64,000 bases of DNA from positions 3,648 to 67,647 of the forward strand of contig JAHHHT010000012.1 in NCBI GenBank assembly GCA_019359235.1. The letters run 5' to 3'. Source of the DNA: Oscillatoria princeps RMCB-10 (lineage in GTDB: Bacteria > Cyanobacteriota > Cyanobacteriia > Cyanobacteriales > Oscillatoriaceae). This document shows, piece after piece, positions 1 to 64,000 of this stretch (positions within the stretch are counted from its first letter, which is position 1; each line of letters begins with the position of its first letter). The notes below the pieces were generated by a model. The model saw only the letters and a program-made list of their open reading frames with translations. It did not search any database and was not told the origin of the DNA. A program made the translations under genes and the position numbers.

Positions 1-726
1 CCGGTGCAAGCTGAGGAGTTCCTTTTTCAGCTCAGGAACTTTATCGAGTTCTGTGGTATTATAAGATTTGCCAAGTTTTTTTAACGTCAGTCCAATGACT
101 TCGCGAGCCTGGTCGGGCAGAGAAATGAGTCTGGCCAGTTCCGGACGCCAGAGATCGTCCCAGTCTTGGGGGGGTTGCAAGCCGGCAGACTTGAACTTGT
201 CGGGGCGATAAGCAATCATGACAGTGCCCCAGCGGTAGGGTGCCGCCCAGACTTGACCATTTTTGTCAATTTGGCCTGACTCATTGCGCTTAACCAGCAT
301 CTGCCACCGGCCCGGCAACTTGTCCCACCCCTGCAGCGGTGCCGGTGCCAGGGGTTGAATCAGTTTCTGCTGAATTGCCTTAGCCAGCCAGTAATCCCCC
401 AGAGTCACCAAGTCAGGAATCCGGATGGGCCCGGCTGCCGGCAAGGGAATTTGGAAGGGCGAGCTGGATTTCGGCGGATCGCCGGCAGCCGGCTGCCGGT
501 GCCAAGCTTGCAGCTGAGCGAACAAGTCTTTCAACTGCGGCTCGGCTTTGAAGTCCAAAGCTGCCGGTTGGCCCAGCTGCTTGCGAAATTGACTCAACAC
601 GAGAGAGGGCACAGAACCTTTCAGCAGCCGCACGCTCAGTGCCGGTTGGTTTTGGCCACCACACCCTGCCAGCAGCTGCCCGAGAGCTAGGGTGCCTGCT
701 CCCACTAGAAAAGACCGTCGGTACAC
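1..726 (-). CDS. ABC transporter periplasmic substrate-binding lipoprotein (PotD/solute-binding family-1-like), 3' end outside window
   Basis: Hand translation of minus strand: open frame across 1-726, GTG start at 724-726 immediately after an in-frame TAA; N-terminus RRSFLVGAGTLALGQLLAGCGG (lipobox LAGC); mature part has SBP-like motifs (DLVTLGDYWLAKAIQQKL, WAAPYRWGTVMIAYRPDKF). Not in ORF track because the gene runs off the window. Confidence 0.6.
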   Translation of the reverse strand, partial: MYRRSFLVGAGTLALGQLLAGCGGQNQPALSVRLLKGSVPSLVLSQFRKQLGQPAALDFKAEPQLKDLFAQLQAWHRQPAAGDPPKSSSPFQIPLPAAGPIRIPDLVTLGDYWLAKAIQQKLIQPLAPAPLQGWDKLPGRWQMLVKRNESGQIDKNGQVWAAPYRWGTVMIAYRPDKFKSAGLQPPQDWDDLWRPELARLISLPDQAREVIGLTLKKLGKSYNTTELDKVPELKKELLSLHR

Positions 727-855
727 GTTTTACTTAATGCGTTTTTTCAGATACTGACCGCTCGTTAGCTGTTCCCCCGCCCGAGACACGATCGTTTGTC
801 GCGTGCGGTAATTGCAGCCAACTGGTTTGATTTCTTCCTTCGAGACAGAGCCATT

Positions 856-1218
856 CTACTCTCTCCGCAAGCGCAAGGTCTGCCTCTCGGGCATGTTAAA
901 CCGAGCCTGCACCCGGTTTTTGGTGGCAAAGCCGCGAGCGCCACACATAATATTGCCTATCACCCCAAATAGAGTTGAACCGGCAGACTGCTGGCGACCG
1001 GACACGGCACCGGTGCTGTCCCAGCTGACGATAGCACCGCAGGTGAGGGTTTGCTCCTCAATCTGGTGCGCTAGCTCCGGACTTGCCGGTTCCAGAAAGC
1101 GAATGCTGAGAAATGTCACCACTTCCTGGATTTCTCCATCCGGTAGCGCCCAGTAGCGTCGCTCCCTTGCGCCTGCGCCCCTCTGAAAGCTGGAGCCACT
1201 CTGCAATCTGGGATTCAC
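856..1218 (-). CDS. hypothetical protein (possible gene remnant)
   Basis: 120-aa ORF (GTG start) downstream of the SBP gene; no recognisable family; flanked by a GGGCTAAAGCCC repeat copy at 1236-1262. Confidence 0.25.
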   Translation of the reverse strand: MNPRLQSGSSFQRGAGARERRYWALPDGEIQEVVTFLSIRFLEPASPELAHQIEEQTLTCGAIVSWDSTGAVSGRQQSAGSTLFGVIGNIMCGARGFATKNRVQARFNMPERQTLRLRRE

Positions 1219-1425
1219 CGGCGGCCCAACTACAAACCGCAGGGCTAAAGCCCAACTGCAAACGGCTCACCGGCACGCCTGACCGGCCTCGGCCTCGCAG
1301 CTTTCCCCCGCTATTGAGGCAGGCATAGGAACTGCTCTCAAAGGTTAAATAATCCAGAAATTAGTTCGGCTAACGCCTGCACCTTTCTAAGATGGAGAAG
1401 AAAGGAGTTCTGCAAAGGGGGGCTA

Positions 1426-1800
1426 ATGATGGAATCGCTGCAAACGCAAGTCAGCATGTTGAGTCACAAGCTGGATGCGCTGTACCAAATCATTGAGGAT
1501 CTCAGTAACAAGATATCCGAAGTGGTGTCCGAACGCAAGTTATCTGGCAGCCAGAGCGGTATGTCTCAAGTTGGGTTTAGTGTTGGGCGATATCACTATC
1601 CAAACCAGAACGCTCTGGATACGCTCCTGGAACATAAAGATGTGCTGGTTGATACAAACCGCTATGAAATTACCGCTCACAGTGCGGATCAAGAGTTAAC
1701 GCCAGAAATTCAAATCCAGCGGCTGACCGCACAACTGACTGCCGCCTACAACCGGATTGCGGCTTTGGAAGAACAGTTACTCTCTCACAGAATCCACTGA
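1426..1800 (+). CDS. hypothetical coiled-coil protein
   Basis: 124-aa ORF with coherent codon usage and heptad-like N- and C-terminal segments (LDALYQIIEDLSNKISEV; IQRLTAQLTAAYNRIAALEEQLL). Confidence 0.5.
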   Translation: MMESLQTQVSMLSHKLDALYQIIEDLSNKISEVVSERKLSGSQSGMSQVGFSVGRYHYPNQNALDTLLEHKDVLVDTNRYEITAHSADQELTPEIQIQRLTAQLTAAYNRIAALEEQLLSHRIH

Positions 1801-2030
1801 AACACTGAGTGGCGATCAGTGTGGAGTTTTGAGTTTTGAATTAAGAAGGTGTGCCTAAGAGCGCTTTTATAAAGTAATTGTTAAGCCAGACTGGTGGCCA
1901 TAAACCTGGAATCTTGCTGCAGGAGGGCGCTCGTTCTTCCGGCTTCCCCACCACAAGAAACCCGGTTTGTTGTGGCTTCACTTTTTCTTTATAAATGCCC
2001 TCTCAATAAACTTCACACAGTTCACCGGCA

Positions 2031-2232
2031 GATATAGCAGCAGTCACTTAGATTAGGACGTAGGACAGGCGTTCCCTCCGTAAGCGTTGCGGGACGCGAC
2101 AGCGTCCTTCCCAGAAACCTTGAGGGCAGGCGTTCCCTCCGACCTACGCCTTCCCTCCGTAAGCGTTGCGGGACGCGACAGCGTCCTGCCCGTGTCCTAA
2201 ACTGACTGCCTGCTGCTATATCTTGGAGAATC
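2031..2232. mobile_element. MITE-like element with 13-bp terminal inverted repeats (GATATAGCAGCAG ... CTGCTGCTATATC) and an internal ~40-bp direct duplication
   Basis: TIRs seen at 2031-2043 and 2220-2232; internal duplicate cgttccctccgtaagcgttgcgggacgcgacagcgtcct at ~2069 and ~2143; related copies at 2279-2389, 43152-43320, 49299-49437, 53215-53308. Confidence 0.6.
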
Positions 2233-2278
2233 CCGCCCTCACAACGAGAGTTCTGCAAAATCGATGCAATCGGATCTG

Positions 2279-2389
2279 AATATAGCAGTGGCCACTAAGG
2301 GCGCGGACGTAGGACAGGCGTCTCGCCTGTCCCTATCCCTACTAGCAAGTGAAATGCCTTGTCCATTACTGAGCTGTCTGTTGCTATAA
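2279..2389. mobile_element. second, shorter member of the same MITE family (TATAGCAG...CTGTTGCTATAAT)
   Basis: Shares the core gacgtaggacaggcgtctcgcctgtcc palindrome and TIR-like ends with 2031-2232. Confidence 0.45.
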
Positions 2390-2434
2390 TTACTCACTCA
2401 TCGCTCCGGAGCGCTTGGCAAGAGCGCAGCTCGC

Positions 2435-3685
2435 TTACGAGCGAGCCGCAACGCTTGCGACTAGCGCTTCAGTAGCGTGCAGGAGTAGGGATTGGTTCCA
2501 ACCCCGGTAGAGACTCGCCGCGATCGCCAGCCCGCCGGCACCCACGCCTTCCTTGACATATCCGCGCTCGTATGCTAAAAGCTGCGAGTAGCGAGACGCG
2601 GCAAAACTCAGCTCGGTGGCCATTAGGGGCACCTGTCCGACCTCTTCCGCCAGTCCAGCCGTGTCGCCGGTGGGGTCTTCCGCCACCCAGCGAGTGGTTC
2701 CCACCACAATTTCCTCCCGACGCCAGGGCAGGGAATACCGGTAGGCTAGAGCCTCAATTAAAGCATAAACCGCCAGCATTTGCGTGCCGCCGGCTAGCAA
2801 AACGCCGCCGGTGCGGCTAGCCGCGATCGCCATCCCCGCCGCCGCCACTTGCATCGGATCTCCCACCGCCGCCACCAGCTGCAGGGGATCGACCGATTTG
2901 GGATTTGGGATTTTGGATTTGTGATTTACAGGGGGCGCGTTAATTGATTTGGGATTTGGGATTTGGGATTTGGGATTTTCAGGTGGCGCGTCACCGGCAT
3001 CCCCCAGTGCAAAATCGAGCAAACCGGCACGCTGCAACCCCACTCGCACGACATCCCACTTCTGCGCGTGATTGCAACTGGGGTGACTGCTGTTCACCTT
3101 GCCGGTTGCCCGCACGCCCAAGCCGGTTAAAATCGCTAGGGCGGTTGTGGTGCCTCCCACCACGCACTCGCTGACGATTAAATATCCGGATGAATTCGCA
3201 AGCTTTTCGCCCCAGCTGAGTCCTTGCTCGAGCAGGTGTTTCACTGCGGATAGTTCCAAGGCGGTGCCGGTGGTGAGACAGCGTGCCGGTGCGCCGCCCA
3301 TATCTATTGCAGGTACTGCCGGCGCTTCCGGCAAACCCGCATTGAACAGGTAAACGGGGATTTCTATTGCCTCGACGACGGCGCGGGAAATCAGCACCGG
3401 CGAGACGCCGGCACAGAGGGGGGGCAAGGGATACTGGGGGCTCGCCACCGGCCCACTGCAGAGAAACTCGGCGTCCGCAATCGCCGTGCGCCGCCTTGCT
3501 TCTGGGGTTGCGCCGGCTGCTGAAATGCCGGGAATCAAGCAAGTGTCCGTGAATCCCAAAATGCAGGCGAATGCGGGCTTGATTCCCCGATACTTTTGCA
3601 GCCACCGCTGCCCTTGTTCCAGCTGGGTGTAGACGCGAATCATATCAATTTCGGTTGCGGGCATGGGGGATCGGGCATCAGGCAT
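2435..3685 (-). CDS. CobT-like nicotinate-nucleotide phosphoribosyltransferase-related protein (UPF0284 / TIGR00303 family)
   Basis: N-terminus MIRVYTQLEQGQRWLQKYRGIKPAFACILGFTDTCLIPGISAAG is typical of cyanobacterial/archaeal UPF0284 proteins. Contains an in-frame heptamer-repeat insertion (see repeat 2893-2992). True start may be an internal Met. Confidence 0.7.
   Translation of the reverse strand: MPDARSPMPATEIDMIRVYTQLEQGQRWLQKYRGIKPAFACILGFTDTCLIPGISAAGATPEARRRTAIADAEFLCSGPVASPQYPLPPLCAGVSPVLISRAVVEAIEIPVYLFNAGLPEAPAVPAIDMGGAPARCLTTGTALELSAVKHLLEQGLSWGEKLANSSGYLIVSECVVGGTTTALAILTGLGVRATGKVNSSHPSCNHAQKWDVVRVGLQRAGLLDFALGDAGDAPPENPKSQIPNPKSINAPPVNHKSKIPNPKSVDPLQLVAAVGDPMQVAAAGMAIAASRTGGVLLAGGTQMLAVYALIEALAYRYSLPWRREEIVVGTTRWVAEDPTGDTAGLAEEVGQVPLMATELSFAASRYSQLLAYERGYVKEGVGAGGLAIAASLYRGWNQSLLLHATEALVASVAARS
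2893..2992. repeat. STRR-type heptanucleotide tandem repeat (GGGATTT)n, two blocks, lying in-frame inside the CobT-like CDS
   Basis: tttgggatttgggattttggatttgtgattt ... gatttgggatttgggatttgggatttgggatttt; each block is followed by cagggggcgcgt / caggtggcgcgt; encodes the duplicated low-complexity NPKSQIPNPKS / NHKSKIPNPKS. Confidence 0.8.
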
Positions 3686-3723
3686 TTAGGAAAACAATTA
3701 TAGCGGTTTTCATCTGAGTGAGG

Positions 3724-3800
3724 TACTGAGAAACCCGGTTTCTTTAAGAAACCGGGTTTCTGGCATGTACTTCATCCAACTGAAAACCGCTATAATCCCC
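3724..3800. terminator. conserved palindromic hairpin element GAGAAACCCGGTTTCTTTAAGAAACCGGGTTTCTGG followed by catccaactga(a/g)aaccgctata; likely intrinsic terminator / REP-like unit
   Basis: Perfect 13-bp stem with a 5-nt loop 87 bp downstream of the DUF2232 stop. Same element at 35761-35835, 39796-39876, 41054-41084, 46755-46835, 59493-59530, and a degenerate copy at 58255-58350. Confidence 0.5.
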
Positions 3801-3846
3801 AATCCCCAATCCAAAATCCAAAATCCAAAATCCAAAATCCAAAATT
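3794..3846. repeat. STRR-type heptamer array (AATCCCC)2(AATCCAA)5, intergenic
   Basis: Direct tandem heptamers; reverse-complement orientation of the array inside the CobT-like gene. Confidence 0.8.
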
Positions 3847-4686
3847 CTATTCCTCAGTCAGCAGAACTTGCACCCAGGGTGGGGGTGGCGGAATCGGGTT
3901 GCCCAGGCGTTCTAGCAGCAGACAAGCCGCCAGATGCACCGCGAACAGATAAATCACATTATTGAGCAACACAATTGCCAGAGCGAGCGCCTGAATCAGC
4001 GCCAGTTCTGGCTGAGCTAGCAAACCCAGCCGCTCAAAAATCCATTCAGTCAATTCAGTAATTTGGGAAGTAAGGTAAACCCAGAGGTCTTCACCCAGCA
4101 AGATCGAGAGCAGCCAAATGCGAAAAAAGACTCCGAAGGAGCCAACCAGAGTGCCCATAAAAATAGAGACGTTCCAGTTAGCACCGCGCCGCCACAGCCC
4201 GCCCAAAAGCACTCCCAACAGGCCAAAAGGCATGACAAACAGGATACTGCGCGTCGGGCCCATCAGCACCGCGAGCAGCAACCCAGAAACCAGCGCCCCC
4301 ATCCAGGCGGCTCGCGCTCCCCAGCGCAGGTAAAGGAGCGCGATCGGAACGGGAAAAAAGATCCGCAGCACCGGCCCGAGGGGAAAATAGTAATTGATCA
4401 GCCAAATCAGACTGGCGGTACTGGCCAGAAAGGCTGTTTCCACCACAATCAAAGGGGCAACATCCTTCACCCTCTGGTCGGAAACAGGTGCCGAGCCGGT
4501 CGAAGGGGACGCCGCTGCCGGTGGGTTGAGGTCATATTCCGGTATCCACTCACCGGCATCTGACTCCTCTGGCTGACTGACCGGCTCAGCAGCAGATTCA
4601 ACGCCTGCCGATGAGTGCTGCTGGTTTTCAGCTTCACCGGCACCAGCTGTTTCAGGCGAAAAGCTATCTCCCTGGGGATTGCTCAT
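3847..4686 (-). CDS. DUF2232 (YybS-like) multi-pass membrane protein
   Basis: 279 aa; acidic N-terminal tail then 5-6 hydrophobic helices; proline-rich C-terminus. Resembles the conserved cyanobacterial DUF2232 family. Confidence 0.55.
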   Translation of the reverse strand: MSNPQGDSFSPETAGAGEAENQQHSSAGVESAAEPVSQPEESDAGEWIPEYDLNPPAAASPSTGSAPVSDQRVKDVAPLIVVETAFLASTASLIWLINYYFPLGPVLRIFFPVPIALLYLRWGARAAWMGALVSGLLLAVLMGPTRSILFVMPFGLLGVLLGGLWRRGANWNVSIFMGTLVGSFGVFFRIWLLSILLGEDLWVYLTSQITELTEWIFERLGLLAQPELALIQALALAIVLLNNVIYLFAVHLAACLLLERLGNPIPPPPPWVQVLLTEE

Positions 4687-4860
4687 GCAGATTATAGGGC
4701 AGCCTCATTGGGCCCGCCCGGATTAAGACAGCCGCAGACAATTTCGAGCCGCAGCTCGGACGGGAATGCGACAGACGCAGACATCTACCATTATCTGCGT
4801 TTATCTGCGTTCATCTGCGGTTTTTAAATTAATCGCCGCCTAAAATCCAAAAACTGCCAT

Positions 4861-5403
4861 CTAAGAATTCACAGCCGGCTCAGCCGCCGAACTGGCAGCG
4901 ACGGGCTCGGCTTCCGACTCTGGCGCGTGCTGAATCACGAGCACAGAACAGGGAGCGTGGTGCGTGACATAGTTGCTGACACTGCCAAGGAAAGCTTCTG
5001 CCAGTCCTGTGCGACCTCGGCGTCCCACCACAACCAGATCCGCTCCCCAGCTTTTGGCCAATTGACACAGAGATTCACCGGCTTCGCCAATCTTGAAGTC
5101 AAATTCTGCCGGCACGCCCTGACTGATGGCGGTATCGCAGTAGTGGCGAAGCATTTCCCGCCCCCGCTCTATCTGGGTTTCCATGTGCCGGTACTGAGAA
5201 ACGAAAGTATAATCGACAGCGGCAGCAGACATCCCCAGATCCACCGGCATTGCCACCATTGGCTCGCCGAGGTTTTCGTGAGTCAGACAGTGAAACAGCA
5301 TCAGACTGCCCCCTTGCACCAAAGCCATCTCCAGCGAGCGGGTAAAAACAGACTTGCTCAATTCCGAGTCATCTAGGGAAACGATAATCTTTTTAAAGCT
5401 CAT
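4861..5403 (-). CDS. universal stress protein (UspA family)
   Basis: IIVSLDDSELS...LVVVGRRGRTGLAEAFLGSVSNYVTHHAPCSVLVI matches the USP ATP-binding fold. Confidence 0.8.
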   Translation of the reverse strand: MSFKKIIVSLDDSELSKSVFTRSLEMALVQGGSLMLFHCLTHENLGEPMVAMPVDLGMSAAAVDYTFVSQYRHMETQIERGREMLRHYCDTAISQGVPAEFDFKIGEAGESLCQLAKSWGADLVVVGRRGRTGLAEAFLGSVSNYVTHHAPCSVLVIQHAPESEAEPVAASSAAEPAVNS

Positions 5404-5542
5404 GAATTCCTCCTTCGGGGGGGGTGGAGGTATGCCCCACCCTCACCTTAGCGCAGCCCGAGGTCAGAGCGGCAGCCGCACAACATTACTTGACAATTGA
5501 GAGAGTGGGAATAGCTTCATTTGGACAGCGAGCCCCGGACAG

Positions 5543-6250
5543 CTAGACGAGCAGGCGCTCCAGGGCGTGCAAGTCGGGAATGCAAAGAACATCGCGCTCC
5601 CGCTGAATCAGCCCTTTTTTTTCCAGCTTGCTGAGCACCCGCGTCACCGTCTCTCGGGCCAGTCCGCTGAGACTGCTCAATTCCCGGTGGGGCAAATTGG
5701 GAATTTCAAGACCTTCGGGGGATTGTTTTCCTTGGCCCTCCGCCAAAAACAGTAAAATATCGGCCACTCGCGAAGTGCTGTCCGCTTCCCGCAACCGCAA
5801 GCGGCGGTTGACTTGACGCAGACGCCGCGCCATCAGCTGAGCCAGCCTAATGCCGGCCAGGGGCTCTGTGTGAATCATCTGGACAAAATCCTGAGCCGGC
5901 AAATTGCCAATCACAGTAGGAGCGAGGGTAATCACATCCGTTGAGCGAGGCACCTCATCGAGTGCCGCCATCTCGCCAAACAGTTCTCCCTTGCCCAGAA
6001 TATTGAGGGTGACTTCCTTGCCATCCAGGTTGTAGGTGCGAATCTTCACCCAGCCGTCCAAAATGAAGTACACCGAACTGCCCCAGTCATTTTCGAGCAA
6101 AATGACCTGATTCGCTGGATGGCTGCGGCTGACAATATGGGCGGTGGCCTTTTCCACAATATCCTCTGGCAGGCCGGCAAAAAAAGGGGTAGAGCGAATC
6201 AACTGGTCAATATTGGAGTGGGGCTCGCGGAGGCTAAATCGTTCGTCCAT
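5543..6250 (-). CDS. Crp/Fnr-family transcriptional regulator (cNMP-binding domain + C-terminal HTH)
   Basis: FFAGLPEDIV...GELFGEMAAL (cNMP-binding beta-roll) and RELSSLSGLARETVTRVLSKLEKKGLI (HTH). Confidence 0.85.
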   Translation of the reverse strand: MDERFSLREPHSNIDQLIRSTPFFAGLPEDIVEKATAHIVSRSHPANQVILLENDWGSSVYFILDGWVKIRTYNLDGKEVTLNILGKGELFGEMAALDEVPRSTDVITLAPTVIGNLPAQDFVQMIHTEPLAGIRLAQLMARRLRQVNRRLRLREADSTSRVADILLFLAEGQGKQSPEGLEIPNLPHRELSSLSGLARETVTRVLSKLEKKGLIQRERDVLCIPDLHALERLLV

Positions 6251-6723
6251 GGGGCCTTCATATCCTAAACGCTCTTGAGGATGGATTCAGTTATAGAGTG
6301 CGGCGGGCGGGATGGGGAAGGGCTGAGCGCGTTTCAACAAGGGCATCCCAGCTTGGGCCAACTTCTTGGTAGCACCCGTACTGACTGACAAACCTATCTA
6401 GATCCTACAGGAGCCTTTGACGCTGGTAGGTTTCCAGCCTGCCAGACCCCTGGGGGGCACAGGCAGGGGCCTGAAAAGCGCCCCAGCACTTTTGGGTTTG
6501 GGTGCGCTTCCACCGGCAGGCTCCTGTTAACAGCAACCTGCGAGAAAAGCGCAATCAGTAGAAAACCCACCGCAATCATAGCTCAAAGATTTTGTGATTG
6601 CGGATCTGGAACGGCGACGCCACACGAGTGCCAGCTTCCCGGGCGGGAGCTTTGCACTATCTGTTCCCCCTGCCATTTCGGGGGGGATAGGGGGGTTAAA
6701 GGGGGAGCCGTTTGGGGGATGAC

Positions 6724-6731
6724 TGTATAAT
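6724..6731 (+). promoter_or_regulatory. candidate extended -10 (TGTATAAT) upstream of the giant gene
   Basis: Only sequence resemblance to the sigma70 -10 consensus, 73 nt upstream of the ATG at 6804. Confidence 0.2.
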
Positions 6732-6803
6732 AAAATCACCCAGCGGCAGAAGACTATTTTTCAAGAGCTCAATCCCGGGAAGGGGATTGAAAGAAACAAA
6801 CCT

Positions 6804-9800
6804 ATGAGCTCCCATCTGGATCAAATTCAAGCACTCATCTCCGACATTGACGGGGCGCTAGCGGCACCAGCGCCCCGCCTGCCTTGGATGGGAGATACTG
6901 CCAGCTTTCGCCGGCTCCTGGAGCGAATTCGCAACTATCTCGTCTGGCTGGAGGGCCAGGTGAGTGCGGGCGAGTCTTTTCTGCCACCGGCAGCGAATCA
7001 AAATCTGCGCGGCGCTGCCATCGAGCCGGTGCCGGCTGTCCCCTCCCCTGAAACGCCGGCTTGGGCCCAGCAGCTGCTGCAAGCGGTTGTGGGAGAGATG
7101 GCATCTGTGCGCTCTACCCTCGCGCAGCCAATACAGGCAGACTTGGCCGCCCTGCAACAGCAGCGGGACGCTCTGTTCAAAGAAATTCGCCAGTTGGAGG
7201 CTCAGCGACAGCACCAATACTCTCTGGTTCAGCAACAGGCTTCCCAGCAGCAAATTATTTCGGAATTTTTGCAGGCGTTAATGGGGCGCTTGCAGGAAAG
7301 CTTGACGGAGCAAGTGGCCCAGACGTTAGGCCATCTAGAGCAGCAATTTTTAACCGGATATGAATCGCCGCCGGTCGGGCAATCCCCGCTACAAGGGGCT
7401 GGCTACTCAACCTCAACAAGTCCGCTGCAGTTGCAAGGATCCAGCCGCCAAATGCACCCGCAAGAGCGCTTGGAGCGGATGCGGCTGCTGCAGCAAAAGA
7501 GCGACGAGCTGTTACTGACGCTGGACTCTACGCTCAAGGTGATGTTTGAAGCGCTGCTGCGGAATATTCACAGCTATGAGAAGTCTTTGGCCAGAGGGCT
7601 TGACAAAAGTTTCAATCCTGTTCCCGGAATTCAGCTAACAGAAATATCACCGCCGCCGCCACCTGAATTTATTATACCCGAAACCGACCGCAGCGAGTCC
7701 CGAAAGAACCTGCCACCGGCGGCGGCTGGCCCAACGCCAGACCCGGGCAGCTCGGTGAAATCCAACCGCCGCGCCGGTGCCGCTAAACCCAAACAGCCGA
7801 CTTCCGGGCTGCCCGCCCCACAGAGCAAACGGCAGCAGCCAGCCGCCGGCAACCGCACCGGAGCCACCGACACGGGGGCTTCCGACCGGCAAACTCCGGA
7901 AACACTTAACAGAGAACCTTCAGCGACAGAGAGTCCGCCGCAGCAAGAGGCGGCCCAAAACTTGCCGGGTTTGGGCCAAGCTGAGGCGGCGGAGATCGAA
8001 ACGCTGCTCAATCTGGACGTGGGGGCAACTGCTGCGCCAGCCCCATCAGAGCTAGCACCGGATGAGGATCTCAATGCCGTTCTTCAGCTGCTCAATGCCG
8101 AGCGCAATCCCTCTTCCGAGCGGGCTGAAGGAGGCGGCATTCCAGCCCGGTTGAGTGCCGGTGTTGCCTCTGCAGACTTCTCGCCGGATATCCACGAGCT
8201 TTATGCCAGTCTGTTTGGGGCTGAGGACGCCCCCGCCACTGCAGCGCCGGCAGCAGAGACTGCCACCGGCTCGCCGGTTCTGTTTGAAGAGGCACTGTTT
8301 GAGGGATTCCCGGATACGGCGGCTGTTGCCCCACCGGCACCCCAGCCAGAAAAATCTGTGACGTCTGTGACCCAGTCGCTCGAAGAGTTCTTATTTGATG
8401 GCGATTCAGCCGAAAGCACCCGCACGGGCTCCCTGAGGTTGGCAGATTTATTCGGGGAAACACCAGCAGAGCGGGAGAAGAATAGCACAAAAGAGTCAAT
8501 TAGTCAAGCGCCCAGTGCTGTAAGGGACCGGCCAGCCGCAAGCAGCACCGGCAGCGAGGATGACATATCCCTGAGCGAGCTTTTCGGAGAGCCAGAGGCA
8601 GGAGAAAGCAATCAGCAATCTGCCTTGAACCCTCAGCCTGGCGCGGCGCTCCACAAGTATGGGGCAAAGGGCTCTGAGGAGCAAAACCAGACCGCTGCCG
8701 ATCTCGCTTGGGAGACAGACAGCTATATCCCGGCATCGCCGGATGAGGATTTACTGCCAAACGTTGAAGAGGAGGGGGAGAGCCGGCTGCCAGCCTTCTG
8801 GATAGATGACAGCACCCTCGAGCAGCTTCGGGAGGATCTTTCGTTTGAACCCCGCTCCCAGGATTCAGCTGGCAGAACTGTTCGCCCCCCGCTTCCTGAA
8901 TTGATCGCACAGTCAGCCCCAACCGAGTCGGGCGCAGACGATTGGCTGGCTGAGCTGTCTGGAGAAAGCTCCCAGCTGCCGGACGCTACGCCAGAGCCAG
9001 AACCGCCGCCAGTTTTAGGGGACACGCCTTCGATGACGCTGGAAGAAGCGTTTGCCAGCTTAACGGAGGCAACGGCTCAGCCCTCACCGGCAGCAGTTAG
9101 CCCTAGCGATAGGGAATTAGCGATTGGCGATAGGGAATTAGCGGCGCGGAAGGCGCAGCGCGACCCAGGGCCAGCGCAACGGCCAGCCAGGATTTACAGC
9201 TCTTGGGAAGAGGCGGACTCACCAGATGTTTTGGATTGGAACGCTGTGGCGGCAACCCCTGAGCCCGACAGCGAGGTGTCGGCGCTCGACGATCTGTTTG
9301 CTAGCTTGACGGGAGAAGAGCCGGCACCATCTGAATTTGAGGGGCTGGACTTATTCGAGCCGTCTGGGGGAACGCTGGATGCGGACGCCACCGAGGAGCT
9401 GCGGGCAGCGGATCTCGACGATCTGTTTGCGGGCTTTGGTGAGGAAACCCCGACGCTCGCTGAGCCGTGGGCGCAACAGCCCTTAAAACCCCCCGCCCCC
9501 GACTCGGGGACAGAGGAAAAAAAAAAGGATTTAGAGGCGGCTGAGCTGCTGGCTTTTCTTGAGTCCGCCACAGCCGCACCGGCTTTGGGGAGGGAGGAAA
9601 GAACAGGGCCCGCAAAAGAGGGCTTTGGGCAGAAAGCCGCTGCCGCTGCCGGTGGAAAAACTGCGGGACAGGCATCTTCGCTGTCCGGTGCGCCATCCCC
9701 CGTTTTGGGGGAGAGCGAGTTCGGCCTTGCCCTCGACGGGGCTCAATCTCAGGGGAAGAGCGGCAGCGGTTCCCCACAAGTGGTGCCCTCTGAGGGCGAG

Positions 9801-11681
9801 CCGTCAGAAAAGGTCTGGTATTTGGGAATTGACTTTGGCACCACCGGCATTTCGGCAGCTCTGCTGAATCGCCAAACTTTGCAGGTGTATCCTATCTACT
9901 GGGTGGAAGGGGAACAGCTATCGGGTCAGGTGCGTTCCGCCGGCTTGAGTCATGCGCCAGACTTATTAATTTCTGGAAGCGCAACGCACCCTGCTAAAGA
10001 GCGCTTGTTTCGCTTGCCCTGTGTGGCTTATCTGTCAGCGGCTGGCGGTGAGTGGTCAGTGGCAGACGTGGGGCGGGCCACCGGCACCCCGCCTCTGGAG
10101 AAACCAGGGCTGTTGCTGCAGAATTTTAAGCCGTATTTGAAGGTGGCTATTGCCGGCACTTCCGCCCGGTCGGAGGCTGAGGCTGACCAGGGGCCTAACC
10201 CGTGGGAGCCTTGGGTGCAGTGGTCAGACCGGCACCTGATTCCTGCCGGTTGCCTGACAGACGCGGCGCGGGCGCTGCTGGCCACCCTCAAGCCGGTGAG
10301 CTCGGTTGTGGGGGGGAGTGGCGAGGAGCGCCAATCCCGAATTATCTCTGGGGCTGCGGGTCTCGAACCGGCAGCTTTCGGCAATGCGATGCGGAGTTTG
10401 GCCGGTGCTTGCTTGAGCTGCAACGTCTCAAGGCCTGACAGCTACAGTTTTAATCTGCGAGAAGCGGTTCTGGCGGCTGGGTTGGTGCGGCGTGCGGAGC
10501 AAATTGTCTTTGTTGAGGATGCGCTGGCGACGCTGCTGTCGGTTCTGGGAGGAGCTTCTGGGGAAAGTGTGACGGTTTCGGGCAGCTCTTCGCAAAAACT
10601 CAACCTTTTTAACGCTGACTGGCTGGGGGTGACTTTGGCTGTCAGTGCCGGTGCGACTGTGACGGAACTTTGTTTGGTGAATTTGCCAGACAACCTGCAA
10701 AACTTAACCCACGAGTCTTTCCGCTCTCACAGTTTTCCTTATGCCGGTGATGCGATGGATTTGGATATTATCTGCCAGCTGCTTTTGGGGGATAAAGGCA
10801 AAAGTGCGCTCCCCCTAGGCGCTCTGCCGGCAGAAGAGTTGCCGCGACCGGGGGAACCCGAGTTGCAGAAGCGCTATCGATTGCAGCAGCTGTTGCGCAG
10901 CTCGTCTCAGGGACAAGCGCTTCTGGAAGCGGCGAAGCACTTGAAGTTAATTCTGCAGCACCAAGAGCGCTTTACTTTGGAACTGGGGAGCCACAGGTGG
11001 GTTTGCACTCGCAGGGATCTGGAAAGCCGGGTGTTTGTGCCGTTCGTGCAGCGCTTGAATCGCGAGCTGAACGCTCTGCTCAGCCACACCGGCGTGCCGG
11101 TGCAAGCTATCGACCAAGCTTTGTGTACGGGTGGGACTGCTTCTCTGCCGGCTATCGCCCGCTGGTTGCGGCAAAAACTCCCCAACGCCACGATTATTCA
11201 GGACACTTACCCCAGCGAGCGCCCGCCGGCTTGCAGTCGTGTGGCCTACGGTCTGGCCACGCTTCCCCTGCACCCCCAAGTTTTCGATGTCAAAAGCCTG
11301 CACTACAGCGACTGCTTTCTGCTGCTGGAGCTGCTGCGGTGCTGTCCCGACCGACCGCTGTCTGTGGCGGAGATTGTGCGATTGCTGGAACTCAGGGGCA
11401 TTAATACCGGCATTTGCTTCGAGCGCATCCTGGCTGTGCTGGAAGGGGAGCTCCCCGCCTGGATTCGCCCAGATCCCTGTGAGGCTTTGCTGCTGACTCC
11501 TGAGTTCCGGGAAAATGCTGACAGTCTCGGACTGCATGCGGCTCCCCTTTTCTACAAGCAAGACAATAACACTTACCGCCCCAATGTCGAGCAGTGTCAG
11601 CGGCTGCGCCAGTACTTGAGCCAGCTGATGGCGGGGACTTACCAAAAATCAGACGAGCCGTTTACGGTTGATTTGGTGTGA
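6804..11681 (+). CDS. giant multidomain protein: N-terminal coiled coil, ~700-aa acidic/Pro-rich low-complexity region with repeated (D/E)LF(G/A) motifs, C-terminal Hsp70/actin-like ATPase domain
   Basis: 1625-aa ORF. Hsp70 signatures LGIDFGTTGIS (nt ~9820), CTGGTASLPAI and VAYGLATLPL near the C-terminus. Linker motifs ADLFGE, SELFGE, DDLFASLTGEE, LDLFEPSG, DDLFAGFGEE, EALFEGF. Confidence 0.75.
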   Translation: MSSHLDQIQALISDIDGALAAPAPRLPWMGDTASFRRLLERIRNYLVWLEGQVSAGESFLPPAANQNLRGAAIEPVPAVPSPETPAWAQQLLQAVVGEMASVRSTLAQPIQADLAALQQQRDALFKEIRQLEAQRQHQYSLVQQQASQQQIISEFLQALMGRLQESLTEQVAQTLGHLEQQFLTGYESPPVGQSPLQGAGYSTSTSPLQLQGSSRQMHPQERLERMRLLQQKSDELLLTLDSTLKVMFEALLRNIHSYEKSLARGLDKSFNPVPGIQLTEISPPPPPEFIIPETDRSESRKNLPPAAAGPTPDPGSSVKSNRRAGAAKPKQPTSGLPAPQSKRQQPAAGNRTGATDTGASDRQTPETLNREPSATESPPQQEAAQNLPGLGQAEAAEIETLLNLDVGATAAPAPSELAPDEDLNAVLQLLNAERNPSSERAEGGGIPARLSAGVASADFSPDIHELYASLFGAEDAPATAAPAAETATGSPVLFEEALFEGFPDTAAVAPPAPQPEKSVTSVTQSLEEFLFDGDSAESTRTGSLRLADLFGETPAEREKNSTKESISQAPSAVRDRPAASSTGSEDDISLSELFGEPEAGESNQQSALNPQPGAALHKYGAKGSEEQNQTAADLAWETDSYIPASPDEDLLPNVEEEGESRLPAFWIDDSTLEQLREDLSFEPRSQDSAGRTVRPPLPELIAQSAPTESGADDWLAELSGESSQLPDATPEPEPPPVLGDTPSMTLEEAFASLTEATAQPSPAAVSPSDRELAIGDRELAARKAQRDPGPAQRPARIYSSWEEADSPDVLDWNAVAATPEPDSEVSALDDLFASLTGEEPAPSEFEGLDLFEPSGGTLDADATEELRAADLDDLFAGFGEETPTLAEPWAQQPLKPPAPDSGTEEKKKDLEAAELLAFLESATAAPALGREERTGPAKEGFGQKAAAAAGGKTAGQASSLSGAPSPVLGESEFGLALDGAQSQGKSGSGSPQVVPSEGEPSEKVWYLGIDFGTTGISAALLNRQTLQVYPIYWVEGEQLSGQVRSAGLSHAPDLLISGSATHPAKERLFRLPCVAYLSAAGGEWSVADVGRATGTPPLEKPGLLLQNFKPYLKVAIAGTSARSEAEADQGPNPWEPWVQWSDRHLIPAGCLTDAARALLATLKPVSSVVGGSGEERQSRIISGAAGLEPAAFGNAMRSLAGACLSCNVSRPDSYSFNLREAVLAAGLVRRAEQIVFVEDALATLLSVLGGASGESVTVSGSSSQKLNLFNADWLGVTLAVSAGATVTELCLVNLPDNLQNLTHESFRSHSFPYAGDAMDLDIICQLLLGDKGKSALPLGALPAEELPRPGEPELQKRYRLQQLLRSSSQGQALLEAAKHLKLILQHQERFTLELGSHRWVCTRRDLESRVFVPFVQRLNRELNALLSHTGVPVQAIDQALCTGGTASLPAIARWLRQKLPNATIIQDTYPSERPPACSRVAYGLATLPLHPQVFDVKSLHYSDCFLLLELLRCCPDRPLSVAEIVRLLELRGINTGICFERILAVLEGELPAWIRPDPCEALLLTPEFRENADSLGLHAAPLFYKQDNNTYRPNVEQCQRLRQYLSQLMAGTYQKSDEPFTVDLV

Positions 11682-11724
11682 CTCCTCTGTGAGAAAGTTG
11701 AGGGGAAGGGGCGACACGGATAAG

Positions 11725-11765
11725 GAACCCCACCCCCCAACCCCCTCCCGCCCGCAGGGAAGGCG
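11725..11765. repeat. GC-rich palindromic element GAACCCCACCCCCCAACCCCCTCCC(G)... (family member)
   Basis: Other copies at 13247-13300, 18086-18128, 27651-27705, 47586-47640, 47757-47822; core hairpin CCCCCTCCCCG-N4-8-CGGGGAGGGGG. Confidence 0.6.
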
Positions 11766-11910
11766 CTGCACAATTGCGGGATGGTAATGTCTGTAGGGGC
11801 AGGCCCCCCTGCCCCCCCCCGATCGTGCAAGGGAGCCCCACAGGGGGATTGCCCCTACAGTTCGATCTGGATTGACCGCTGTTAGGCAGCGCCGGGGAAG
11901 GGATGCAGTC

Positions 11911-11940
11911 ATGCCCAATGCCCCATGCCCCATGCCCAAC
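11911..11940. repeat. heptamer tandem repeat (ATGCCCA/ATGCCCC)x4
   Basis: atgcccaatgccccatgccccatgcccaac. Confidence 0.6.
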
Positions 11941-12519
11941 CCTCTCTTTGGGGATGGCTCCCGCTGCAGGAGCGGAGGGCCGCGCTTGATTAAATAATAT
12001 AAATTCCGGACGATTACTTTATCTTTACAGGCAAGGCGCAAGAAGAAAGACCTTTAAAGGTAGCATTTTTCTTCCTTGTCCCGGCAGATATTTTGAAAAG
12101 CAATTAACCGCAAATTATATAAAAAAGTTTTTGGCAATTTGGCACCACCGGAGCGTATTGCCTTTGTACCATGAAACTGGTGGTTGAGAGTGGGAGGAAA
12201 CCTGAGAGTAAGTCCATTGTCCATATGTGCGGTAACTTTTCTGAGCCGTAGCATCTACTCGTCGGGACAAAAACATGAAAACTTTACACAGCGGCTGGGA
12301 ATTGCAAAGATTCAGTAAACTTCTCTACTTGGACGCGCTCCCTATCCGGGAAATCCCCTAATATGTTCTACAGAAAAGCAAACTTATCTGTAAGTGCTTA
12401 GAGCCGTGATTACTACTTCTGACGTACCCAGTTACTTCGCAAGCAAACTTTCTGTGGTTGATGGCAAATTTGAAGCGCTCTCGTTTGAGCGAGCGGTGCA
12501 TCCCTCTATCAATAGCAAA

Positions 12520-13104
12520 ATGAAACGCCTAATAGATGTTTTGGGCGCACTGATAGGGTTGATGATAACTGCTCTTTTGGCGGTTCCCATCGCCATAGCA
12601 ATTCAGCTGGACGATCCGGGCCCTATTTTCTACAGCCAGATTCGCTGCGGCTACCAGGGTAATTGCTTCCGGATTTGGAAATTCAGGTCGATGGTTGTGG
12701 ATGCCGAGAAACTGAAGCATCTGGTTCCCAATCAAGCAAATGGGCACATATTCAAGAATGAAAACGACCCCCGGATCACCCGGGTGGGAAGGTTTTTGCG
12801 CCGCACCAGCTTGGATGAGTTACCTCAATTCTGGAACGTTCTGATGGGGGATATGAGCTTAGTGGGAACCCGTCCGCCAACACCGGATGAAGTGAAGCGC
12901 TATGACAGTCACCACTGGCAGCGCTTGAATGTCAAGCCGGGGCTAACCGGCGAATGGCAAGTCAACGGGCGCTCGACTGTCAAAGACTTTGAAGATATTG
13001 TTCGGATGGATATGGATTATCAAATCAAGTGGTCTGTTGTTTACGACCTGAGCTTGATTGTCAAAACAGTGCTGGTTATTTTGAATAAAAAGGGCGCTTG
13101 CTAA
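12520..13104 (+). CDS. bacterial sugar transferase (polyprenyl glycosyl-phosphotransferase, EpsL/WbaP C-terminal-domain type)
   Basis: MKRLIDVLGALIGLMITALLAVPIAIAIQLDDPGPIFYSQIRCG...FRSM...DELPQFWNVLMGDMSLVGTRP. The ORF is open from 12394, but the family normally starts at the MKRL Met. Confidence 0.8.
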   Translation: MKRLIDVLGALIGLMITALLAVPIAIAIQLDDPGPIFYSQIRCGYQGNCFRIWKFRSMVVDAEKLKHLVPNQANGHIFKNENDPRITRVGRFLRRTSLDELPQFWNVLMGDMSLVGTRPPTPDEVKRYDSHHWQRLNVKPGLTGEWQVNGRSTVKDFEDIVRMDMDYQIKWSVVYDLSLIVKTVLVILNKKGAC

Positions 13105-13395
13105 GTGCAAAGCGCTTTAATGGGTGCCTGAATGTTTTTGCTGTTAGATTTTGGGGTGGCTCGGGAAGGAACCGCGCCGGCATTCCCGCTCTGGGGGGTG
13201 CCGGTGTGGTGCGTTTCGGGCGTTGCGTCGCAAAGCGTGGGATGAAGAACCCCACCCCCCAACCCCCTCCCCGCGCTTCGGGGAGGGGGAGTAAGAGGGG
13301 GATTTCGATGAGTGTAAAAAGTTTCCGCTCGTCCTTCTAGTGTGCAGCGCCGCATTTCCGGTAAGCTGGTAGGTGTGCTGCTTGGCTTGCGATTA

Positions 13396-13917
13396 ATGAC
13401 TCTTGCTAGCTGGATTACTGTCTCCCGCCTTTTGGGAGTGCCATTTTTGCTCTATTTCCTCCACAACCCGACACCGGCACAGCGGTGGGTGTGTCTGGCC
13501 ATTTTTCTGGTGGCTGCCGGCACGGATTGGCTGGACGGGTATGTGGCTAGGAAGTACAGCCAAATCACGGATTTGGGTAAGTTTCTCGACCCGCTGGTGG
13601 ACAAGTTGCTGGTTCTGGCTCCCCTGCTGGCACTGGTGGAGCTGGGACAGCTGCCGGCGTGGGGGGTGTTTTTGATTTTGGGGCGCGAGTTGGGGATTGC
13701 CGGCTGGCGGGTTAACCAAACTTCGATTGCCGGTGCGAATATCTGGGGAAAGCTGAAAACTGTGAGTCAAATTGTGGCGATCTCTCTTTTAATCGCTCCT
13801 CTGGCTGATGTCTGGAAAGTGCCGTCTCTGGTGGCTTTCTGGATTTGTGTTGCTCTGACGCTGATTTCTGGCGCTATTTATATTTGGCCGCAAAATATGG
13901 CGGGGAAAGAGGCTTGA
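13396..13917 (+). CDS. pgsA: CDP-diacylglycerol--glycerol-3-phosphate 3-phosphatidyltransferase
   Basis: CDP-alcohol phosphatidyltransferase motif DWLDGYVARK...G...D...D; hydrophobic multi-TM profile. ORF is open from 13342; start chosen at MTLASW. Confidence 0.8.
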   Translation: MTLASWITVSRLLGVPFLLYFLHNPTPAQRWVCLAIFLVAAGTDWLDGYVARKYSQITDLGKFLDPLVDKLLVLAPLLALVELGQLPAWGVFLILGRELGIAGWRVNQTSIAGANIWGKLKTVSQIVAISLLIAPLADVWKVPSLVAFWICVALTLISGAIYIWPQNMAGKEA

Positions 13918-14302
13918 TGGGGATTTAGGATACCGGGAGAATGAAGGGTGCCGGCAGACAAACTTTCGCCAGGTATACCGGCAGAATGAATTCTGCCGCT
14001 ATACAAACAAAGCCCGCCTGCGCGGGCTTGATATCTACAGGGATAGTGGGCATTGGGGATTGTGGAGGGGGGATGTGCCGGCACACTGCGCTCAGCTAGG
14101 CGGGTGCGGTAGGGGGCGGGAAAATGAAGGGTGCCGGTGTACGGAGGGTGCCGGTGCGGTTCAAGATTCGAGCAAGGGAGCTCCATCATCCGAGCAAGGG
14201 AGCTCCATCATCCGAGTTCGGAACTCCATCGCTGGAGGTAGGAGCTCCATCGTTCGGTACAGACGCGACATGTTGGGTTTCTACAAGTCCAGCAAGTGCG
14301 CC

Positions 14303-14459
14303 CCACCGGCACCCCCAGCACGCGATTTCAGCTGTCAAAATAACCTGGGACTTTTGCCGGTTCAACCCATAGCGTGCTGGCGAAGTTTCGTTCCCTTACT
14401 TGAGATTGTGGCACCGGCTGTCCCAGATTCCGGGGAGGAAGCACCGGCACCTGTTGCGC
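14303..14459. repeat. ~160-bp direct repeat, copy A (ccaccggcacccccagcac ... gagattgtggcaccggctRtcccagattccggggagRaagcaccRgcacctgttgcgc)
   Basis: About 80% identical to copy B at 16677-16857 in the same orientation. Additional shared modules upstream of both copies (gctatacaaacaaagYccgcctgcgcgg; gggtgccggtg iterations). Confidence 0.6.
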
Positions 14460-14535
14460 CGGCATGGGAGCCGGTGGTGCTTGAGATTAAACCCTTATTA
14501 GGGTACAATAATCAAAGCTTTGCTGCAAAAGAATT

Positions 14536-14760
14536 ATGGGAAAAAGAGGAAAGCCCGATATCTGGGATGAGGTAAAGCGTCACGTTGCGGTGGCGCTGAC
14601 ACCAACCGGGGTGCGGGGGCTGGATGCGGTGGCTGCGGAAATGAACCTGAGCCGGTCGGAGTTGATAGAGCGCATAGGGCGTGGGCTGTTCAAGGTGGTG
14701 AGGAATGAGGAGGCTGAAGTGGACTCTGTGACAGGCGGGTGCGATGCCGGTGACAGGTGA
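14536..14760 (+). CDS. small hypothetical protein (possible ribbon-helix-helix-like)
   Basis: 74-aa ORF; LSRSELIERIGRGL is reminiscent of small RHH/antitoxin-like proteins; weak evidence. Confidence 0.3.
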   Translation: MGKRGKPDIWDEVKRHVAVALTPTGVRGLDAVAAEMNLSRSELIERIGRGLFKVVRNEEAEVDSVTGGCDAGDR

Positions 14761-14835
14761 TGCGGCACTTTTTCCTGGGAACGAGGGGAATCATGCAGAC
14801 TGCTGTTGATGGCGACATCACCCTGCAGTGTCTCA

Positions 14836-15190
14836 ACTCCTTTCGCTATCCAACATTCCCATCTGACCGGCATCATAGCGATCGCCAGCGACAGCATCAG
14901 GCGGAACCGCCGCCTCAATCCGGGCGAGATCCCCATCCGCAAGGCGCACATCGAGAGCGCCGAGGGCTTCCTGCAGCCGGTTGCGCCGGCGAGCACCGAT
15001 GAGCGGGATGATGTCCTCCCCCCGTGACAGAACCCAAGCAATCGTCACTTGCGCGACAGTGGCATTTTTCTCTTCCGCAATACTACGAATCGCTTCAATC
15101 AGCGACAAGTTCCGATCCAGATTCTCGCCGGTGAAACGCGGCAAATGACTGAGAAAATTCTGCCCTGCCTCTAAAGATTGTAGCATCTCA
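14836..15190 (-). pseudogene. 3'-terminal remnant (~115 aa) of an aldo/keto reductase gene
   Basis: FTGENLDRNLSLIEAIRSIAEEKNATVAQVTIAWVLSRGEDIIPLIGARRRNRLQEALGALDVRLADGDLARIEAAVP matches the conserved AKR C-terminus. The N-terminal two-thirds are absent. Upstream part of track ORF 14833..15558 is out-of-frame overlap with the 15251..16069 gene. Confidence 0.55.
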
Positions 15191-15250
15191 AGTTTATTGA
15201 GACAGTAAGCTGTAAACTTTATTGAGGCGAGATAGTTCAAGGAGGAATCT

Positions 15251-16069
15251 GTGTCCGAGCGGGTCTTAGTTGTGGGAGCCACCGGCGGTGCCGGGCAGTT
15301 AACGGTTGCGAAACTGCTGGAGAAGGGCTTTTTGGTGCGGGTGCTGACGCGCAGCGCAGGCATTGCTAGGCAAATGTTTGGCGAGCGCGTGGAAGTCTCG
15401 GTGGGAGACATCCGCCAGCCAGAAACGCTGCCACCGGCTATGCTTGATATTGATTTTATCATCTGCACCACCGGCACGACAGCTTTTCCTTCCGCTCGGT
15501 GGGAGTTTGACATTCCGCCGCAATTAAGCGGACTGCAACGCTTGCAAGAATGGAGCAAGATTTATCTTGATGCCGCTTACCGCAATGCCAAAGCCAAGAA
15601 TAGCCCGGAAAAAGTTGACGCGACGGGCGTCCGCAACCTCGCTGCTGCGGCTCCTCGCTCCTTGAAACGATTTGTGTTAGTTTCCTCCTGCGGCATTGAG
15701 CGCAAAGACAAGCCGCCTTATAGCTTGCTGAATGCCTGTGGCATACTCGACGCCAAGCAGAAAGGCGAGGAAGCGGTGCGCTCTGGGGGCTTTCCTTATA
15801 CTATCATAAGACCGGGCCGGCTGATTGATGGCCCTTACACGTCCTACGATTTGAATACCCTGCTGAAGGCGACCACCGGCGGAAAGCTGGGAATTGCCCT
15901 CGGCACGGGGGACAAGTTAACTGGACAGACGAGCCGGATTGACGTGGCGGCGGCTTGTGTGGAATGTTTAAACGTGCCGGTGACAGCGGGAAAAGTGTTT
16001 GAAATCATCAGCCAAGGAACGCGACCGCCGGCGCTCGACTGGGCAGCACTGTTCGCCCAGATAGATTAG
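15251..16069 (+). CDS. NAD(P)-binding Rossmann-fold oxidoreductase (NmrA-like / atypical SDR, Ycf39-Tic62-like)
   Basis: VLVVGATGGAGQLTVAKLLEKGFLVRVLTR glycine-rich NAD(P) motif; GTG start preceded by a strong AGGAGG RBS (caaggaggaatctGTG). Confidence 0.8.
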   Translation: MSERVLVVGATGGAGQLTVAKLLEKGFLVRVLTRSAGIARQMFGERVEVSVGDIRQPETLPPAMLDIDFIICTTGTTAFPSARWEFDIPPQLSGLQRLQEWSKIYLDAAYRNAKAKNSPEKVDATGVRNLAAAAPRSLKRFVLVSSCGIERKDKPPYSLLNACGILDAKQKGEEAVRSGGFPYTIIRPGRLIDGPYTSYDLNTLLKATTGGKLGIALGTGDKLTGQTSRIDVAAACVECLNVPVTAGKVFEIISQGTRPPALDWAALFAQID

Positions 16070-16143
16070 CTCTTCCACTCACTTTGTGGGAGAGGGGCTA
16101 TGCAAAAGTGCGGGGCTGTGTGGGGTGACGGAGGAGAACAAAG

Positions 16144-16338
16144 GTGAGCGAAGAATCAGAAGTAATTATACTAGGGATAATGTGCGTGTTGCTAGTGCTG
16201 CACTGCGCAATCGGGCTGGCTGCAGCTCAGGTGGCTCGGCGCAAGGGGTTGAATTTTAGCCGGTGGCTGACTTGGGGCTTAATTGGCGGCACTCCCGCTC
16301 TGGTTGCAGCCCTTTTGAGCCAGGAAAAACAGCCCTGA
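16144..16338 (+). CDS. small two-helix membrane protein (hypothetical)
   Basis: 64 aa; GTG start with upstream GGAGGAG; two hydrophobic segments (ILGIMCVLLVLHCAIGLAAA; LTWGLIGGTPALVAALL). Confidence 0.4.
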   Translation: MSEESEVIILGIMCVLLVLHCAIGLAAAQVARRKGLNFSRWLTWGLIGGTPALVAALLSQEKQP

Positions 16339-16676
16339 GTGCCGAGTGCGTCACTCGCGGAAACCGCTAGAGATCCTGGCGATTGAAATCGCGGCTATAC
16401 AAACAAAGTCCGCCTGCGCGGACTTTTTGAAAGCCGGTGCTACCCGTAGGGTGCGTTCCCAGAAGGAACGCACCCTCCCAGCTATATGCAGGGGCGGAGT
16501 AACTTTTTTTAAAGACAGGTTTTTTAGGGGTTGCCTTAGGAGCATGCCAATTTGGGATTGTCGCATAAAACGTGCCGGTCACACGGACTTTCCCGGTGCG
16601 ACGACGGTGCCGGTGTGCGCAGGGTGCCGGTCAAAGGAGGGTGCCGGTGGGGCTAAAGCCCAACTACAAACCGGTC

Positions 16677-16857
16677 CCACCGGCACCCCCAGCACCTTCT
16701 GGGTTTCAGCTATAAAAAGAGCCGGGCACTGTTGCCGGTGCAACCCATCACTCCCGTAGTGGGGTGCTTTACTGCAGGGTAAGTCCTCTTACCTTACCTG
16801 AGATTGTGGCACCGGCTATCCCAGATTCCGGGGAGAAAGCACCAGCACCTGTTGCGC
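16677..16857. repeat. ~160-bp direct repeat, copy B (partner of 14303-14459)
   Basis: See copy A. Confidence 0.6.
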
Positions 16858-17048
16858 TGCGAGCCGGCGATTGCCGTCGGTGTCGATCCTGGGCTGCGCT
16901 CAGTGGCGCTTAGGTAGAACTCGTTTCGGCTCGGCGACTGGTTTAAAGGGAGGTAAGGATACCCGATCCTCAGCAATACGGAAAACTCTAATCTGTCCCT
17001 TTTTAGCGGACGCTACACTTTGTAAGTCCACCAGCGAAATAATTAATA

Positions 17049-17879
17049 ATGTACATAGACCATAAAATCGGTGACTTAGTTGTTCAGCAACGCCAAAAAG
17101 ATGGTTACATCAACGCAAGTAAGCTAACTAAGGCTTATGAGCGAAAAACCGGAACTCGAAAGAATCCTAAACATTGGTTTGAGAACGATAGAACTTATAA
17201 ATATTATGAGCTTTTATCGGACAAAACAGGGCTGGAGGTCTCTGACATCGTACAAAAAAAAGGAAGCGGTAACAAGCAAGAGACTTGGATTCATCCAAAA
17301 TTAGCTATCTCTTTTGCTATGTGGCTATCGCCCGAATTTGAGATGATGGTCTCTGAGTGGGTCGAGGAATGGCTAACAACTGGCAAAACTCCGGTCTATG
17401 AGACTGTTCAGTTACGTCCTTACCAGCGAGTTTGGTATCAGCGATTAGCCCTGTTTGAGCAAAAGACCAAGTTGCCCCGAGGTACATGGTGTATTTTTGA
17501 GGAGATAGGGAAGCTGATGAGAGATTTAGAAGCTAAAGGTGTTCTGCTGCACGACAGAGCTACTATAGATATTTCGGTAGGCAGAACGTGGTGTCATTGG
17601 CTGAGAGAAAAAGGCCGTAATACAGATGAGTTTCAACAGTACCCCCATCACTATCCCGACAGCAGGGGAGAGCAACCTGCAAACGTTTACCCTTTCGAGT
17701 TGCTAGGGGAGTTTCATCAGTGGCTGGAAGATACGTACATTCCTGACAAGTTCCCGGAATATGTAAGAAACTATTGTACGCCAGAAGAATGCAAATTAAT
17801 CTCAGAAGCTATCGGATATGAGGTTAAGCCTATTCAAATAAGGCTTAAACCAAATAAGTCTCAGTCCGCTTCTGACTAA
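17049..17879 (+). CDS. KilA-N domain protein (phage-derived DNA-binding domain) with unknown C-terminal domain
   Basis: N-terminus DGYINASKLTKAYERKTG...KHWFEN...TWIHPKLAISFAMWLSPEF is a KilA-N/APSES-type fold. Gene is markedly AT-richer than its surroundings. Confidence 0.75.
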   Translation: MYIDHKIGDLVVQQRQKDGYINASKLTKAYERKTGTRKNPKHWFENDRTYKYYELLSDKTGLEVSDIVQKKGSGNKQETWIHPKLAISFAMWLSPEFEMMVSEWVEEWLTTGKTPVYETVQLRPYQRVWYQRLALFEQKTKLPRGTWCIFEEIGKLMRDLEAKGVLLHDRATIDISVGRTWCHWLREKGRNTDEFQQYPHHYPDSRGEQPANVYPFELLGEFHQWLEDTYIPDKFPEYVRNYCTPEECKLISEAIGYEVKPIQIRLKPNKSQSASD

Positions 17880-18195
17880 CTTTACCGCTTTTTCCGGATC
17901 GCGAGCGCCCCGTTCTGCCCCTTCTCCCCTCGCTCATATTGCCCTAACGCCTGCCTCCCCTCGCAAATTTGCGATGGCGAATTAGGCGGAATAGGGAGGC
18001 GCTGGTGTGTCTCAATATCAAAATTTGTGCGTGTTTACGCATTTTAATGGGATTCGTGAAACGCACCCTCCCAGCTACATGCTCTGAACCCCACCCCCAA
18101 CCCCCTCCCCGTGTAGGAGGAGGGGGCTAAAAGAAAGGGGTTCGCGAAACTCCTCGAAAATGCGGCAATTCTAATCCAGAAAAACCGGTAGAACT

Positions 18196-18316
18196 TTAGC
18201 CCAACTACAAACTTTAGGGCTAAAGCCCAACTACGAACTTTTGGGCTAAAGCCCAACTACGAACTTTTGGGCTAATACCCAACTACGAACTTTTGGGCTA
18301 AAGCCCAACTACAAAC
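18196..18316. repeat. tandem array (~4.5 copies) of a 27-bp unit ttttGGGCTAAAGCCCaactacgaac, each unit containing the hairpin GGGCT-AAA-AGCCC
   Basis: Seen directly. Single or paired copies of the same unit at 1236-1262, 16653-16680, 33537-33565 (inverted), 46451-46524 (3 tandem copies, inverted). Confidence 0.85.
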
Positions 18317-18331
18317 AGTTCTCCGGCTCTC

Positions 18332-21007
18332 TCAAACGATCGTGCCGTCGGAAAAGAATACCTGGAACTCCTCAAACGACAGGTCAATAAACCCATCGTT
18401 ATTCCTGTCCCTGGAACCTGCCGGCGCATCTACGCCCCAGGGATTAAACACGACAATGCGCTCAGCGTCCGAGTCAGTCACATAGACCTGGGTAATTGCG
18501 TAAGGGTGATTGGCAACTATCAAGCCGGCTGAATTAGCCGCACTTTCTCTGTCAGTAGAGGCCGCTACAAACCGGCCCGTATCAAAAGCTTGGTTTATCC
18601 GCTCAAACGTGAAGTCCGCAAAGGTGCCGGTGGCGCGGCTGTCTCCATTCCTAAACACATCCGCCTTGCGGGAAGTCAGCTGGGAGATCGCCTCAGAAAC
18701 ATCACCCCCTCGGCTAATCAATTCATAGCCATTTGTCGCGTCCCCTTCTTGCCACTGCTGCCACACTGCGTAAGCTTTTTCCAGCAGCGTTATCCAAATC
18801 GGTCGGTTATTCGGGTTGCTGGGAACCTCCAGATTTTTGTCCTTAGCGCCGTATATCTCGCCGGCGTACACTGCCACATCCTGATTCACTGTCACCCACT
18901 GCTCAGCGCCGTTTTCGTAGAAGCGCACGCCGTAGGTTTGGTCGCCGTTATCAAAGATTGCACCGGCAATCGCCTCACTCGATTTTCCTGGATTGTTCCC
19001 CGCCACCGGCCTGAACGTTGCGCCAGCAGCCGCAATCAAAAAGCTGTCCGCAAACTGGTTTTGATTCACCTGCGAAATTTGCGGCACATTTTCGCTGCCA
19101 TACAGCTGTCCTGTTAGCCGCTGAAGTTCCAAGTTGAAAACCCTGGAATCCCCACTGCCGTCTGTCGCCGTGTAGGGAGGATTGTAAGGCTGAACAATCC
19201 CGCGAAACCAGCGGTTAACAATCTCCTTAAACGGAGCGGTTTGTACGGCTCCTAGACTGTTCGCTATCTTCCCGGCATCCTGAACAACCTGTTCCGCAAT
19301 AAACGCTACATAGGGCGGTAAATCAAACTGCTTCTGATTCCCCACTAAGGCTTTTAAATCCTGCAACTCAGCTTCCGTGACGATATCATCGTCTGTCGCT
19401 CTGTCAAATATCTGCAACATGTCGTTGCGGCTTAATTGCCCATCCGCAGACAGGGTGCGGGCGTCTGTTCGCACTTGCTCATCTTCCAAGCTGTTCAAGT
19501 CGAGGGTTGGGTCTGACAGCGGTGTCGAAACAAGACGGGCGTTCAAAGTGTAACTTCCTGTGGCGTCTTCATTAAAGCTCGTCACGCGCACGATGTACTC
19601 AGTTCCCGCATCTGCAGTGAAGGTCACGGCAGAGTTGAGGTCGCCCCGCGCCCGACCAAAATCTTTGCTTTCCGCAACCGGCATGCCGGTGAGGGCGTCT
19701 ATCACTTGCAGATAAGTTTCAAACTGCCCAGAATTGGCGCTGATTTGCACAATTTGATCCGCAGAAACGCCCGTCAGCCGGTAGTCATCGCTGTAGGTTC
19801 CGGGACGAGTGGGGTTATCCAAGTCCGTGGTGGCGAGGGAGTTGCTGCGGGAGGAGGAGACGGCGAGAGAAGCAACGATGGGGCTGGACGCATCTGCAGT
19901 CAGGGTGAAATTGCCGGTGCCGGCAAGCTGTTTGGGATCGCTCGTCACGCGAATTGCATATCGCACGCCTTGCTGCGCGGTAAAATTGAGCGCGGAATTG
20001 CTGTCGCTGCCGGTGGGGATGGCTTCTCCTGTGAGGGCGTCCACCAGTTCCAGGCGGGGGCTGAATTCGGTGGAGGTGAGGGTGACTTCTACCTGCTGAC
20101 CGGCAGTTACCTCTCGCAGGATGTAGTCTTTGGCGAAAGTCCCCTCTTGCAGGGGGTTAACTTTGTCTTGAAACGACAAATTGCCAATAATCGTGTCATC
20201 GCCACGGATGAAGTCAGCCTCTTCAAAGCCGGTTAAGAAGCTGCCGTTTTTTAGGGTGCGGCGCGGTTCCCTGATTCCACTGGTAATATAGTGTTTGTAG
20301 GCTCCCTCGAAGTTGAAACCGGCTGCCTGCAAGTCTGGGCTTGACTCTAAGTACGCTCTGACATTAAAATTCTCTGTGGAGGCGCGTCCTTCGTTAATGC
20401 CGGTGCTTTCAAAGTGTTCTAGCAGCTGCCGGTTGCTGAGGCGGGCAGACCGCAAGTCCGGATTGGCATTCCGGTAAAACTGAACATCAAACGCTGGGGA
20501 AAAGGGGCGACTTTCCGCCAGGCCGAAGTTTTCCAGGTGATCTAAAAGCTGCCGTCCTTTCAAACCGGCAGCGAACAAGTCTGGATTGTTTGCGAGATAG
20601 TAATTGGGGTCAAAGAAGGGGGATAAGTTGCGCTGTTCCGCTAAGCCGGATAGCAGCAGGTGGTCGTAGGCTTGCTCCAGGTTGCCCTTAAAGGCTTGCT
20701 GCAAGTCGGGGTTGGCTTCTAAATAATATTCTAAATCGATAAAGGGTGAAAATTTGCGCCCCTCCTGCAAGCCAAAGTTTTGCAAGTGCTCGAAGAGCTG
20801 TTTGTTGGTGGTCAAGCCGGCTGCTTTCAGGTCGGGGTTGGCTTGCCGGTAGAAGTTGAGGTTGATGAGGGGGGAGAAGGGACGCCCTTCGTTGAGGCCA
20901 AACTGCTGGAAGTGGAGCCGGAGCTGTTGGTCAGCTGTCAGACCGGCTGCTGCTAAGTCTGGGTTGACTTGCCGGTAGTAATTGACATCGAATAAGTCTT
21001 TGGCCAC
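18332..21007 (-). CDS. multidomain calpain-like (peptidase C2-fold) protein: 6-7 N-terminal ~38-aa repeats, two pre-peptidase C-terminal (PPC) domains, C-terminal calpain-like domain with Ser replacing the catalytic Cys
   Basis: Calpain core alignment: FADSFLIAAAGA (calpain GDCWLLAA), IWITLLEKAYAVW (FWSALLEKAYAK), LIVANHPYAIT (LVKGHAYSVT), IVVFNPWG (IRMRNPWG). N-terminal repeats NYY(R/L)xANPDL..AGL...LxHxxxFGLxEGR. Confidence 0.8.
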   Translation of the reverse strand: MAKDLFDVNYYRQVNPDLAAAGLTADQQLRLHFQQFGLNEGRPFSPLINLNFYRQANPDLKAAGLTTNKQLFEHLQNFGLQEGRKFSPFIDLEYYLEANPDLQQAFKGNLEQAYDHLLLSGLAEQRNLSPFFDPNYYLANNPDLFAAGLKGRQLLDHLENFGLAESRPFSPAFDVQFYRNANPDLRSARLSNRQLLEHFESTGINEGRASTENFNVRAYLESSPDLQAAGFNFEGAYKHYITSGIREPRRTLKNGSFLTGFEEADFIRGDDTIIGNLSFQDKVNPLQEGTFAKDYILREVTAGQQVEVTLTSTEFSPRLELVDALTGEAIPTGSDSNSALNFTAQQGVRYAIRVTSDPKQLAGTGNFTLTADASSPIVASLAVSSSRSNSLATTDLDNPTRPGTYSDDYRLTGVSADQIVQISANSGQFETYLQVIDALTGMPVAESKDFGRARGDLNSAVTFTADAGTEYIVRVTSFNEDATGSYTLNARLVSTPLSDPTLDLNSLEDEQVRTDARTLSADGQLSRNDMLQIFDRATDDDIVTEAELQDLKALVGNQKQFDLPPYVAFIAEQVVQDAGKIANSLGAVQTAPFKEIVNRWFRGIVQPYNPPYTATDGSGDSRVFNLELQRLTGQLYGSENVPQISQVNQNQFADSFLIAAAGATFRPVAGNNPGKSSEAIAGAIFDNGDQTYGVRFYENGAEQWVTVNQDVAVYAGEIYGAKDKNLEVPSNPNNRPIWITLLEKAYAVWQQWQEGDATNGYELISRGGDVSEAISQLTSRKADVFRNGDSRATGTFADFTFERINQAFDTGRFVAASTDRESAANSAGLIVANHPYAITQVYVTDSDAERIVVFNPWGVDAPAGSRDRNNDGFIDLSFEEFQVFFSDGTIV

Positions 21008-21020
21008 AGGTTGTTGCTGC

Positions 21021-21103
21021 TAGATTAGGGAGTTATGTAATATTATTTTAACGTGCCGGTGGTGAGTCGTAGGGTGCGTTACGGAGTAACGCACCCTACA
21101 GCT
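21021..21103. repeat. ~85-bp direct repeat, copy 1 (tagattagggagttatgtaatattattttaacgtgccggtggtgagtcGTAGGGTGCGTTAcggagTAACGCACCCTACagct)
   Basis: Second copy at 21223-21306. Both end in the GTAGGGTGCGTT-loop-AACGCACCCTAC hairpin family (also at 16446-16478, 33357-33390, 39942-39976, 53172-53210). Confidence 0.8.
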
Positions 21104-21222
21104 AACTTTTTCACAGTTTAAGCTGTTAGGCTAATAATGCTGCTTGCCCCTTGAAAGTCGGCGGAGCGGACAGCTCGGCGTTCCCAGGCGGTAGGGGCGG
21201 GTCCCCGTGCCCGCCCCGGAAC

Positions 21223-21306
21223 TAGATTAGGGAGTTATGTAATATTATTTTAACGTGCCGGTGGTGAGTCGTAGGGTGCGTTACTCCGTAACGCACCCTA
21301 CAGCTG
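21223..21306. repeat. ~85-bp direct repeat, copy 2
   Basis: Near-identical to 21021-21103. Confidence 0.8.
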
Positions 21307-21395
21307 CAACGTCACATAGACGGAATATCAAGAAAGCAGGTTTCTTTAAGATTCGCTTTCTTTGGGTGCGTGCCGGTTTAGCACGCACCTGAATT

Positions 21396-22331
21396 CTAAA
21401 GGGATGAGAGGATTTCGTCGTCTGCCGACAAGTCCACTTCAGCGCTGTCCCGACCGGCAGTCAAGTAATCGTTCTGGAATGCGTCTTTCAGCCCAGAAAC
21501 CAGGTCAAATTCTGGCGTCCAGTTCAGTTCAGTCATGGCTTTGCGGACATCGGCAAAGAAGTGCTGCACTCGCATCGGGAAAGCTTTGCGCTTGCCGAAG
21601 TCAAATTTCTTGGGGTCGTAATGCACGATTTGCAGCGCGTCGGGGGACTTGCCGGCGGCGGCGGCGCAGGCGCGGGCTAATCCGTCGAAGGTGACGTAGC
21701 GGTCGCCGGATACATTATATATCTGACCGATTGCTTTTTCGTTGCCGAGCACGGCGGCCATCGCACCGGCCAAGTCTTTGCAGTGACCCAGCTGGGTGAA
21801 GTGCAGTCCGTTACCGGGGATGGCAATCGGGCGATCGCGGACGATGCGGTCGAAAAACCACGCTTCTAAATCGTTGTAGTTTTGCGGGCCATAGATATAA
21901 GTCGGGCGAATGGCGGTAAAGGGCAATCCCTGTTCTGCTAAGTAAGCTTCGGTTTCGTATTTGCCCTTGTGCCGGCTTTTCGGGTCAACCGGATCGCCCT
22001 CAATATGGGGCATCTGGTCAGATTTCAGGTAGACGCCGGCGGAACTCATATATATAAAGTGCCGCACCCGACCTTTAAATATCTCAGCCAGGGGTTGGGT
22101 GTCGCTCAGTTCGCGGCCATTGTTGTCATAAATGGCGTCAAATTCTTCCCCAGCTAACTTTTCTTTCAGTTGGGCGGCGTCGGTGCGGTCGCCGTGAATT
22201 TGCTTGACTCCTTCTGCCGGTGCCGGCTTGTTGCCGCGATTGAAGAGCACCACTTCGTGCCCTCGCTCGACCAGGATTTTTGTCAGATACACCCCGATAA
22301 ACCGAGTGCCGCCCATCATTAAGATTCGCAT
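21396..22331 (-). CDS. NAD-dependent epimerase/dehydratase family protein (CSP41-like)
   Basis: MRILMMGGTRFIGVYLTKILVERGHEVVLFNRG Rossmann motif; YxxxK-type SDR core; length and profile typical of cyanobacterial CSP41-like proteins. Confidence 0.8.
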   Translation of the reverse strand: MRILMMGGTRFIGVYLTKILVERGHEVVLFNRGNKPAPAEGVKQIHGDRTDAAQLKEKLAGEEFDAIYDNNGRELSDTQPLAEIFKGRVRHFIYMSSAGVYLKSDQMPHIEGDPVDPKSRHKGKYETEAYLAEQGLPFTAIRPTYIYGPQNYNDLEAWFFDRIVRDRPIAIPGNGLHFTQLGHCKDLAGAMAAVLGNEKAIGQIYNVSGDRYVTFDGLARACAAAAGKSPDALQIVHYDPKKFDFGKRKAFPMRVQHFFADVRKAMTELNWTPEFDLVSGLKDAFQNDYLTAGRDSAEVDLSADDEILSSL

Positions 22332-22435
22332 TTTTCTTCTCCCTCACTATTGGCCGGTAGAGGCCACTATCTTGCAGTTTGCCCTTAGCTATCTTAACCC
22401 AAGTTTATACTTACAACTGAGTCAAGAGCGATCCC

Positions 22436-22515
22436 CCCCTAGCCCCCCCTTAAAAAGGGGGGGAACATTCTCTTGCGCCCCCCTTTTTAAGGGGGGTTGG
22501 GGGGATCGGGATACT
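22436..22515. repeat. paired G/C hairpin element CCCCCCTTAAAAAGGGGGGG ... CCCCCCTTTTTAAGGGGGGTTGGGGGGATC
   Basis: Family members at 37101-37145, 56930-57000, and inside the NACHT CDS at ~51155-51200. Confidence 0.6.
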
Positions 22516-22581
22516 TAGACTTATAAGTAGCAACTTAGGTTATCTTACACCTTATCGGGGCGGCGGGATGCCGGCCCTTTG

Positions 22582-23253
22582 CTAAAGTTTCAGCTGAGTC
22601 ACGGCAATTTTACCAGAAAAGCAGACATCCACATCCGTGCCGGCTGCCCGCCGGCGTTTGGCGTATTCTCCCGCGTAGTAATATTCATCGCCCTCAACTC
22701 GGTAATTCACCGGCAGCGGTTCGGTGCACGCAGGGCAAAACACCACTTCTGGATCGGGTTCTCCTGGCAACAGATGGGGCAAATTCACATTCCAGAACGT
22801 TCCCGGTTCCAGGGGGCGCGTGAGTAAATCCGCCAGCACACCGGCAGTCCACCGCGCGGCGAGATCCCAGTCAATAAGTCTGCTTTTGCGGTAGTGGGAA
22901 ATGGCGACACCCCCAATCCCGTGCAGCGCCGCTTCCCGCGCCGCCGCTACGGTTCCTGAAATGTAGATATCCGCCCCCAGATTGCCACCGGCATTGATGC
23001 CAGACAGCACCCATTTGACATCCGGGCAAAGATGTGTTAATGCGAGGCGGGTGCAGTCGGCGGGGGTGCCGGCAACGGCATACTCGGTGGCTGAGCGCCG
23101 GTGGACGCGGATCAGCGAGGTGGTGACGCGATGGCCACATCCCGACCACTCCTCTTTGGGTGCGACGAGGATGCCGGTGCCGTTGAGGGCTTTCTGCAGC
23201 GCCCGAATGCCGGGGGCGTCGATGCCGTCGTCGTTGGTTAATATTAGTGTCAT
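22582..23253 (-). CDS. surE: 5'/3'-nucleotidase SurE
   Basis: MTLILTNDDGIDAPGIRAL...GINAGGNLG...GTVAAAREAALHGI are canonical SurE motifs. Confidence 0.9.
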   Translation of the reverse strand: MTLILTNDDGIDAPGIRALQKALNGTGILVAPKEEWSGCGHRVTTSLIRVHRRSATEYAVAGTPADCTRLALTHLCPDVKWVLSGINAGGNLGADIYISGTVAAAREAALHGIGGVAISHYRKSRLIDWDLAARWTAGVLADLLTRPLEPGTFWNVNLPHLLPGEPDPEVVFCPACTEPLPVNYRVEGDEYYYAGEYAKRRRAAGTDVDVCFSGKIAVTQLKL

Positions 23254-23440
23254 CTGTCGTTCTGTCAGTCAATCCTAGAGCGCAGCACCAACTTTCCAGC
23301 ATATCTTCAATTCGCTGGCGCTGCACGCTTCCCTGCCACTATGTTAAAATTTATAACAATCAGGTTCGCTGTTCGTTTTTATGAGAGAAGATTATAAAAT
23401 AATTGGCTGTAATATCAGGTGCGAACCGGGAGAATGACTC

Positions 23441-26400
23441 ATGTATGTGTACGCTACGCCAGAGTGCAAACGGAAGGCAAAGCAGCACAATGTAGAGGCA
23501 GTGGTTGAAAGACTTTGTGAGGAGGAGAACCCCCTGTCGCGCTTCAGGAGGTTTTCTCATGTCTACTTAAAAAAGACAGTGGACAGAAATCTCAGACTGA
23601 TTGCCAAGCTTGTCGAAACCTCGGACAGGGAGCCGGTGCTGTGCTTGCTCGATATTCTCAAACGCGGGGATGCGGACTATGAAATAGACTTCTGCTTTGA
23701 ACCAGAAGTCTTTGGCGAGAAGCGTTTAGATCCTTTGCTGGATATTGAACAGCTGCAGGAGTGGCTGAATGCACAGAAAAGGTTGCAAGAGCGTTCGGAG
23801 AGCAAAGCCAAGCCGGTTCCAGTGGAGTTACTTCCTTGGCTAGAGCTGCCCAAGTGGGGGATGGACGCCCAAGAACTTGTGATCTGTGAGAGCGAGGAAT
23901 GGGTTCGCCGGTTTAAGCTGAACACAATCCAACGGGACTGGCACTTCTACTGGGAAATAGTTTTCAATCTAGTTGAAAATTGCAGCAGTGCGCTCCAGGG
24001 ATGGGCGGAGGAAGAAACGGAGTGGCGGGGAGTGAAGCTGTGCGGAAATCCCGACGGGCGGTATGTGCTGTTCAGCCGGCTGGAAACGGCGGAAACAGGG
24101 GACACAGCGGCGCGGCAAGTCATCTTCCTGCTGGCTCCATTTAATGGCAAACCCGCGCCAAAAGAAATAGAGGAAGTCGGGCGGGAAACCAATCTTTTCA
24201 AATTAGGGAGCAGCCAGCTGTCGGACGTGCCGGCGCTGAAAGACTTAGCCCCCTACGCCCGACGTTCCTATCCGGGCTATATCCTGTACGATAAGGACAG
24301 CTGGAGCGAAATCGAGTGCGATGACGAGGCAAATATAGCGCTCTCAGCTGAAGAGGAGCAAATTCTCCAGTCCGTGTCAGCGCCGGGAAACAAATCCCTG
24401 CCAATCTTTATTAATGGACGTGCCGGCAGCGGCAAGTCTACCATTCTATTTTACCTGTTTGCGGACTACTGCGCTCGCCACCAGGAGTATTGCCAGCAGC
24501 AGGGAAAGAGCTTCGGTGAGAAACCCCACCCCCTGTTCCTCACTTACAGCAAAAGCCTGCTAGAGGTCGCTCAGAAGGTGGTGCGCCGGATTGTCGCGTC
24601 CCATCACAAGTTTGTAGCGAAAAGGACTGAAGAGATCCAGAAACTGTCCGCTGATGACTTGCAGCCACTTTTCAAGACATTTCGGGATTTTATCCTAGAC
24701 CTGCTTCCGCCCGACGAGCGCGACCGCTTCCAGCCAGAGAAGGAAATTTCATTCTATCACTTCCGGGAGCGATACAAGACGTGCAGGCTGCCAGAAGCTA
24801 AAGATAAAGATTGCCCTCCCGAACTCTGCTGGCACATCATTAAAACCTTCATCAAAGGGTATGACCTCGACGAGGAAGTAGACCCGGAATACTACCGGGC
24901 GTTTGTGCCCAGAAGAGAGCGCACTGTAGAGCCGGCTCTGTTCACAAAGATTTACGAAAGCATTTGGGAGAGGTGGTACAAAAGGCTGACAGCGGCGGAT
25001 GGCGAAGGCTACTGGGACGATCAGGACTTGGTGAGAAAAGTTCTGGAATCCGGGAGTTCCTCTCACGACTACACCGCCATCTTCTGCGACGAATCTCAGG
25101 ACTTCACGAGTTTGGAGCTCAAGCTAATCCGACAGCTGTCTGTTTTCTCGCAGTATGACTTTGGATACCAGCCGGTGCCGAGTTTGCCCTTTGCATTTGC
25201 CGGCGATCCGTTCCAAACCTTAAACCCGACGGGATTCCGCTGGGAAAGAGTTGGGTCTTCCTTCTACAGCGAAGTGCTCGCCAACCCGATCGGTGGCAAA
25301 AAGCTGGCTCTCGAAATGAACTTCCAGGAGCTAGAATTAAACTACCGCTCCAGTCACCCCATCGTTCGGCTCACCAATTTGATACAGCTGTGGCGGTGCG
25401 TTCGCTTTGGGCTAGACGACCTCAAACCCCAGAAACCCTGGCAGAACAAAGACAGTTCCCTGGAGCCGCACAAGTTCATCTTTGGCGAAAACCTCTCCCT
25501 GGAAAAGCTGAAACCCCACATCCAAAAAAAGCCCATCTTTATTATACCTTGTGAGGCCGGCGGGGAAATCGACTACATCCGCAATGATCAGATCCTGCGC
25601 GAGATATTCCCGGACGTGACAGAGGAGAATCCGCCTGAGAACCTGTGCAGCGCTATCAAAGCAAAGGGACTGGAGTTTCCCCTGGTTATCCTGTACAAGT
25701 TTGGCGACGAGCTGCACAAAAGATACAGCCACAGGGAGGTTTGGGAGCGTGCCGGCGATCGCTCAGACCATTTAGTGGGGCTGGAATACTTTTTCAACAA
25801 GCTGTACGTCGCAGCCAGCCGCGCTATGTCAGACTTGTTTGTGATAGACTCAAAAGAAGGAGATCGCATACTTTGGCAGTACGCCGGCGACTCCCAGATA
25901 GAGCGATTACTGCAGCTGGCGGGCGGTGGCGCACGCTGGAAAGACCTTGTGGGAACCCTCGCCCTTGGCGAAGATATAGCAGCGCTCGATAAAGACAACC
26001 GGCAGTCTCAAGCCGAGCAGTTGAAAAAGCGGGGGATGCAGGAAAAAGACCCGCAAGACTTGCGAGCCGCCGCTAAATTTTACAGAGCGCTTGGGTGCGC
26101 AGAAGAAGCCAAACGCTGCTCGGCGTTCGCCTTGAAATTCGACCGGCAATACAGGGAAGCCGGTCAGCTTTTCCTGGAACTCGGCGAAAAAGAGCCGGCT
26201 TGGGAATGCTTCTGGGATGGACTGTGCTGGCAAAATTTGCTAGAATGGTATTCGGTATCTCCTGAACGGAAGAGAGAGTACCGCCCCCTCGTCGAGTTCA
26301 TGGCTGAAAACCCGAAAACCCAACAGGTAATTAACGATTTTACGGAATTCCTGGAAACCCTCGAACTCGAACAGCTCAGCGATAATCGCATGCGCCAGCA

Positions 26401-27598
26401 ATGGCAGAAAGCTGTGCGAGAGTATGCCGGTCTAATCCAAGGTTTGACTATCTTCCAGCAAGTTCACCGGCCAAACTGGCAGCGGTTTGGGGAAATTGTG
26501 GAAAAGTTGGCAGAGGCTCGCTATAATGGAATGCGCGAGCTAGCGGGAGACTGTTTCTTCCGCACGGGCACCCGCGAGAACCTGGAACGCGCTGTGGAGT
26601 GCTGGGAGGCTTGCGGCGCAACTCAAAAGCGCGAGTATTACTTGGCTAAAGCTGAGTTAACTAAAATTCCAGAGCGCCTGGAATATTTGGAAAAGGCAAA
26701 GGACTTCCAGCGCCTGCTGGGAGAGTGGGAGCGTGCCGGCAAACCAGTCACCCCGCCGTGGTCAAAATATGTTGAGCCGGCTCTGGACAGCCAGAAGCGG
26801 TACGCGGATCTGGCTGAGTGTTTAATTCGCGGGACTCAGTGGCTAAAAGCCATAGAAGTGTTAGAAAAACACCCGGAAACCGCAAGTTTGGGTTTTTATG
26901 TCGTGCGGGAACTGGCTCGCTCAAACCTAGCGGCACAGAATTTTCTGGAGGATATGTGCCGGCGCTACGAGAGATTCATCAGCACCCATGTCCTCTCAAA
27001 TCCCAACTGGCTGCAGCAGGTTTCGCCGCAGGAAGTGGGAGCCGCACTGGAGAAAACGGGCGAGCTTGTAGCCACCTTAAGGTTTTACGAGGGATTCACT
27101 GACAGCCGCGACCAGATCCTGAAAAATTTGGCGCGTGAGCGATGGATAAAGAACAAGAAAAAGCAGGCGGATTACCACCGGCATAAAGGAGAAACGAACA
27201 GAGCGGAAGAAATTCGGGCGGAAATTTTACTCAAGGCAAATGAGTGGCGAATCTCGACCGCCCGACTGATTTGCCGGCACGCCGGTGCGCCGGTGGGAGA
27301 ATTTTTACTGGATGGCAGCAGCAAGTACAGAGTTGGGCGCTTCAGTTCCGATGCCGGTCGCGACGATATCATCGACCTGCAAAAATTCCCGCAAGGCGAG
27401 TACATCTCCCGCAGTCACGCTGAAATTTATCAAGAGGGCGGGGAGTGGAAAGTCTTAGATACCGGCTCGCGCGCAGGGGTGTTCATTCAGCGTGCCGGTC
27501 AGGAGCGCCGGCACGCTTTAGTTGATGTGCCGGAAATTTTAAAAGCCGGTGATGAGGTAGTCTTTGCAACTATTCCCTTCCTGTTTCAAACACCTTGA
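23441..27598 (+). CDS. large UvrD/PcrA-like SF1 helicase-family ATPase with unknown ~300-aa N-terminal domain, helical (TPR-like) region and C-terminal FHA domain
   Basis: SF1 motifs: I INGRAGSGKSTIL (nt ~24415), II FCDESQDFT, IV LNYRSSHPIV, VI AKGLEFPLVIL. C-terminus YRVGRFSSDAGRDDIIDL...ISRSHAEIYQEGGEWKVLDTGSRAGVFI is an FHA fold. Confidence 0.8.
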   Translation: MYVYATPECKRKAKQHNVEAVVERLCEEENPLSRFRRFSHVYLKKTVDRNLRLIAKLVETSDREPVLCLLDILKRGDADYEIDFCFEPEVFGEKRLDPLLDIEQLQEWLNAQKRLQERSESKAKPVPVELLPWLELPKWGMDAQELVICESEEWVRRFKLNTIQRDWHFYWEIVFNLVENCSSALQGWAEEETEWRGVKLCGNPDGRYVLFSRLETAETGDTAARQVIFLLAPFNGKPAPKEIEEVGRETNLFKLGSSQLSDVPALKDLAPYARRSYPGYILYDKDSWSEIECDDEANIALSAEEEQILQSVSAPGNKSLPIFINGRAGSGKSTILFYLFADYCARHQEYCQQQGKSFGEKPHPLFLTYSKSLLEVAQKVVRRIVASHHKFVAKRTEEIQKLSADDLQPLFKTFRDFILDLLPPDERDRFQPEKEISFYHFRERYKTCRLPEAKDKDCPPELCWHIIKTFIKGYDLDEEVDPEYYRAFVPRRERTVEPALFTKIYESIWERWYKRLTAADGEGYWDDQDLVRKVLESGSSSHDYTAIFCDESQDFTSLELKLIRQLSVFSQYDFGYQPVPSLPFAFAGDPFQTLNPTGFRWERVGSSFYSEVLANPIGGKKLALEMNFQELELNYRSSHPIVRLTNLIQLWRCVRFGLDDLKPQKPWQNKDSSLEPHKFIFGENLSLEKLKPHIQKKPIFIIPCEAGGEIDYIRNDQILREIFPDVTEENPPENLCSAIKAKGLEFPLVILYKFGDELHKRYSHREVWERAGDRSDHLVGLEYFFNKLYVAASRAMSDLFVIDSKEGDRILWQYAGDSQIERLLQLAGGGARWKDLVGTLALGEDIAALDKDNRQSQAEQLKKRGMQEKDPQDLRAAAKFYRALGCAEEAKRCSAFALKFDRQYREAGQLFLELGEKEPAWECFWDGLCWQNLLEWYSVSPERKREYRPLVEFMAENPKTQQVINDFTEFLETLELEQLSDNRMRQQWQKAVREYAGLIQGLTIFQQVHRPNWQRFGEIVEKLAEARYNGMRELAGDCFFRTGTRENLERAVECWEACGATQKREYYLAKAELTKIPERLEYLEKAKDFQRLLGEWERAGKPVTPPWSKYVEPALDSQKRYADLAECLIRGTQWLKAIEVLEKHPETASLGFYVVRELARSNLAAQNFLEDMCRRYERFISTHVLSNPNWLQQVSPQEVGAALEKTGELVATLRFYEGFTDSRDQILKNLARERWIKNKKKQADYHRHKGETNRAEEIRAEILLKANEWRISTARLICRHAGAPVGEFLLDGSSKYRVGRFSSDAGRDDIIDLQKFPQGEYISRSHAEIYQEGGEWKVLDTGSRAGVFIQRAGQERRHALVDVPEILKAGDEVVFATIPFLFQTP

Positions 27599-27858
27599 AA
27601 CCGGGCGGATAAGCCGGCAGCCCTAGGGCGCTGGACATTCCTGCGATCGAGAACCCCACCCCCCAACCCCCTCCCCGTAAACGGGGAGGGGGAGCAAGAG
27701 GGGATTACCCTCGTTCGCCGGCGGAGCGGGGGAGATGCCCAAAAGGAGGCTGCGGATATATCTCGCAGGACAGGCGTCTCGCCTGTCCCAATCTGTCCCA
27801 ATCTCCTTGAGAGCGAGCGAGATGACATTTTTTCCAACAGCTGTTAATATACTGCAGA

Positions 27859-30192
27859 GTGCTAAAAAATGGGAACGAAACGTTTCCCCCACCAACCAGC
27901 CAGCCGCCAAGTAAAACCACCCAGTTCAGCCCAATGACGCCCCTAGATTACACCTCAGAAACCCTCCTCGAACAACTTCCCCAGCTGAGTGACGAGCAGC
28001 TGAAACGGGAGTATTTGAATTCCCTGAAATGGACAGAACCCCTAGCGCAGATGTTAGCGCGTGCCGGTTCGGAAGAGCAAGCGCTGCGAGCGGTAAAACT
28101 AGCCCTAGAAGTGGACTGGCAACTGGGCGCAAAGCTAGCAGGAGCGGTCAAACCGGCATTTCAGGCGCAAACTGTAGAGCTAGTTGCTAATTTAGACATT
28201 CCCCAACACCTGAAGCTTAAACTGTTAGGCATCACCCGCTCTGACAGCGCCATCTCACCCGTGGCGCAAGCTTTGAGCGCGGAAGACTACGATATTCGCT
28301 CTAGCGCTGTCGAGGCATTAGGGGAAATCGGCTCAGAGGCGGCGGCGAGCCGGCTGCTGCAAGTTTTGGACTCGGAAAACTCCGGAATTCGCCAGAGCGC
28401 TTTCGAGGCGCTAGGGCAAATTGCCTCGCCAGCAACAGTACCGCTATTGCTGCTCGCCCTCAACGACGAAGACGTAGCAATCAGCGCACTGCTGGCGCTG
28501 GTGAAAATCAGCCCTGAAGCCGGCGCAACAGGATTGCGGCAAGTTTTAAACCATCAAACCGAGGCGGTTCGCCAAGAGGCGAAAAATCTCTTAACCGGCG
28601 GCGAAGAAATCAGCTCTCAGGCGTGGGTGGCGACGCTCGTGCGAGCCCTGAAAGATAGCGATTCAGAAGTTCGCATTTCTGCGGCAGTGGGGCTGCACGA
28701 AATCGGCTACACCTTGCGGAGAACCGGCGACTCGTCTGCAGTGGAACCCCTGATTCAAACTGTGCGCGACGAAAACCCAGAAGTTCGCCGGTGGGCGGCT
28801 GCAGCTTTAGGGCGAATTGGCACCGAAACAGCAGTGCCGGCGCTCATAGAAGCTCTCAGCGATGAAAACCCCAAAGTTCGCAGCTCCGCTGCTAGTGCGC
28901 TGTACGAAACCGGCTCAAGAGCCGCCGCGCCGGCGCTCACCCTAGCCCTGAACGATACCGAGCGTTTGGTTCGCGCTTCCGCTGCAGAAGCCCTCGGCAA
29001 AATTGGCTCCGAATCAGCCGTGCCCGATCTAGTGCGAGCTTTAAACGATGAAAACCATACCGTTCGCGAGAGCGCAGCTTCTGGGCTGGGAAAAATCGCC
29101 ACACAAGCTGCTGTCGAGGCGCTCATTCAAGCCCTCAGCGATCCAACCCCTCACGTTCGCGCCACCGCTGCAGTAGCCTTAGGAGAAACCGGAGCGGAAG
29201 CTGCAGTGCCGGCACTCTTGGAAGCCCTGAAAGACAGAGACTCTCAAGTTCGCGACAGCGCCGCAGTGGCATTAGGAAATATCGGCTCCTCAGAAGCCGT
29301 GCCGGCGCTCGTGCAAACCTTACTCGATGACATCGCTCTCGACTCTGGCTGCGATTTTAAAGTTCGTTCCGAAGCCGCCAAAGCCTTAGGAAAAATCGGC
29401 TCGGAAACCGCTGTGGCAGAACTCGTGCAAGCCTTGAACAACCCAGACGCTTTAGTTCGCGAACTCGCTGCCTATGCTCTGAGAAAAACTGCCACACTGG
29501 TAGCTGCACCGGCACTCCTGCAAGCGCTGAAAGATGAAGACTACCACGTTCGCGCCAGCGCTGCAGTAGCCTTAGGGAATATCGGCTCCGAAACCGCAGT
29601 GCCGGCGCTCATTGAAGCATTCAGCGACGAAAAATGGATGGTTCGTGAAGACGCAGCCGAAGCCGTGGGTAAAATCGGCGCTAAATCCGCAGTGCCGGCA
29701 CTGCAGCAACTTTTGAATGAGGACTCCCCCGAACTTCGCCGCAAGGCGGCTGAAGCCTTAGGGAAAATCGGTTCCGAAACTGCACTTCCCGCCCTGCTTG
29801 AAGCTTTGAGCGACGAACACTATAAGGTGCGTCATGAAGCTGCCGAAGCCTTACAGAAAATCGGCTCCTCTGCAGCTGTAGAAAAACTCCTGCACGCTTT
29901 GACCCACCACAATTCCAGGGTTCGCTGGAAAGCTGCCGAAGCCTTAGGCGAAATTAACTCGATCGCCGCCGTGCCGGCACTGCTGAAAGCCCTCAGCGAT
30001 GACGACTCTGACGTTTGCCGCAGTGCAGCCAAAGCCTTAGGTAAAATCGGCAGCCCTGAAGCTCTGCCGAGTCTGTCCCCACTCCTGCGCAGTGAGAACC
30101 GATTTGTAATTTCCGCCGCGCTCGATGCAATCTCTGCGATTCAAGAGCGTTGCGGTTATTACAATAGCGCCCTGGTAAGCTCGGATTTATGA
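27859..30192 (+). CDS. HEAT-repeat protein (PBS-lyase HEAT-like repeats, ~18 units)
   Basis: Iterated ~31-aa units LxALxDEdxxVRxxAAxALGxIGSExAVPAL throughout; unique ~150-aa N-terminal region. Confidence 0.8.
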   Translation: MLKNGNETFPPPTSQPPSKTTQFSPMTPLDYTSETLLEQLPQLSDEQLKREYLNSLKWTEPLAQMLARAGSEEQALRAVKLALEVDWQLGAKLAGAVKPAFQAQTVELVANLDIPQHLKLKLLGITRSDSAISPVAQALSAEDYDIRSSAVEALGEIGSEAAASRLLQVLDSENSGIRQSAFEALGQIASPATVPLLLLALNDEDVAISALLALVKISPEAGATGLRQVLNHQTEAVRQEAKNLLTGGEEISSQAWVATLVRALKDSDSEVRISAAVGLHEIGYTLRRTGDSSAVEPLIQTVRDENPEVRRWAAAALGRIGTETAVPALIEALSDENPKVRSSAASALYETGSRAAAPALTLALNDTERLVRASAAEALGKIGSESAVPDLVRALNDENHTVRESAASGLGKIATQAAVEALIQALSDPTPHVRATAAVALGETGAEAAVPALLEALKDRDSQVRDSAAVALGNIGSSEAVPALVQTLLDDIALDSGCDFKVRSEAAKALGKIGSETAVAELVQALNNPDALVRELAAYALRKTATLVAAPALLQALKDEDYHVRASAAVALGNIGSETAVPALIEAFSDEKWMVREDAAEAVGKIGAKSAVPALQQLLNEDSPELRRKAAEALGKIGSETALPALLEALSDEHYKVRHEAAEALQKIGSSAAVEKLLHALTHHNSRVRWKAAEALGEINSIAAVPALLKALSDDDSDVCRSAAKALGKIGSPEALPSLSPLLRSENRFVISAALDAISAIQERCGYYNSALVSSDL

Positions 30193-30243
30193 ACCGCCAA
30201 GACGCCAAGAGCGCCAAGTTTTAGAAGGGGAAGCAGCTATCTA

Positions 30244-31896
30244 ATGGAATCTCAAAATTCTCTTGACAAAAACGCCCGGAAACTGCTAGAATGTCTGGCA
30301 GGTGAAAATCGTCTGAGTCGCCGGCGTGCCGCCCGCGCCTTAGCGCAAATCCCCACAGACGCAGCCGTTACCGGGCTGCTGGGAGCGCTCAACTCTCCAG
30401 ACTGGGAGATTCGCGGTTTGGCGGCTTGGGCGCTCGGGCAAATCCGCACCGGCACAGCCATTACCGGCTTGCTGCAAGCCCTCAGCCACCCAGACACTGA
30501 AATTCGCCAGTGGGCGGTTTGGGCGTTGGGGGAAACCGGCACCGGCGCGGCAATTTCTGGGTTGCTGGAAGCCCTCCAGCATCAAGACTCTGAAGTTCGC
30601 TGGCGGGCGGCTTCCGCACTGGGAAAAACCGGCGATTCCGCCTGTATTGCCCCCCTGCAGTCAGCCCTCAGCGATCGGGAGTCAGAAGTTCGCGGAAAAG
30701 CCGCTGCAGCCTTAGGAAAAATCGGCTCTCCCACAGCAGTTGCGGCGCTGCTGCAAGCCCTCAGCGATGACGATTGCGTTCGCTGGAAAGCCGCTTCTGC
30801 CTTAGGGGAAATCGGCTCAGATGAGGCTGTCGCTGGGTTGCTGCAACTGCTCAGCCACCTGGACTCGGAGATTCGCGGACTTGCCATCTGGGCGTTAGGA
30901 AAAATAGGCTCTCAGCCGGCAATTGACGGATTGCTGCACGCGCTCAACAATCCAGATTCCTCTCTGCGCACAAAAGCCGCTGAAGCCCTAGGGGAAATCG
31001 GCAGTGCGCAGGCTGTTCCCGCCCTGCTGCAAGCCCTCAGCGATGCGGACTTTTATGTTCGCTGGAGAGCGGTTTCAGCCTTAGGAGAAATTGGCTCACC
31101 GGCAGCAATTTCCGGACTGCTGCAAGCCCTCGAAGATCAAACCTCCTCAGTTCGCGGCTCAGCCGCTACCGCCTTAGGAAAAATAGGCTCGGAGTCAGCA
31201 ATTCCCGCACTCGCGCGAGCGCTCGACGATGAGAGTTCCTCTGTTTGCCAGAGAGCCGGTGAAGCTTTGAAAAAAATCGCAACCCCAGCCGCACTCGCCG
31301 CACTGCACCCAAATTCTGTTGAAGCTGACAGCAGCGCCCAAGAAGAACAGCAAACCTCCCCTCAGACTATTATAACAGAAGTTCAGAGCGATAAACTGCC
31401 CAAACTATTCATCACCGGCTGTGCGGAAGCCGGCGCTCACATCCTCTGCAAAATAAGAGGGCCATTAATCAAACATCTGATCTCGATAGGCAGCCCGGGC
31501 GTACCGCTCCCCCACGGGTACAGCCAAGTTCCCCACCGGCTGCGGCTGGAATTTAACGACATACACGCGCCCGATAGCGACCCGGAATTAGTTCTGCCCA
31601 CCGTTCAAGATATACTCAAAGTAATAGACTTCGTATCTTCAGTTTCGCAGTTCGACGACCACCTGCTCATCCACTGCCAAGCCGGCATCAGCCGCTCCTC
31701 AGCAGTAGCCTTAACAGTTTGCGCCCACATCCTGGGTGCCGGGAAAGAAAAAGAAGCCCTGGATTACATCCTAGCCGCCAGACCCCAAGCCAGACCTAAC
31801 TGGTGGATAGTAGAATTAGCAGATGAAGCCTTGAATCGAGATGGCCGGTTAGTGCGAGCCATTGAAACCTCAGGCATCTATCCAGGGATAGACTAA
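30244..31896 (+). CDS. HEAT-repeat protein fused to a C-terminal dual-specificity/tyrosine-phosphatase-like domain
   Basis: About 10 HEAT-like units, then DHLLIHCQAGISRSSAVAL, which is an exact HCX5R(S/T) PTP active-site signature, with an upstream Asp-rich loop (HAPDSDPE). Confidence 0.8.
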   Translation: MESQNSLDKNARKLLECLAGENRLSRRRAARALAQIPTDAAVTGLLGALNSPDWEIRGLAAWALGQIRTGTAITGLLQALSHPDTEIRQWAVWALGETGTGAAISGLLEALQHQDSEVRWRAASALGKTGDSACIAPLQSALSDRESEVRGKAAAALGKIGSPTAVAALLQALSDDDCVRWKAASALGEIGSDEAVAGLLQLLSHLDSEIRGLAIWALGKIGSQPAIDGLLHALNNPDSSLRTKAAEALGEIGSAQAVPALLQALSDADFYVRWRAVSALGEIGSPAAISGLLQALEDQTSSVRGSAATALGKIGSESAIPALARALDDESSSVCQRAGEALKKIATPAALAALHPNSVEADSSAQEEQQTSPQTIITEVQSDKLPKLFITGCAEAGAHILCKIRGPLIKHLISIGSPGVPLPHGYSQVPHRLRLEFNDIHAPDSDPELVLPTVQDILKVIDFVSSVSQFDDHLLIHCQAGISRSSAVALTVCAHILGAGKEKEALDYILAARPQARPNWWIVELADEALNRDGRLVRAIETSGIYPGID

Positions 31897-31915
31897 TATC
31901 CAACCTCTTGGCGTC

Positions 31916-33340
31916 TTGGCGTCTTGGCGGTTCATTTCCCTCCCTCCCTCCCTTCCCAAAACTCAAAACTTTTTTTATAATACCAGCAAGGAGAAAGCAG
32001 TTAACATGACAGAGCAACGCGACACCGATTCACCCCCAGCTGATTCCGGACAGTTGGACAAACCGGCGGCTCAGCCCCTGACAGCTGAGTCAGAAGATCA
32101 TTCCCCCGCCAGCCGCATTGCGGGCATCTGGAGAGACGCAACCGCACGCTTGCAGCAACTCATGCCCCTAGAGCAAGTGGGGCAAACAGTTGTAAACTGG
32201 TTTAGCGTTGGCGAAGAGCGGGTTGCAGAGATTTTGGAAACCGTTCGGGCTCAACTGCCCACCACAGAAGCCCTCCTCATTGGCAAACCCCAAGCCGGAA
32301 AAAGTTCCATTGTGCGGGGGATGACAGGAGTTTCTGCTGAAATTGTCGGTCAGGGATTTCGCCCCCACACGCAACATACCGAGCGCTACGCCTATCCGTC
32401 AAAAGACCTGCCCCTGCTGATTTTCACCGATACCGTCGGACTGGGAGATGTCAGCCAGGACACTCAGACCATTATACAGGAACTGTCCGGCAATTTGCAA
32501 CAGCAAACTCGCTGCGCCAGAGTCCTGATTCTCACCGTCAAAATCACTGATTTCGCCACCGGCACACTGCGACAAATTGCCACAGAGTTGCGCCAGAAGT
32601 ATCCCAACATCCCCTGCTTGCTGGCGGTGACGTGCTTGCATGAACTCTATCCTTCCGGCACTGCCGATCATCCCGCTTACCCGCCCGAATATGAGGAAGT
32701 CAGCCGAGCCTTCGCTGCCATTCAAGAAACTTTTGCGGGGCTGTACGATCGGGCTGTCGCCATTGACTTCACCCTGGAAGAAGACGGATACACCCCCGTG
32801 TTTTATGGCTTAGAAGCGCTGAGAGACACCCTAGCAGACTTGCTGCCAGAAGCGGAAGCCGGTGCCATTTACCAGTTATTAGATGAAAAAGCGGGCCGGC
32901 AGCTGAGCGATCTCTACCGAGATGTCGGACGCCGGTACATTTTAGCCTTTTCCATTATGGCAGCCGCCCTAGAAGCCGTGCCGCTGCCACTTGCCAGCAT
33001 GCCGGTGCTAATTGCCTTGCAAATCTCGATGGTGGGTTTGCTGGGGAGACTGTACGGGCAAACACTAACTGTATCGCAAGCAGGAGGAGTTGTCAGCGCA
33101 ATTGCCGGCGGTTTTCTAGCCCGCGCTGTTGGAAGAGAATTAATCAAATTTGTGCCCGGAATAGGCACCGCAATCGCCGCCTCATGGGCGGGTGCGTACA
33201 CCTGGGCGCTCGGCGAAGGTGCCTGCGTGTACTTCGGTGATTTAATGGGGGGCAAGAAGCCAGATACCAAGAGAATTCAGTCCGCAATGCGAGAAGCCTT
33301 CCAGACAGCCAAAGAACGGTTTAAGGAAATCAAACGCTGA
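31916..33340 (+). CDS. HSR1/YfjP-type P-loop GTPase with C-terminal hydrophobic/amphipathic domain (DUF697/YcjF-like)
   Basis: G1 LIGKPQAGKSSIV, G3 FTDTVGLGD; C-terminal ~130 aa rich in Gly/Ala helices (MPVLIALQISMVGLLGRLYG...IAASWAGAYTWALG). Start may be the internal MTEQRD. Confidence 0.7.
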   Translation: MASWRFISLPPSLPKTQNFFYNTSKEKAVNMTEQRDTDSPPADSGQLDKPAAQPLTAESEDHSPASRIAGIWRDATARLQQLMPLEQVGQTVVNWFSVGEERVAEILETVRAQLPTTEALLIGKPQAGKSSIVRGMTGVSAEIVGQGFRPHTQHTERYAYPSKDLPLLIFTDTVGLGDVSQDTQTIIQELSGNLQQQTRCARVLILTVKITDFATGTLRQIATELRQKYPNIPCLLAVTCLHELYPSGTADHPAYPPEYEEVSRAFAAIQETFAGLYDRAVAIDFTLEEDGYTPVFYGLEALRDTLADLLPEAEAGAIYQLLDEKAGRQLSDLYRDVGRRYILAFSIMAAALEAVPLPLASMPVLIALQISMVGLLGRLYGQTLTVSQAGGVVSAIAGGFLARAVGRELIKFVPGIGTAIAASWAGAYTWALGEGACVYFGDLMGGKKPDTKRIQSAMREAFQTAKERFKEIKR

Positions 33341-33776
33341 GCGCTTCTCCCCACCCCGTAGGGTGCCGTTCCGAGCGGGAACGCACCCGAAGAGTTTATT
33401 TACCAAAATTGCTAGTTTCCGGGCGATTAGAAATCGCGGCTATACAGACTTTCGCCCGCCTACGCGGGCTAATATAACATCGATCTTATCAAAATATGCG
33501 CGGTTTTACCTCGTTTCCAAGCTCTGACTTGAAAATGTTTGTAGTTGGGCTTTAGCCCAATCGGCGGGACTCGTAGGGGCGCAGAATTTTCATCGGTGGC
33601 GGTGTGCGCAGTTCCGAAGCGACTGCCTGGAAACTCAGGGAGAAGATGGAGCCGGCGCACAATCTCTTCAATTACAACTTTCAGAATTACTCCTCCTTTA
33701 GATAGGGAGCGAAAACCCATCACAGAAGTGTTACAACTAGCAGTATAACAACTCTAACCCAAACAAGCAAAAGACA

Positions 33777-35693
33777 ATGGTGCGATTAAAACTGTGGCAA
33801 TGGATCGTGCTAGCACTGCCGGTCGCCAGCATCATCATCTTCCTGATGGTAGCAGCGGGGCAGCACATCAACCAGTGGGGCATTAACTGGATCTGGGGGG
33901 TATTCACCCTCGCATTAGTCGGCTGGCGCTGGCTGCTGGTCAAATGGACTCGACCGGCAATAGACCAGGTGGAAGCCCTTGTAGCGCAAGTCAGCAAAGA
34001 AATAGAACCCCCTGCAGACAGTACCGCCGCCCAGCCGGCACCAGATGAGGCTGCAATTAAAGCGCAAACCGCACTCCAAGACATCCTCAAAGCCTCACAA
34101 AACGACCCACCGGCATGGGAAGACTGGCAGACCTTTTGGCAGCGGTGCCAGGAACTTGTGATCGCCATTGCCGGCATCTACTATCCCGAAGATAACTATC
34201 CCCTGCTCAACATTTACGTTCCCCAAGCTTACGCCCTGATTCGGGGAACACTGGACGACTTAGATCGCTGGATGCAAAACTTATCCCCCGCCCTCAATCA
34301 AGTCACAGTTGGGCAGGCATACCAAGCATACGAAGTTTACCGCAAGCTGGAACCCTCCGCTCGCAAACTCTCGCAAGCCTGGAACTGGGCGCAGTGGCTC
34401 CTCAACCCAGCAGCTGCAGTAGCAGCACTGATCAGCCGGCGTTCCAGCAACCGCGCAACTCAGGAACTCGTGGTGAATTTGAGCCAGCTGCTGCGGGAAG
34501 CAGCCCTGCGCAACCTGTGCCGGCAGGCGATTGCCCTCTACGGAAGCCGCACCCTGCCGGCGGCTGCATTTTCCACTCCCGCACCGGCACTGGCTTTAGT
34601 CAAAACCCAAACCCTCCGAGACATCCTCGAACAAGCCGAACCCGTCGAAACAGTTGAGCAAAAACCCGTCACTATTCTGATTGCGGGGCGAACCGGCGCT
34701 GGCAAAAGCAGCCTGATTAACACCCTATTTCAAGCAGATCGCGCAGCGGTCGATGTTTTGCCCAGCACCGAGCGGATTGAAAATTACCGCTGGCAAACTG
34801 AAACTGGAGAAAGCCTGACCCTCTTGGATACCCCCGGTTACGAACAAGTCAACCGTGCGGATTTGCGGGAATTAGTGCTTGATTGCGCCAAAAGCGCCGA
34901 TTTGTTGCTATTAGTCAACCCAGCCGGCGATCCCGCCCTGCAAATGGATGTAGACTTTCTCAAAGATATCAAAACACAAGTTACAGATTTACCCGCACTC
35001 GCCATTGTTACCCAGGTAGATCGCCTGCGTCCAGTACGCGAATGGCAGCCCCCTTACGACTGGGTTTGGGGCGATCGCCCCAAGGAAAAAGCCATTCGGG
35101 AAGCCACCCAGTATCGCGCTCAACTCCTCGGCGAGTTTTGCCAGCGAGTTTTGCCGGTCGTCACCGGCGACAGTAAAGCCGGTCGAGTCGCCTGGAATGC
35201 CGACGTCCTGTCATTAGCGCTGCTAGAAGAGATCGCGCCGGCTAAACAGCTCCGCCTCGCCCGCTTTTTGCGCCATCTGGACGCCCGCACCGCCGCCGCC
35301 GCCAAAATCATCGACCGCTACACCTTCCAAATGGCCACAACCCAAGGCGTGACCGCACTGCTCAAAAGTCCCGTCCTCCAGTTTCTCAGCACACTCTCCA
35401 CCGGCTCTCCCACCCTAGCCTATCTGCTCGCAGAGAAAATTCCCGCCGAACAGTTGCCGGTGGTTATTGGCAAACTCCAGATGGCTTATGAGCTGTTCTC
35501 GCTGTTTAACACAGACGATTCTAGCCCGCTCAACTTTGACCTGCGCTCCCTCTGGCCACTTCTGCAGGAAAACTCCGCCTCACCCGACCGCAATGCCTCC
35601 GCATTTGGTCACGCCCTAGTGGAGTTCTGGACTCAAAATCTCACAGTTGAGCAACTCCGGGAGCGCTTTGAATACTATCTCAAGCACGTTTAA
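33777..35693 (+). CDS. membrane-anchored HSR1/YfjP-type GTPase (2 N-terminal TM helices, central G domain, ~250-aa C-terminal domain)
   Basis: TM: WIVLALPVASIIIFLMVAA and IWGVFTLALVGWRWLLV; G1 ILIAGRTGAGKSSLINTLF, G3 LLDTPGYEQ, G4-like VTQVD. Confidence 0.75.
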   Translation: MVRLKLWQWIVLALPVASIIIFLMVAAGQHINQWGINWIWGVFTLALVGWRWLLVKWTRPAIDQVEALVAQVSKEIEPPADSTAAQPAPDEAAIKAQTALQDILKASQNDPPAWEDWQTFWQRCQELVIAIAGIYYPEDNYPLLNIYVPQAYALIRGTLDDLDRWMQNLSPALNQVTVGQAYQAYEVYRKLEPSARKLSQAWNWAQWLLNPAAAVAALISRRSSNRATQELVVNLSQLLREAALRNLCRQAIALYGSRTLPAAAFSTPAPALALVKTQTLRDILEQAEPVETVEQKPVTILIAGRTGAGKSSLINTLFQADRAAVDVLPSTERIENYRWQTETGESLTLLDTPGYEQVNRADLRELVLDCAKSADLLLLVNPAGDPALQMDVDFLKDIKTQVTDLPALAIVTQVDRLRPVREWQPPYDWVWGDRPKEKAIREATQYRAQLLGEFCQRVLPVVTGDSKAGRVAWNADVLSLALLEEIAPAKQLRLARFLRHLDARTAAAAKIIDRYTFQMATTQGVTALLKSPVLQFLSTLSTGSPTLAYLLAEKIPAEQLPVVIGKLQMAYELFSLFNTDDSSPLNFDLRSLWPLLQENSASPDRNASAFGHALVEFWTQNLTVEQLRERFEYYLKHV

Positions 35694-35886
35694 TCAGTAG
35701 GCCGGCAAAACTCAACCGAACATCACGAAACCAGGTTTTTAAAATTAACCAGGTTTCGGTACTGAGAAACCCGGTTTCTTTAAGAAACCGGGTTTCTGGG
35801 CCGGATTTCATCCAACTGAGAACCGCTATATCCGCTATGTTAGGCTTACTTATCTGAGCATACTTGTGAGCCGGCACCCTGCCAAA

Positions 35887-36735
35887 TTACAGCATCGTCT
35901 CCGGATAAATCAGCTGATACCCCGCCGCCTTAATCTTCTGATTAGAGACCAGTGCGTTATAAGGAAAAACCTGTTTTTCTGACGGATTCCACGAAACCTT
36001 CTCCCAACCGTGACGAGCGCAGAGCCGGTCAAGCAGTTCGCGGCGGGTGAGCGGAGTGTCATTCACCAAATTGTAAATGCCTTGCAATTGATTCAGGCGG
36101 GCAAACTCCAAAGTCCCAACAATATCATCCAGGTGAATCCAATTGGAGATATCGTCACCGGCACCCGGGCGAGTCGTGCCGGCAACCCTGCCGAAAATCT
36201 TGGCCAGCTCCCGACCGGGGCCGTAAATTCCTCCCAGGCGCAAGATGCAAACGCGCAGGTTTTCACCCGCCGCCCCCAGCAGCACCCGCTCCGTCTCGCA
36301 CAAAATTTCACCGTTCTCATTGACCGGCGCTACCGGCGTTTCTTCACTCACCGGCTCGCCATTCCTGTCCCCATACACCGAATAGCTGCCGGTGTAGATC
36401 AAATGCCGCACGCTGGGAGTTTGTTTTAGCACCTCCATCAGGTTTTTTGCCGTTCCCAGATAGGTTTCCCGATATACGCTGGCATTGGCTGCGCCAACAC
36501 TCAAGAGCACGACATCCTGGTTTTCTGCTGCTTCCTTCAAGGCGTCTGAGTCATCCCCTCTCGCCACCACCACGCGCTGCGCCACCTTTTCCAGTTCAGC
36601 GACGCGCTCCTCCCTGGTCGTGGTTGCCGTCACGACATGACCTGCACTGCGCCACAGTCTGGCAACAGCAGTTCCAACGTAGCCACAGCCGATAATAGCG
36701 ATGTTCATCCGTATTCCCCCCAAGTGTTCCTGCAA
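35887..36735 (-). CDS. NAD(P)-dependent oxidoreductase (epimerase/dehydratase-type Rossmann fold)
   Basis: MNIAIIGCGYVGTAVARLW dinucleotide-binding motif; probable start at the MNIAII Met (36708). Confidence 0.75.
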   Translation of the reverse strand: MQEHLGGIRMNIAIIGCGYVGTAVARLWRSAGHVVTATTTREERVAELEKVAQRVVVARGDDSDALKEAAENQDVVLLSVGAANASVYRETYLGTAKNLMEVLKQTPSVRHLIYTGSYSVYGDRNGEPVSEETPVAPVNENGEILCETERVLLGAAGENLRVCILRLGGIYGPGRELAKIFGRVAGTTRPGAGDDISNWIHLDDIVGTLEFARLNQLQGIYNLVNDTPLTRRELLDRLCARHGWEKVSWNPSEKQVFPYNALVSNQKIKAAGYQLIYPETML

Positions 36736-37295
36736 GCCATTCGTGCAAGCCGGTGCAGTTTAGTTCTTTGGGTAGAATATAACGAACTGGTGACTCCCCA
36801 CTGAAACCGGCACCGTTTGGCGAATGGCCACTCCCGGGCACATCAACCCTGGGGCCAACTCTCACCTTGGCCAGTCCGCCCAGTTAAGCTGTTGCGCATT
36901 TAATTTGCACTATCCATTTCTATCCCTCGTTCCGGTGCGGTCTCCGTGGGTGGCACCGCCCCTACAGTCTGGGAGCGCGTATCGGACGGAGCTGCCTACT
37001 TTCTCTAACAAGCAGATTAAAAGCCTAACAGCTGAGTCTGGCCTTGAGAGCTTGTTTGTAAAAAAATCTTAAAGGTTGCCGGCGGCTGGAAAAGTGGCTC
37101 TCCCCCCCCGCAAGCCCCCTTGTTAAGGGGACTTGGGGGGATCGGAGTTGAGGATGTTAGGGAACAGGAAATCTCTTCACCCCCTCAAAGCAAACACCCT
37201 CTCTGGCAACGGTAGCGGGCGGATGCCTGCGCTGCTTTGGGTGCGGCGCTCCCTGACTCAAAACTCAAAGCGGAAAGCTCGCTCTGTAGCTTGCT

Positions 37296-37535
37296 TCAGA
37301 ATGGAATGTCATCGTAAGGAGGCTCGTCATCGGGACGAATGATTTCAGGCTTGCCCGTAAGTTCAGGAGAACCTTTCTGCCGGTCGATCCAGCGCTTGAC
37401 TTGCTTGAGCGCATCCCGTTCCGAGATCGCCTCTGGGACTAGAACCCGGTGATTGCCCTTCTCGTCCCAGACCTCCACACAGTAAACTTGCTGCACCTTA
37501 ATTATCCAGCCATTGTAAACGTCTGGTGAGCTCAT
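37296..37535 (-). CDS. small hypothetical protein
   Basis: 79-aa ORF with coding-like composition; no family recognised. Confidence 0.4.
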   Translation of the reverse strand: MSSPDVYNGWIIKVQQVYCVEVWDEKGNHRVLVPEAISERDALKQVKRWIDRQKGSPELTGKPEIIRPDDEPPYDDIPF

Positions 37536-37851
37536 AGCCTTACTCTCCCCAATTTCTGACAGCCGCTGCTAAAACCATGATAAGTGGGACAGTGACCTTT
37601 TTTGTCACCGGCACGCAGGTCGAGCAGCGCTACCTGCGATTGGGATGCCAGAGTCGCACAAGGGAAGTGGTTTTTAGCTTCTTGCCTGACTTCTCTGGAT
37701 TACCGCTCTGGGTTGCCATACACTATCATACCCCAATCCCCTAGTGTCAGAATTTGTCAGGATTTTTCGCCCCTGTAACCTGCCCTTTACGCCCACCCTA
37801 ACACGCTCACCCCCCCCAGCGTGAGTTTTTCGGCCACTTCTGCAGTATTTT

Positions 37852-38607
37852 TTGGAAACGAGCACTTTTAGGACTCATCCCATGCACCCTATCCTCCAGC
37901 AAATCTTCAGCAGGTTGCTTTACCACACGCGCCTGATTTTGTCAATCGCCCTGGTCGTTTTGGCCGCGTCGCAGTTCGCGCCACCGGCAGGAGCCACCGG
38001 CGTCTATCAAATGCCCGCCCTGAAAGCCGGCGAGCCCACCTGGACGATCGACTTTGATGACGTGCTCAGCCGCAGTACAGAAAACCAGCTGAACAGCGTC
38101 TCGGAAAAGCTCGCCGAAAAAACAGGCAATCAGGTGAGGTTCGTCACCATCCACCGGCTGGACTACGGCGAAACCATCGACAGCTTCACCAACAAGCTGT
38201 TTGAAACATGGTTCCCCACCCCTGAAGCGCAAGCGAATCAAACCCTGCTGGTTCTGGACACCCTCACCAACAACTCCGCCATCCGCACCGGCGACCGAGT
38301 CAAGAGCCTGATGTCCGATCAGATCGCCCTCAGCATTGCAACGGAAACCCTGCAAGCTCCCCTGCGCCAGGGCAACAAATACAATCAGGCGTTCGCCGAC
38401 GCCAGCGAGCGCCTGCAAGCCGTGCTTTCGGGCCAGCCTGACCCGGGCCCGCCTCAAGTCGCGGACGCCCTGAACGTAGAGAGCACCTTTAAAAGCGCAG
38501 AAGAAACCGACACCGGCAACGCCACGATTGTCGTCGTGGTGCTGTTAATTGCCGCCACCGTCATCCCGATGCTCACCTACTTCTGGTATCAAAATTTTTC
38601 AGGCTAG
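37852..38607 (+). CDS. TPM-domain protein (Psb32/TLP18.3-like; signal peptide + C-terminal TM anchor)
   Basis: N-terminal hydrophobic signal (LILSIALVVLAASQFAPPAGA); TPM-like core DFDDVLSRSTENQLNSVSEKLAEKTGNQVRFVTI; Gly-rich linker and C-terminal TM IVVVVLLIAATVIPMLTYFWY. Start may be the Met at 37882. Confidence 0.65.
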   Translation: METSTFRTHPMHPILQQIFSRLLYHTRLILSIALVVLAASQFAPPAGATGVYQMPALKAGEPTWTIDFDDVLSRSTENQLNSVSEKLAEKTGNQVRFVTIHRLDYGETIDSFTNKLFETWFPTPEAQANQTLLVLDTLTNNSAIRTGDRVKSLMSDQIALSIATETLQAPLRQGNKYNQAFADASERLQAVLSGQPDPGPPQVADALNVESTFKSAEETDTGNATIVVVVLLIAATVIPMLTYFWYQNFSG

Positions 38608-38987
38608 TCCTGCACGTACTCGCAGCCACTCACCAGCCCCATCTCAGCCCGCACAAACTCCCGCCCCAGATAAGCTGCGTGATCCAGCAGCGTCACGGGA
38701 CAGGGCTGAGTTTGCTCAAAAATCTTGACGCAAAGTTCCTTAGCTGTCCTGCCGGCGAACAGCCGCGTGTGGGTGCGCTCCACCTTACCCCGTGCGGGAA
38801 TCACCTTGCCGGTTTGAGGATCTACAGCCAGCCCGCGTTCGTCAATCGCATTGCTGAAATGCTTGGCGCAAATTAACCCCGCCTCCCGATCCAGGTAAAT
38901 GATAAAATAGCCGCCCGGGTCGAGGTCGAGGTGACGCTGGGAAAGCTTTTCATCAATCGCGGTTATATTTTCTAGGGTTTGAGTCAT
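38604..38987 (-). CDS. conserved hypothetical protein (possibly DUF4346-like)
   Basis: 127-aa ORF with LDLDPGGYFIIYLD motif; overlaps the convergent TPM gene by 4 nt; family assignment is tentative. Confidence 0.5.
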   Translation of the reverse strand: MTQTLENITAIDEKLSQRHLDLDPGGYFIIYLDREAGLICAKHFSNAIDERGLAVDPQTGKVIPARGKVERTHTRLFAGRTAKELCVKIFEQTQPCPVTLLDHAAYLGREFVRAEMGLVSGCEYVQD

Positions 38988-39056
38988 CTCTTTGCTTATC
39001 TTATCTCTCCCTCCAGACTAACAGAAAAGGGCCCGACCGGAGGGAGCCACTCCCGC

Positions 39057-39728
39057 TTACAGCCTTTCCATCTCCAGAAAATTCTGTAATTCTCCGGTTC
39101 GCTGCTCAGTCAGGCGCGTCAGGCAAAGATTCTCACCCGCCCGCGCTTGCGTGCTTTCAAACCGGCAGTTTTGATCTCGAAACTTTATCCACGCCAGCTG
39201 TGCTGACTCCAGTTTGGTTTGGCGGGCTCCGGCGAGTTTAGACCGCAGTTGCTTGTAAACTTCATTCAGCCGGCGGTCGGCTTCCTGATAGCTCCTGCCT
39301 TCTGGCTGTGGCAGCTCACCCCGCTTGTAGCTCTCCAAGGAAGCCGCCCGCTTTTCAGTGATATCGGCAAGGCACCCCGCACGAATCGCCGGTGCCATCG
39401 TTCCCCCCTCAACTTGGCTTTTGGCAAATTCGCAATTGCCCTCTCGAAACTCAATCCACGCCCGCTGCGCCAAGGTCAATTTCTCCCGGTTCGCTCCCCG
39501 CAACTTCGATCGCACCTGCTGGTAGACTTCGTTTAGGGTTTTGTCGGCACTCTCATACAGCAAGCCGGCGCAGGCGTTCATTTCCGCTTGGGTTTGGGGA
39601 TCGTTGCAGTTTGGCTCCTGCGCCAAGCGCACTCCCAGTTCAGCCGCAGCGCTGCCGCAGAGCGCGGCTGCCAGCGAGCCGGTCAGCGCTGCCGCCGCCA
39701 GCCGGAAGAAGAGCCGGTTGAATTTCAT
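39057..39728 (-). CDS. secreted protein with two tandem DUF1311 (LprI-like lysozyme-inhibitor) domains
   Basis: Signal peptide; duplicated LNEVY(Q/K)Q(V/L)RSKL...AQ(R/L)AWI(E/K)FR(E/D)(G/Q)NC(E/R)F modules, each with conserved Cys pairs. Confidence 0.7.
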   Translation of the reverse strand: MKFNRLFFRLAAAALTGSLAAALCGSAAAELGVRLAQEPNCNDPQTQAEMNACAGLLYESADKTLNEVYQQVRSKLRGANREKLTLAQRAWIEFREGNCEFAKSQVEGGTMAPAIRAGCLADITEKRAASLESYKRGELPQPEGRSYQEADRRLNEVYKQLRSKLAGARQTKLESAQLAWIKFRDQNCRFESTQARAGENLCLTRLTEQRTGELQNFLEMERL

Positions 39729-39759
39729 ATTCTAGCCCATCGCTCAGGGGGTTTCTCTT

Positions 39760-39876
39760 AAATTATATAGCGCCTCTAAATCATTCGTGTAAATTTCAGA
39801 ACCCCGGTTTCTTTAAGAAACCGGGGTTCTGGGCCAAGAGCGGTTGCGCCCATCATTTAGAAGTGCTATATCACTG
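39760..39876. mobile_element. ~115-bp MITE-like repeat (TTATATAGCGCC...hairpin GAACCCCGGTTTCTTTAAGAAACCGGGGTTC...GCTATAT)
   Basis: About 90% identical copy at 46718-46835; contains the terminator-type hairpin core. Confidence 0.6.
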
Positions 39877-40006
39877 AGAAATATTTCTTTACAACCCGCC
39901 CCTCCCGGTCTGGGGCTAAAAACCAGGTTTCTTAAAGTTAAAGTAGGGTGCGTTCCTTTGGGGAACGCACCCTACTGGGGTACCGGCTAGCGGTCAAAGC
40001 AATTTG

Positions 40007-40831
40007 TCAGACCACACTGCGAATAAGTCCGCCATCCACCCTCAGACAGGCACCATTAATCGCTGAAGCCAGCGGACTGCACACAAATGCCACCAAGTCC
40101 GCCACCTCTTCCGGGCGAATCAGGCGTGCGATCAGTGAAGTCGGGCGATTTTCCGCCATGAAGCGTTTCTCCGCCGTTTCATAATCCACATCCGGGAAAA
40201 CCTCTTGGATGAATTTCTCAACACCGGCAGTCTTAGTAGAACCGGGAAGAACGGCATTTACTGTTACATTTGTCCCTTTTGTCAGTTGAGCCAAACTGCG
40301 AGAAATGGAAAGCTCCATGAGCTTTGTCGCGCTGTAGTGCGCCATCTCCGGAGCCGGATTAACAGCAGATTCGCTAGATACAAACACAATTCGCCCACTG
40401 TTTTGCGCCAGCATTCTTTTTAGATAGTGCCGGCTCAACCGCACCCCGCTGAGAATATTCACTTCAAAAAGGTGTTGCCACTGTTCGTCTGCAGTCTCGA
40501 AAAAGTCAGTGGCTTCATAAATTCCCAAATTGTTGACCAAAATGTCAACGTCAGGATACTCTGTAATAGTCTTTTGGCAACCCTCTGCCGTGCCGTTGTC
40601 TGCGACCGAGAGCAAAAGTTTTGCGTCCGGGCAGTCAGAATAGATGCTGTCACAAGCATGGTTTACTGTCTGTGACCTCCGGCCACTGATAATCACCGTA
40701 GCCCCTTCGCGGGCTAACCTGCGAGCAATTTCCAAGCCGATCCCGCCCGAAGAACCAGTTACAAGTGCAGTTTTATTTGTGAGTTTTAGATCCATATCGC
40801 TTTTTACCTTTTGCCGTTTTTCCCTGACCAT
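40007..40831 (-). CDS. SDR-family short-chain dehydrogenase/reductase
   Basis: [26 protein letters not shown] (TGxxxGxG), NNLG, YSATK catalytic motif; probable start at the MDLKL Met (40795). Confidence 0.85.
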
Positions 40832-41053
40832 TTCTTAAACAGCTCGCAGCAGTTTAACGGCTGTCCGGTCGCCCCCTTATTGTAGAGTGCTGACCGGCAT
40901 TTTGCAAGTAGGGGCGTCCTGAGAACATCTTCTGCCCCCACAGATATTTCGGGTGAGCCGGCCCCCACTCTCGAATAGCGGGGCAACCGGCGGGCGCAGC
41001 CGCAGGCGGACATCATTAAAATAACATAACACAGCCGGCCTCAAAAGCGATTA

Positions 41054-41084
41054 GAAACCAGGTTTCTTCAAGAAACCTGGTTTC
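41054..41084 (-). terminator. hairpin GAAACCAGGTTTCTTCAAGAAACCTGGTTTC directly downstream of the lysC stop (putative intrinsic terminator)
   Basis: 13-bp perfect stem 25 bp after the lysC stop, followed on the minus strand by a T-containing tract. Confidence 0.5.
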
Positions 41085-41109
41085 TTTATGTTAGCGGTGT
41101 GTCTCTCAA

Positions 41110-42969
41110 TTAAACCGGCACCTCAATTTTTTTGCTGCCAGACAAACCGAAGGCGGCGTGGACAGCTTGCAAAGCGCGCACTCCGCTTTCCTCGCCCACC
41201 ACACAGCTGACCTTAATTTCCGAGGAGGCGATCATTTGAATGTTGATTTTCTCCTTAGCCAGAGCGTCAAACATGCGGGCGGCGACGCCGGGGCGGTGAA
41301 TCATGCCGGCACCCACCACGCTGACTTTGGCGACTGCGGTGTCAACCACCAGCTCAGAGCACCCCAGCTCCCGGGCTAAAGGTTCCAGCACTTTCCGGGC
41401 GTCCTCGGCGTCAGGTCGCGCCACGGTGAAAGCAATATCCCGCGTCGCCACGCCATTAATGATGCGACAGCGCTGGGACTGGATAATCGTATCGACGCTG
41501 ATATTGTTTTTGGCCAGCAGTCCGAACAGTTTGGCCGCCATCCCGGGACGGTCGGGAATGTGGCGAATCGCCAGACGGGCTTGGTTTTTGTCCAGCGCCA
41601 CCCCCCGGACGGGCGGGGGGAGAGAGTCGGCGGGGGACAGGGGGAGACCGGCAGCGTTCACCTGCACCGGCGAACTGCTCAGATCAAAGGTTTCGCAGAG
41701 GGCGGCAATGGCGCGATCGCAATCTTCGGCGTCAATGGCGCAGCTGACTTTCACCTCAGAGGTGGAAATCATTTGGATGTTGACACCGGCCTCTGCCAAG
41801 CTTTGGAACATCTGCGCCGCCACCCCCGGACGCCCAATCATGCCGGCACCGGCAATGCTGATTTTGGCGATTTCTCGCTCCACCATCACCTCCGCTTCTT
41901 CCGGTGCGGCGTCGAAGTGACTGCGCAGTGCCGGCGCAATCGCAGATGCCACAGCTTCCGCTTGATTGAGCGAGTTTTTGGTAACAGTAAAGGCAATGTC
42001 GTTGGTATTGCCCTCGTGAATTGACTGGATAATCAAGTCCACATCCAGGTTTTGACGCCCGATTTCCCCGAACAGGCGGGCGGCGACTCCCGGTCGATCC
42101 GGCACTCGCAGTAAGGACACCTTGGCTTGATCCGTGTCGAACTCCACCGCATCTACCGGGTGAACAATTTCCAAACCCTGCAGGGGGCGGGGCACCCGTG
42201 CCGGCGAGATCACCTTCGTACCCGGATCGTCTGTCCAGCTGGAGCGCACCACCAAGGGCACGCCGTAATTGCGGGCAATTTCCACGGCGCGGGGGTGCAG
42301 CACCTTCGCGCCCAAGCTCGCCAATTCCAGCATTTCGTCGCAGGTAATCTCCGACATCAGCTCGGCCTCGGGCACCAGGCGCGGGTCTGCTGTTAAAATG
42401 CCCGGAACGTCGGTGTAAATTTCGCACAAGTCAGCCCGCAACGCGGCGGCGAGCGCTACTGCAGAGGTGTCTGAACCGCCGCGCCCCAGGGTGGTGATTT
42501 CTAAGTCCTCGCTTGCGGTGATGCCTTGGAAACCCGCCACCACTACGACTTTCCCCTCGCGCAACTGGCGCTCCATGCGCTCGGTTTCGATGCCCAAAAT
42601 GCGAGCCCGGGTGTGTTCGGCTTCCGTGACGATGCCGACTTGAGCGCCGGTCAGGGAAATGGCCGGCTGGCCCAGTTCCTGCAGCGCCATGCTGACCAGG
42701 GCGATGGAAACTTGCTCGCCGGTGGACAGCAGCATGTCCATTTCCCGCCGCGAGGGGTTGGGGGTAATATCCTTTGCCAGTTTGACCAGCCCGTCGGTGG
42801 TTTTCCCCATCGCGGAAACGACCACCACTAGGGAATTGCCGGCTTTAACGGTTTGAAGAACGCGCTGGGCCACTGCTTGAATGCGTTCGACTGACCCAAC
42901 CGAGGTGCCACCGTATTTTTGGACTATCAGCGCCATGATTTTTATCTCTCTGAACTTCCTGCTTTCCAC
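41110..42969 (-). CDS. lysC: aspartate kinase, cyanobacterial long form with duplicated ACT-domain pairs
   Basis: MALIVQKYGGTSVGSVERI...VVVVSAMGKTTD kinase core; two repeated regulatory halves (LDVDLIIQS...; SVDTIIQS...). Probable start at the MALIV Met (42936). Confidence 0.9.
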   Translation of the reverse strand: MESRKFREIKIMALIVQKYGGTSVGSVERIQAVAQRVLQTVKAGNSLVVVVSAMGKTTDGLVKLAKDITPNPSRREMDMLLSTGEQVSIALVSMALQELGQPAISLTGAQVGIVTEAEHTRARILGIETERMERQLREGKVVVVAGFQGITASEDLEITTLGRGGSDTSAVALAAALRADLCEIYTDVPGILTADPRLVPEAELMSEITCDEMLELASLGAKVLHPRAVEIARNYGVPLVVRSSWTDDPGTKVISPARVPRPLQGLEIVHPVDAVEFDTDQAKVSLLRVPDRPGVAARLFGEIGRQNLDVDLIIQSIHEGNTNDIAFTVTKNSLNQAEAVASAIAPALRSHFDAAPEEAEVMVEREIAKISIAGAGMIGRPGVAAQMFQSLAEAGVNIQMISTSEVKVSCAIDAEDCDRAIAALCETFDLSSSPVQVNAAGLPLSPADSLPPPVRGVALDKNQARLAIRHIPDRPGMAAKLFGLLAKNNISVDTIIQSQRCRIINGVATRDIAFTVARPDAEDARKVLEPLARELGCSELVVDTAVAKVSVVGAGMIHRPGVAARMFDALAKEKINIQMIASSEIKVSCVVGEESGVRALQAVHAAFGLSGSKKIEVPV

Positions 42970-43151
42970 CTGGCCGGTTGAAGCGTGAAACCTGTCAGGT
43001 ACGCCAAAATGTATTTAAACATTAACTTCTTCAAATTAACAGACTTAATTTTCGCAAAACAGCCGAAATATATAATTTAATAACAATCTTTTCACAGCCC
43101 TGGCCCTGCGGATTGACGCCCCGCAGGACCGGCATCTTGCCTGTCCTTGAG

Positions 43152-43320
43152 GATATAGCAGCAGTCATATTGGTTAGGACATCAGTGACCTAGGGAAAAA
43201 GGCGTAGGACAGGCGTTCCCTCCGATAGCGAAGCGGGACGCGACAGCGTCCTTCCCAGAGACCTTGAGGGCAGGCGAGACGCCTGCCCTACGCCTATACC
43301 TCGCAGGACAGGCGCTCCCA
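43152..43320. mobile_element. MITE family member (GATATAGCAGCAG left TIR; right end degenerate)
   Basis: Shares TIR and internal cgtaggacaggcgttccctccg / gggacgcgacagcgtcct blocks with 2031-2232. Confidence 0.5.
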
Positions 43321-43449
43321 CCGGCACTCCCTGACAATCCGATTGAATAGATTATGATTAGCGGGCGGCGAGTTAAGTGGGCTTGATTGCCGCCTGTAAC
43401 TCTTAACCGCTCACGAAGCGCCGAATAGAAAAACCAATCAAACGGAACT

Positions 43450-46245
43450 TTACTGCCGGGAGCCAATCCCCTCGCACAACAGCCGGTCGCTTTCTGGGAC
43501 ATTGGGGTTGTTCTGCAGGTAGTTGCGCAGCCAATTGCAGGGGCGATCGAGCAGCTTGTCGGAATTCATTTGAGCCATGCGGCGCATTTCATAGAGAGAT
43601 TCCAGGTTCCAGAGGATCGCGGTGCTGTCAGCGGAACCCGATGCTAGGGTTTGGCCATCAGGCGACCAAGCGACCGCCCTCACCCAGTCGCCGTGCTGTT
43701 CCAGCGCTGCCAGCAACTGGCCATCCAAATCCCAGAATTTCACAGAATCGTCTTCAGCCACCGTGGCAATCATCTGGCCATCTCGACTGAAGCTCACCTG
43801 CCAAACCCCACCGGTAAACCCTTTTATCGCTGTCAGTTCTGTACCGTCCAGGTTCCAGAGTTTGACGATTTTGTCAGCACCGGCAGAGGCAATCGTCTTG
43901 CCATCCGGACTGAAACTGACACTATTCACCCGATTCGTGTGCCCGACAAAAGTCTTCACCGGCGTGCCGTCTTTGCGCCAGAGCTTCACCGTGCTGTCAC
44001 CGCCGGCAGTCGCAATCAGCTCTCCATTCGGCGAAAAACTGACATCATTAACCTCCGCGTCCTTGTGCGCCTCAACAGTGATTATCTCCGGGCTATTCAC
44101 ACCCCAAAGTTTCACAGTGCCGTCAGCGCTAGCCGAGGCGAGCGTTTCCCCATCGGGCGAGAAACTGACGCTCTTCACCGCAGAAAAATGGCCTTGCAGG
44201 GTTTCCGGCGTATCCCGCTGCAGGTCCCACAGCAGCACCTTGCCGTCATAACCGGCAGTGGCAACCCTGTTCCCGTCGGGTGAGAAACTCACATCTGTGA
44301 CCGGGGTGTCACTCTTGAGCGTTCGCCGCAGCGTGCCGTCGGCAACCCGCCAAACCAGCGCCACACTGTCCGCGCCGCCGGTGGCGAGAAATTTCCCATC
44401 CGGGCTGAAACTGACGCTTTTGACGCTGGCAGTGTGCCCTTGCAGGATGTCGCGCACCGCGCCTTTCAAGCTGCGAAGGCGAATAATTTTATCAGCACCG
44501 GCACTGGCGATTTCTGGCTGCTTGGCGTCGGGCGAGAAACGGACGCTCTTCACACTGCCTTTGTGCTCCAGAAAAGTTTGCAGCAACTTGCCGTCAGCGC
44601 TCCAGAGTTTGACCGTTTTGTCATCGCTGGCGGTGGCAATCGTCTTGCCGTCGGGGGAGAAACTGACGCTATTCACCCAACTGGTGTGGGAAGCGAGGAT
44701 TAGCAGGAGAGTGCCGTCAGTATCCCACAATTTCACCGTACCGTCACGGCTGGCTGAGGCAATTGTTTTGCTATCCGGGGAAAAGCTGACATCGAGCACT
44801 CTGCCGTCATGCGCCTGCAGCAGTTTTTCCAGCTTACCTCTCAAGTTCCAGAATCTGACAGTTCTGTCGGAGCCGCCGGTAACAATTCTGCGCCCATCGG
44901 GGCTGAAACTGAGGGCGGTAACAGCACCGACATGCGCTTCTATATTTGCCACCGGCGTGCCGTCGGAAGTCCACAGGATCAGCTGCCCGTCTGCGGTGCC
45001 GGCGGCTATCAGCTGCCCGTCAGGACTGAACGCCACGTTTAAAACATCCGCTTCCCGCTGGAGGATTTTGATTTCAGTTCCGTCTGGGTTCCAGAGTTTC
45101 ACCGTTCTGTCGGCGCAGACGGTGGCTAAAGTCTGCCCGTCGGGCGACCAGGCGACATAGCGGACTCTGTCCCGATGCGGTAAAGTGGCTTCCAGTGTGC
45201 CGTCTGCGCGCCAGATTTTTGCCGTGCTGTCCTCACTGGCGGAGGCAATCAGCTGGCCATCGGGGGAGAAGCTCAGCCCAGTGACAGTATCGGTGTGCCC
45301 TTCCAGCCGGTTGCGCTCGCTGGTTGTGTTCATGGCCACCACCAGGCTTTGCAAAGTCCGGTCGCGAACGGCTGGGGAGATGCCGGTTTGCACTTTCAGC
45401 TGTTGGGCGGCTTTCACCGCCCACAGCAGCGCCTCAAGCCCGTCGTTAGCTTGCAGCCGCTCTTGAGACAGGGCGCTCAAGGCGCTGATGTAGTTTTCTC
45501 CAGTTCGGGAGCGCTGCTGTTCCGTATCGGGGGGCTGCCGTTCCCTGTCCTGCCGGCTAGCGAGGGAGGCTTGGTACTGGCTGAAAGCCAGTCCCGCCAG
45601 CACAGCGGTGAGCAAGCAGCCCCCAGCGAGAGCGGCGAGCCCTGCGCCCAGGAACTTGATTTTGGCTCGGGCGCTGGCGGTGATGTACTGAATTTGCAGT
45701 GGTGTGGGAGATGGCTCTTTGGCTTCGCTCTGGATCAGCCATTCCTCAGCTTCTTTTAAATCCTTGCCGTTTAATAAAAAGTTGGGGTCGCGCTTTTCGC
45801 TGTCCCACTCCAGGGCCCGCACCAGCAAGCGCGTGTGGGCCCGCACATAGTTTTGGTCGGCATCGACAGCGCTGAGCAAGGTAGAAAAGGCGCTGTGGAA
45901 ATCCCCATTTTCTGGAAAGGGAATCGGGTTGACAGCGAGAAGGGCGGGATGCACCTTTGAAGGGGGAGTCTGCCGGTACATCACCGGGATCAGCCGTTTG
46001 TGGCAGTTGAGCGCGTGGGCAATCTCCTCCTGACAGGCTTCGCAGAACGCGGAATCGGGAGAGATGATGAAGATGAAATTGTTTGCCGCTTCGATACCGG
46101 CAAGCATGTCTTTGCGCCACTCCGGCGTCAGCGGAGTGTTCTGCCAGTAGGCGTTGACCTCGCGGCTGTTTTGCAGGAACGCTTCGTAGAGTTTTTTGAC
46201 GAACTCCAAATCCTCGTGCGAGTGGGAAATATAAACCTCTGCCAT
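43450..46245 (-). CDS. TIR-domain / single-TM / WD40-repeat (~14 blades) protein
   Basis: N-terminus VYISHSHEDLEFVKKLYEAFLQ...FIFIISPDSAFCEACQEEIAHAL (TIR fold); hydrophobic AGLAALAGGCLLTAVLAGLAF; then 14 GH...WD-type repeats (GHTDTVTGLSFSPDGQLIASASEDSTAKIW...). Confidence 0.85.
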   Translation of the reverse strand: MAEVYISHSHEDLEFVKKLYEAFLQNSREVNAYWQNTPLTPEWRKDMLAGIEAANNFIFIISPDSAFCEACQEEIAHALNCHKRLIPVMYRQTPPSKVHPALLAVNPIPFPENGDFHSAFSTLLSAVDADQNYVRAHTRLLVRALEWDSEKRDPNFLLNGKDLKEAEEWLIQSEAKEPSPTPLQIQYITASARAKIKFLGAGLAALAGGCLLTAVLAGLAFSQYQASLASRQDRERQPPDTEQQRSRTGENYISALSALSQERLQANDGLEALLWAVKAAQQLKVQTGISPAVRDRTLQSLVVAMNTTSERNRLEGHTDTVTGLSFSPDGQLIASASEDSTAKIWRADGTLEATLPHRDRVRYVAWSPDGQTLATVCADRTVKLWNPDGTEIKILQREADVLNVAFSPDGQLIAAGTADGQLILWTSDGTPVANIEAHVGAVTALSFSPDGRRIVTGGSDRTVRFWNLRGKLEKLLQAHDGRVLDVSFSPDSKTIASASRDGTVKLWDTDGTLLLILASHTSWVNSVSFSPDGKTIATASDDKTVKLWSADGKLLQTFLEHKGSVKSVRFSPDAKQPEIASAGADKIIRLRSLKGAVRDILQGHTASVKSVSFSPDGKFLATGGADSVALVWRVADGTLRRTLKSDTPVTDVSFSPDGNRVATAGYDGKVLLWDLQRDTPETLQGHFSAVKSVSFSPDGETLASASADGTVKLWGVNSPEIITVEAHKDAEVNDVSFSPNGELIATAGGDSTVKLWRKDGTPVKTFVGHTNRVNSVSFSPDGKTIASAGADKIVKLWNLDGTELTAIKGFTGGVWQVSFSRDGQMIATVAEDDSVKFWDLDGQLLAALEQHGDWVRAVAWSPDGQTLASGSADSTAILWNLESLYEMRRMAQMNSDKLLDRPCNWLRNYLQNNPNVPESDRLLCEGIGSRQ

Positions 46246-46450
46246 GCCTCTCTCTGGGACAGTCTAACGTGTGCCTTCGACCTCACCCCAACTTGACCCC
46301 TCTGCAAGCTGCCGCTCATTAGGCTGGAACCGGCTGTCACCAAACCGGCTGCCGGTGGCGGTGTCCGTCTCGGACACGAAACGCGATGCCTGATAAGTAT
46401 ACCTTAAGAGGTACATTTGTGCGGAAAATTCAGGAGTGAGCCGGTGAGCG

Positions 46451-46524
46451 GTTTGTAGTTGGGCTAAAGCCCAAAAGTTCGCAGTTGGGCTAAAGCCCAA
46501 AAGTTCGCAGTTGGGCTAAAGCCC
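46451..46524. repeat. 3 tandem copies of the GGGCTAAAGCCC-containing 27-bp unit (inverted relative to 18196-18316)
   Basis: gtttgtagttgggctaaagcccaaaagttcgcagttgggctaaagcccaaaagttcgcagttgggctaaagcccc. Confidence 0.85.
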
Positions 46525-47585
46525 CATACCGCCGGCACGAGCCGGCAACCCCACACCCCCTAGTCCCCAAACCCCCTACCCCTTACTCCCCGATCTCGCT
46601 CACGGGGCTGATGAGACCGGCTGCAGGAACTGGATGCGACGAACTCAGCTGAGCGTACAGGCTGTCAGGGAAGCGGCAAACTTGATAGAAATTTCCCTAA
46701 AGTTGCCACAGTCTGAAACATTATATAGCGCCTCCTATACCTTCGTGTAAATTTCAGAACCCCGGTTTCTTAAAGAAACCGGGGTTCTGGGCCCCAGCGG
46801 TTGCGGAAATCATTTCTAACTGCTATAATAGAATTTGCTGTCGTAGGGAACGCCATCTAAAGTTCAATCTACACGCAACACTTTTGGCTAGTATCCTGGC
46901 GATTGGAAAGATGCTGTTGGCGAATTAACGGGGGGTTAGACCTACAGCTAGTTCGTCGGCGATTAGCCAAGTTACTGGCGATTGGAAAGAGACTGTTGGC
47001 GAATTGATGTGGGGGCTTACACCCTACGCCTTCTTTTGGGGGCAGGTTGTTCGGTTGTAGCTAGCGCTAGGGGAAGGGCGAAGCATGAGCGGATGTAATC
47101 TTTTCACCGATTGCAAATATCCTCGCGCTCATGCTTCGCCCCTACATCGGATCTTGTGTAGGGGCGAAGCATTGGCGGCGCGGATCTTTACGACTGCGCC
47201 CGAAATAACGCGCTTCGCCAATGCTTCGCCCTCTTTACTTACGAGCGAGAAGGTCTAACCCCTCACGGAGAGCGCCAACAGCATCTTGAAAATCGCGGCT
47301 ATACAGACGAAGCCCGCCTACCCAACGGGCACGGGCTTCGCCCAACGCGGGCTAAGAGTGGAGCGAGACTCTCACAATTTGCGGGGTTTCTCCTCGTTTG
47401 GTGCTCACCGGCTCACACTATTGTGATTTCACTTTTTCTTTATAAATCACCTGCCCACCGGCTCTCTCTTTCGGTAGAATTTATTGGCGGGCTCTGGCAA
47501 ATGTAGCCTGAGATACAGCCCGTTCAATCAATATGAGCTATAATCATAGAAGCCGGCGCAAACAGGCGTTGCAGATGTGTGGGAT

Positions 47586-47822
47586 GAACCCCACCCCCCA
47601 ACCCCCTCCCCGTGTACAAGGAGGGGGAGTAAGGCGGGGTTTTGGTACAGTGGAAAAAGTCTCATCGTCCTTGTACTGTGCGACGCCCGCAAACAGACCA
47701 TCACCGGCTCGTTGATAAAACTTTGTTCGCCCCTAACCTCTCGCACCAGATTTCAAGAACCCCAGCCCGCATCTTCCCCCTCCCCGCTAGCGGGGAGGGG
47801 GCTAGGGGGTGGGGTTCCCCGC
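47586..47822. repeat. two copies of the GC-rich palindromic element (GAACCCCACCCCCCAACCCCCTCCCCG-loop-GGAGGGGGAG; second copy carries both arms including GGGGGTGGGGTTC)
   Basis: 47586-47640 and 47757-47822, just upstream of the NDH-2 gene; spurious small ORFs in the track overlap them. Confidence 0.6.
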
Positions 47823-47883
47823 TGGTCTAAGATGTTAATTAAATAACAGCCCCTGACAAGATAAAACAACGGAAATCTCTCTT

Positions 47884-49245
47884 ATGGCAGATGCAATTGA
47901 AAAGCAGATCCCTCACCATGTAGTGATTATTGGCGGCGGTTTTGGCGGACTTTATGCGGCGCAAGCGCTCGGTCGCGCCCCTGTTAAAGTGACGCTGATT
48001 GACAAGCGCAATTTTCACCTATTTCAGCCCCTCCTGTACCAAGTCGCCACCGGCAGTCTGTCGCCGGCGGACATTTCCTCGCCGCTGCGGGCTGTGCTCA
48101 GCCGCAATAAGAATACCACAGTGCTGCTGGGTGAGGTGACAGATATTGACGCGAAAGCGCAAAAAGTTATCATGCGCGGGGGAGAGGTGAGTTATGATAC
48201 CTTAATTGTAGCCACCGGCGCGAGCCACCACTACTTCGGAAAAGACGAGTGGGAGCAGTTTGCGCCGGGGTTGAAAACGGTGGAAGGGGCGCTAGAAATC
48301 CGCCGGCGCGTTTTCATGGCTTTTGAAGCGGCGGAAAAGGAAACTGACGCGGAAAAACGGCAAGCGTGGCTGACTTTTGCGATTGTGGGGGGTGGGCCAA
48401 CTGGTGTGGAATTAGCCGGCGCTATTGCGGAACTCGCCCACAATACGCTGAAGCACGATTTCCGCAATATTGACACAACGGAAGCGGAAATAGTATTATT
48501 GGAAGGGACGGATCGGATTCTGCCGCCTTACGCGCCGGCACTGTCGGAAAAAGCGGAAGAAGCCCTGCACCGGCTGGGGGTGAGAGTGCGGACAAAAACC
48601 CTGGTGACGAAGATAGAAGGCGATACGGTTGCGGTGCGCGAGGGGGAGAAAGAAGAGGAGATAAAAGCGCGAACCGTGCTGTGGGCGGCTGGGGTGAAAG
48701 CTTCCAAGCTGGGACAGGTTTTGGCGCAGCGAGCCGGCGCTCAACTCGACAGAGTGGGGCGGGTGATTGTGGGTCCGGATTTGAGTGTGGGGGGATATGG
48801 GAATATTTTTGTGATTGGGGATTTGGCGAATTATTCCCATCAGGAGGGGAAACCCCTACCCGGTATCGCGCCGGTGGCGATGCAGGAAGGGGAATATGTG
48901 GCGAAGCTGATTAAACAGCGGCTGAAAGGCAACAGTGCGCCGGCATTCCGGTATGTGGATACCGGCAGTTTGGCGGTGATTGGGCGGAATGCGGCTGTGG
49001 TGGATTTGGGGTATGTGAAGCTGTCGGGTTTCCTGGCGTGGCTGATTTGGGTGTTTGTGCACATCTACTTTTTGATAGAGTTTGACAATAAACTGGTGGT
49101 GATGCTGCAGTGGGGGTGGAATTATTTCACGCGCAAGGGCGGCGCTCGCTTGATTACGGGGGATGAGTCTGTGGGGCGCATCGCCGTGGATGAGGGGGGG
49201 AATTATTACGTGCCGGTGGGTAAGAAAGAGCCGGTGGAGGTGTAG
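47884..49245 (+). CDS. type II NADH dehydrogenase (NDH-2, FAD-dependent pyridine nucleotide-disulfide oxidoreductase)
   Basis: HVVIIGGGFGGLYAA (FAD GxGxxG) and second dinucleotide motif FAIVGGGPTGVELAG; C-terminal amphipathic/hydrophobic tail. Confidence 0.85.
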   Translation: MADAIEKQIPHHVVIIGGGFGGLYAAQALGRAPVKVTLIDKRNFHLFQPLLYQVATGSLSPADISSPLRAVLSRNKNTTVLLGEVTDIDAKAQKVIMRGGEVSYDTLIVATGASHHYFGKDEWEQFAPGLKTVEGALEIRRRVFMAFEAAEKETDAEKRQAWLTFAIVGGGPTGVELAGAIAELAHNTLKHDFRNIDTTEAEIVLLEGTDRILPPYAPALSEKAEEALHRLGVRVRTKTLVTKIEGDTVAVREGEKEEEIKARTVLWAAGVKASKLGQVLAQRAGAQLDRVGRVIVGPDLSVGGYGNIFVIGDLANYSHQEGKPLPGIAPVAMQEGEYVAKLIKQRLKGNSAPAFRYVDTGSLAVIGRNAAVVDLGYVKLSGFLAWLIWVFVHIYFLIEFDNKLVVMLQWGWNYFTRKGGARLITGDESVGRIAVDEGGNYYVPVGKKEPVEV

Positions 49246-49298
49246 TGGTAGGAGGATTTTAACCGCAGATGCACGCTGATAAACGCAGATGAAGAGGA

Positions 49299-49437
49299 TG
49301 ATAGCAATAGACAATCAGTTTAGGACACTGGGATACGAAGTATAGACGTAGGGCAGGCGTCTCGCCTGCCCTCAATATCTCTGGGACAGGCGAGACGCCT
49401 GTCCTACGTCCTAACCTAAGTGGCTAGTGCTATATCT
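49299..49437. mobile_element. MITE family member nested between inverted CAGATAAACGCAGATGAA / TTCATCTGCGTTTATCTGCG repeats
   Basis: Core gacgtagggcaggcgtctcgcctgccc ... gggacaggcgagacgcctgtcctacgtc palindrome. The outer inverted repeat also occurs as a direct copy at 4795-4835. Confidence 0.55.
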
Positions 49438-49481
49438 GGGTTCATCTGCGTTTATCTGCGGTTTTAAAAAGTCCCGCACAG

Positions 49482-52454
49482 TTATCTGGGCCACCATCGG
49501 GTGAGCCGGCTGAGGATGGATGGGCGATTGTGCCAAGCCTGATAAAACTCCGGGTAGGGCATAGTTTGGGCGCAGTGCCAGATGAGTTTGTAGCACTCCA
49601 GGAACCGCCTATAGAATCGCCTATAGTTTATGATTAAGCTTATAAATGATAACTCATCTTTCAAGGCTGTGACAACTTCTGCAAATTGATTGTCTCGGAG
49701 GATTTTCTTCAAGCTTTCTGCCGTTCGCTTGCGGGTGTCTTCATCCTGAGCTGACTTGATGAGTCGCACTAACCCCCGGATGGCTGTTTGATTGCCGATG
49801 CCAATTTTCCCTAAGCTATATGTTGCTTTTCTGCGGGTGTCTTCATCCGGAGCGAAATCGATGAGTCTCACTAACCCCTCGATGGCTGTTTGACTGCCTG
49901 GGTCAATTTCCCCTAAGCTTTCTGCCGCGAGCCAGCGGGTAAATTTATCCTCAGCTGACTCGACGAGTCCCTTTAACGCCCGGATTGCTTTTTGGCTGCC
50001 AGGGTCAATTTTCCCTAAGCTTTCTGCCGCTTTACAGCGGATAAAATCATACTGCTCTGATTTGATGATCTGCTCTAACGCCCGAATAGCTGTTTTACTG
50101 CCAGTGCCAATTTTACCTAAGCTTTCTGCCGCGAGCCAGCGGGTGCCTTCATTTTGATGTGACTCGAAAACTCGCACTAACGCCAGGATTGCTGTTTCAC
50201 TGTCTGGATGAATTATCCCTAAGTTTTCTGCCGCAATCCTGCGGGTTAATTCATCCTGATCTGAATCGATGAGTCGCATTAACCCCGTGATGGCTGTTTG
50301 ATTGCTGGTGCCAATTTTCCCTAAGCTATATGCCGCTTCTATACGGGTTAATTCATCCTGATCTGACTCGGTGAGTCGCACTAACCCCCGGATTGCTGTT
50401 TCACTGCCAGTGCCAATTTTTCCTAATGTATATGCTATTTCCCAGGGGGGAAATTCATCCTGTTCCGACTCGATGAGTCGCACTAACTCCTGGATGGCTG
50501 TTTCGTTGCCAGGGTCAATTTCCCCTAAGCTTTCTGCTGCTTCCCAGCTGGTGTGCTCACCCTGAACTGACTCAATGACTGGCCCTAACGCCCGGATGAC
50601 TGTGTAGTTTTCAATGTGCCATAAGCTTTCTGCCGCTCGCCTGCGGGTATATTCACCTTGAGCTGACTCGATGACTCGCTCTAACCCCCGGATGGCAGTT
50701 TCACTGCCGGGGTCAATTTTCCCTAAGCTATATGCCGCTCGCCAGCGGGTGTCTTCATCCTGAGCTGACTCGATGACTCGCACTAACGGCTCAATTGCCC
50801 TGTTGCGATCCGTCTCTAGTAAGGCAGCTTTAGCTCCCTCCTTAACCGGCTCGACAAAATCGCCAAAACCCCACTTGACAATCTGCTCCGCAATCTCCTG
50901 ACTCCACCGGCAATCCTTAAACTCGGCAATCCCAGCTGCGGCTAGGAAATACGCCCGATACTCATAAAACCCCCTGCCGATTTGTTCCATTCCAGAGAAT
51001 TTGCCACACCCATCCTTAAACTCCACCAGCGCTTTGATAAACGCCTCTTTCCGCTCCTTGGCCACATCCTCTCGCCCCAGCCAGAGCAAAATCACCTGCT
51101 TCCACTGGGCTGAAAAAATGCGGTAGGTGAGATCCCCCCAACTCTTCTTGGAAAGGGGGGCATTCAACCCCCCCTTTTTAAGGGGGGGCAGGGGGGGATC
51201 TTGATGATTCAGGAAAAAGCGCCAGTCATCTATCGCCAGCGCGGCGAAGTATTCCTGAAACGTGGTATGGTAGAAAGCGTAAACAGCTTCATCGGGACTT
51301 TCTGCCGCCAAGCCCACTTTGTTCAGCCAAGCCAGTTTAGTAACCGCCAGCTCATAAAGTTCTTCTCCCGGCTGCCCCAGGAAACGACAAACCCAACTGT
51401 GCTTGAGCCGGAACCGAGACTCCTTTTGGTCAATCGCCCACTTTGCCAACTCCCCAAGCTTCCGATTCAAATCTCTTCGCTGATTGGGGGTAATTGGAAA
51501 TTCCTTCTGTTTCCAATCATAGAACTTCTCCACAAATCCCTTGTAGAGTTTCGCCCGCGTATCTGGCAATCCCCCACGCTCTTGCCACAAACTCCAAGTT
51601 CCGCACAGCAGCGCCAACCGCAGGGGATTTTTCGCCAGATCCTTAATCCGCTCTTTGCCCGGTTCGTCTAGCGCCCGCCGCAACTTTTGCCCTAACTCTG
51701 GCTCGCGCCCAAACCACTTGGCGATCAACTGCCCCACTTGATCCGGATAACTAAATTCCAAACTGCGATAAATCTCAAATGTGTCCGCCAGCACATTGCG
51801 GTTGGCATCCCAGACATTCAGCCGGCAAGTCAGCACCACCCGCGCCGGCGCTATCCAGCCCCTGAGCTGGCTTTCGATAGCCGAGAGCGGTTCTCCTCCC
51901 ACCGGCATCTCATCCACCGCATCCAGCAGCAACCACACCCGCCCCTGCTTGCACAGCTGTTTGAACGCCGTTTTCAGCGCTTCCGTCACTTCCACCAGTT
52001 CCGGCAAATGCGCCAGCGCCGCTTTCAGCCATTTACTCAGTAAATACTCCTCCAGAAACTCCTGCTTAGAAGTAACCGCCGGCAAATCTGCCAGAGAAAT
52101 CAAAACCGGCAAATCCTCCGTAGTGTCAGACAGCCAAAACGCAATTTTGCGCAACAGGGTGGATTTTCCCGCCCCCGGTTCCCCAATAATAGCGATCCGC
52201 TTGCCCTTGCTTTTCCCTGTCCCCTTTTCCAGGACATCGCGCAAAAACTGCTCGTGCTCAAACCGCTGCTTTTCCTCGTATGCCGGCTCGTACAGGCGCG
52301 ATCCCCGCTCTGCCGAAATCTCCTCATTCGGCTTCTTCTCCTGTTTTTTGCGCTCCACCAATGCCAGCGGCACATGGATTTGGTCGATATCCAAATCTGT
52401 CCCGTGGTTGTGCAGAAGCGCATTGACAGTCAGCTTTTTCTCAGCCGCCAGCAT
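49482..52454 (-). CDS. NACHT-domain STAND NTPase with C-terminal HEAT-repeat array
   Basis: Walker A IAIIGEPGAGKSTLLRKIA; Walker B LLLDAVDE; downstream ~12 PBS-lyase HEAT-like units (DEDTRWRAAYSLGKIDPGSETAIRGL...). Confidence 0.8.
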   Translation of the reverse strand: MLAAEKKLTVNALLHNHGTDLDIDQIHVPLALVERKKQEKKPNEEISAERGSRLYEPAYEEKQRFEHEQFLRDVLEKGTGKSKGKRIAIIGEPGAGKSTLLRKIAFWLSDTTEDLPVLISLADLPAVTSKQEFLEEYLLSKWLKAALAHLPELVEVTEALKTAFKQLCKQGRVWLLLDAVDEMPVGGEPLSAIESQLRGWIAPARVVLTCRLNVWDANRNVLADTFEIYRSLEFSYPDQVGQLIAKWFGREPELGQKLRRALDEPGKERIKDLAKNPLRLALLCGTWSLWQERGGLPDTRAKLYKGFVEKFYDWKQKEFPITPNQRRDLNRKLGELAKWAIDQKESRFRLKHSWVCRFLGQPGEELYELAVTKLAWLNKVGLAAESPDEAVYAFYHTTFQEYFAALAIDDWRFFLNHQDPPLPPLKKGGLNAPLSKKSWGDLTYRIFSAQWKQVILLWLGREDVAKERKEAFIKALVEFKDGCGKFSGMEQIGRGFYEYRAYFLAAAGIAEFKDCRWSQEIAEQIVKWGFGDFVEPVKEGAKAALLETDRNRAIEPLVRVIESAQDEDTRWRAAYSLGKIDPGSETAIRGLERVIESAQGEYTRRRAAESLWHIENYTVIRALGPVIESVQGEHTSWEAAESLGEIDPGNETAIQELVRLIESEQDEFPPWEIAYTLGKIGTGSETAIRGLVRLTESDQDELTRIEAAYSLGKIGTSNQTAITGLMRLIDSDQDELTRRIAAENLGIIHPDSETAILALVRVFESHQNEGTRWLAAESLGKIGTGSKTAIRALEQIIKSEQYDFIRCKAAESLGKIDPGSQKAIRALKGLVESAEDKFTRWLAAESLGEIDPGSQTAIEGLVRLIDFAPDEDTRRKATYSLGKIGIGNQTAIRGLVRLIKSAQDEDTRKRTAESLKKILRDNQFAEVVTALKDELSFISLIINYRRFYRRFLECYKLIWHCAQTMPYPEFYQAWHNRPSILSRLTRWWPR

Positions 52455-52526
52455 AGCGCGGCAAACCTCGCGCCAGTCAATGGGAGGTAACTTTGCCCCC
52501 TCCTCCCCTCCCGGGGGCGACTGCAG

Positions 52527-52970
52527 TCAGGTGATATTGATGGGCGAGTTTTGGACAGTCCCTTGGATAAATAACGATTTTTCTTGCCTGTTCGTGAAGT
52601 TAGGGTTATTGATAGCTGGCTGTTGAGCTTTCAGCGTATCCACGACTTTTTGAACTTCTTGGATTTGTCGGGCAATTTCGGGATTTGGGTCTGCCTTCGC
52701 CGCTTCTGCCAACTCCCGCACCGCTCGCTCGAATTCAGGATTTGCCTTCGCTGCTGAATCCACCTCCAGCACAGCTTGACCAATATCCAAAGGTTGCTGG
52801 GGAGCGAGTTCGATAGCACTTGCTATATTTGGCAATAGCCTTTTTAACCCTGACCTAACATGTTCCCACTTTTCAATTACATTCTCCCCTATGCTTTCTC
52901 CAGCTTTCTCCAAAATTTTTGTCCCTATTCCAGTGCCGACAGCGATAGCAGCAAATGTTAGAGGTTCCAT
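52527..52970 (-). CDS. 147-aa ORF encoding a probable N-terminal domain of the NACHT protein, separated from it only by an in-frame TGA
   Basis: Same reading frame as 49482..52454; TGA, then 24 sense codons (LQSPPGGEEGAKLPPIDWREVCRA), then the annotated ATG. No family recognised for the 147-aa part. Confidence 0.5.
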   Translation of the reverse strand: MEPLTFAAIAVGTGIGTKILEKAGESIGENVIEKWEHVRSGLKRLLPNIASAIELAPQQPLDIGQAVLEVDSAAKANPEFERAVRELAEAAKADPNPEIARQIQEVQKVVDTLKAQQPAINNPNFTNRQEKSLFIQGTVQNSPINIT

Positions 52971-53214
52971 GTGCGATATTTATAAATGTACAAATTGATG
53001 TGTCAGCCACACCGTTGATGGGTGACTTGACTGCTAGCAGCAACCGTCAGGATAGGCAGAAAAATCCTTTCCAGCCAAACCCCACCAGCCGTGCGAGCGA
53101 GCGTATTCATCTTTTTTACCACATCTCGCCCTCGTGCGTCAACTTTTCCCAGTGAGCCACTCCCCCACTGTAACTCGTAGGGTGCGTTCCCTCTTAGGGA
53201 ACGCACCCTACCCC

Positions 53215-53308
53215 TGAGCAGCAATAGACAGTCAGTTTAGGGCACTGGGATACCAAGTATAGGCGTAGGGCAGGCGTCTCGCCTGCCCTTATGGCTAATG
53301 CTATAACT
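53215..53308. mobile_element. MITE family member (GCAATAGACAGTCAG ... CTAATGCTATAAC)
   Basis: Shares the gcgtagggcaggcgtctcgcctgccc core. Confidence 0.5.
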
Positions 53309-53727
53309 CCTCCCCCGCCCCCAGAATGCCGGCACGCCAGAGCCACCCCCGGCTAAGTCGCTTGAGTCTTCAACCGGATATCTTAAAATATCTGCTTTAT
53401 ACCCAATTCTGCAATGTTTACCTTTAAAGCATTATAGCTGTAAAAGCCAGCAAACTATTGCGTATTATCCGGTAGAATACATAAGTAAACGTACCCCACC
53501 GGCAGGCTCGCTCGGTGCACCGGCTGCCGGTGTGATGCGCCAAGTTGCCGGTGGCTTCCCCAGCACCCAATATAGCGGCAAAGCCGGTGTTGCACAGAGC
53601 TGAAGAACCCCGTGGGGTTCAATCCTGTTGCTCTAAAAGCGACTCCCGACGCTCTTCCTCTTTATACAACAAGCAAATTAAAAGCGCAACTCCTGCGATC
53701 CCCAAAATCCGCAAAAACAACTACAGC

Positions 53728-55095
53728 TTATTCCAGAGAGAGCTCGCAGCTCTCCTCACTAACCGGCACAGCCTCCGGAGCCAGCAAGTTAACTTTCACG
53801 TTTTGCCGGATTGGAATTTCAATTGCAAACTCCGATCCCCGCCCCGGCGATGAAACACAAACAAGCCGCCCGCCGTGTTTTTTCACCACAATCTGGTAGC
53901 TAATGGACAGCCCCAATCCGGTGCCGCTCCCCACAGGCTTAGTCGTAAAAAACGGGTCAAATATTCTATTAAGCACATCTTCAGTCATCCCCGGGCCATT
54001 GTCAACAATCCGGATTCTCACGCAGTCAAAGGAAGACACTTCAGTGCGAATCCGAATCCAGGGAACAAACCGTGACGAGTCACGAGGGGAACCATCACCC
54101 CCCACTTCCGACTCCCCACACCCCATACTTTCTTCCAGGGCATCAATCGCATTCGTAAGAATATGCATAAACGCTTGGTTTAGCTCGCCGGCGTAGCAGG
54201 TAACTTCTGGCACATCACCGTACTCTTTAATCACTTCCACCTCAGCCAGACGCCCGTCTTTTTTGAACCTGTGCTGCAAAAAAAGCAACGTGCTGTCAAT
54301 GCATTCGTGAATGTTCACCGGCTTGAGTTCCGATTCATTCAGCCGGGAAAAAATCCGCAAGCTCAACACCATATTGCGGATGCGGTCGGCTCCCACCTTC
54401 ATCGAATCCAGAATTTTTTGCAAGTCTTCAACCATAAATTCAAGGTCGATGCTCTCAGTTGCCGCTTTAATATCAGGTGCCGGATTGGGGTAAGTTTTCT
54501 GGTAGAGATAAAGCAGGTTGAGCAAGTCTTGGATATAGCTATTCACAGGAAACAGATTCCCGTAAATGAAGCTGATGGGGTTGTTAATTTCGTGGGCGAC
54601 ACCCGCCACTATCTGCCCCAAGCTGGACATTTTTGCCGCCTGAATCACTTGGGCTTGGGTGCTGCGAAGTTCCGAGAGGGTTTGTTCCAGCGTTTTCGTC
54701 AAAGTGCGCAGTTTCACGTGCGCAGTGATGCGAGCCAAAACCTCCTCTTGCTGGAATGGCTTGGTAATGTAATCCACTGCGCCCAGCGAAAACCCTTTGA
54801 CCTTATCCACCGTCTCGGAAAGAGCCGTCATAAAAATCACGGGGATGTCTTTCGTTGCGTCATTGGCCTTCAGCCGGCGGCAAGTTTCAAATCCGTCGAT
54901 TCCGGGCATCATCACATCCAGCAAAATCAGAGCCGGCGGCTCGTATTCCACCTTACGGATAGCACTTTCTCCATCTCGCGCTACCCGCACTCCAAAACCA
55001 GCTTCATTCAAAACCTCCGAGAGTAAACCCAAATTCGCCGGGGTGTCATCCACGATTAAAATAGCAGCTTTTTCAAGCTTTTTACCGTTCATCAT
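53728..55095 (-). CDS. hybrid response-regulator receiver / histidine kinase (REC-HisKA-HATPase_c), no sensor domain
   Basis: REC: ILIVDDTPANL...LILLDVMMPGIDG; HisKA H-box AHEINNPISFIYGNL; HATPase_c G-boxes IVDNGPGM and GTGLGLSIS. Confidence 0.85.
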   Translation of the reverse strand: MMNGKKLEKAAILIVDDTPANLGLLSEVLNEAGFGVRVARDGESAIRKVEYEPPALILLDVMMPGIDGFETCRRLKANDATKDIPVIFMTALSETVDKVKGFSLGAVDYITKPFQQEEVLARITAHVKLRTLTKTLEQTLSELRSTQAQVIQAAKMSSLGQIVAGVAHEINNPISFIYGNLFPVNSYIQDLLNLLYLYQKTYPNPAPDIKAATESIDLEFMVEDLQKILDSMKVGADRIRNMVLSLRIFSRLNESELKPVNIHECIDSTLLFLQHRFKKDGRLAEVEVIKEYGDVPEVTCYAGELNQAFMHILTNAIDALEESMGCGESEVGGDGSPRDSSRFVPWIRIRTEVSSFDCVRIRIVDNGPGMTEDVLNRIFDPFFTTKPVGSGTGLGLSISYQIVVKKHGGRLVCVSSPGRGSEFAIEIPIRQNVKVNLLAPEAVPVSEESCELSLE

Positions 55096-55195
55096 ATCGC
55101 TGTTTATTATTTAAGGAAAGGGCTGCTCAAGAGAGAAAAAAGGAGGGAACTAAGTTAGCCGGCGGGTTGAGTCCCATTAGGTAGACGAACAAAAC

Positions 55196-56791
55196 TCAAC
55201 CTATTTCCCCCAGGTGGTTGCGCAGCACCGGCACCAAATACTGCGTCAAAGTAAACGCATCCACCCCCAACTCACTCCGCTCCCGCGCCGCCAGAATACC
55301 GGCTCTCGCGTGCCACCACACCGCCAATTTACATAACTCTTCAACCGGCTCCCCCGCAACAGCAGCCTGCGCCCACAAGCCACCCATCAACCCCGTAAGC
55401 ACATCCCCGCTGCCCCCGCGAGCCAAAGCTGGCGTACTTTCCGGCTGTACCCACACCTTACCATCAGGATGCGCCACCGCAGTTCTCGCCCCCTTCAGCA
55501 GCACTGTCGCCCCACTTTGCATCGCCGCCGCCCGCACAGCACCAATTCTGCCTATCTTTCCCCCCGAGTCCTCAATAGCAGACGAATTAGAACTCAGAGT
55601 CTCTTCTGGAAACAGACGCTTGAACTCACCCAGATGGGGCGTCAGCACTGCAGGCGCTCGCCGCTCACTTAATGTCGGAATCGCCCCCAGATGCGCCAGC
55701 ACATTCAGCCCGTCCGCATCCAAAACCAGAGGGCGATCGCTCTCCAGCACAGCCTCCACCACCGGCGCAGCCCCCACCGTCAGCCCCGGCCCGCAAGCGA
55801 TCGCACTGTACGAACCCAAATCAACCCCCACCGGCAGACCTGCGATCGCCCCCGCATCCGTCTCCGGACACCCGACAATCAGCGCCTCAGGCAGCTGCAA
55901 ACTCAACAGCGGCTTAACCGACTCCGGAACCGCCACCGAGAGCATCCCCACCCCAGACGCCCGCGCCCCCAAACCCGTCAAAATCGCCGCGCCGGTGTAC
56001 TTGCGCGAACCGCAAACCAGCAGCAAATGCCCCATCTTGTACTTGTGCGCCGCCGGCGGGCGGGGGATGGGGAGGAGCGACAGCGCGGATGCCGGTGTGA
56101 TGCGCCGAATTGCCGGTTGCTCGCCCAGCACCGCCCGGATATCCGCCAGCGGCAAATCAAAATCAACCAGCTCCGCCTCACCAATATACTCCAGCGCCCC
56201 ATCTTGCAGAAACGCCAGCTTCCACAACCCCAAACAAAACGTCCGCGCCGCCCGAATCGCAGTTCCGAGCACCTCGCCAGTATCCGTGTGCAGCCCCGAA
56301 GGAATATCCACACTCAGCACCGGCACCCCCCAGCGATTCACCCGATCGATCGCCGCCGCAACCGCACCTGACAGCGAACGCTCCAACCCAAAGCCAAACA
56401 GCCCGTCAACCAGCAAATCGCAATTTTTCAGAACGTCAACTTCCTGATAAAAAGGAATTCCCAGACTCGCCACATACTGAGCGTGCTGCCCCGTCAGCTC
56501 CTTAAGCTTAGAAAAAGGCGAATAAACCGCCACCTCAAAGCCCCGCAAGTGCAGCTCCCTAGCCACCACCAAAGCGTCCCCCCCATTGTGACCGGGACCG
56601 ACCAGCACACCCGCACGCACCGGCTGCCGGTATTGCTCCAGAATCCGCTTAGCAACCAATCCCGCCACCTTTTCCATCAGCGCCGCCACCGGCATCCCCG
56701 CCTCAAACACGCGCCCCTCAATCGCACGCATTTGCTCAGCCGTCACAGCAAACTGCTGAATCTGTTCCACCCTGTCCTGAGTCCGCCCCAC
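55196..56791 (-). CDS. nnr: bifunctional NAD(P)H-hydrate repair enzyme (epimerase YjeF-N + ADP-dependent dehydratase)
   Basis: YjeF-N: LVGPGHNGGDALVVAREL; C-terminal carbohydrate-kinase-like half (LLLVCGSRKYTGAAILTGLGARASGVGM ... GSGDVLTGLMGGL). Confidence 0.85.
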   Translation of the reverse strand: MGRTQDRVEQIQQFAVTAEQMRAIEGRVFEAGMPVAALMEKVAGLVAKRILEQYRQPVRAGVLVGPGHNGGDALVVARELHLRGFEVAVYSPFSKLKELTGQHAQYVASLGIPFYQEVDVLKNCDLLVDGLFGFGLERSLSGAVAAAIDRVNRWGVPVLSVDIPSGLHTDTGEVLGTAIRAARTFCLGLWKLAFLQDGALEYIGEAELVDFDLPLADIRAVLGEQPAIRRITPASALSLLPIPRPPAAHKYKMGHLLLVCGSRKYTGAAILTGLGARASGVGMLSVAVPESVKPLLSLQLPEALIVGCPETDAGAIAGLPVGVDLGSYSAIACGPGLTVGAAPVVEAVLESDRPLVLDADGLNVLAHLGAIPTLSERRAPAVLTPHLGEFKRLFPEETLSSNSSAIEDSGGKIGRIGAVRAAAMQSGATVLLKGARTAVAHPDGKVWVQPESTPALARGGSGDVLTGLMGGLWAQAAVAGEPVEELCKLAVWWHARAGILAARERSELGVDAFTLTQYLVPVLRNHLGEIG

Positions 56792-57034
56792 TGCTTTGCC
56801 CCAACGCCAACATTTTCAAAATATCAGCGAGTCGGTTTAGATGGGAATTTTATTAATCTAAAATCCCAAATCTAAAAATTCAGTCCTGTTCAGGTATCGC
56901 ACAGAACCGAGCAACTCGAAGATCCCCCCCGAACCCCCCCCTTAAAAAAGGGTGGAATCGGTCAGCCCCCCTTTTTAAGGGGGGTTGGGGGGATCTAACC
57001 CCCGTGCGAAGTGGAGCGCCAACAGCACAAAAAT

Positions 57035-57727
57035 CTAAAAATTCCCGTAATTAACCCGTGCGTTCTCCAAACCAAAATCCTGGAGATAGAAGTTCCAGCG
57101 CTCTGCCTTATCCCGGTCAGCAAATGGCCCCACCACCACATATGGCCCCTGCGGACTGTCTCGTCGCTGGCTGACCCCGAAATTCACCAGTCCCAGCAGG
57201 CGCACCCGCTCTGCAGTCGCCCGCAAGTCCCTCTCGTCAGTGGGGATAACCACGAAATAGCCGGCTGTATCACTGAGTCTGTCCTGTCTGTCCTGTCTGT
57301 CCTGTCTGTCCTGTCTGTCCTGTCTGTCCTGTCTGTCCTGTCTGTCCTGTCTGTCCTGTCTGTCCTCAATTGTCGCGATCTCAGCGCGGATGTACTGCTC
57401 TTCGAGATCCCTTTCCCGCTGCTTGGCCCGGTCTTTATCAGAAAAAAGGCCCGCCTGGATGACGCGGCGTCCCTCGTACTCGGTGACAAATGCCTCGGGC
57501 TCTATCCTGCGGACTTGTTCCAGCAGCAGCGGGCTGTTCCCATTGACATAAACCAAGTAGTACCTGTTCGACCTTTGGGCCAGGATTTGGGACTGCGCAG
57601 CCTCTGCGAGAGGGGTTTGTCCGAGAGGTTGAGCCCCGGCGGCTGTATTCCACGCCAGCAGCAAACACCCCCCCAACAGCAGGCGAGCGGGGGTCAGCAG
57701 AGAGGGGACAGAGCTTTCAGGCATATC
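57035..57727 (-). CDS. secreted protein with two SPOR-like peptidoglycan-binding domains separated by a (Asp-Arg-Gln)9 linker encoded by a 9-bp tandem repeat
   Basis: Signal peptide MPESSVPSLLTPARLLLGGCLLLAWNTAAGA; SPOR-like YYLVYVNGNS...RRVIQAGLFSDKDRAKQ and GYFVVIPTDERDLRATAERVRLLGL...YVVVGPFADRDKAERW. Track ORF extends to 57925, but the signal-peptide Met at 57727 is the likelier start. Confidence 0.6.
   Translation of the reverse strand, partial: DMPESSVPSLLTPARLLLGGCLLLAWNTAAGAQPLGQTPLAEAAQSQILAQRSNRYYLVYVNGNSPLLLEQVRRIEPEAFVTEYEGRRVIQAGLFSDKDRAKQRERDLEEQYIRAEIATIEDRQDRQDRQDRQDRQDRQDRQDRQDRQDRLSDTAGYFVVIPTDERDLRATAERVRLLGLVNFGVSQRRDSPQGPYVVVGPFADRDKAERWNFYLQDFGLENARVNYGNF
57278..57366. 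repeat. perfect 9-bp tandem repeat (GTCTGTCCT)x~10 inside the SPOR-protein CDS
   Basis: tctgtcctgtctgtcctgtctgtcct...; translates as DRQDRQDRQ... on the minus strand. Confidence 0.9.
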
Positions 57728-58420
57728 AGTAGCGGATTGACCAAAACGAGGGGACGCCTGTATATACTCCTTTTCGGGGGGAGCGCCAGCAAAATTGCTG
57801 AGCGTGCTGGCGCGGGCGTCGCGCCGGCAAAGCCGGCAACTGCCAAAAAATCGAGACAGCAATTCGGGAAATTCGTTTGGTTGGTTGCGATCGGGGGAGC
57901 ATCCCGGTTGTGGGAAGAAGTCCATATCAATGCGACAATAATTTCAGCAGGGGGTAGGAGGAGAAGATTTTTGGCCAGCGAATCAAAGGAAACGGCATTG
58001 AAACACACTCATGCCGGCTCACCTGCCCTTCTGTTCTCTGGGGATGGTAACGATTTTGTCACTCTATCGAACGGGAGCATCCCGGCTGTGCGTGGGAAGC
58101 CCAAATGAATGCGACAAGGATTTCAGCAGGTTGCAGGAGGAGAAGATTTTTGGCCAGCGAATCAAAGGAAACTGGATTGAAACTTCTGCGCTCCTAGCAC
58201 CCTTTGCCAATCTGCCGGTACTGTAACATATCGCGTTTCTCATCCTTTGTGAACTGCTGAGAAACCCGGACGGGGCGGGCACGGGGGCACCGCCCCTACG
58301 CTGACCGGGTTTATGGGCCGCAGTACATCCAACTGAGAACCGCTATAGAGTGCGACAGTTTTTGTTTGCCGGTGCTAGCTTAAAGATAGAACGAACTTCT
58401 TTGCAATTATTCAAACTTCG

Positions 58421-59473
58421 ATGCACAAAGTTGTGGTGGGCCTCTCCGGTGGGGTCGATAGTTCAGTGGCGGCTGCAACCCTCCACCACCAGGGATATGA
58501 AGTGGTGGGACTGACCCTTTGGCTGATGAAGGGCAAAGGGCAGTGCTGCTCGGAGGGGATGGTTGACGCTGCCTACATTTGCGAACAGTTAGGCATCCCC
58601 CATCACATCGTCGATATCCGAGAGGTATTCCAAACCCAGATCGTCGATTACTTGGTTGCCGGTTACAGTGCCGGTGTGACGCCGCTGCCCTGCTCGCAGT
58701 GCAACAAAACGGTAAAATTTGGCCCGATGCTGCAGTACGCTAAGGAATTGCTGGGCGCAGACAAAATTGCCACCGGCCACTACGCCCGCGTCAAATTTGA
58801 CCCAGCCACCGGGCGCTACCAGCTCAGCCGCGCCCTTGACCGCAACAAAGACCAGTCCTACTTCCTGTACGACTTGACCCAGGACTTGCTGGCGGGGTGC
58901 GTCTTCCCCCTCGGCGAGCTGTCCAAAACCGAAACCCGCCGCCAAGCCGCCGAGTTCGGGCTCAAGACCGCTGACAAGCCAGAAAGTCAAGACCTGTGCT
59001 TGGTGGAAGCCAGCGGCTCCATGCGGGCGTTTCTGGACAAATACCTGGCCCCCACAAAAGGGGACATTGTAGACCAGGAAGGGCGAGTGCTGGGACAGCA
59101 CGACGGCATCCATCACTACACGATTGGCCAGCGCAAAGGGCTGGGCGTCGCCGCCAGCGAGCCCCTGTACGTCATTGAGCTGGACGCCGGACGCAACCGG
59201 GTGATTGTCGGCAATCGTACCAGCGCCCACCAGTCCGAGTGCGGCGTCCACCGGCTCAACTGGGTTTCCATCCCAGAACCTTCCGCCCCCATCCGGGCCC
59301 AAGTCCAAGTCCGCTACCGCACCCCCGCCGTGCCGGCAACCGTCATTCCCCTGGAAGGTGCCGGTGCTCGCATCGTCTTCGACGAGCCCCAGTTCGGGAT
59401 TACCCCCGGTCAAGCCGCCGTTTGGTACGACGGCGAGGTACTGCAGGGCGGCGGCATTATAACAGAAAGCTGA
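58421..59473 (+). CDS. mnmA: tRNA-specific 2-thiouridylase
   Basis: [17 protein letters not shown]-loop, [11 protein letters not shown], canonical MnmA length. Confidence 0.9.
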
Positions 59474-59492
59474 GAAAACGTCAAGGGCGGGA

Positions 59493-59530
59493 GAGAAACC
59501 GGGTTTCCAGAAAAGAAACCCGGTTTCTTT
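59493..59530 (+). terminator. hairpin GAGAAACCGGGTTTCcagaaaaGAAACCCGGTTTCTTT 20 bp after the mnmA stop (putative intrinsic terminator)
   Basis: Perfect 12-bp stem followed by TTT; member of the hairpin family. Confidence 0.55.
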
Positions 59531-59583
59531 GGCGCTCCTGTCGCGAACGCCCCCAAGAGCAGTAGGATAAAAGATCGGGAAAA

Positions 59584-60810
59584 TTGGAAAATTCTCACCA
59601 GTCGCAGTCAACGCAAAGAGGGATTGCTTTGAGCTACCATCCAGACGGTATCGCGCCTCACGGGGGCCACCTGATTAATCGCACAGCCACAGCAGCTATG
59701 CGGCAAGAATTTCTCCAGCAAGCAGACGTTTTAGCCCGCGTCCAACTTGACGAGCGCAGTCTCTCCGATCTGATCCTGATCGCGATTGGCGGGTTCAGTC
59801 CGCTCACCGGCTTCATGGCGCAAGCGGACTACGCCTCAGTTGTGACTGAGATGCGGTTAACCAGTGGGCTGCCTTGGTCAATTCCAATCACGCTCTCCGT
59901 CAGCGAAGAGGTGGCCCAACCCCTGAAAGAGGGGAGCTGGGTGCGTTTAGATGACCCCACCGGCCAGTTTGTCGGCGTCTTGGAGCTGACCCAAAAATAT
60001 CGCTACAACAAAGCTCACGAGGCGATTAACGTCTACCGCACCGATGATTTCAAGCACCCCGGTGTTAAGGTCGTTTACGAGCAAGGGCCAGTGAATTTAG
60101 CAGGGCCGGTGTGGCTGCTGCAGCGGGACACCCACCCTCAATTTCCTAAATACCAGATTGACCCAGCCGAGTCCAGGACGCTGTTCAAGCAGCGGGGGTG
60201 GAAAACAATCGTGGGTTTCCAAACCCGCAACCCCATCCACCGCGCCCACGAGTACATCCAGAAGTGCGCCCTAGAAGTGGTGGACGGTCTGTTCCTGCAC
60301 CCGCTGGTGGGCGCGACCAAAGAAGACGACATCCCAGCAGACGTGCGGATGCGCTGCTACGAAATCATGCTGGAGCACTACTTCCCCAAAGACCGGGTGA
60401 TCATGGCCATCAACCCGGCGGCCATGCGCTACGCCGGCCCGCGCGAGGCGATTTTCCACGCCACAGTGCGCAAAAACTACGGCTGCACTCACTTTATCGT
60501 CGGGCGCGACCATGCCGGTGTGGGGGACTACTACGGCACTTATGACGCTCAGAAGATTTTTGATGAGTTTACGCCGGCAGAACTGGGCATCGTGCCGATG
60601 AAGTTCGAGCACGCCTTCTACTGCAAGTTAACTCAGGGCATGGCCACCACCAAGACCAGCCCCAGCACCCCCGAACAGCGAATTCACCTGTCCGGAACAA
60701 AAGTGCGAGAGCTGCTTCGGCAAGGTGAGCTGCCGCCGCCGGAGTTTTCCCGTCCGGAGGTGGCCCTAGAGCTGGCCAAGGCCATGAACGTCACGACTTA
60801 TGAAATTTGA
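59584..60810 (+). CDS. sat: sulfate adenylyltransferase (ATP sulfurylase)
   Basis: [13 protein letters not shown] and GRDHAGVG motifs; PUA-like N-terminal domain ([10 protein letters not shown]). Confidence 0.9.
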
Positions 60811-61009
60811 AATCAGGGGAAAAGTCTCGTTCATCTCTCGTTCCGGGCCCGCGCCCGGTCATGCCCGCACTTTGGGGGGCTACCGGCCTCCGATCGCACA
60901 AGGAATCGGCTGGCAAGAAGTATAAGTGCTCAGAGGCTTTCACAAACGCTTGCCGGGAACGGCAGCGGGCTCTGCAACGAAAATAGGGCGGCTTGAAGCT
61001 TAATCGAGT

Positions 61010-63274
61010 ATGAAGCGGCGGGAATTTTGGCAACGAACCGGCTGGGCGCTAGCAGCCCTGGGAATGACTGAGGCGGGACTGTCCCGCTTGACCGATCGCT
61101 ATTACCGAGCCCTGGCACAACCGAGCACTCGCAAGTTGGCCCTGCTCGTGGGCATCAACCAATATGGCACCGGCTACGCCCTCAACGGCTGCCTCACGGA
61201 TGTGGAGCTGCAGCGGCAACTTTTGATTCACCGGTTTGGCTTCCAGCCGGCGGATATCCTGACGCTGACCGACAGCCAAGCCACCCGCAAAAATATTCAG
61301 GACGCCCTCACCAGCCACCTGAGTCAGGGGGCGGCTGCCGGTGATGTCGCCGTCTTCCACTTCAGCGGCTACGGTCGCGCCCTCAACTGGGCAAACTCCT
61401 CAGAAACTGCAGGGGCGCAGCAAAATACCTTGGTGCCGGCAGATGGCGGGCTCGCCCCAGACGCGAACACGGCAAGCGACCTGCCCGAAGAAACCCTGCT
61501 GCTGCTGCTGCGCTCGCTGCGAGCGGAGCGGGTGCTGGCTGTCCTGGACACCAGCTACACCTATACCGGCACCAATTTGCTGGGCAATCTGCGGATTCGC
61601 TCTCGCCCCAGCCCGCCGGCGGTCGCCCTCGCGCCGGAGGAACTGGCTTTCCAAGAGGAGCTGCGGCGTCAAACCCCCGACCGGCGCGGCGGTGAGATGC
61701 CCGTCGCTATCCTGACCGCAGCTGGGCCAAACCAGCAAGCCGCAGAAATGCAGTGGAATGGCTTCAACTGCGGTCTGCTCACCTACGCCCTCACCCAAAG
61801 CCTTTGGTGGGCCACACCGGCAGCAACCCTGCTTTTCACCCTGCAGCGGGCGGCTTGCTCCATTGAGCAAATGGCCGGTTTTGAGCAGCCGCCGCAGTTG
61901 AAGGCGGAAGGCGGAAACCGGAAGGCGGAATTAATTCCTCTTTCCTCCTTGCTATTGGAGGCTTCTGATGTTGGGGCTGATGGCGCGGTGACTTCTGTGG
62001 GGGAGGACGGCAAAACCGCACAGCTGTGGCTGGGCGGACTCCCCGCCCGGGTGCTGGATTGCTACGGGATGAATTCCCTGCTCACCGCGGTTCCAGATGC
62101 CGGCACTGCCGGTGCGCCGGCTCGATCGCCTAGCGAAACAAATCCCTCGCTCCTCCAGATTCGCTCCCGCACCGGTTTGGCGGCGCAGGCGCAATTTTTG
62201 GGTGCGGGCAGCGCCACAAAACCCCTGCAGGTGGGACAATTGCTTCAGGAAGCTGTCCGGGTTTTGCCTCGCAATACCGGCCTGACGGTGGCCCTCGATC
62301 CAAGCTTGGAGAGAATTGAGCGCGTGGACGCTACCAGCGCCTTTGCCAGCATTCCCTACGTCTCGCCGGTGGTGGCGGGCGAGCAGCCGGCTGACTGTCT
62401 TTTCGGTCGCGCCCGGGAGATGCTGCTCGCCCAGACGCCCTCGGCTGCTTTGCCATCCCTCGCGCCGACCAGCTACGGCTTGTTTTCTCTCGGTCAAGAT
62501 TTAATCCCCAATACTGTTGGGGAAGGGGGAGAGGCGGTGCGCAGTGCGGTGCGCCGGCTTGTCCCGCAACTGCAAACCCTTCTGGCGGCTAAGTTGTGGC
62601 GCAAGACCTGCAATGAGGGCTCGTCGCGTCTGGGAGTGCGAGCCACTCTGGTGATTGTGGGGGGGAGCAAAGAGCGGGTGCTGATAGAACGCGCCACTCT
62701 CCGGGGCGCAGGGGAGGGCGCAGTTGCCGCACCGGGGGAACAAAAGGACAAGCAGGTAGGGGTTCTGACTGTACCCGCCGGCAGCCGCATCCAGTACCGG
62801 CTGCGCAACGACAGCAACCGCCCTATCTATTTTGTCCTGCTGGGCACAGATAGCAGGGGTCGCGCTTATGCCGGCTGTGTCGAGGATGCCATTGCGCCGG
62901 CACAGGCAGCCCCAACCCAGCCCCCCCCGCAACAGGGTGCGATCCCCCCCGGAGAAACGGTGACGATTCCCTCCGCTGCCTCGGCCTCTGCCTGGGTGAT
63001 TGGCAGCACTGCTGGACTTGCGGAAACCCAACTGATCTGTAGCGCCGCCCCCCTCACCCGCACACTGGCGGCGCTGGCTGCCGCAATGCCGCAACGCGGT
63101 GACGACCGGCCTATTAGCGTGCTGTCCAATCCCTTGCCGGTGGCGCAAGCTCTCCTGCAAGATTTGCACCAAGCCAGCTCGGGCGGCTCCCTCCAGGCTG
63201 CTATGCCGGCAGATGTCTACGCTCTCGATGTCAGCACTTGGGCAACTCTCAGTTTTATCTATCGGGTGGTGTGA
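61010..63274 (+). CDS. Tat-secreted caspase-family (peptidase C14, orthocaspase-like) protein lacking the His-Cys catalytic dyad, with ~450-aa C-terminal domain
   Basis: Tat motif RREFWQRTGWALAALG; p20-like KLALLVGINQYGTG...LNGCLTDV...; dyad positions read FHFSGYG (His->Tyr) and AVLDTSYTYTG (Cys->Ser). Confidence 0.75.
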   Translation: MKRREFWQRTGWALAALGMTEAGLSRLTDRYYRALAQPSTRKLALLVGINQYGTGYALNGCLTDVELQRQLLIHRFGFQPADILTLTDSQATRKNIQDALTSHLSQGAAAGDVAVFHFSGYGRALNWANSSETAGAQQNTLVPADGGLAPDANTASDLPEETLLLLLRSLRAERVLAVLDTSYTYTGTNLLGNLRIRSRPSPPAVALAPEELAFQEELRRQTPDRRGGEMPVAILTAAGPNQQAAEMQWNGFNCGLLTYALTQSLWWATPAATLLFTLQRAACSIEQMAGFEQPPQLKAEGGNRKAELIPLSSLLLEASDVGADGAVTSVGEDGKTAQLWLGGLPARVLDCYGMNSLLTAVPDAGTAGAPARSPSETNPSLLQIRSRTGLAAQAQFLGAGSATKPLQVGQLLQEAVRVLPRNTGLTVALDPSLERIERVDATSAFASIPYVSPVVAGEQPADCLFGRAREMLLAQTPSAALPSLAPTSYGLFSLGQDLIPNTVGEGGEAVRSAVRRLVPQLQTLLAAKLWRKTCNEGSSRLGVRATLVIVGGSKERVLIERATLRGAGEGAVAAPGEQKDKQVGVLTVPAGSRIQYRLRNDSNRPIYFVLLGTDSRGRAYAGCVEDAIAPAQAAPTQPPPQQGAIPPGETVTIPSAASASAWVIGSTAGLAETQLICSAAPLTRTLAALAAAMPQRGDDRPISVLSNPLPVAQALLQDLHQASSGGSLQAAMPADVYALDVSTWATLSFIYRVV

Positions 63275-63457
63275 GAATTTATGATAGTTTAATGGTTATA
63301 GCGGTTCAGTCTTGAGCTGTGATTTCTTCTGTTTATAAACCGCCGCCGTGAAGGAGCGCCAAGGGAAGAGAAGCAATATAATTTCACAAATCATTTAGAC
63401 CGGCTATATAATTTTGAATAAATTGAGAAGGCCCAATTAAGACTAGAGAGTTTTTCG

Positions 63458-64000
63458 ATGAGTTCGCAATGGGATAATTTTTTGCAAAATCTTGGGGAGT
63501 GGCGGGGCTCTTTCACCAAAATCTCACCGGCAGGCGAGGTTGTGGGGAACTCTCCCACTATCCTTTCTCTGGAAGGTTTAGACTCAAACGAGACGGTTCG
63601 CCTCACGCTCCGCTACTTCTCGCCGGCGGATGAAAACTATGCCCAACCCCCTGTTAGTGAGCTGGTGCGGCAATACCGCTCTATCGGACGGGACATGCTG
63701 TTTTTTGAGACCGGCGCTTTCTCTCAGGGCACGATTCAGCTGGCACCTTTTTCGGAGTTTGGAGGGGAGTTGAGTTTGATTGCCGGCAACCGCCGCCTGC
63801 GTCTGGCGGTGGTGTTTAACCGGGATGGCGATTTGTCTTCTTTTACTCTGATTCGGGAAAAGCGGGCGGGATCTGACGCTGCGGAACGCCCTCCCCTGAC
63901 TCTCGACCAGCTGCTAGGAGAGTGGCGCGGAGAGGCGATTACTCTCTACCCAGACTGGCGACCGGCTGATACTTATTCGACTGTACTGAAATTGCAGGAT
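63458..64000 (+). CDS. conserved cyanobacterial hypothetical protein (DUF3598-like), 3' end outside window
   Basis: ATG at 63458; open to window end (181 codons); MSSQWDNFLQNLGEWRGSFTKISPAGEV N-terminus and repeated LGEWRGE motif; not in track because it runs off the window. Confidence 0.5.
   Translation, partial: MSSQWDNFLQNLGEWRGSFTKISPAGEVVGNSPTILSLEGLDSNETVRLTLRYFSPADENYAQPPVSELVRQYRSIGRDMLFFETGAFSQGTIQLAPFSEFGGELSLIAGNRRLRLAVVFNRDGDLSSFTLIREKRAGSDAAERPPLTLDQLLGEWRGEAITLYPDWRPADTYSTVLKLQD

Follow-up and report, generated by a model that had tools for sequence, protein, structure and literature searches.

A long gene and its divergent neighbour lie within the window, a 64-kb stretch of DNA of Oscillatoria princeps RMCB-10 whose source is a MAG. 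The product of the long gene is deposited as MBW4494506.1, 'hypothetical protein KME26_15760', from the same organism. A preliminary description of this DNA had already placed a 1625-aa ORF here, and its coordinates, start, and length are exact; the interpretation that went with it is supported in part, as detailed below. The features discussed in the text are as follows.

5543–6250, minus strand: Crp-family regulator (cNMP-binding domain and Crp-type HTH), divergent from the giant ORF
6251–6803, no strand: shared divergent intergenic region, 553 bp
6804–11681, plus strand: giant ORF, 1625 aa, 174 kDa, pI 4.6, ATG start
6804–7607, plus strand: conserved helical/coiled-coil N-domain, residues 1–268; three conserved helical blocks with variable loops between
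7608–9812, plus strand: acidic, Pro-rich linker of low hydrophobicity, residues 269–1003; disorder predicted from composition
8190–8219, plus strand: motif M1, HELYASLFGA, residues 463–472; family consensus (D/E)VDxLYASLFG
8724–8759, plus strand: motif M2, YIPASPDEDLLP, residues 641–652; consensus YIPASPxE(N/D)LL
8796–8846, plus strand: motif M3, FWIDDSTLEQLREDLSF, residues 665–681; consensus DISLEExQLxQLExDLAxFD, amphipathic
9288–9314, plus strand: second M1-like copy, DDLFASLTG, residues 829–837
9517–9526, plus strand: A10 homopolymer, candidate programmed slippage site, at the linker/ATPase boundary
9813–11243, plus strand: Hsp70-type actin-fold nucleotide-binding domain (NBD), residues 1004–1480
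9822–9848, plus strand: phosphate-1 motif LGIDFGTTG, within the NBD
11124–11150, plus strand: adenosine motif CTGGTASLP, within the NBD
11292–11648, plus strand: acidic C-terminal winged-helix domain, residues ~1497–1615

A conserved cyanobacterial protein of four parts

The protein is made up of a helical/coiled-coil N-domain, an acidic disordered tether, an Hsp70-type NBD, and an acidic winged helix; it is cytoplasmic, and neither a signal peptide nor a transmembrane segment was found in its 1625 residues. It is real, widely conserved in cyanobacteria, and hitherto unstudied—no description of the family was found in the literature, and database entries are called 'hypothetical protein' wherever they are named, save for one auto-generated 'Molecular chaperone' label. 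The family is restricted to cyanobacteria, single-copy, and syntenic, and the genomes of at least 569 cyanobacterial species contain it; our locus comparisons use the best 80 of these at least 569 loci. Among these 80, all named matches come from filamentous genera, with one MAG excepted. Out of 1.8e9 sequence clusters, only 494 match the domain at E ≤ 1e-3, and in the 150 matches listed the ATPase domain is always C-terminal, with complete-length representatives of 1.1–2.7 kaa.

The preliminary description had suggested a search for orthologues and had allowed for an assembly chimera. One might suspect that unrelated genes were fused into the giant ORF by an error of assembly or annotation, given a window that derives from a MAG and the many database homologues annotated as 570–1090-aa fragments; however, the three parts occur in one collinear ORF in 64 of the best 80 loci, complete isolate genomes included, the exhaustive search returned the full-length representatives noted above, and the N-terminus and start of the ORF are conserved (alignment A3). 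Most of the other 16 loci are cut by contig ends. We regard an artefact as practically excluded, and the chimera as refuted.

The N-domain precedes the ATPase domain in 73 of the best 80 loci (tblastn) and has 12 invariant columns in alignment A3 (35 sequences). It had been described as a coiled coil: a conserved helical domain is indeed present, and its central segment has weak matches that are all genuine coiled coils (ZapB, E 1.7e-3; mitofusin HR2; Max), which by sequence makes the coiled coil itself plausible. No Pfam family matched this domain, and a homology search with it, limited by the word index, returned four fragments only.

The linker, previously estimated at ~700 aa, has 735 residues with 131 D+E versus 50 K+R, a pI of 4.1, 11% Pro, and no transmembrane segment. 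In orthologues it varies from 315 to 1654 aa and is always acidic (D+E 14–29% versus K+R 1–7%). The claim of at least eight D/E-L-F-type boxes holds, with eight counted (residues 465, 496, 528, 548, 592, 829, 849, and 872); a strict regex finds six in the linker, compared with 0.35 expected from shuffles. As to their conservation, the boxes at residues 465–466 and 829–831 fit a motif conserved among orthologues, while in the other six conservation is weak or lineage-specific. The strongest conserved island of the linker is M1, present in 91% of 57 distant orthologues; M2 is present in 84% and M3 in 60% of the same set, M3 always ~20 residues downstream of M2, and the three motifs are collinear across the family. 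These conservation scores come from an ungapped BLOSUM scan, as a BLAST-coverage map was uninformative (low-complexity HSPs were merged). No DNA tandem repeats were found in the linker; hence the copies of the motif did not arise by recent duplication.

The Hsp70-type signatures reported earlier are borne out (LGIDFGTT, residues 1007–1014; CTGGTASLP, residues 1441–1449), but they and the ATPase do not form the extreme C-terminus: the ATPase fold spans residues ~1004–1480 and is followed by a winged-helix domain of ~120 aa, the fold of residues 1481–1625. This tail has neither a beta-sandwich substrate-binding domain (SBD) nor a helical lid, in keeping with the earlier statement that the protein is not a canonical DnaK. 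The NBD is a four-subdomain actin fold whose best fold matches are Hsp70/Hsp110; PilM and FtsA—raised before as possible alternatives—score lower, as do MreB, ParM, and FcmB/CorM, the PilM HMM (PF11104) had no match at threshold, and no PilN/O/P/Q context was found. At the level of sequence the resemblance is remote. Neither the complete protein nor its C-terminal 625 aa taken alone matched HSP70 (PF00012) at E ≤ 10; Pfam, NCBIfam, and PADLOC assigned no family to the entire sequence or to its segments (NCBIfam had no match for the 1625-aa protein); and comparison with PDB sequences, by phmmer and by profile, gave marginal matches only, the profile reaching DnaK and Sse1 at E 0.02–0.05 over ~90 residues. 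An hhalign comparison of the family profile with an approximate E. coli DnaK NBD sequence aligned only the IIB/IIA region, at a probability of 14.5%, and we take it as no more than a lead.

Conserved NBD residues are D1010, K1109, E1238, G1283, T1287, and the adenosine-motif glycines G1443–G1444, the first three of which we take, by eye, to be equivalent to DnaK D8, K70, and E171. The Hsp70 catalytic set is incomplete: the phosphate-1 Asp, the Lys, and the Glu are kept, and the phosphate-2 Asp of DxGGGT is lost, with position 1281 being N in 29, H in 11, S in 10, D in 8, and C in 5 of 64 and the motif reading A-G-A-T-x-T-E. Because this Asp is lost and the SBD is absent, we liken the protein to the ATP-binding, poorly hydrolysing Hsp110/Ssz1 or PilM.

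The divergent Crp-family gene

The divergent Crp-family gene of the preliminary description is confirmed at 5543–6250 on the minus strand (Pfam cNMP_binding 8e-23, HTH_Crp_2 4e-17). It scores under the NtcA, PtrA, and CRP equivalog cut-offs, and keeps the GELFGE...PRST and RETVTR residues, judging by eye against the E. coli CRP. The gene is upstream and divergent in 58 of the best 80 loci, at 78–99% identity, and the synteny is also seen in assemblies of Coleofasciculus and of a second lineage with an interrupted ORF (L009). The adjacent regulator probably controls expression of the giant ORF. The intergenic region measures 297–1986 bp at other loci; Rfam had no match on 5400–12500, and a promoter scan found no sigma-70 consensus pair in the intergenic region. 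Sites for CRP (TGTGA-N6-TCACA, ≤2 mismatches) or NtcA (GTA-N8-TAC) occur in 10–11 of 59 intergenic regions and are not enriched. Shared intergenic k-mers, among them an SD-like TAAGGTAAA that lies 14 nt ahead of the start, are specific to Nostocales and absent from the window.

A homopolymer run at the linker/ATPase boundary

The A10 run reads GAG GAA AAA AAA AAG (E904 E905 K906 K907 K908), with A_AAA_AAG in phase, and is the sole A/T run of ≥9 in the 64-kb window. It may allow versions of the protein with and without the ATPase module, as judged from the DNA. A run of A9–10 is found at the same site in ~29 of the best 80 loci, spanning Oscillatoriales, Nostocales, Leptolyngbya, and Elainellales. 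The flanks have diverged, and it is the run of ≥9 itself whose nucleotides are conserved among orthologues; in about half of these 80 loci the tract is lost or shortened by in-frame changes. This one site accounts for ~29 of the 45 A/T runs of ≥9 in 1.35 Mb of loci.

Out-of-frame orthologues recur reproducibly, with the frame switch exactly at the run in six loci: L006, L016, L030, and L056 need −1, L009 needs +1, and L020 is complex. Seven Coleofasciculus assemblies all carry an out-of-frame A9, and their ATPase frame is open starting 12 codons ahead of it. These seven do not differ from one another at the site, nor do the three assemblies of the L009 lineage. Following the run, the +1 frame stops at a median of 3 codons versus 12 in controls; here, mRNAs with A8, A9, A11, or A12 would encode products of 909–913 aa. 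No conserved stimulatory stem-loop or pseudoknot was found downstream of the tract (mean z −0.11 over 27 loci). Such downstream RNA structure is needed for efficient −1 ribosomal frameshifting, and not for transcriptional slippage.

We propose that the A9–A10 tract is a slippage site at the tether/ATPase boundary, most likely a transcriptional one. In O. princeps, slippage would add a ~97-kDa coiled-coil and tether isoform lacking the ATPase module beside the 174-kDa full-length protein; in the out-of-frame lineages, the full-length form would require slippage. Slippage would in this way set the proportion of scaffold modules to ATPase modules, parallel to dnaX tau/gamma. The predicted trans-frame peptides are ...EEKKKGFRGG or ...EEKKRI here and PEKKNSVGIPTQ in Coleofasciculus. 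No prior link of the family to recoding was found in the literature.

A competing explanation, which we consider slightly less likely than our overall model, is that the tract is unprogrammed: it would merely encode a Lys-Lys-Lys patch, and occasional homopolymer frameshifts would have led either to genuine gene fission, with each of the two proteins translated on its own, or to decay. This would fit the loss of the run in about half of the loci, the ATG/stop overlap typical of coupled genes in the L009 lineage, the called ATG start of the Coleofasciculus ATPase ORF, and the absence of a stimulatory RNA structure; moreover, the alternative frames of the linker end fast anyway, with control medians of 8–12 codons. 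Yet 9–10 identical bases are kept, three synonymous third positions included, where the flanks have fully diverged across orders, and elsewhere in the loci such runs hardly occur, with A≥9 at none of the six other KKK sites. Runs of ≥9 are slippage-prone and generally counter-selected in coding DNA (PMC1088944). Fission gives no reason to keep the run, yet all six loci with a frame switch keep A9–10 with the downstream frame open across it, and in L016 there is no start codon between the opening of the ATPase frame and the ATPase domain. As for decay, both halves are intact over 600–1200 codons, and so the gene is not decaying.

Proposed function and comparison with known systems

Our overall model combines an oligomerising N-domain, a nucleotide switch, a motif-bearing tether, A-tract slippage, and Crp control, and we put its probability at roughly 45%. 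The N-domain would oligomerise; the NBD and winged helix would act as a nucleotide-dependent switch or clamp, and not as a protein-folding chaperone; and the tether motifs would recruit partners or else dock onto the NBD and winged helix of the same protein. FtsA, PilM, ParM, and MreB bind short peptides of partner proteins, to which the proposed docking can be likened. The lineages in which the N-terminal half and the ATPase half form separate ORFs suggest that the two would cooperate in trans. Division, filament integrity, motility, and thylakoid or carboxysome organisation in cyanobacteria rely largely on lineage-specific coiled-coil and actin-like factors, which are only now being found; to our knowledge, cyanobacteria have no FtsA. 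Going further, the protein might be a new, cyanobacteria-specific cell-organising machine, in which two slippage-tuned scaffold isoforms, with or without an Hsp70-derived switch and winged helix, would act with motif-recruited partners under cyclic-nucleotide (Crp) control—an idea that we offer as speculative and rather unlikely in its entirety.

Lower still we place a cytoskeletal role, in which the protein would polymerise as an actin homologue in the manner of MreB/FtsA/ParM and its putative ATPase filaments would be tied to cargo by the coiled coil and tether. Somewhat more doubtful again is a role as an atypical part of the Hsp70 system, that is, an exchange factor or co-chaperone like Hsp110/Ssz1 that would work with DnaK/DnaJ, with the tether as a putative holdase or client recruiter. 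Against this stand the absent HSP70 HMM match, the winged helix in place of an SBD, the lack of dnaK, dnaJ, and grpE in those ORFs of the window to which Pfam was applied, and the isolation of the family in sequence space, with no bleed of its 494 clusters into Hsp70s.

If the reading as a cell-organising machine is true, the family would add a new functional branch to the Hsp70/actin superfamily, and no conserved site of chromosomal recoding would have been described before its tract in any cellular gene family of cyanobacteria. Slippage, if true, would extend a two-isoform mechanism like that of dnaX to a gene that is neither mobile nor involved in replication, and would account for the split or truncated calls of this gene by annotation pipelines. 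The protein is a concrete, testable candidate, with defined domains, three peptide motifs, a catalytic-site pattern, and a putative regulator.

Among known systems, the Hsp70/Hsp110 NBDs (DnaK, BiP, Sse1/HSP105, Ssz1) share only 13–17% identity with the NBD described here, which is ~100 aa longer owing to loop insertions and has N/H/S for the phosphate-2 Asp. Unlike them, it stands at the end of a coiled coil and a ~735-aa disordered tether, and its tail is a winged helix instead of a beta-sandwich SBD and lid. PilM, FtsA, MreB, ParM, and FcmB/CorM have no fused coiled coil, disordered tether, or winged helix; in contrast to the PilM, FtsA, and ParM systems, there are no PilN, FtsZ, or ParR genes nearby and the membrane-targeting helix is absent. 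Identity with cyanobacterial FcmB/CorM was rejected, as this is a separate, ParM-derived family of ~330 aa (PMC12645912). The conflict-system proteins of Kaur et al. 2020 (PMC7159879) likewise have an Hsp70 NBD without a peptide-binding domain and are likewise enriched in multicellular bacteria; these belong to GTPase-centred systems of multicellular prokaryotes and sit in variable operons with GTPase, GrpE, and effector genes (PMC7159879), whereas the gene here has single-copy orthologues and a conserved neighbourhood of the housekeeping type. Membership in anti-phage defence or conflict systems was rejected: the neighbourhood is stable and syntenic, and PADLOC gave only a 0.019 coiled-coil-type match, with no meaningful defence match.

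For the A-tract, the closest parallels are dnaX, Shigella mxiE, and Citrobacter tssM. In Thermus, dnaX relies on A9, and mxiE needs slippage for the long product (PMC1088944); in two-ORF dnaX genes the run is A10 (PMC3711429). Our case differs from these in that slippage is read from the DNA, about half of the family lacks the tract, and no stimulatory structure was found at it. The likenesses are these: dnaX (Thermus and two-ORF), mxiE, and tssM likewise have 9–10 A late in a long gene, where domains meet (PMC1088944, PMC3711429, PMC4256274), orthologues are found both in frame and out of frame, and slipped products end within a few codons to give a long and a short isoform, as is predicted here.

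Architecture and distribution of the giant protein

The giant ORF begins with ATG and runs for 1625 codons, in exact agreement with the preliminary description; its product is identical to the public entry MBW4494506.1 ("hypothetical protein KME26_15760", Oscillatoria princeps RMCB-10, a MAG), and no transmembrane segment is predicted in it. The gene is overlapped at its 3' end by a 130-aa antisense ORF (11649-12041, -), which lacks a Pfam match, has a single weak relative and is probably spurious.

Layout of the giant protein (6804..11681, +)
Residues 1-268: N-domain
Residues 269-1003: acidic linker
Residues ~1004-1480: ATPase-like nucleotide-binding domain (NBD)
Residues ~1497-1615 (11292..11648, +): winged helix

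Alignment of 35 N-domains gives three conserved helical blocks (residues ~1-55, ~100-190 and ~225-268); the domain has no Pfam family, and its profile matches are weak, generic coiled coils (ZapB, 1.7e-3). The linker is acidic, as had been described (131 D+E vs 50 K+R; pI 4.1; 11% Pro), and by composition it is poor in order-promoting residues; in orthologues its length varies from 315 to 1654 aa, and it is acidic in every one. All eight D/E-L-F-type boxes reported earlier were recovered, and by a strict pattern they exceed chance (6 vs 0.35 in shuffled linkers); the linker contains no DNA-level tandem repeats. An ungapped BLOSUM scan of 57 distant orthologues, set against shuffled controls, found three short conserved islands.

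Conserved islands in the linker
M1: (D/E)VDxLYASLFG, residues 463-472, 91% of orthologues
M2: YIPASPxE(N/D)LL, residues 641-652, 84% of orthologues
M3: DISLEExQLxQLExDLAxFD, amphipathic, residues 665-681, ~20 residues past M2, 60% of orthologues

M1 recurs as a second copy in the residue-831 box (DDLFASLTG); the remaining boxes are degenerate, lineage-specific versions, with none or one in many Nostocales. None of the tests run supported a likeness to eukaryotic clathrin-box or adaptor peptides.

Residues 1001-1625 match 516 proteins at 40-53% identity; every named one is cyanobacterial and labelled "hypothetical", and, with one MAG as the sole exception, the named ones belong to filamentous genera. 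The nearest relatives among the matches listed are from an uncultured Oscillatoria (90%) and Oscillatoria sp. PCC 10802 (86%). Relatives occur in at least 569 species (one genome scanned per species), and when the family profile was run exhaustively against 1.8 billion representative proteins, only 494 clusters matched at E<=1e-3; the domain is C-terminal in every one of the 150 listed, with seemingly complete hits of 1.1-2.7 kaa. Since the family profile stops short of the huge Hsp70, MreB and FtsA families, the family is tight and isolated in sequence space. Among the best 80 of at least 569 loci, 73 have the N-terminal 268 residues ahead of the ATPase-like domain, and 64 have N-domain, linker and C-terminal module as a single uninterrupted ORF (1207-2573 aa); contig ends cut nine further loci. 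This conserved one-ORF architecture rules out a chimera.

The C-terminal module

Both Hsp70 signatures noted earlier are present (LGIDFGTT, residues 1007-1014; CTGGTASLP, residues 1441-1449). No Pfam or NCBIfam family matches the module above threshold, HSP70 (Pfam) not even at E<=10; the only Pfam match is PilM_2, sub-threshold at 18 bits vs a cut-off of 27 over 64 residues. Against PDB sequences, the family profile finds PilM (3e-3), Sse1 (2e-2) and DnaK (5e-2), all over subdomains IIB/IIA. A confident AlphaFold2 model built with 64 homologues (pLDDT 86.9, pTM 0.90) has Hsp70-family NBDs as all of its top 50 PDB matches in Foldseek (E~1e-12; target-normalised TM up to 0.68).

Structure comparison scores for the C-terminal module
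HSP110 NBD: 27.9
Ssb1: 26.7
Ssz1: 26.3
BiP: 25.9
MreB: 25.3
Sse1: 25.0
BeeR: 24.9
MamK: 21.3
FtsA: 20.6
PilM: 19.0
CorM: 18.3
EutJ: 17.2

PilM, FtsA and EutJ, the other actin-fold families considered at the outset, thus rank below the Hsp70 NBDs, while MreB scores close to the latter. The Hsp70-like reading holds for the fold (Foldseek and the scores above) and fails for family membership (HMM, phosphate-2 Asp and substrate-binding domain); the original observations stand, while their interpretation is borne out in part.

Across 64 sequences D1010 (phosphate 1), K1109, E1238, G1283, T1287 and G1443-G1444 are invariant or nearly so, and position 1281, canonically the phosphate-2 Asp, reads N29/H11/S10/D8/C5—a pattern suggesting that the domain binds nucleotide and that its hydrolysis is altered or weak. 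At residues 1207-1210 (10422-10433) the window has N-V-S-R where the family's "YPANWSDTY" has P in 61/64 and W in 57/64; either a lineage-specific change or an error in the MAG may account for the difference.

As claimed, the substrate-binding domain is absent; its position is occupied by a winged helix, whose acidity (pI 5.0, net charge -6) suggests protein binding rather than DNA binding. This tail and a conserved tract of 9-10 adenines are two features beyond the preliminary description.

Gene neighbourhood

Synteny around the giant gene is unusually deep, parts being kept in 29-58 of the 80 loci and in several orders; Coleofasciculus and an Oscillatoriaceae lineage share the same gene order.

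Syntenic genes in the window
1426-6250: ORF 1426-1800 (40/80 loci), CobT-like gene (47), DUF2232 membrane protein (54), Usp, Crp (58)
12394-13917: Bac_transf sugar phosphotransferase (29), PgsA

The divergent upstream gene (5543-6250, -) encodes, as first described, a Crp-family regulator; it has both a cNMP-binding domain and a Crp HTH, and it keeps its divergent upstream position in 58 of the 80 loci, with unusually high identity across orders (78-99%). It scores below the NCBIfam cut-offs for NtcA, PtrA and enterobacterial CRP, and keeps what we take, from E. coli CRP, to be the residues contacting cAMP and the TGTGA half-site. The conserved divergent pairing suggests that Crp regulates the giant gene; the intergenic region they share holds no conserved CRP-type or NtcA-type operator and no Rfam element. 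A Pfam scan of most window ORFs of at least 230 aa found no dnaK/dnaJ/grpE, pil or division genes.

Four G-runs (GGGGGGG, GGGGGG, GGGGG, GGGGG), read by eye, lie close together at 6677-6719 (+) in this region and could form a promoter-proximal G-quadruplex; a few bases on, TATAAT preceded by TG sits at 6726-6731, ~72 nt before the giant ORF's ATG. In Nostocales (e.g. L023, L040 and L047), an identical TAAGGTAAA stands exactly 14 nt before the start in 21-30 loci, and TTAATTTTTGCTAA, CTATGTTACACAA and AGCCTAAGCTAT are conserved 150-800 nt upstream; all four words, which may be clade-specific regulatory sites, are missing from the window.

Elsewhere the window carries a co-directional block and three large proteins (a STAND NTPase, a WD40 protein and a Peptidase_C2 protein); these three are typical signalling or conflict gene content of multicellular cyanobacteria.

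Other genes in the window
23441-35693 (+), block: 1385-aa AAA_16 protein with C-terminal FHA domain; 777-aa HEAT/PBS-lyase-repeat protein; 550-aa HEAT-repeat protein with C-terminal dual-specificity phosphatase domain; two MMR_HSR1/dynamin-like GTPases (474 and 638 aa)
18332-21007 (-): 891-aa protein with C-terminal calpain-like Peptidase_C2 domain
43450-46245 (-): 931-aa, 12-repeat WD40 protein
49482-52454 (-): 990-aa NACHT + HEAT + NCC-H STAND NTPase

The adenine tract, a working model and known systems

In seven loci the N-half and the ATPase half lie in different ORFs, and in six of these the frame changes at one Glu-Lys-Lys-Lys site, encoded by 9-10 consecutive adenines. In the window the site reads GAG GAA AAA AAA AAG (A10, 9517-9526; residues 904-908), ~96 codons before the ATPase domain; no other A or T run in the 64 kb is nine or longer. 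Runs of that length tend to slip and are selected against in coding sequence (PMC1088944); 45 are present in 1.35 Mb of related loci, ~29 of them at this site, and none occurs at six other KKK sites in long ORFs of the same loci. The tract is found in Oscillatoria, Microcoleus, Elainellales, Leptolyngbya FACHB-8 and many Nostocales, with completely diverged flanks. In four split loci (L006, L016, L030 and L056) the upstream ORF ends 2-3 codons past the run and the ATPase frame (-1) is open across it for 612-748 codons, with no ATG, GTG or TTG in L016 from its opening to the ATPase domain; L009 requires a +1 shift, and L020 is complex. Coleofasciculus is represented by seven independent assemblies, two of them NCBI genomes and five from SRA runs, which differ by SNPs; all have A9, an identical stop two codons on and an identical open -1 frame, and three of three L009-lineage assemblies agree at the site; this concordance excludes sequencing noise and fast DNA-level phase variation as causes of the split.

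From the window gene, mRNAs with A8, A9, A11 or A12 would yield 909-913-aa products ending just past the tract. At in-frame loci the +1 frame stops after a median of 3 codons vs 12 at controls (P~6e-4, uncorrected for phylogeny); stop distance in the -1 frame is not distinctive. No conserved stem-loop follows the tract (mean z -0.11), which makes transcriptional slippage likelier than structured -1 ribosomal frameshifting, should the site be functional, even though its in-phase heptamer, A_AAA_AAG, is that of dnaX. A non-programmed Lys patch with mutational fissions is a serious competitor, to which we give somewhat less than even odds: about half of the family lacks the long run, and, poly-A being a hotspot of mutation, fissions would gather there anyway. 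In the L009 lineage (L088, 3990-4010), moreover, the stop of the N-half overlaps the ATG of the ATPase half as ATGAGTAA, 30 nt past A9 with GAGG upstream; this fits ordinary translational coupling, and the downstream half may also, or instead, be produced through coupling or re-initiation.

In our preferred working model the coiled-coil N-domain would be an oligomeric scaffold bearing a long acidic tether, whose motifs may either bring in partners or dock on the ATPase/winged-helix module; the latter would act as a nucleotide-dependent switch, not a foldase. As the halves are separate ORFs in some lineages, Rosetta-stone logic suggests that they work together in trans; the tract would offer a dnaX-like route to scaffold with and without the ATPase module, and expression is probably under the control of the neighbouring cNMP-type Crp regulator. 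That the protein is instead an actin-like polymer seems unlikely; an Hsp110/Ssz1-like co-chaperone seems a little less likely still.

We found no literature description of this family, which is widespread in cyanobacteria and completely uncharacterised; it offers clear experimental handles, and the two-isoform hypothesis is cheap to test. In Thermus dnaX an A9 run gives ~50% short product, and in mxiE the long product requires slippage (PMC1088944); in some cases dnaX is split into two ORFs that meet at A10 (PMC3711429), and Citrobacter tssM has two length variants (PMC4256274). The 23441-35693 block resembles GTPase-centred multi-gene systems of multicellular prokaryotes, whose SBD-less Hsp70s are of a separate type from the giant protein (PMC7159879). 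Its phosphate-2 motif, A-G-A-T-x-T-E, is PilM-like. The module lies below the PilM HMM threshold and in an unlike context; the recently described cyanobacterial actins FcmB/CorM belong to another family, derived from ParM (PMC12645912). Hsp70 itself is matched only at the level of the NBD fold—the giant protein sets a domain of the Hsp70/actin superfamily in a conserved architecture that is new, and its gene has a candidate recoding site.

Follow-up and report, generated by a model that had tools for sequence, protein, structure and literature searches.

Gene organization of the locus

The window analysed was a 64-kb stretch of the 8.6-Mb genome of Oscillatoria princeps RMCB-10, which was compared with the corresponding locus of Oscillatoria sp. 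PCC 10802 (designated L016) and with those of a third lineage, represented by L003, L007, L008 and L018. The three lineages were roughly equidistant (dS 0.12-0.16), so that the polarity of several indels was assigned by parsimony alone; the distant SDR loci (Trichocoleus FACHB-262 L004, L005 and L012), where the neighbours were entirely different, were of no use for polarising events.

The RHH-like ORF (nt 14536–14760, plus strand; 74 aa) was kept in the three lineages with ~95% amino acid identity and an omega of about 0.3. Its match to RHH_1 (E=0.005, 17.1 bits) fell below the cut-off of 20.5, and no match was found among PDB sequences; a single-sequence model (pLDDT 74) had three helices, for which the best fold match was CopG (1b01_A; rmsd 0.9 Å over 33 columns, not significant at E=2.8). 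Upstream of this ORF a putative sigma-70-like promoter, TTGAGA-17-TACAAT, was located at nt 14481–14509 on the plus strand, and homology with PCC 10802 began within the spacer of this promoter, at nt 14488. The gene at nt 15251–16069 (plus strand), conserved in cyanobacteria, encoded an SDR/NAD(P)H-binding protein (YbjT-like; NAD_binding_10) and was preceded by an AAGGAGG site. All three lineages, and thus also the one whose aldo/keto reductase (AKR) gene is intact, had the gene, its 80 nt of upstream DNA and the AAGGAGG site in this position; the SDR gene with its site is ancestral at the locus and not inserted. A hydrophobic ORF of 64 aa (nt 16144–16338, plus strand) was likewise kept in the three lineages. 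Together with the C-terminal AKR fragment described below, these ORFs made up the gene content that the sequence-only reading had listed, the RHH assignment being sub-threshold.

In PCC 10802 the order was pgsA, a 201-aa ORF, RHH, an MNT/HepT pair, intact AKR, SDR, the 64-aa ORF, a transposase fragment with other genes, and calpain. The third lineage had the gene order of RMCB-10 but lacked AKR, the place of which was occupied by a 582-bp segment with a 112-aa ORF. By blastn, window nt 14488–14762 corresponded to L016 nt 7530–7804, 14774–15163 to 8599–8988, 15169–16596 to 9919–11329, and 18325 onward to 16165 onward; at nt 14763–14773 of the window the MNT/HepT toxin-antitoxin pair was lacking, which in PCC 10802 occupied 794 bp (L016 nt 7805–8598). 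The alignments point to a conserved core, RHH-like gene-(AKR)-SDR-64-aa ORF, which spans the bracketed 2.2 kb and is flanked by two hypervariable spacers, J1 between the pgsA and RHH-like genes and J4 between the 64-aa membrane ORF and the calpain-like gene. The 2.2 kb was no insertion; the bracketed genes belong to the conserved core, and the repeats themselves lie in variable DNA, in J1 and J4, the content of which was different in each of the three lineages. As cargo, the junctions had a BstA cassette in RMCB-10 and the MNT/HepT pair, transposase fragment and other genes in PCC 10802; that of the third lineage was a small secreted ORF, and its J4 consisted of the 26-nt array alone. Fixed junctions with different cargo per lineage are also found in defence islands and variable hot spots, but here there was no integrase, tRNA or defined att site, and the junctions were bounded by short dispersed repeats (26-nt array units and hairpin modules) rather than by a recombinase site.

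The BstA-type abortive-infection cassette (KilA-N + BstA_C) occupied nt 16951–17884 on the plus strand and was low in G+C. Its ORF (nt 17049–17879) matched KilA-N (PF04383, 1e-22), phrog_6287 (3e-40 over residues 5-241) and PADLOC BstA (4e-27), and PF26567 BstA_C was precomputed for the protein; scans for viral relatives of the RHH-like and BstA-like proteins found none. Cassettes in nine unrelated cyanobacterial contexts shared 81-83% nucleotide identity with exactly the span 16951–17884. The cassette appears to be horizontally mobile and is a predicted defence system. Its homology ended at nt 16951, 80 nt downstream of repeat copy 2, which lay outside it. A repeat travelling with BstA was ruled out, since the nine homologous cassettes had only nt 16951–17884 in common. 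The protein has the same KilA-N + BstA_C architecture as BstA of the BstA-aba system of Salmonella phage BTP1, which is defined by function and where aba is a 63-bp DNA element overlapping the bstA start codon (Owen et al. 2021, PMC8585504); in contrast to that prophage system, the cassette here is solitary in a cyanobacterial chromosome. An aba-like role for the repeat was rejected on its position, 180 nt upstream and outside the conserved cassette.

The repeat pair and the spacer modules

Copy 1 of the repeat was located at nt 14302–14480 and copy 2 at nt 16676–16871, both on the plus strand and non-coding. The 3′ limit of copy 1 was the -35 of the RHH-like promoter; copy 2 was missing from both related lineages. 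Aligned with MAFFT (nt 14302–14459 and 16676–16857), the copies were 83.5% identical when gaps were left out and 72.5% identical when they were included, with a blastn E value of 1.7e-28, which bears out the initial description of co-oriented repeats of ~160 bp flanking the segment; homology reached ~14480 and ~16871, slightly past the limits first assigned. A 36-nt core occurred exactly twice in the 64 kb versus 0 expected, and the pair is real and no chance match. A repeat search gave 86% identity between nt 14375–14459 and 16773–16857, and 100% between nt 14302–14321 and 16676–16695. In the alignment, 20 identical nt were followed by a centre at 69% with indels of 4 nt and 20 nt, and then by a block of 66 nt at 94%. 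Neutral decay after a single duplication does not predict such uneven divergence, and constraint or partial gene conversion is possible.

In the third lineage (L003/L007/L018), the 3′ part of copy 1 (nt 14411–14487, ~75 nt) had an ortholog and the rest of copy 1 was missing, while PCC 10802 had only a 17-nt vestige of the repeat, corresponding to the copy 1 tail at nt 14460–14476. Within the 66-nt block, copy 2 had A and copy 1 had G at three of the four mismatched positions. In the 3′ block copy 1 and the L003-type ortholog both had G at three positions where copy 2 had A, which places the divergence of copy 2 close to the split of those lineages or earlier. A profile of both copies, searched with nhmmer against 224 kb (the window plus the loci of the relatives), recovered the two copies and the partial J1 ortholog only. 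Scans with the exact core gave one chance match, in a Methanocrinis MAG, among 596 Gb of genomes, only syntenic J1 orthologs among JGI metagenomes, and no match among IMG/VR viral contigs; neither spacer region matched plasmids or phages by blastn. A coding repeat was also considered (171-aa ORF at nt 14060–14575; a 166-aa gene in JGI) and rejected: there was no family match, and neither copy 2 nor the L003-type ortholog had the frame of the 171-aa ORF unbroken, the substitutions versus the latter being mostly non-synonymous. Each copy lay upstream of, and co-oriented with, a gene (RHH-like and BstA-like, respectively), where it could have a regulatory role.

The modules said to be shared upstream of the two copies were also found. 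A hairpin module (…CTATACAAACAAAGCCCGCCTGCGCGGGCTT), a short dispersed repeat that is terminator-like on the minus strand, was located downstream of the pgsA-like gene, at nt 13984–14029, within 183 bp delimited by the two copies of a 21-nt direct repeat (nt 13934–13954 and 14117–14137). The second, 87-96% identical to it, was at nt 16381–16425, downstream of the 64-aa ORF and in the same place in PCC 10802. Besides this copy at 16381, further ones were found at nt 33430 and 47290, and a match to CRISPR-DR28 was sub-threshold only. The idea of a tRNA/att site was discarded, as the tRNA-Arg called by ARAGORN at nt 16412–16492 overlapped dispersed hairpin repeats and had no Rfam tRNA match, at gathering score or at E<=5.

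Tandem 17-nt repeats with GGGTGCCGGTG were common to both sides, with two units at nt 14111–14165 (plus strand) and 3.4 units, with GGTGCCGGTG, at nt 16593–16649 (plus strand), the latter marking where the RMCB-10-specific junction J4 begins. Copy 1 was separated from the 17-nt units by a 21/22-nt tandem array (CGAGCAAGGGAGCTCCATCATC; nt 14169–14252, plus strand), which was missing near copy 2. A single unit of a 26-nt GGGCTAAAGCCCAACTACRAAC repeat was present at nt 16650–16671 (plus strand), and the full array of 4.6 copies, at nt 18198–18316 (plus strand), directly follows the 64-aa ORF in the L007/L018 lineage. The sequence rCCGGy/cACCGGCa is a highly iterated word of Oscillatoria PCC 10802 (Elhai 2015, PMC4390886). 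Per kb, it occurred 1.4 times here and 1.3-1.5 times in the relatives, versus 0 in other cyanobacterial loci. The GGGTGCCGGTG modules are for the most part due to this clade-wide, hyper-abundant rCCGGy/CACCGGCA word, from which the repeat ends are built too, whereas the 17-nt tandem arrays, at ~10x background density in both units, are local and not described in PMC4390886.

The truncated aldo/keto reductase gene

The AKR remnant (nt 14833–15168, minus strand) corresponded by orthology to residues 221-332 of the complete AKR (332 aa) of PCC 10802, with 93.6% nucleotide identity and 96 of 112 amino acids identical (86%). It covered only positions 218-289 of the 291 of the PF00248 profile, versus the ~290 positions of a complete (alpha/beta)8 barrel, and the N-terminal two-thirds of the barrel, with the catalytic region, were missing. 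The intact gene of PCC 10802 (L016 nt 8658–9656; PF00248 at 3e-69) had the same place and orientation as the remnant, between the RHH-like and SDR genes, and this comparison confirmed the suspicion that AKR is truncated in RMCB-10. Omega was 0.55 for the remnant versus 0.20-0.27 for the neighbours SDR and RHH, which shows relaxed constraint. When a close full-length AKR paralog was sought as a source of the fragment, the next best matches were themselves fragments, 77-81% identical. NCBI and JGI still annotate the remnant as an ORF, of 117 or 135 aa, because of a fortuitous ATG in the SDR upstream region.

At the junction (nt 15163–15169), 930 bp corresponding to L016 nt 8989–9918 were missing, comprising the 5′ two-thirds of AKR and 262 bp of upstream spacer, and the breakpoints shared an imperfect microhomology of ~12 nt. 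Copy 1 was ~690 bp away from the junction and copy 2 ~1500 bp away; at this distance of 0.7-1.5 kb, the repeats are thus not at the AKR breakpoints. On the strength of a syntenic intact ortholog and defined breakpoints, the remnant is assigned as a lineage-specific deletion (unitary) pseudogene. Retaining the 3′ third of an orthologous gene that a sister genome has intact, it is in no way unusual for a unitary pseudogene formed by partial deletion. Displacement of the 5′ part by the Rossmann gene, as had been supposed, is contradicted by PCC 10802, in which the SDR gene and AAGGAGG are in place beside an intact AKR.

PCC 10802 and the L007/L018 lineage had the bracketed RHH-like gene, SDR gene and 64-aa ORF in this order too and lacked the repeat pair. 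No Pfam domain of a recombinase (transposase or integrase) was detected in the ORFs from nt 12394 to 22331. Target-site duplications, which the sequence-only reading had suggested looking for, were sought at the repeat junctions versus the relatives: neither repeat had a duplicated flank, the only direct repeat there being the 21-nt one inside J1, and no inverted ends with target duplication were present at the repeats. The repeat pair does not bound a mobile element.

Origin of the repeats and of the truncation

The locus is probably explained by an old local duplication of spacer DNA and an unrelated AKR deletion pseudogene, in a repeat-rich and variable setting. The paralogous non-coding unit would consist of the 17-nt rCCGGy-word repeats plus the segment of ~180 nt. 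Its ancestral place would be in J1, immediately before the RHH promoter, and the second, older-diverged copy in J4, beside the BstA cassette but outside it, would derive from it, the duplication running from J1 to J4. The repeats would then have arisen as by-products when repeat-rich spacer DNA underwent ectopic duplication or recombination, and presumably have no function. AKR would have been inactivated independently in the RMCB-10 lineage by the 930-bp deletion, probably mediated by microhomology, and a separate second deletion would have taken the neighbouring MNT/HepT pair. A separate deletion of this size truncating AKR suggests ordinary indel turnover in such a locus.

Alternatively, though unlikely, the unit may be a cis-regulatory element (operator or promoter-proximal), possibly bound by the RHH-like protein and controlling the RHH-like and BstA genes. 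RHH proteins (CopG/Arc/MetJ class) typically bind repeated operators, and each unit carries clustered direct and inverted GGTGCCGGTG words at ~10x genomic density; both copies precede a co-oriented gene, copy 1 abuts the -35 of a strong predicted promoter, and the end blocks are better kept than the centre. However, in PCC 10802 the RHH-like gene is retained with its -10 region although the repeat is missing, the L003-type lineage retains the 3′ 75 nt only, and other BstA cassettes are without it, the cassette homology beginning 80 nt downstream of copy 2; moreover, the GGTGCCGGTG word is genome-wide and the RHH assignment sub-threshold.

The repeat might instead be a dispersed non-autonomous (MITE-like) family of RMCB-10, two members of which landed 2.4 kb apart by chance, a reading to which we give still less weight. 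Like the MITEs and small dispersed repeats of filamentous cyanobacteria, the unit is short, non-coding, hairpin-forming, located in spacers and strain-polymorphic, both copies being in presence/absence-variable DNA; small dispersed repeats abound in the genome, the ends of copy 1 are imperfect inverted repeats (CCACCGGCACCC ... GGGAGCCGGTGG), and a Logan contig breaks at nt 14413, within copy 1. Unlike them, the ~180-nt unit was found twice only and is without clean terminal inverted repeats or target-site duplications. In the 64 kb there were two copies, with none but the J1 ortholog in 160 kb of the relatives' loci and, by profile, nothing else but that partial ortholog in 224 kb, although the rest of the 8.6-Mb genome may have more; exact-core matches in large collections were confined to J1 orthologs and one chance hit. 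The inverted ends are a genome-wide word, degraded in copy 2, and the partial copy of the L003-type lineage provides no clean empty site.

It is improbable, more so than the MITE-like origin, that the unit is a cis-acting recombination or regulatory landmark that marks spacer sites of cassette exchange (e.g. BstA) and is perhaps read by the 74-aa RHH-like protein; if true, this would explain why conservation of the unit is far higher at both ends than in the centre.

That AKR was destroyed when an insertion, or recombination between the copies of the repeat, introduced the SDR gene or the 2.2-kb segment was proposed from the direct repeats flanking a segment that holds a truncated gene, and is now very improbable. 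The SDR gene and its ribosome binding site are in the same place beside intact AKR in PCC 10802, the flanked genes occur in relatives without the repeats, and AKR has a clean internal deletion of 930 bp, 0.7-1.5 kb from either repeat, whereas recombination between direct repeats would delete the whole interval and not part of one gene. Of the sequence-only interpretation, the truncated and lineage-specific AKR is supported, and the mechanism proposed for it is not.

That the repeat encodes a structured small RNA, or that the copies are the template and variable repeats of a diversity-generating retroelement, is scarcely credible: the minus strand of copy 1 folded somewhat better than shuffles (z = -2.4) and, in the 66-nt block, copy 2 has A for G of copy 1 at three of four mismatched positions, but the other three folds of both copies and strands were unremarkable (z -0.1 to -1.5) with no convincing RNA structure among them, the stem of copy 1 is deleted in copy 2, Rfam gave no relevant match at gathering score (whole window) or even at E<=5 (nt 13800–18400), the 37 mismatches involve all four bases with indels in addition, and neither copy is at the 3′ end of a real gene.

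Beyond annotation the significance is slight. The 117/135-aa 'aldo/keto reductase' of RMCB-10 in public records is a deletion pseudogene, no mobile element should be delimited from the repeat pair, and any motif cluster found in this clade has to be weighed against the unusual, highly iterated rCCGGy word of the clade. Around an old spacer duplication and an independent deletion, as probably happened here, the locus provides a small, well-resolved case of spacer turnover between conserved cyanobacterial genes.

Deletion within the aldo/keto reductase gene

The gene content described in the sequence-only reading for the interval between the two repeat copies was recovered: a 74-aa ORF whose RHH_1 match falls below threshold (14536-14760; RHH-like gene), a C-terminal fragment of an aldo/keto reductase (AKR) gene on the minus strand (14833-15168), a Rossmann NAD(P)H-binding gene (15251-16069; SDR gene, NAD_binding_10) preceded by AAGGAGG, and a hydrophobic 64-aa ORF. 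Proteins encoded in the window are identical to those of the RMCB-10 MAG and are carried on a JGI contig of 8.63 Mb. Two related lineages with syntenic loci were compared, namely Oscillatoria sp. PCC 10802 (L016, GCA_000332335.1) and a metagenomic lineage, hereafter the third lineage, represented by L003, L007, L008, L018 and L019. Judged by the SDR gene, RMCB-10 and these two are about equidistant (dS 0.12-0.16); more distant SDR homologues (72-77% identity) occupy unrelated contexts without AKR or RHH-like genes.

The gene order in PCC 10802 is pgsA, a 201-aa ORF (minus strand), the RHH-like gene, an MNT/HepT pair, AKR, SDR and the 64-aa ORF. Its AKR is intact, with 332 aa and a PF00248 match at 3e-69, and lies on the minus strand. 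An ortholog of this kind at the syntenic position was the outcome predicted for a comparison with related genomes, and the truncation is lineage-specific. Window 14774-15163 corresponded to L016 8599-8988 at 93.6% and the window from 15169 on to L016 from 9919 on; thus, RMCB-10 lacks exactly L016 8989-9918, 930 bp comprising AKR codons 1-220 and a 262-bp spacer. The remnant shared 96 of 112 residues with positions 221-332 of the PCC 10802 protein. Its omega, 0.55, exceeds that of SDR and of the RHH-like gene (0.20-0.27), in line with relaxed constraint. The breakpoints show an imperfect similarity of about 12 nt (AAAyCCyGCsCCG), and a microhomology-mediated deletion is plausible. Public annotations (NCBI, JGI) carry a 117- or 135-aa "aldo/keto reductase" at 14833-15186, which is a pseudogene remnant.

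Another deletion took out the MNT/HepT pair (L016 7805-8598) and left 11 nt behind. This nucleotidyltransferase/HEPN toxin-antitoxin pair lies at L016 7935-8563 between the RHH-like gene and AKR, and is cleanly absent from the corresponding point of RMCB-10 (14763-14773). In the third lineage, 582 bp encoding a 112-aa ORF take the place of the whole AKR interval, with a right breakpoint 12 nt from that of RMCB-10, indicating an independent event. That segment is low in G+C, and its ORF (L003 811-1149, equal to L018 7474-7812) has an N-terminus resembling a signal peptide; Pfam, PHROGs and PADLOC gave no match.

The SDR gene had been proposed to displace the 5′ part of AKR; however, the 80 nt upstream of it, AAGGAGG included, are conserved in all three lineages, and SDR displaced nothing. 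The truncated remnant is real, but the insertion or recombination between repeat copies invoked to explain it gives way to an internal deletion of an ordinary kind that has no connection to either the repeats or SDR.

The repeat pair and its variable spacers

A repeat search of the window confirmed the two copies, with matching blocks at 14302-14321/16676-16695 (100%) and 14375-14459/16773-16857 (86%); blastn of the pair gave E=1.7e-28, and a 36-nt core occurred exactly twice in the window versus never in shuffles. MAFFT alignment of 14302-14459 with 16676-16857 gave 83.5% identity outside gaps and 72.5% with gaps, divergence being uneven: 20 identical nt are followed by a centre at 69% that contains indels of 4 and 20 nt, and then by 66 nt at 94%. 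By profile search the homology reaches about 14486 and 16871. The shared upstream modules were also verified, as a hairpin module (13984-14029/16381-16425) and 17-nt tandem units with GGGTGCCGGTG (14111-14165/16593-16649). The 64-kb window holds only two copies; a profile search of 160 kb of additional sequence from the relatives' loci matched only the ortholog in J1, the spacer between pgsA and the RHH-like gene, and exact-core scans of large sequence collections found nothing beyond J1 orthologs. Within the source genome copies were counted in these 64 kb, and a low-copy dispersed family of the RMCB-10 genome is a less probable reading.

Homology with PCC 10802 breaks off at 13929-14487 (J1) and at 16597-18324 (J4, the spacer between the 64-aa ORF and a calpain-like gene). 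Copy 1 forms the right end of J1 and reaches as far as the -35 element of the RHH promoter (TTGAGA-17-TACAAT). In PCC 10802, J1 is about 1.1 kb and includes the 201-aa ORF; all that remains there of copy 1 is a vestige of 17 nt from its tail (CGGCATGGGAGCCGGTG, L016 6526-6542). The third lineage keeps 75 nt from the 3′ end of copy 1, with 23 nt of filler between them and the pgsA flank. RMCB-10 J1 also has a 183-bp stretch with the hairpin module between copies of a 21-nt direct repeat (CGGGARAATGAAGGGTGCCGG; 13934-13954 and 14117-14137, 20/21 identical), apparently a small, RMCB-10-specific local duplication or insertion. The 201-aa ORF (L016 6863-7468, minus strand) had weak matches only: a PHROG of phage transcriptional regulators at 5e-8 and the PADLOC candidate PDC-S22 at 6e-6, the latter also weakly matching the BstA-like protein. 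L001, a Logan short-read assembly contig of the same organism, starts at 14413 and ends at 16403; its break at 14413, at most 2 nt from the start of third-lineage homology inside copy 1, may reflect a J1 population polymorphism or a further repeat copy elsewhere in the genome.

Copy 2 lies near the left end of J4. From left to right, J4 of RMCB-10 carries the 17-nt units, a single 26-nt unit, copy 2, the BstA-type gene, more dispersed repeats and finally the 26-nt array. J4 extends over 4.8 kb in PCC 10802, where it includes a DDE transposase fragment along with other genes; the third lineage has nothing there but the 26-nt tandem array. The 26-nt hairpin-containing unit (AGCCCAACTACGAACTTTTGGGCTAA) occurs in arrays and singly at 18198-18316, 1224-1263, 16650-16671, 33537-33560 and 46438-46524, and also in the relatives. 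Since the content of J1 and J4 differs among the three lineages, it is the flanked genes that are stable at this locus, and the repeats lie in its unstable DNA. The pair does not bound an inserted or mobile segment.

The BstA-type cassette and the iterated word

The solitary BstA-type abortive-infection gene of J4 (cassette 16951-17884, about 934 bp; ORF 17049-17879, KilA-N and BstA_C) is low in G+C (0.40-0.48). Homologous cassettes in other cyanobacteria share 81-84% nucleotide identity in quite different contexts, adjoining HSP20, transposases or STAND NTPases. The description of BstA comes from prophages of Gram-negative enterics; in cyanobacterial chromosomes the gene behaves as a mobile cassette that stands alone.

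With 91 copies, or 1.4 per kb, CACCGGCA outnumbers every other 8-mer in the window, and HIP1 (GCGATCGC) is scarce at 0.16 per kb; PCC 10802 (L016) and the third lineage (L018) show the same pattern, and other cyanobacterial loci the reverse. The GGGTGCCGGTG motif is therefore not locus-specific. The abundant word is the rCCGGy alternative to HIP1 published for Oscillatoria PCC 10802 (Elhai 2015, PMC4390886), which is thereby extended to O. princeps RMCB-10 and its metagenomic relative; the one local feature is its arrangement in 17-nt tandem units.

Origin of the repeats

The unit is partly ancestral in J1, and J4 of both relatives lacks it. At the three G/A differences from copy 2 in the 3′ block, copy 1 agrees with its third-lineage ortholog, so the divergence of copy 2 dates from the split of those lineages or earlier. 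The most economical account is that J1 spacer DNA was long ago duplicated ectopically into J4, or else that a J1-like segment was acquired, either of which would have been followed by independent indels; function is not required. Because 26-nt array units stand on both sides of the RMCB-10-specific J4 insert, they could serve as portable homology for the recombination by which such a segment would have been gained. A regulatory role, in keeping with the uneven conservation and with the position of the copies upstream of two co-oriented genes, is improbable. The repeats matched no Rfam family and their folds were unconvincing.

Other readings were rejected. For an att/tRNA site, the ARAGORN tRNA-Arg(tct) at 16412-16492 lacks Rfam support and overlaps dispersed hairpin repeats, and a tRNA-Ser(cga) call at 28352-28439 lies inside a long ORF; with no Rfam tRNA match in the window, both are probably false positives. 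Neither a nearby recombinase nor a target duplication at the repeats was found. Mismatches between copies spread over all four bases (against a diversity-generating DGR pair), and no reading frame is conserved (against a coding repeat). The 166-aa gene that JGI annotates at 14060-14575, in the spacer filled by repeats, is unsupported. Copy 2 does not belong to the BstA cassette, of which nine homologues from other cyanobacteria, at 81-83% nucleotide identity, share only 16951-17884, and an aba analogue is excluded by position, the BTP1 aba element overlapping the bstA start codon (PMC8585504). The locus represents well-resolved but ordinary spacer turnover and gene decay.

Follow-up and report, generated by a model that had tools for sequence, protein, structure and literature searches.

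Introduction

By Rawlings' count, 29 of 267 members of the calpain family, C2, are non-peptidase homologues (PMC4631099). Exchange of the catalytic cysteine for serine in the laboratory left calpain-8 C105S "proteolytically inactive but structurally intact" (PMC2912385), and PDB entry 6bdt is a calpain-3 core with the corresponding C129S exchange. In SERA5 (papain fold, Ser596) the serine is natural; this protein bound peptides with undetectable activity, its S596C variant was active and its S596A variant gave no phenotype (PMC4671257). Natural cysteine-to-serine swaps on papain-like folds are rare tests of nucleophile change and of the origin of pseudoenzymes. The cyanobacterial protein described here changed only the nucleophile of its active site, and it can be compared with close relatives that bear the Cys.

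Gene and protein layout

We analysed a window of 64,000 nucleotides from Oscillatoria princeps RMCB-10, in which one open reading frame encodes a multidomain protein (MBW4494515.1) in which six repeats at the N-terminus are followed by a pair of PPC-like domains, then by a helical pre-domain and finally by the calpain (C2) core. The features discussed below are as follows.

18332..21007, (-): whole gene, encoding an 891-aa multidomain protein with zero Cys
20249..20998, (-): six tandem repeats of 41-42 aa each (aa 4-253), with 80 homologs and no curated match
19883..20212, (-): PPC-like domain 1 (aa 266-375), PF04151 12.9 bits, resembling copy 2
19520..19858, (-): PPC-like domain 2 (aa 384-496), PF04151 22.7 bits, E = 1.8e-4
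19088..19519, (-): helical pre-domain (aa 497-640), conserved across the bacterial calpain subfamily
18335..19087, (-): calpain (peptidase C2) protease-core fold (aa 641-891)
19061..19063, (-): Gln649, the oxyanion-hole Gln six residues N-terminal of the nucleophile, kept
19043..19045, (-): Ser655, codon AGC, in the column of m-calpain Cys105 by profile alignment
18506..18508, (-): His834, the catalytic His (m-calpain His262), kept
18443..18445, (-): Asn855, the catalytic Asn (m-calpain Asn286), kept and followed by Pro856-Trp857-Gly858
21008..21395, (-): upstream spacer, ortholog-conserved sequence including a -10-like TAAAAT/AATAAT stretch

The ortholog from Oscillatoria sp. PCC 10802 (WP_017716928.1) is labelled "C2 family cysteine protease" in RefSeq even though it is Cys-free, a database name that is misleading for a cysteine-free protein. 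The original prediction had described 6-7 tandem repeats of ~38 aa at the N-terminus; the tandem array was borne out, with its dimensions corrected to six units of 41-42 aa. The two PPC-like copies share 38% identity with each other (E = 2e-18) and both of their PF04151 scores fall below the gathering score of 25.9; the homolog P0001 has a precomputed match to this model. The helical pre-domain matched no Pfam model and falls outside the region that aligns to eukaryotic calpain cores; in the bacterial calpain subfamily it carries the motif DGxLSRxDM..F....G.V...E..DL. Judged by eye, the protein has no signal peptide, as the longest open reading frame opens with MAKDLFDVNYY, which is already repeat 1.

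The upstream spacer is broken in RMCB-10 by an insertion or duplication of ~200 bp, and scans for consensus promoters and terminators upstream gave nothing usable on the strand of the gene. Neighbouring genes encode SurE, an NAD-dependent epimerase, an FHA/STAND NTPase and a KilA-N protein. Synteny was confined to the upstream side, and the gene neighbourhood suggested no functional partner.

Calpain core and active-site residues

The C-terminal domain has the calpain protease-core fold of a C2 homolog, matching PF00648 at aa 690-859 (35.9 bits against a gathering cut-off of 23.8; E = 5.5e-9), with a family profile that matched m-calpain (1kfu) at E = 2.2e-29. The column of the catalytic Cys in the QGxxGDC motif of active C2 cysteine peptidases is occupied by Ser655. 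The oxyanion Gln (Gln649), the catalytic His and Asn (His834, Asn855) and the Trp of the NPW motif (Trp857) are all present, confirming a serine at the calpain Cys position beside conserved His and Asn, as originally predicted, and adding Gln and Trp to the retained set. The His and Asn columns were invariant in an alignment of 89 sequences. The acidic third residue (Asp/Glu) of a serine hydrolase triad is absent, with Asn855 in its place in all orthologs. Built on 10 aligned sequences, a first AF2 model was of low quality (pLDDT 64, <50 at the nucleophile), and a model built on the 89-sequence alignment superseded it.

No point was found in favour of the serine being an artefact of sequencing or alignment, and this explanation is refuted. 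Misalignment beside a true Cys elsewhere in the motif, which the original prediction had named as one way it could fail, is ruled out by the count of 0 Cys in 891 residues and by a motif in register with Cys105 in the profile alignment. The other, a sequencing error at the codon, is ruled out by the six orthologs from independent Oscillatoria assemblies (85-100% identity), all of which carry the Ser as an identical AGC; their sources comprised an isolate genome, MAGs, SRA assemblies and a metagenome contig.

Orthologs, lineage and selection

The Ser lineage is phylogenetically narrow. Its next relatives, at <=42% identity, are all Cys-bearing, and the change from Cys to Ser lies on a long branch (42% to 85% identity). 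Among the best 150 of 21,863 family representatives, a Ser in an otherwise intact site was found in this lineage alone; the remaining non-Cys domains in the family also were without His, Gln or Trp, or were truncated before the His.

The gene is under purifying selection, including its core: dN/dS was 0.18-0.32 across the whole gene, and the core, at 0.20-0.28, was not above the other domains. Within the Ser lineage 8 of the 75 family-conserved columns were variable compared to 91 of 321 other columns, making variation ~3-fold rarer at the conserved positions (Fisher p = 0.001). This protection of family-conserved columns indicates that the fold is maintained and that the gene is not decaying. 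On its own branch the Ser lineage deviated at 16 family-conserved columns compared to 3-7 in the Cys-bearing sisters P0001 and P0002, and four of the 16 deviations fall in the nucleophile motif (D646Q, G653A, C655S, L661A), with residues 653 and 661 still polymorphic among the orthologs. By the number of deviations at conserved columns the query ranked third of 89, a ranking that is confounded by phylogeny because the Cys-bearing P0007 and P0008 deviate more; the evidence from deviations is hence limited to the comparison with the sisters P0001 and P0002 and the within-lineage test.

The narrowness of the lineage and the extra deviations at conserved columns could also be expected from a recent inactivating mutation, with the gene turning into a pseudogene and its core functionless. 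This is very improbable and is contradicted by the selection tests, as six orthologs that differ at up to 15% of residues all preserve the open frame of 891 codons, the core dN/dS is 0.2-0.3 and the conserved columns are protected.

Predicted function of the C-terminal domain

From sequence comparison, we consider it slightly better than an even chance that the calpain fold of the C-terminal domain is that of a pseudoprotease, which would bind peptides without cleaving them. The original prediction offered a pseudoprotease/adaptor as the alternative to a Ser-nucleophile variant; the evidence supports this pair and leans towards the pseudoprotease, given the inactive calpain C105S, SERA5, the Asn as third residue and the substitutions in the nucleophile motif. 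Homology, the equivalence of the residues, the Ser common to six orthologs, purifying selection and a Cys-depleted class are shown by the data; from these we infer for such a protein a lack of catalysis, ligand binding, a location and a reason for the loss of Cys. The substrate cleft with its retained Gln, His, Asn and Trp would remain able to bind a ligand, either a peptide or a protein, and replacement of the thiol nucleophile by Ser655 would make peptide-bond cleavage nil or negligible. The six NPDL-type repeats, a shared module, probably target the protein to or bind cell-envelope polymers, and the two PPC-like domains may act as spacers or binders. The whole protein would then be a binding or adaptor component, probably at the cell envelope or beyond it, a placement that we can only infer because a signal peptide is absent.

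A rather unlikely alternative is that the calpain fold carries a working Ser-His-Asn hydrolase, in which Ser655 would serve as the nucleophile and His834 as the general base. Its reaction could be proteolysis, although action on an activated substrate as an esterase or transferase is more plausible, and a Cys-free protein outside the cell would thereby dispense with a thiol prone to oxidation. Gln649, His834, Asn855 and Trp857 were kept along the long branch and in 6/6 orthologs, which would suit this reading, as would a purifying selection on the core at least equal to that on other domains, the constraint on family-conserved columns, and the further loss of His, Gln or Trp, or an end before the His, in the other non-Cys domains of the family. 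Silicatein offers a papain-fold Ser-His-Asn with non-protease chemistry, although what its triad does is disputed (PMC6233156). Against an active hydrolase stand the inactivity of the engineered C-to-S calpain (PMC2912385) and of the natural SERA5 Ser596 despite its peptide binding (PMC4671257). No compensating change was seen; the nucleophile motif is relaxed, with variation persisting at 653 and 661, and the third residue is Asn rather than Asp. The D102N exchange in trypsin costs ~10^4-fold in activity, so Ser-His-Asn would be a poor triad for amide hydrolysis. The Asn in third place was counted for the pseudoprotease, and the joint retention of Gln, His, Asn and Trp is equally expected of an active enzyme and was counted against it.

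In a narrower version of the pseudoprotease reading, which we regard as quite improbable, the protein would assist or regulate an active protease without any catalysis of its own, for example as a decoy, as an inhibitor-like substrate trap or as the scaffold of a Cys-bearing paralog. Dead-plus-live pairs recur in the family, with a degenerate first and an intact second calpain domain in tandem in P0094, P0096 and P0097. However, tblastn found no second calpain-like open reading frame within the 64-kb window, and none is adjacent to the gene in PCC 10802 or L005.

N-terminal repeats and their Cys-poor carrier class

The repeat follows the consensus FDxxxY[LR]xxNPDLxAAG...H[FL]...G[LI]xEGRxFSP, with Y, D, H, G, E and R invariant in an alignment of 23 units. 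The original prediction could assign it to no known domain, and it indeed has no curated model: matches in Pfam and NCBIfam were at noise level, the repeat profile had no PDB sequence match at E<=10, and no literature was found on an 'NPDL' repeat in cyanobacteria. A single-unit profile searched against a set of 5.8 billion proteins gave 2 matches from 105 candidates, the 42-aa profile being too short for a word-indexed search. The repeat is nevertheless common, with homologs carried by 80 proteins in fusion to many different domains, and 54 of these 80 likewise begin directly in the repeat without a signal peptide, as judged by eye. A Brevundimonas protein has related repeats ahead of RgpF glycosyltransferase-type domains, which weakens the notion of the repeat as a strictly extracellular module.

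The repeat-headed cyanobacterial proteins are a class ~30-fold depleted in Cys: they contain 8 Cys in 20,554 residues and 49/54 are Cys-free, compared to 1.25% Cys in neighbouring genes. Among the calpain relatives, the nucleophile is the sole Cys in 37 of 88, and the nearest Cys-bearing ones are without the repeats. Membership in this Cys-depleted carrier class may explain the loss of the catalytic Cys, a link that rests on a single fusion event; on the pseudoprotease reading, the Cys was probably lost after the calpain module had joined a Cys-intolerant protein class. It is also conceivable, but unlikely, that the protein is the first natural serine-nucleophile calpain-fold enzyme, a Ser-His-Asn hydrolase that evolved as the NPDL-repeat class uses a Cys-excluding export route or milieu. 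In that case, the repeat module would mark an undescribed class of signal-peptide-independent targeting or secretion. The carrier class comprises dozens of cyanobacterial proteins with uncurated ~42-aa repeats, no signal peptide, extracellular-type domains and nearly no Cys, and explaining it (by targeting, a secretion route or envelope binding) may outweigh the single Ser in importance.

Comparison with known systems

The protein shares its protease-core fold and motifs with bacterial calpain homologues (MEROPS C2; PF00648), and as in these, the classical C-terminal domain III and EF-hand domain are absent. Placement of PPC domains N-terminal to the core is also known from cyanobacterial PPC~C2 proteins, e.g., Alr0369 of Nostoc PCC 7120 (Rawlings, 2015, PMC4631099). 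Pre-domain and core are the same in the nearest relatives, P0001 and P0002, and P0001 has the PPC match as well. Unlike bacterial calpain homologues, the Oscillatoria protein has Ser instead of Cys in the nucleophile position, is wholly Cys-free and has a six-repeat N-terminus missing from the sampled relatives.

Within C2, calpamodulin/calpain-6, androglobin, Drosophila calpain C and C. elegans clp-3 have no catalytic Cys and are presumed to have binding or structural roles (PMC4631099). These non-peptidase homologues also replaced the His (Rawlings), whereas the Oscillatoria protein changed the nucleophile only. SERA5 of Plasmodium falciparum, a pseudoprotease of the papain family C1 in which Ser596 stands in for the Cys, is comparable in mechanism but not by membership, as it belongs to C1 rather than C2, comes from a eukaryotic parasite and has other accessory domains. 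Silicatein (cathepsin-L-like, Ser26-His165-Asn185) is a natural Ser-His-Asn on the papain fold with non-proteolytic chemistry, but is a C1 protein of sponges that acts in silica deposition with a contested triad role (PMC6233156), and the Oscillatoria protein is without a link to silica. The closest counterparts of the substitution itself are calpain-8 C105S and calpain-3 C129S (6bdt), with the same exchange at the same position of the same fold. Both were made in the laboratory from Ca2+-regulated eukaryotic enzymes, whereas the change in Oscillatoria is natural, fixed in its lineage and found in a gene under purifying selection.

Gene and domain architecture

The interval 18332..21007 coincides exactly with a single minus-strand ORF, which starts at GTG and spans 891 codons. 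The product is deposited as MBW4494515.1 (hypothetical protein, Oscillatoria princeps RMCB-10 MAG), and its 92% identical ortholog from Oscillatoria sp. PCC 10802 / Kamptonema formosum (WP_017716928.1) is named 'C2 family cysteine protease'. The protein was divided as follows:

aa 4-253 (window 20249-20998, minus strand): six tandem repeats, period 41-42 aa, with N-P-D-L anchors at residues 15, 57, 99, 141, 182 and 223
aa 266-375 and 384-496 (minus strand): two copies of a PPC-like domain, a beta-rich module
aa 497-640 (window 19088-19519, minus strand): helical pre-domain, conserved throughout this bacterial calpain subfamily
aa 641-891 (minus strand): calpain core, Pfam PF00648 (35.9 bits against a cut-off of 23.8)

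The original prediction was of six to seven repeats of about 38 aa. It had also proposed PPC domains; two copies were present, with 38% mutual identity (E=2e-18), and a PF04151 match is precomputed for the nearest homolog (P0001), but both copies scored below the Pfam cut-off of 25.9 bits (copy 1, 12.9; copy 2, 22.7) and are therefore called PPC-like. No Pfam model matched the pre-domain (aa 497-640), which bears an EF-hand-like loop (DGxLSRxDM) and a motif E..DL..L and is kept across thousands of bacterial calpain homologs; it may be a prodomain, a Ca-binding module or one that occludes the cleft.

Serine at the nucleophile position

The Pfam PF00648 alignment (profile positions 90-244) ends short of the Cys region, and residue equivalence was tested separately. 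In a 10-sequence alignment of the window protein and nine homologs, the nucleophile column read GDC[FAYW] in 9/9 detectable homologs versus ADSF in the window protein, with the Gln, His, Asn and Trp invariant; an 89-sequence alignment likewise placed Ser at the Cys column. The family profile matched human m-calpain (1kfu; E=2.2e-29), pairing QGalGDC with QGALGDC (Cys105), HaY with GHAY (His262) and NPWG with NPWG (Asn286). An AlphaFold2 model built from the 89-sequence alignment was confident (pLDDT 89.3, pTM 0.90), and its top Foldseek matches were 39 calpain chains with E-values down to 1.6e-14. Together, the alignments, the m-calpain profile match and the calpain-fold model identify Ser655 as the counterpart of Cys105; Gln649 is the oxyanion Gln, His834 is His262 and Asn855 is Asn286. 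The predicted replacement of Cys by Ser with His and Asn retained was thus borne out. Misalignment was rejected, the motif being in register with Cys105 of 1kfu and the translation holding no Cys at all (0/891).

Ser655 is encoded by AGC (window 19043-19045). Every other version found shares this codon and the motif DSFLIAA, these being the PCC 10802 isolate genome, two MAGs (Prado101 and uncultured Oscillatoria), SRA-derived contigs and a JGI metagenome contig. A sequencing error was rejected on this recurrence. Both possible faults in the observation, a Cys elsewhere in the motif and an error at the Ser codon, were checked and neither was found. The six distinct full-length alleles were 85-100% identical among themselves. 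Uncultured Oscillatoria (L008) reads GDS where the other alleles carry Ala at position -2, indicating that this Ala arose after the Cys-to-Ser change.

A profile search run exhaustively over 1.84 billion representative proteins returned 21,863 family members at E<=1e-3. The best 150 of these, taken with the first nine homologs, gave 176 aligned domain segments covering the nucleophile column, of which 166 have Cys there. In that set, the window protein's lineage paired Ser with an unaltered Gln, His, Asn and Trp, and the other non-Cys exceptions came from domains that have degenerated or been cut short, several of which form the first half of a tandem pair:

P0094, domain 1: Ser; His to Gln, Trp to Ser, Gln to Pro
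P0097, domain 1: Ser; truncated before the His
P0096, domain 1: Glu at the nucleophile column
P0164: Gly at the nucleophile column; His to Gln
P0095 and P0100 (giant multi-domain proteins): single non-Cys segments

P0094, P0096 and P0097 carry tandem calpain domains, the first degenerate or truncated and the second intact, a dead-plus-live layout that recurs in the family. No homolog at 42%-85% identity to the window protein was present in protein, genome or metagenome collections, which places the Ser lineage as a narrow Oscillatoria clade ending a long branch.

Selection on the Ser lineage

Nei-Gojobori dN/dS among orthologs was 0.18-0.32 overall and 0.20-0.28 in the calpain core, no higher there than in the repeats, PPC-like domains or pre-domain. 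Columns at least 80% conserved family-wide varied in 8/75 cases versus 91/321 of the other columns (six orthologs; Fisher p=0.001). Decay of the gene was rejected on these values, which argue that the fold is maintained along with most ancestral constraints. The Ser lineage carried 16 private deviations at conserved columns versus 3-7 in its Cys-bearing sisters (P0001, P0002), four of them in the nucleophile motif (D646Q, G653A, C655S, L661A). Residues 653 and 661 are polymorphic among orthologs, which looks, on modest evidence, like local relaxation around a nucleophile that has ceased to matter.

N-terminal repeats and loss of cysteine

The repeats had been described as unassignable, and no match was found in Pfam, NCBIfam or PDB. 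The region matched 80 homologous proteins (P0014-P0093), mostly cyanobacterial; one of them, P0048 (KME26_26535), is a paralog encoded in the genome of the window protein. In 54 of the 80, at most a few residues separate the repeats from the initiator Met (MxxNLFDxNFYRxANPDL), and there is no signal peptide. The C-terminal 'cargo' of repeat proteins is varied and of extracellular type (PPC, CAP, DUF4394, matrixin, P-domain, T9SS sorting domain). In non-cyanobacterial matches, such as a Clostridium NlpC/P60 peptidase and another protein with the repeats after RTX repeats, they lie C-terminal to signal peptides evident by eye. A 1027-aa protein of Brevundimonas diminuta 3F5N (L009 2713-5796) carries numerous related repeats (FDxxWYxxxxPDV...HYLxxGxxEGR), followed by two RgpF (rhamnan synthesis protein F) domains, so the repeat is not confined to secreted proteins. 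The theme common to repeat-bearing proteins is cell-envelope polymer biology, and we infer that the repeat plausibly binds glycans or the envelope, or serves in targeting.

Proteins with N-terminal repeats were nearly devoid of Cys (8 in 20,554 residues), 49 of the 54 having none. Neighbouring genes in the window have 1.25% Cys, a rate at which the probability of zero Cys in 891 residues is 1.4e-5. Exactly one Cys, the nucleophile, was present in 37/88 calpain relatives, and the nearest Cys-bearing relatives lack the repeats. A calpain module may have been recruited into a Cys-intolerant protein class, its last Cys then being swapped for the closest isostere, Ser; this account is coherent but unproven. 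The broader question is that of a Cys-free, signal-peptide-less protein class defined by the repeat module.

Genomic neighbourhood

Features flanking the gene were:

6804-11681 (plus strand): 1625-aa ORF, local GC raised to about 0.60; Pfam matches at E<=1e-3, none
16412-16492 (minus strand): ARAGORN call, tRNA-Arg(tct)
17049-17879 (plus strand): KilA-N domain gene, directly downstream of and convergent with the calpain-like gene
21008-21395: upstream spacer
23441-27598 (plus strand): 1385-aa protein with AAA_16/STAND-type NTPase and UvrD_C-like matches and a C-terminal FHA domain
28352-28439 (minus strand): ARAGORN call, tRNA-Ser(cga), within a HEAT-repeat ORF (27859-30192)

Upstream, every strain has SurE and an NAD-dependent epimerase on the strand of the calpain-like gene, and the 1385-aa protein, which adjoins SurE, is conserved in orthologous loci. 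The downstream side differs, with the KilA-N gene in the window versus an SLH-domain gene in PCC 10802; absence of the KilA-N gene at the matching position in PCC 10802 and L005 points to strain-specific insertion or rearrangement. No second calpain-like ORF occurs within the 64-kb window. A gathering-threshold Rfam scan of the window gave no tRNA or other RNA family, and both ARAGORN calls are probably false positives.

The spacer is highly conserved and nearly identical among orthologs, with a strain-specific extra ~200 bp (insertion or duplication) in RMCB-10. This comprises a ~125-bp element (core 21129-21159) and a ~80-bp duplication including the palindrome GTGCGTTAC-NNN-GTAACGCAC (copies at 21074-21094 and 21276-21296). 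The same element sits at a different point of the Oscillatoria sp. Prado101 spacer, and so could be a small mobile element within the promoter region.

Pseudoprotease or serine hydrolase

Established evidence of three kinds says that Ser in this scaffold fails to support proteolysis. The third triad residue of the window protein is still Asn, and a Ser-His-Asn triad hydrolyses amides very poorly (cf. trypsin D102N). Calpain-8 C105S is 'proteolytically inactive, but structurally intact' (PMC2912385), and the calpain-3 C129S core has been crystallised (PDB 6bdt). The Plasmodium falciparum papain-fold protein SERA5 naturally has Ser596 at the Cys position; activity was undetectable in it but present in S596C, and S596A gave no phenotype, marking SERA5 as an essential, non-enzymatic peptide binder (PMC4671257). 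The original prediction had left the choice between a Ser-nucleophile variant and a pseudoprotease or adaptor, and the inactive C105S enzyme, the SERA5 precedent and the Asn tip the balance towards a pseudoprotease; by analogy, we lean towards a calpain-like domain that would keep its peptide-binding cleft. A genuine Ser hydrolase, for which esters would be more plausible substrates than amides, is the less likely reading. In its favour, full conservation extends to the remainder of the active site, on which purifying selection acts, and silicatein, a papain-fold protein with Ser-His-Asn, shows that such a protein may perform a different chemistry, although what is done by its triad is contested (PMC6233156).

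The C2 survey of Rawlings counted 29 of 267 sequences as non-peptidase homologues and noted unusual N-terminal PPC domains in cyanobacterial calpains; in the examples that it names the His is replaced too (PMC4631099). The window protein has changed at the nucleophile only, and would be a natural Cys-to-Ser non-peptidase homologue in bacterial C2 with an otherwise intact active site.
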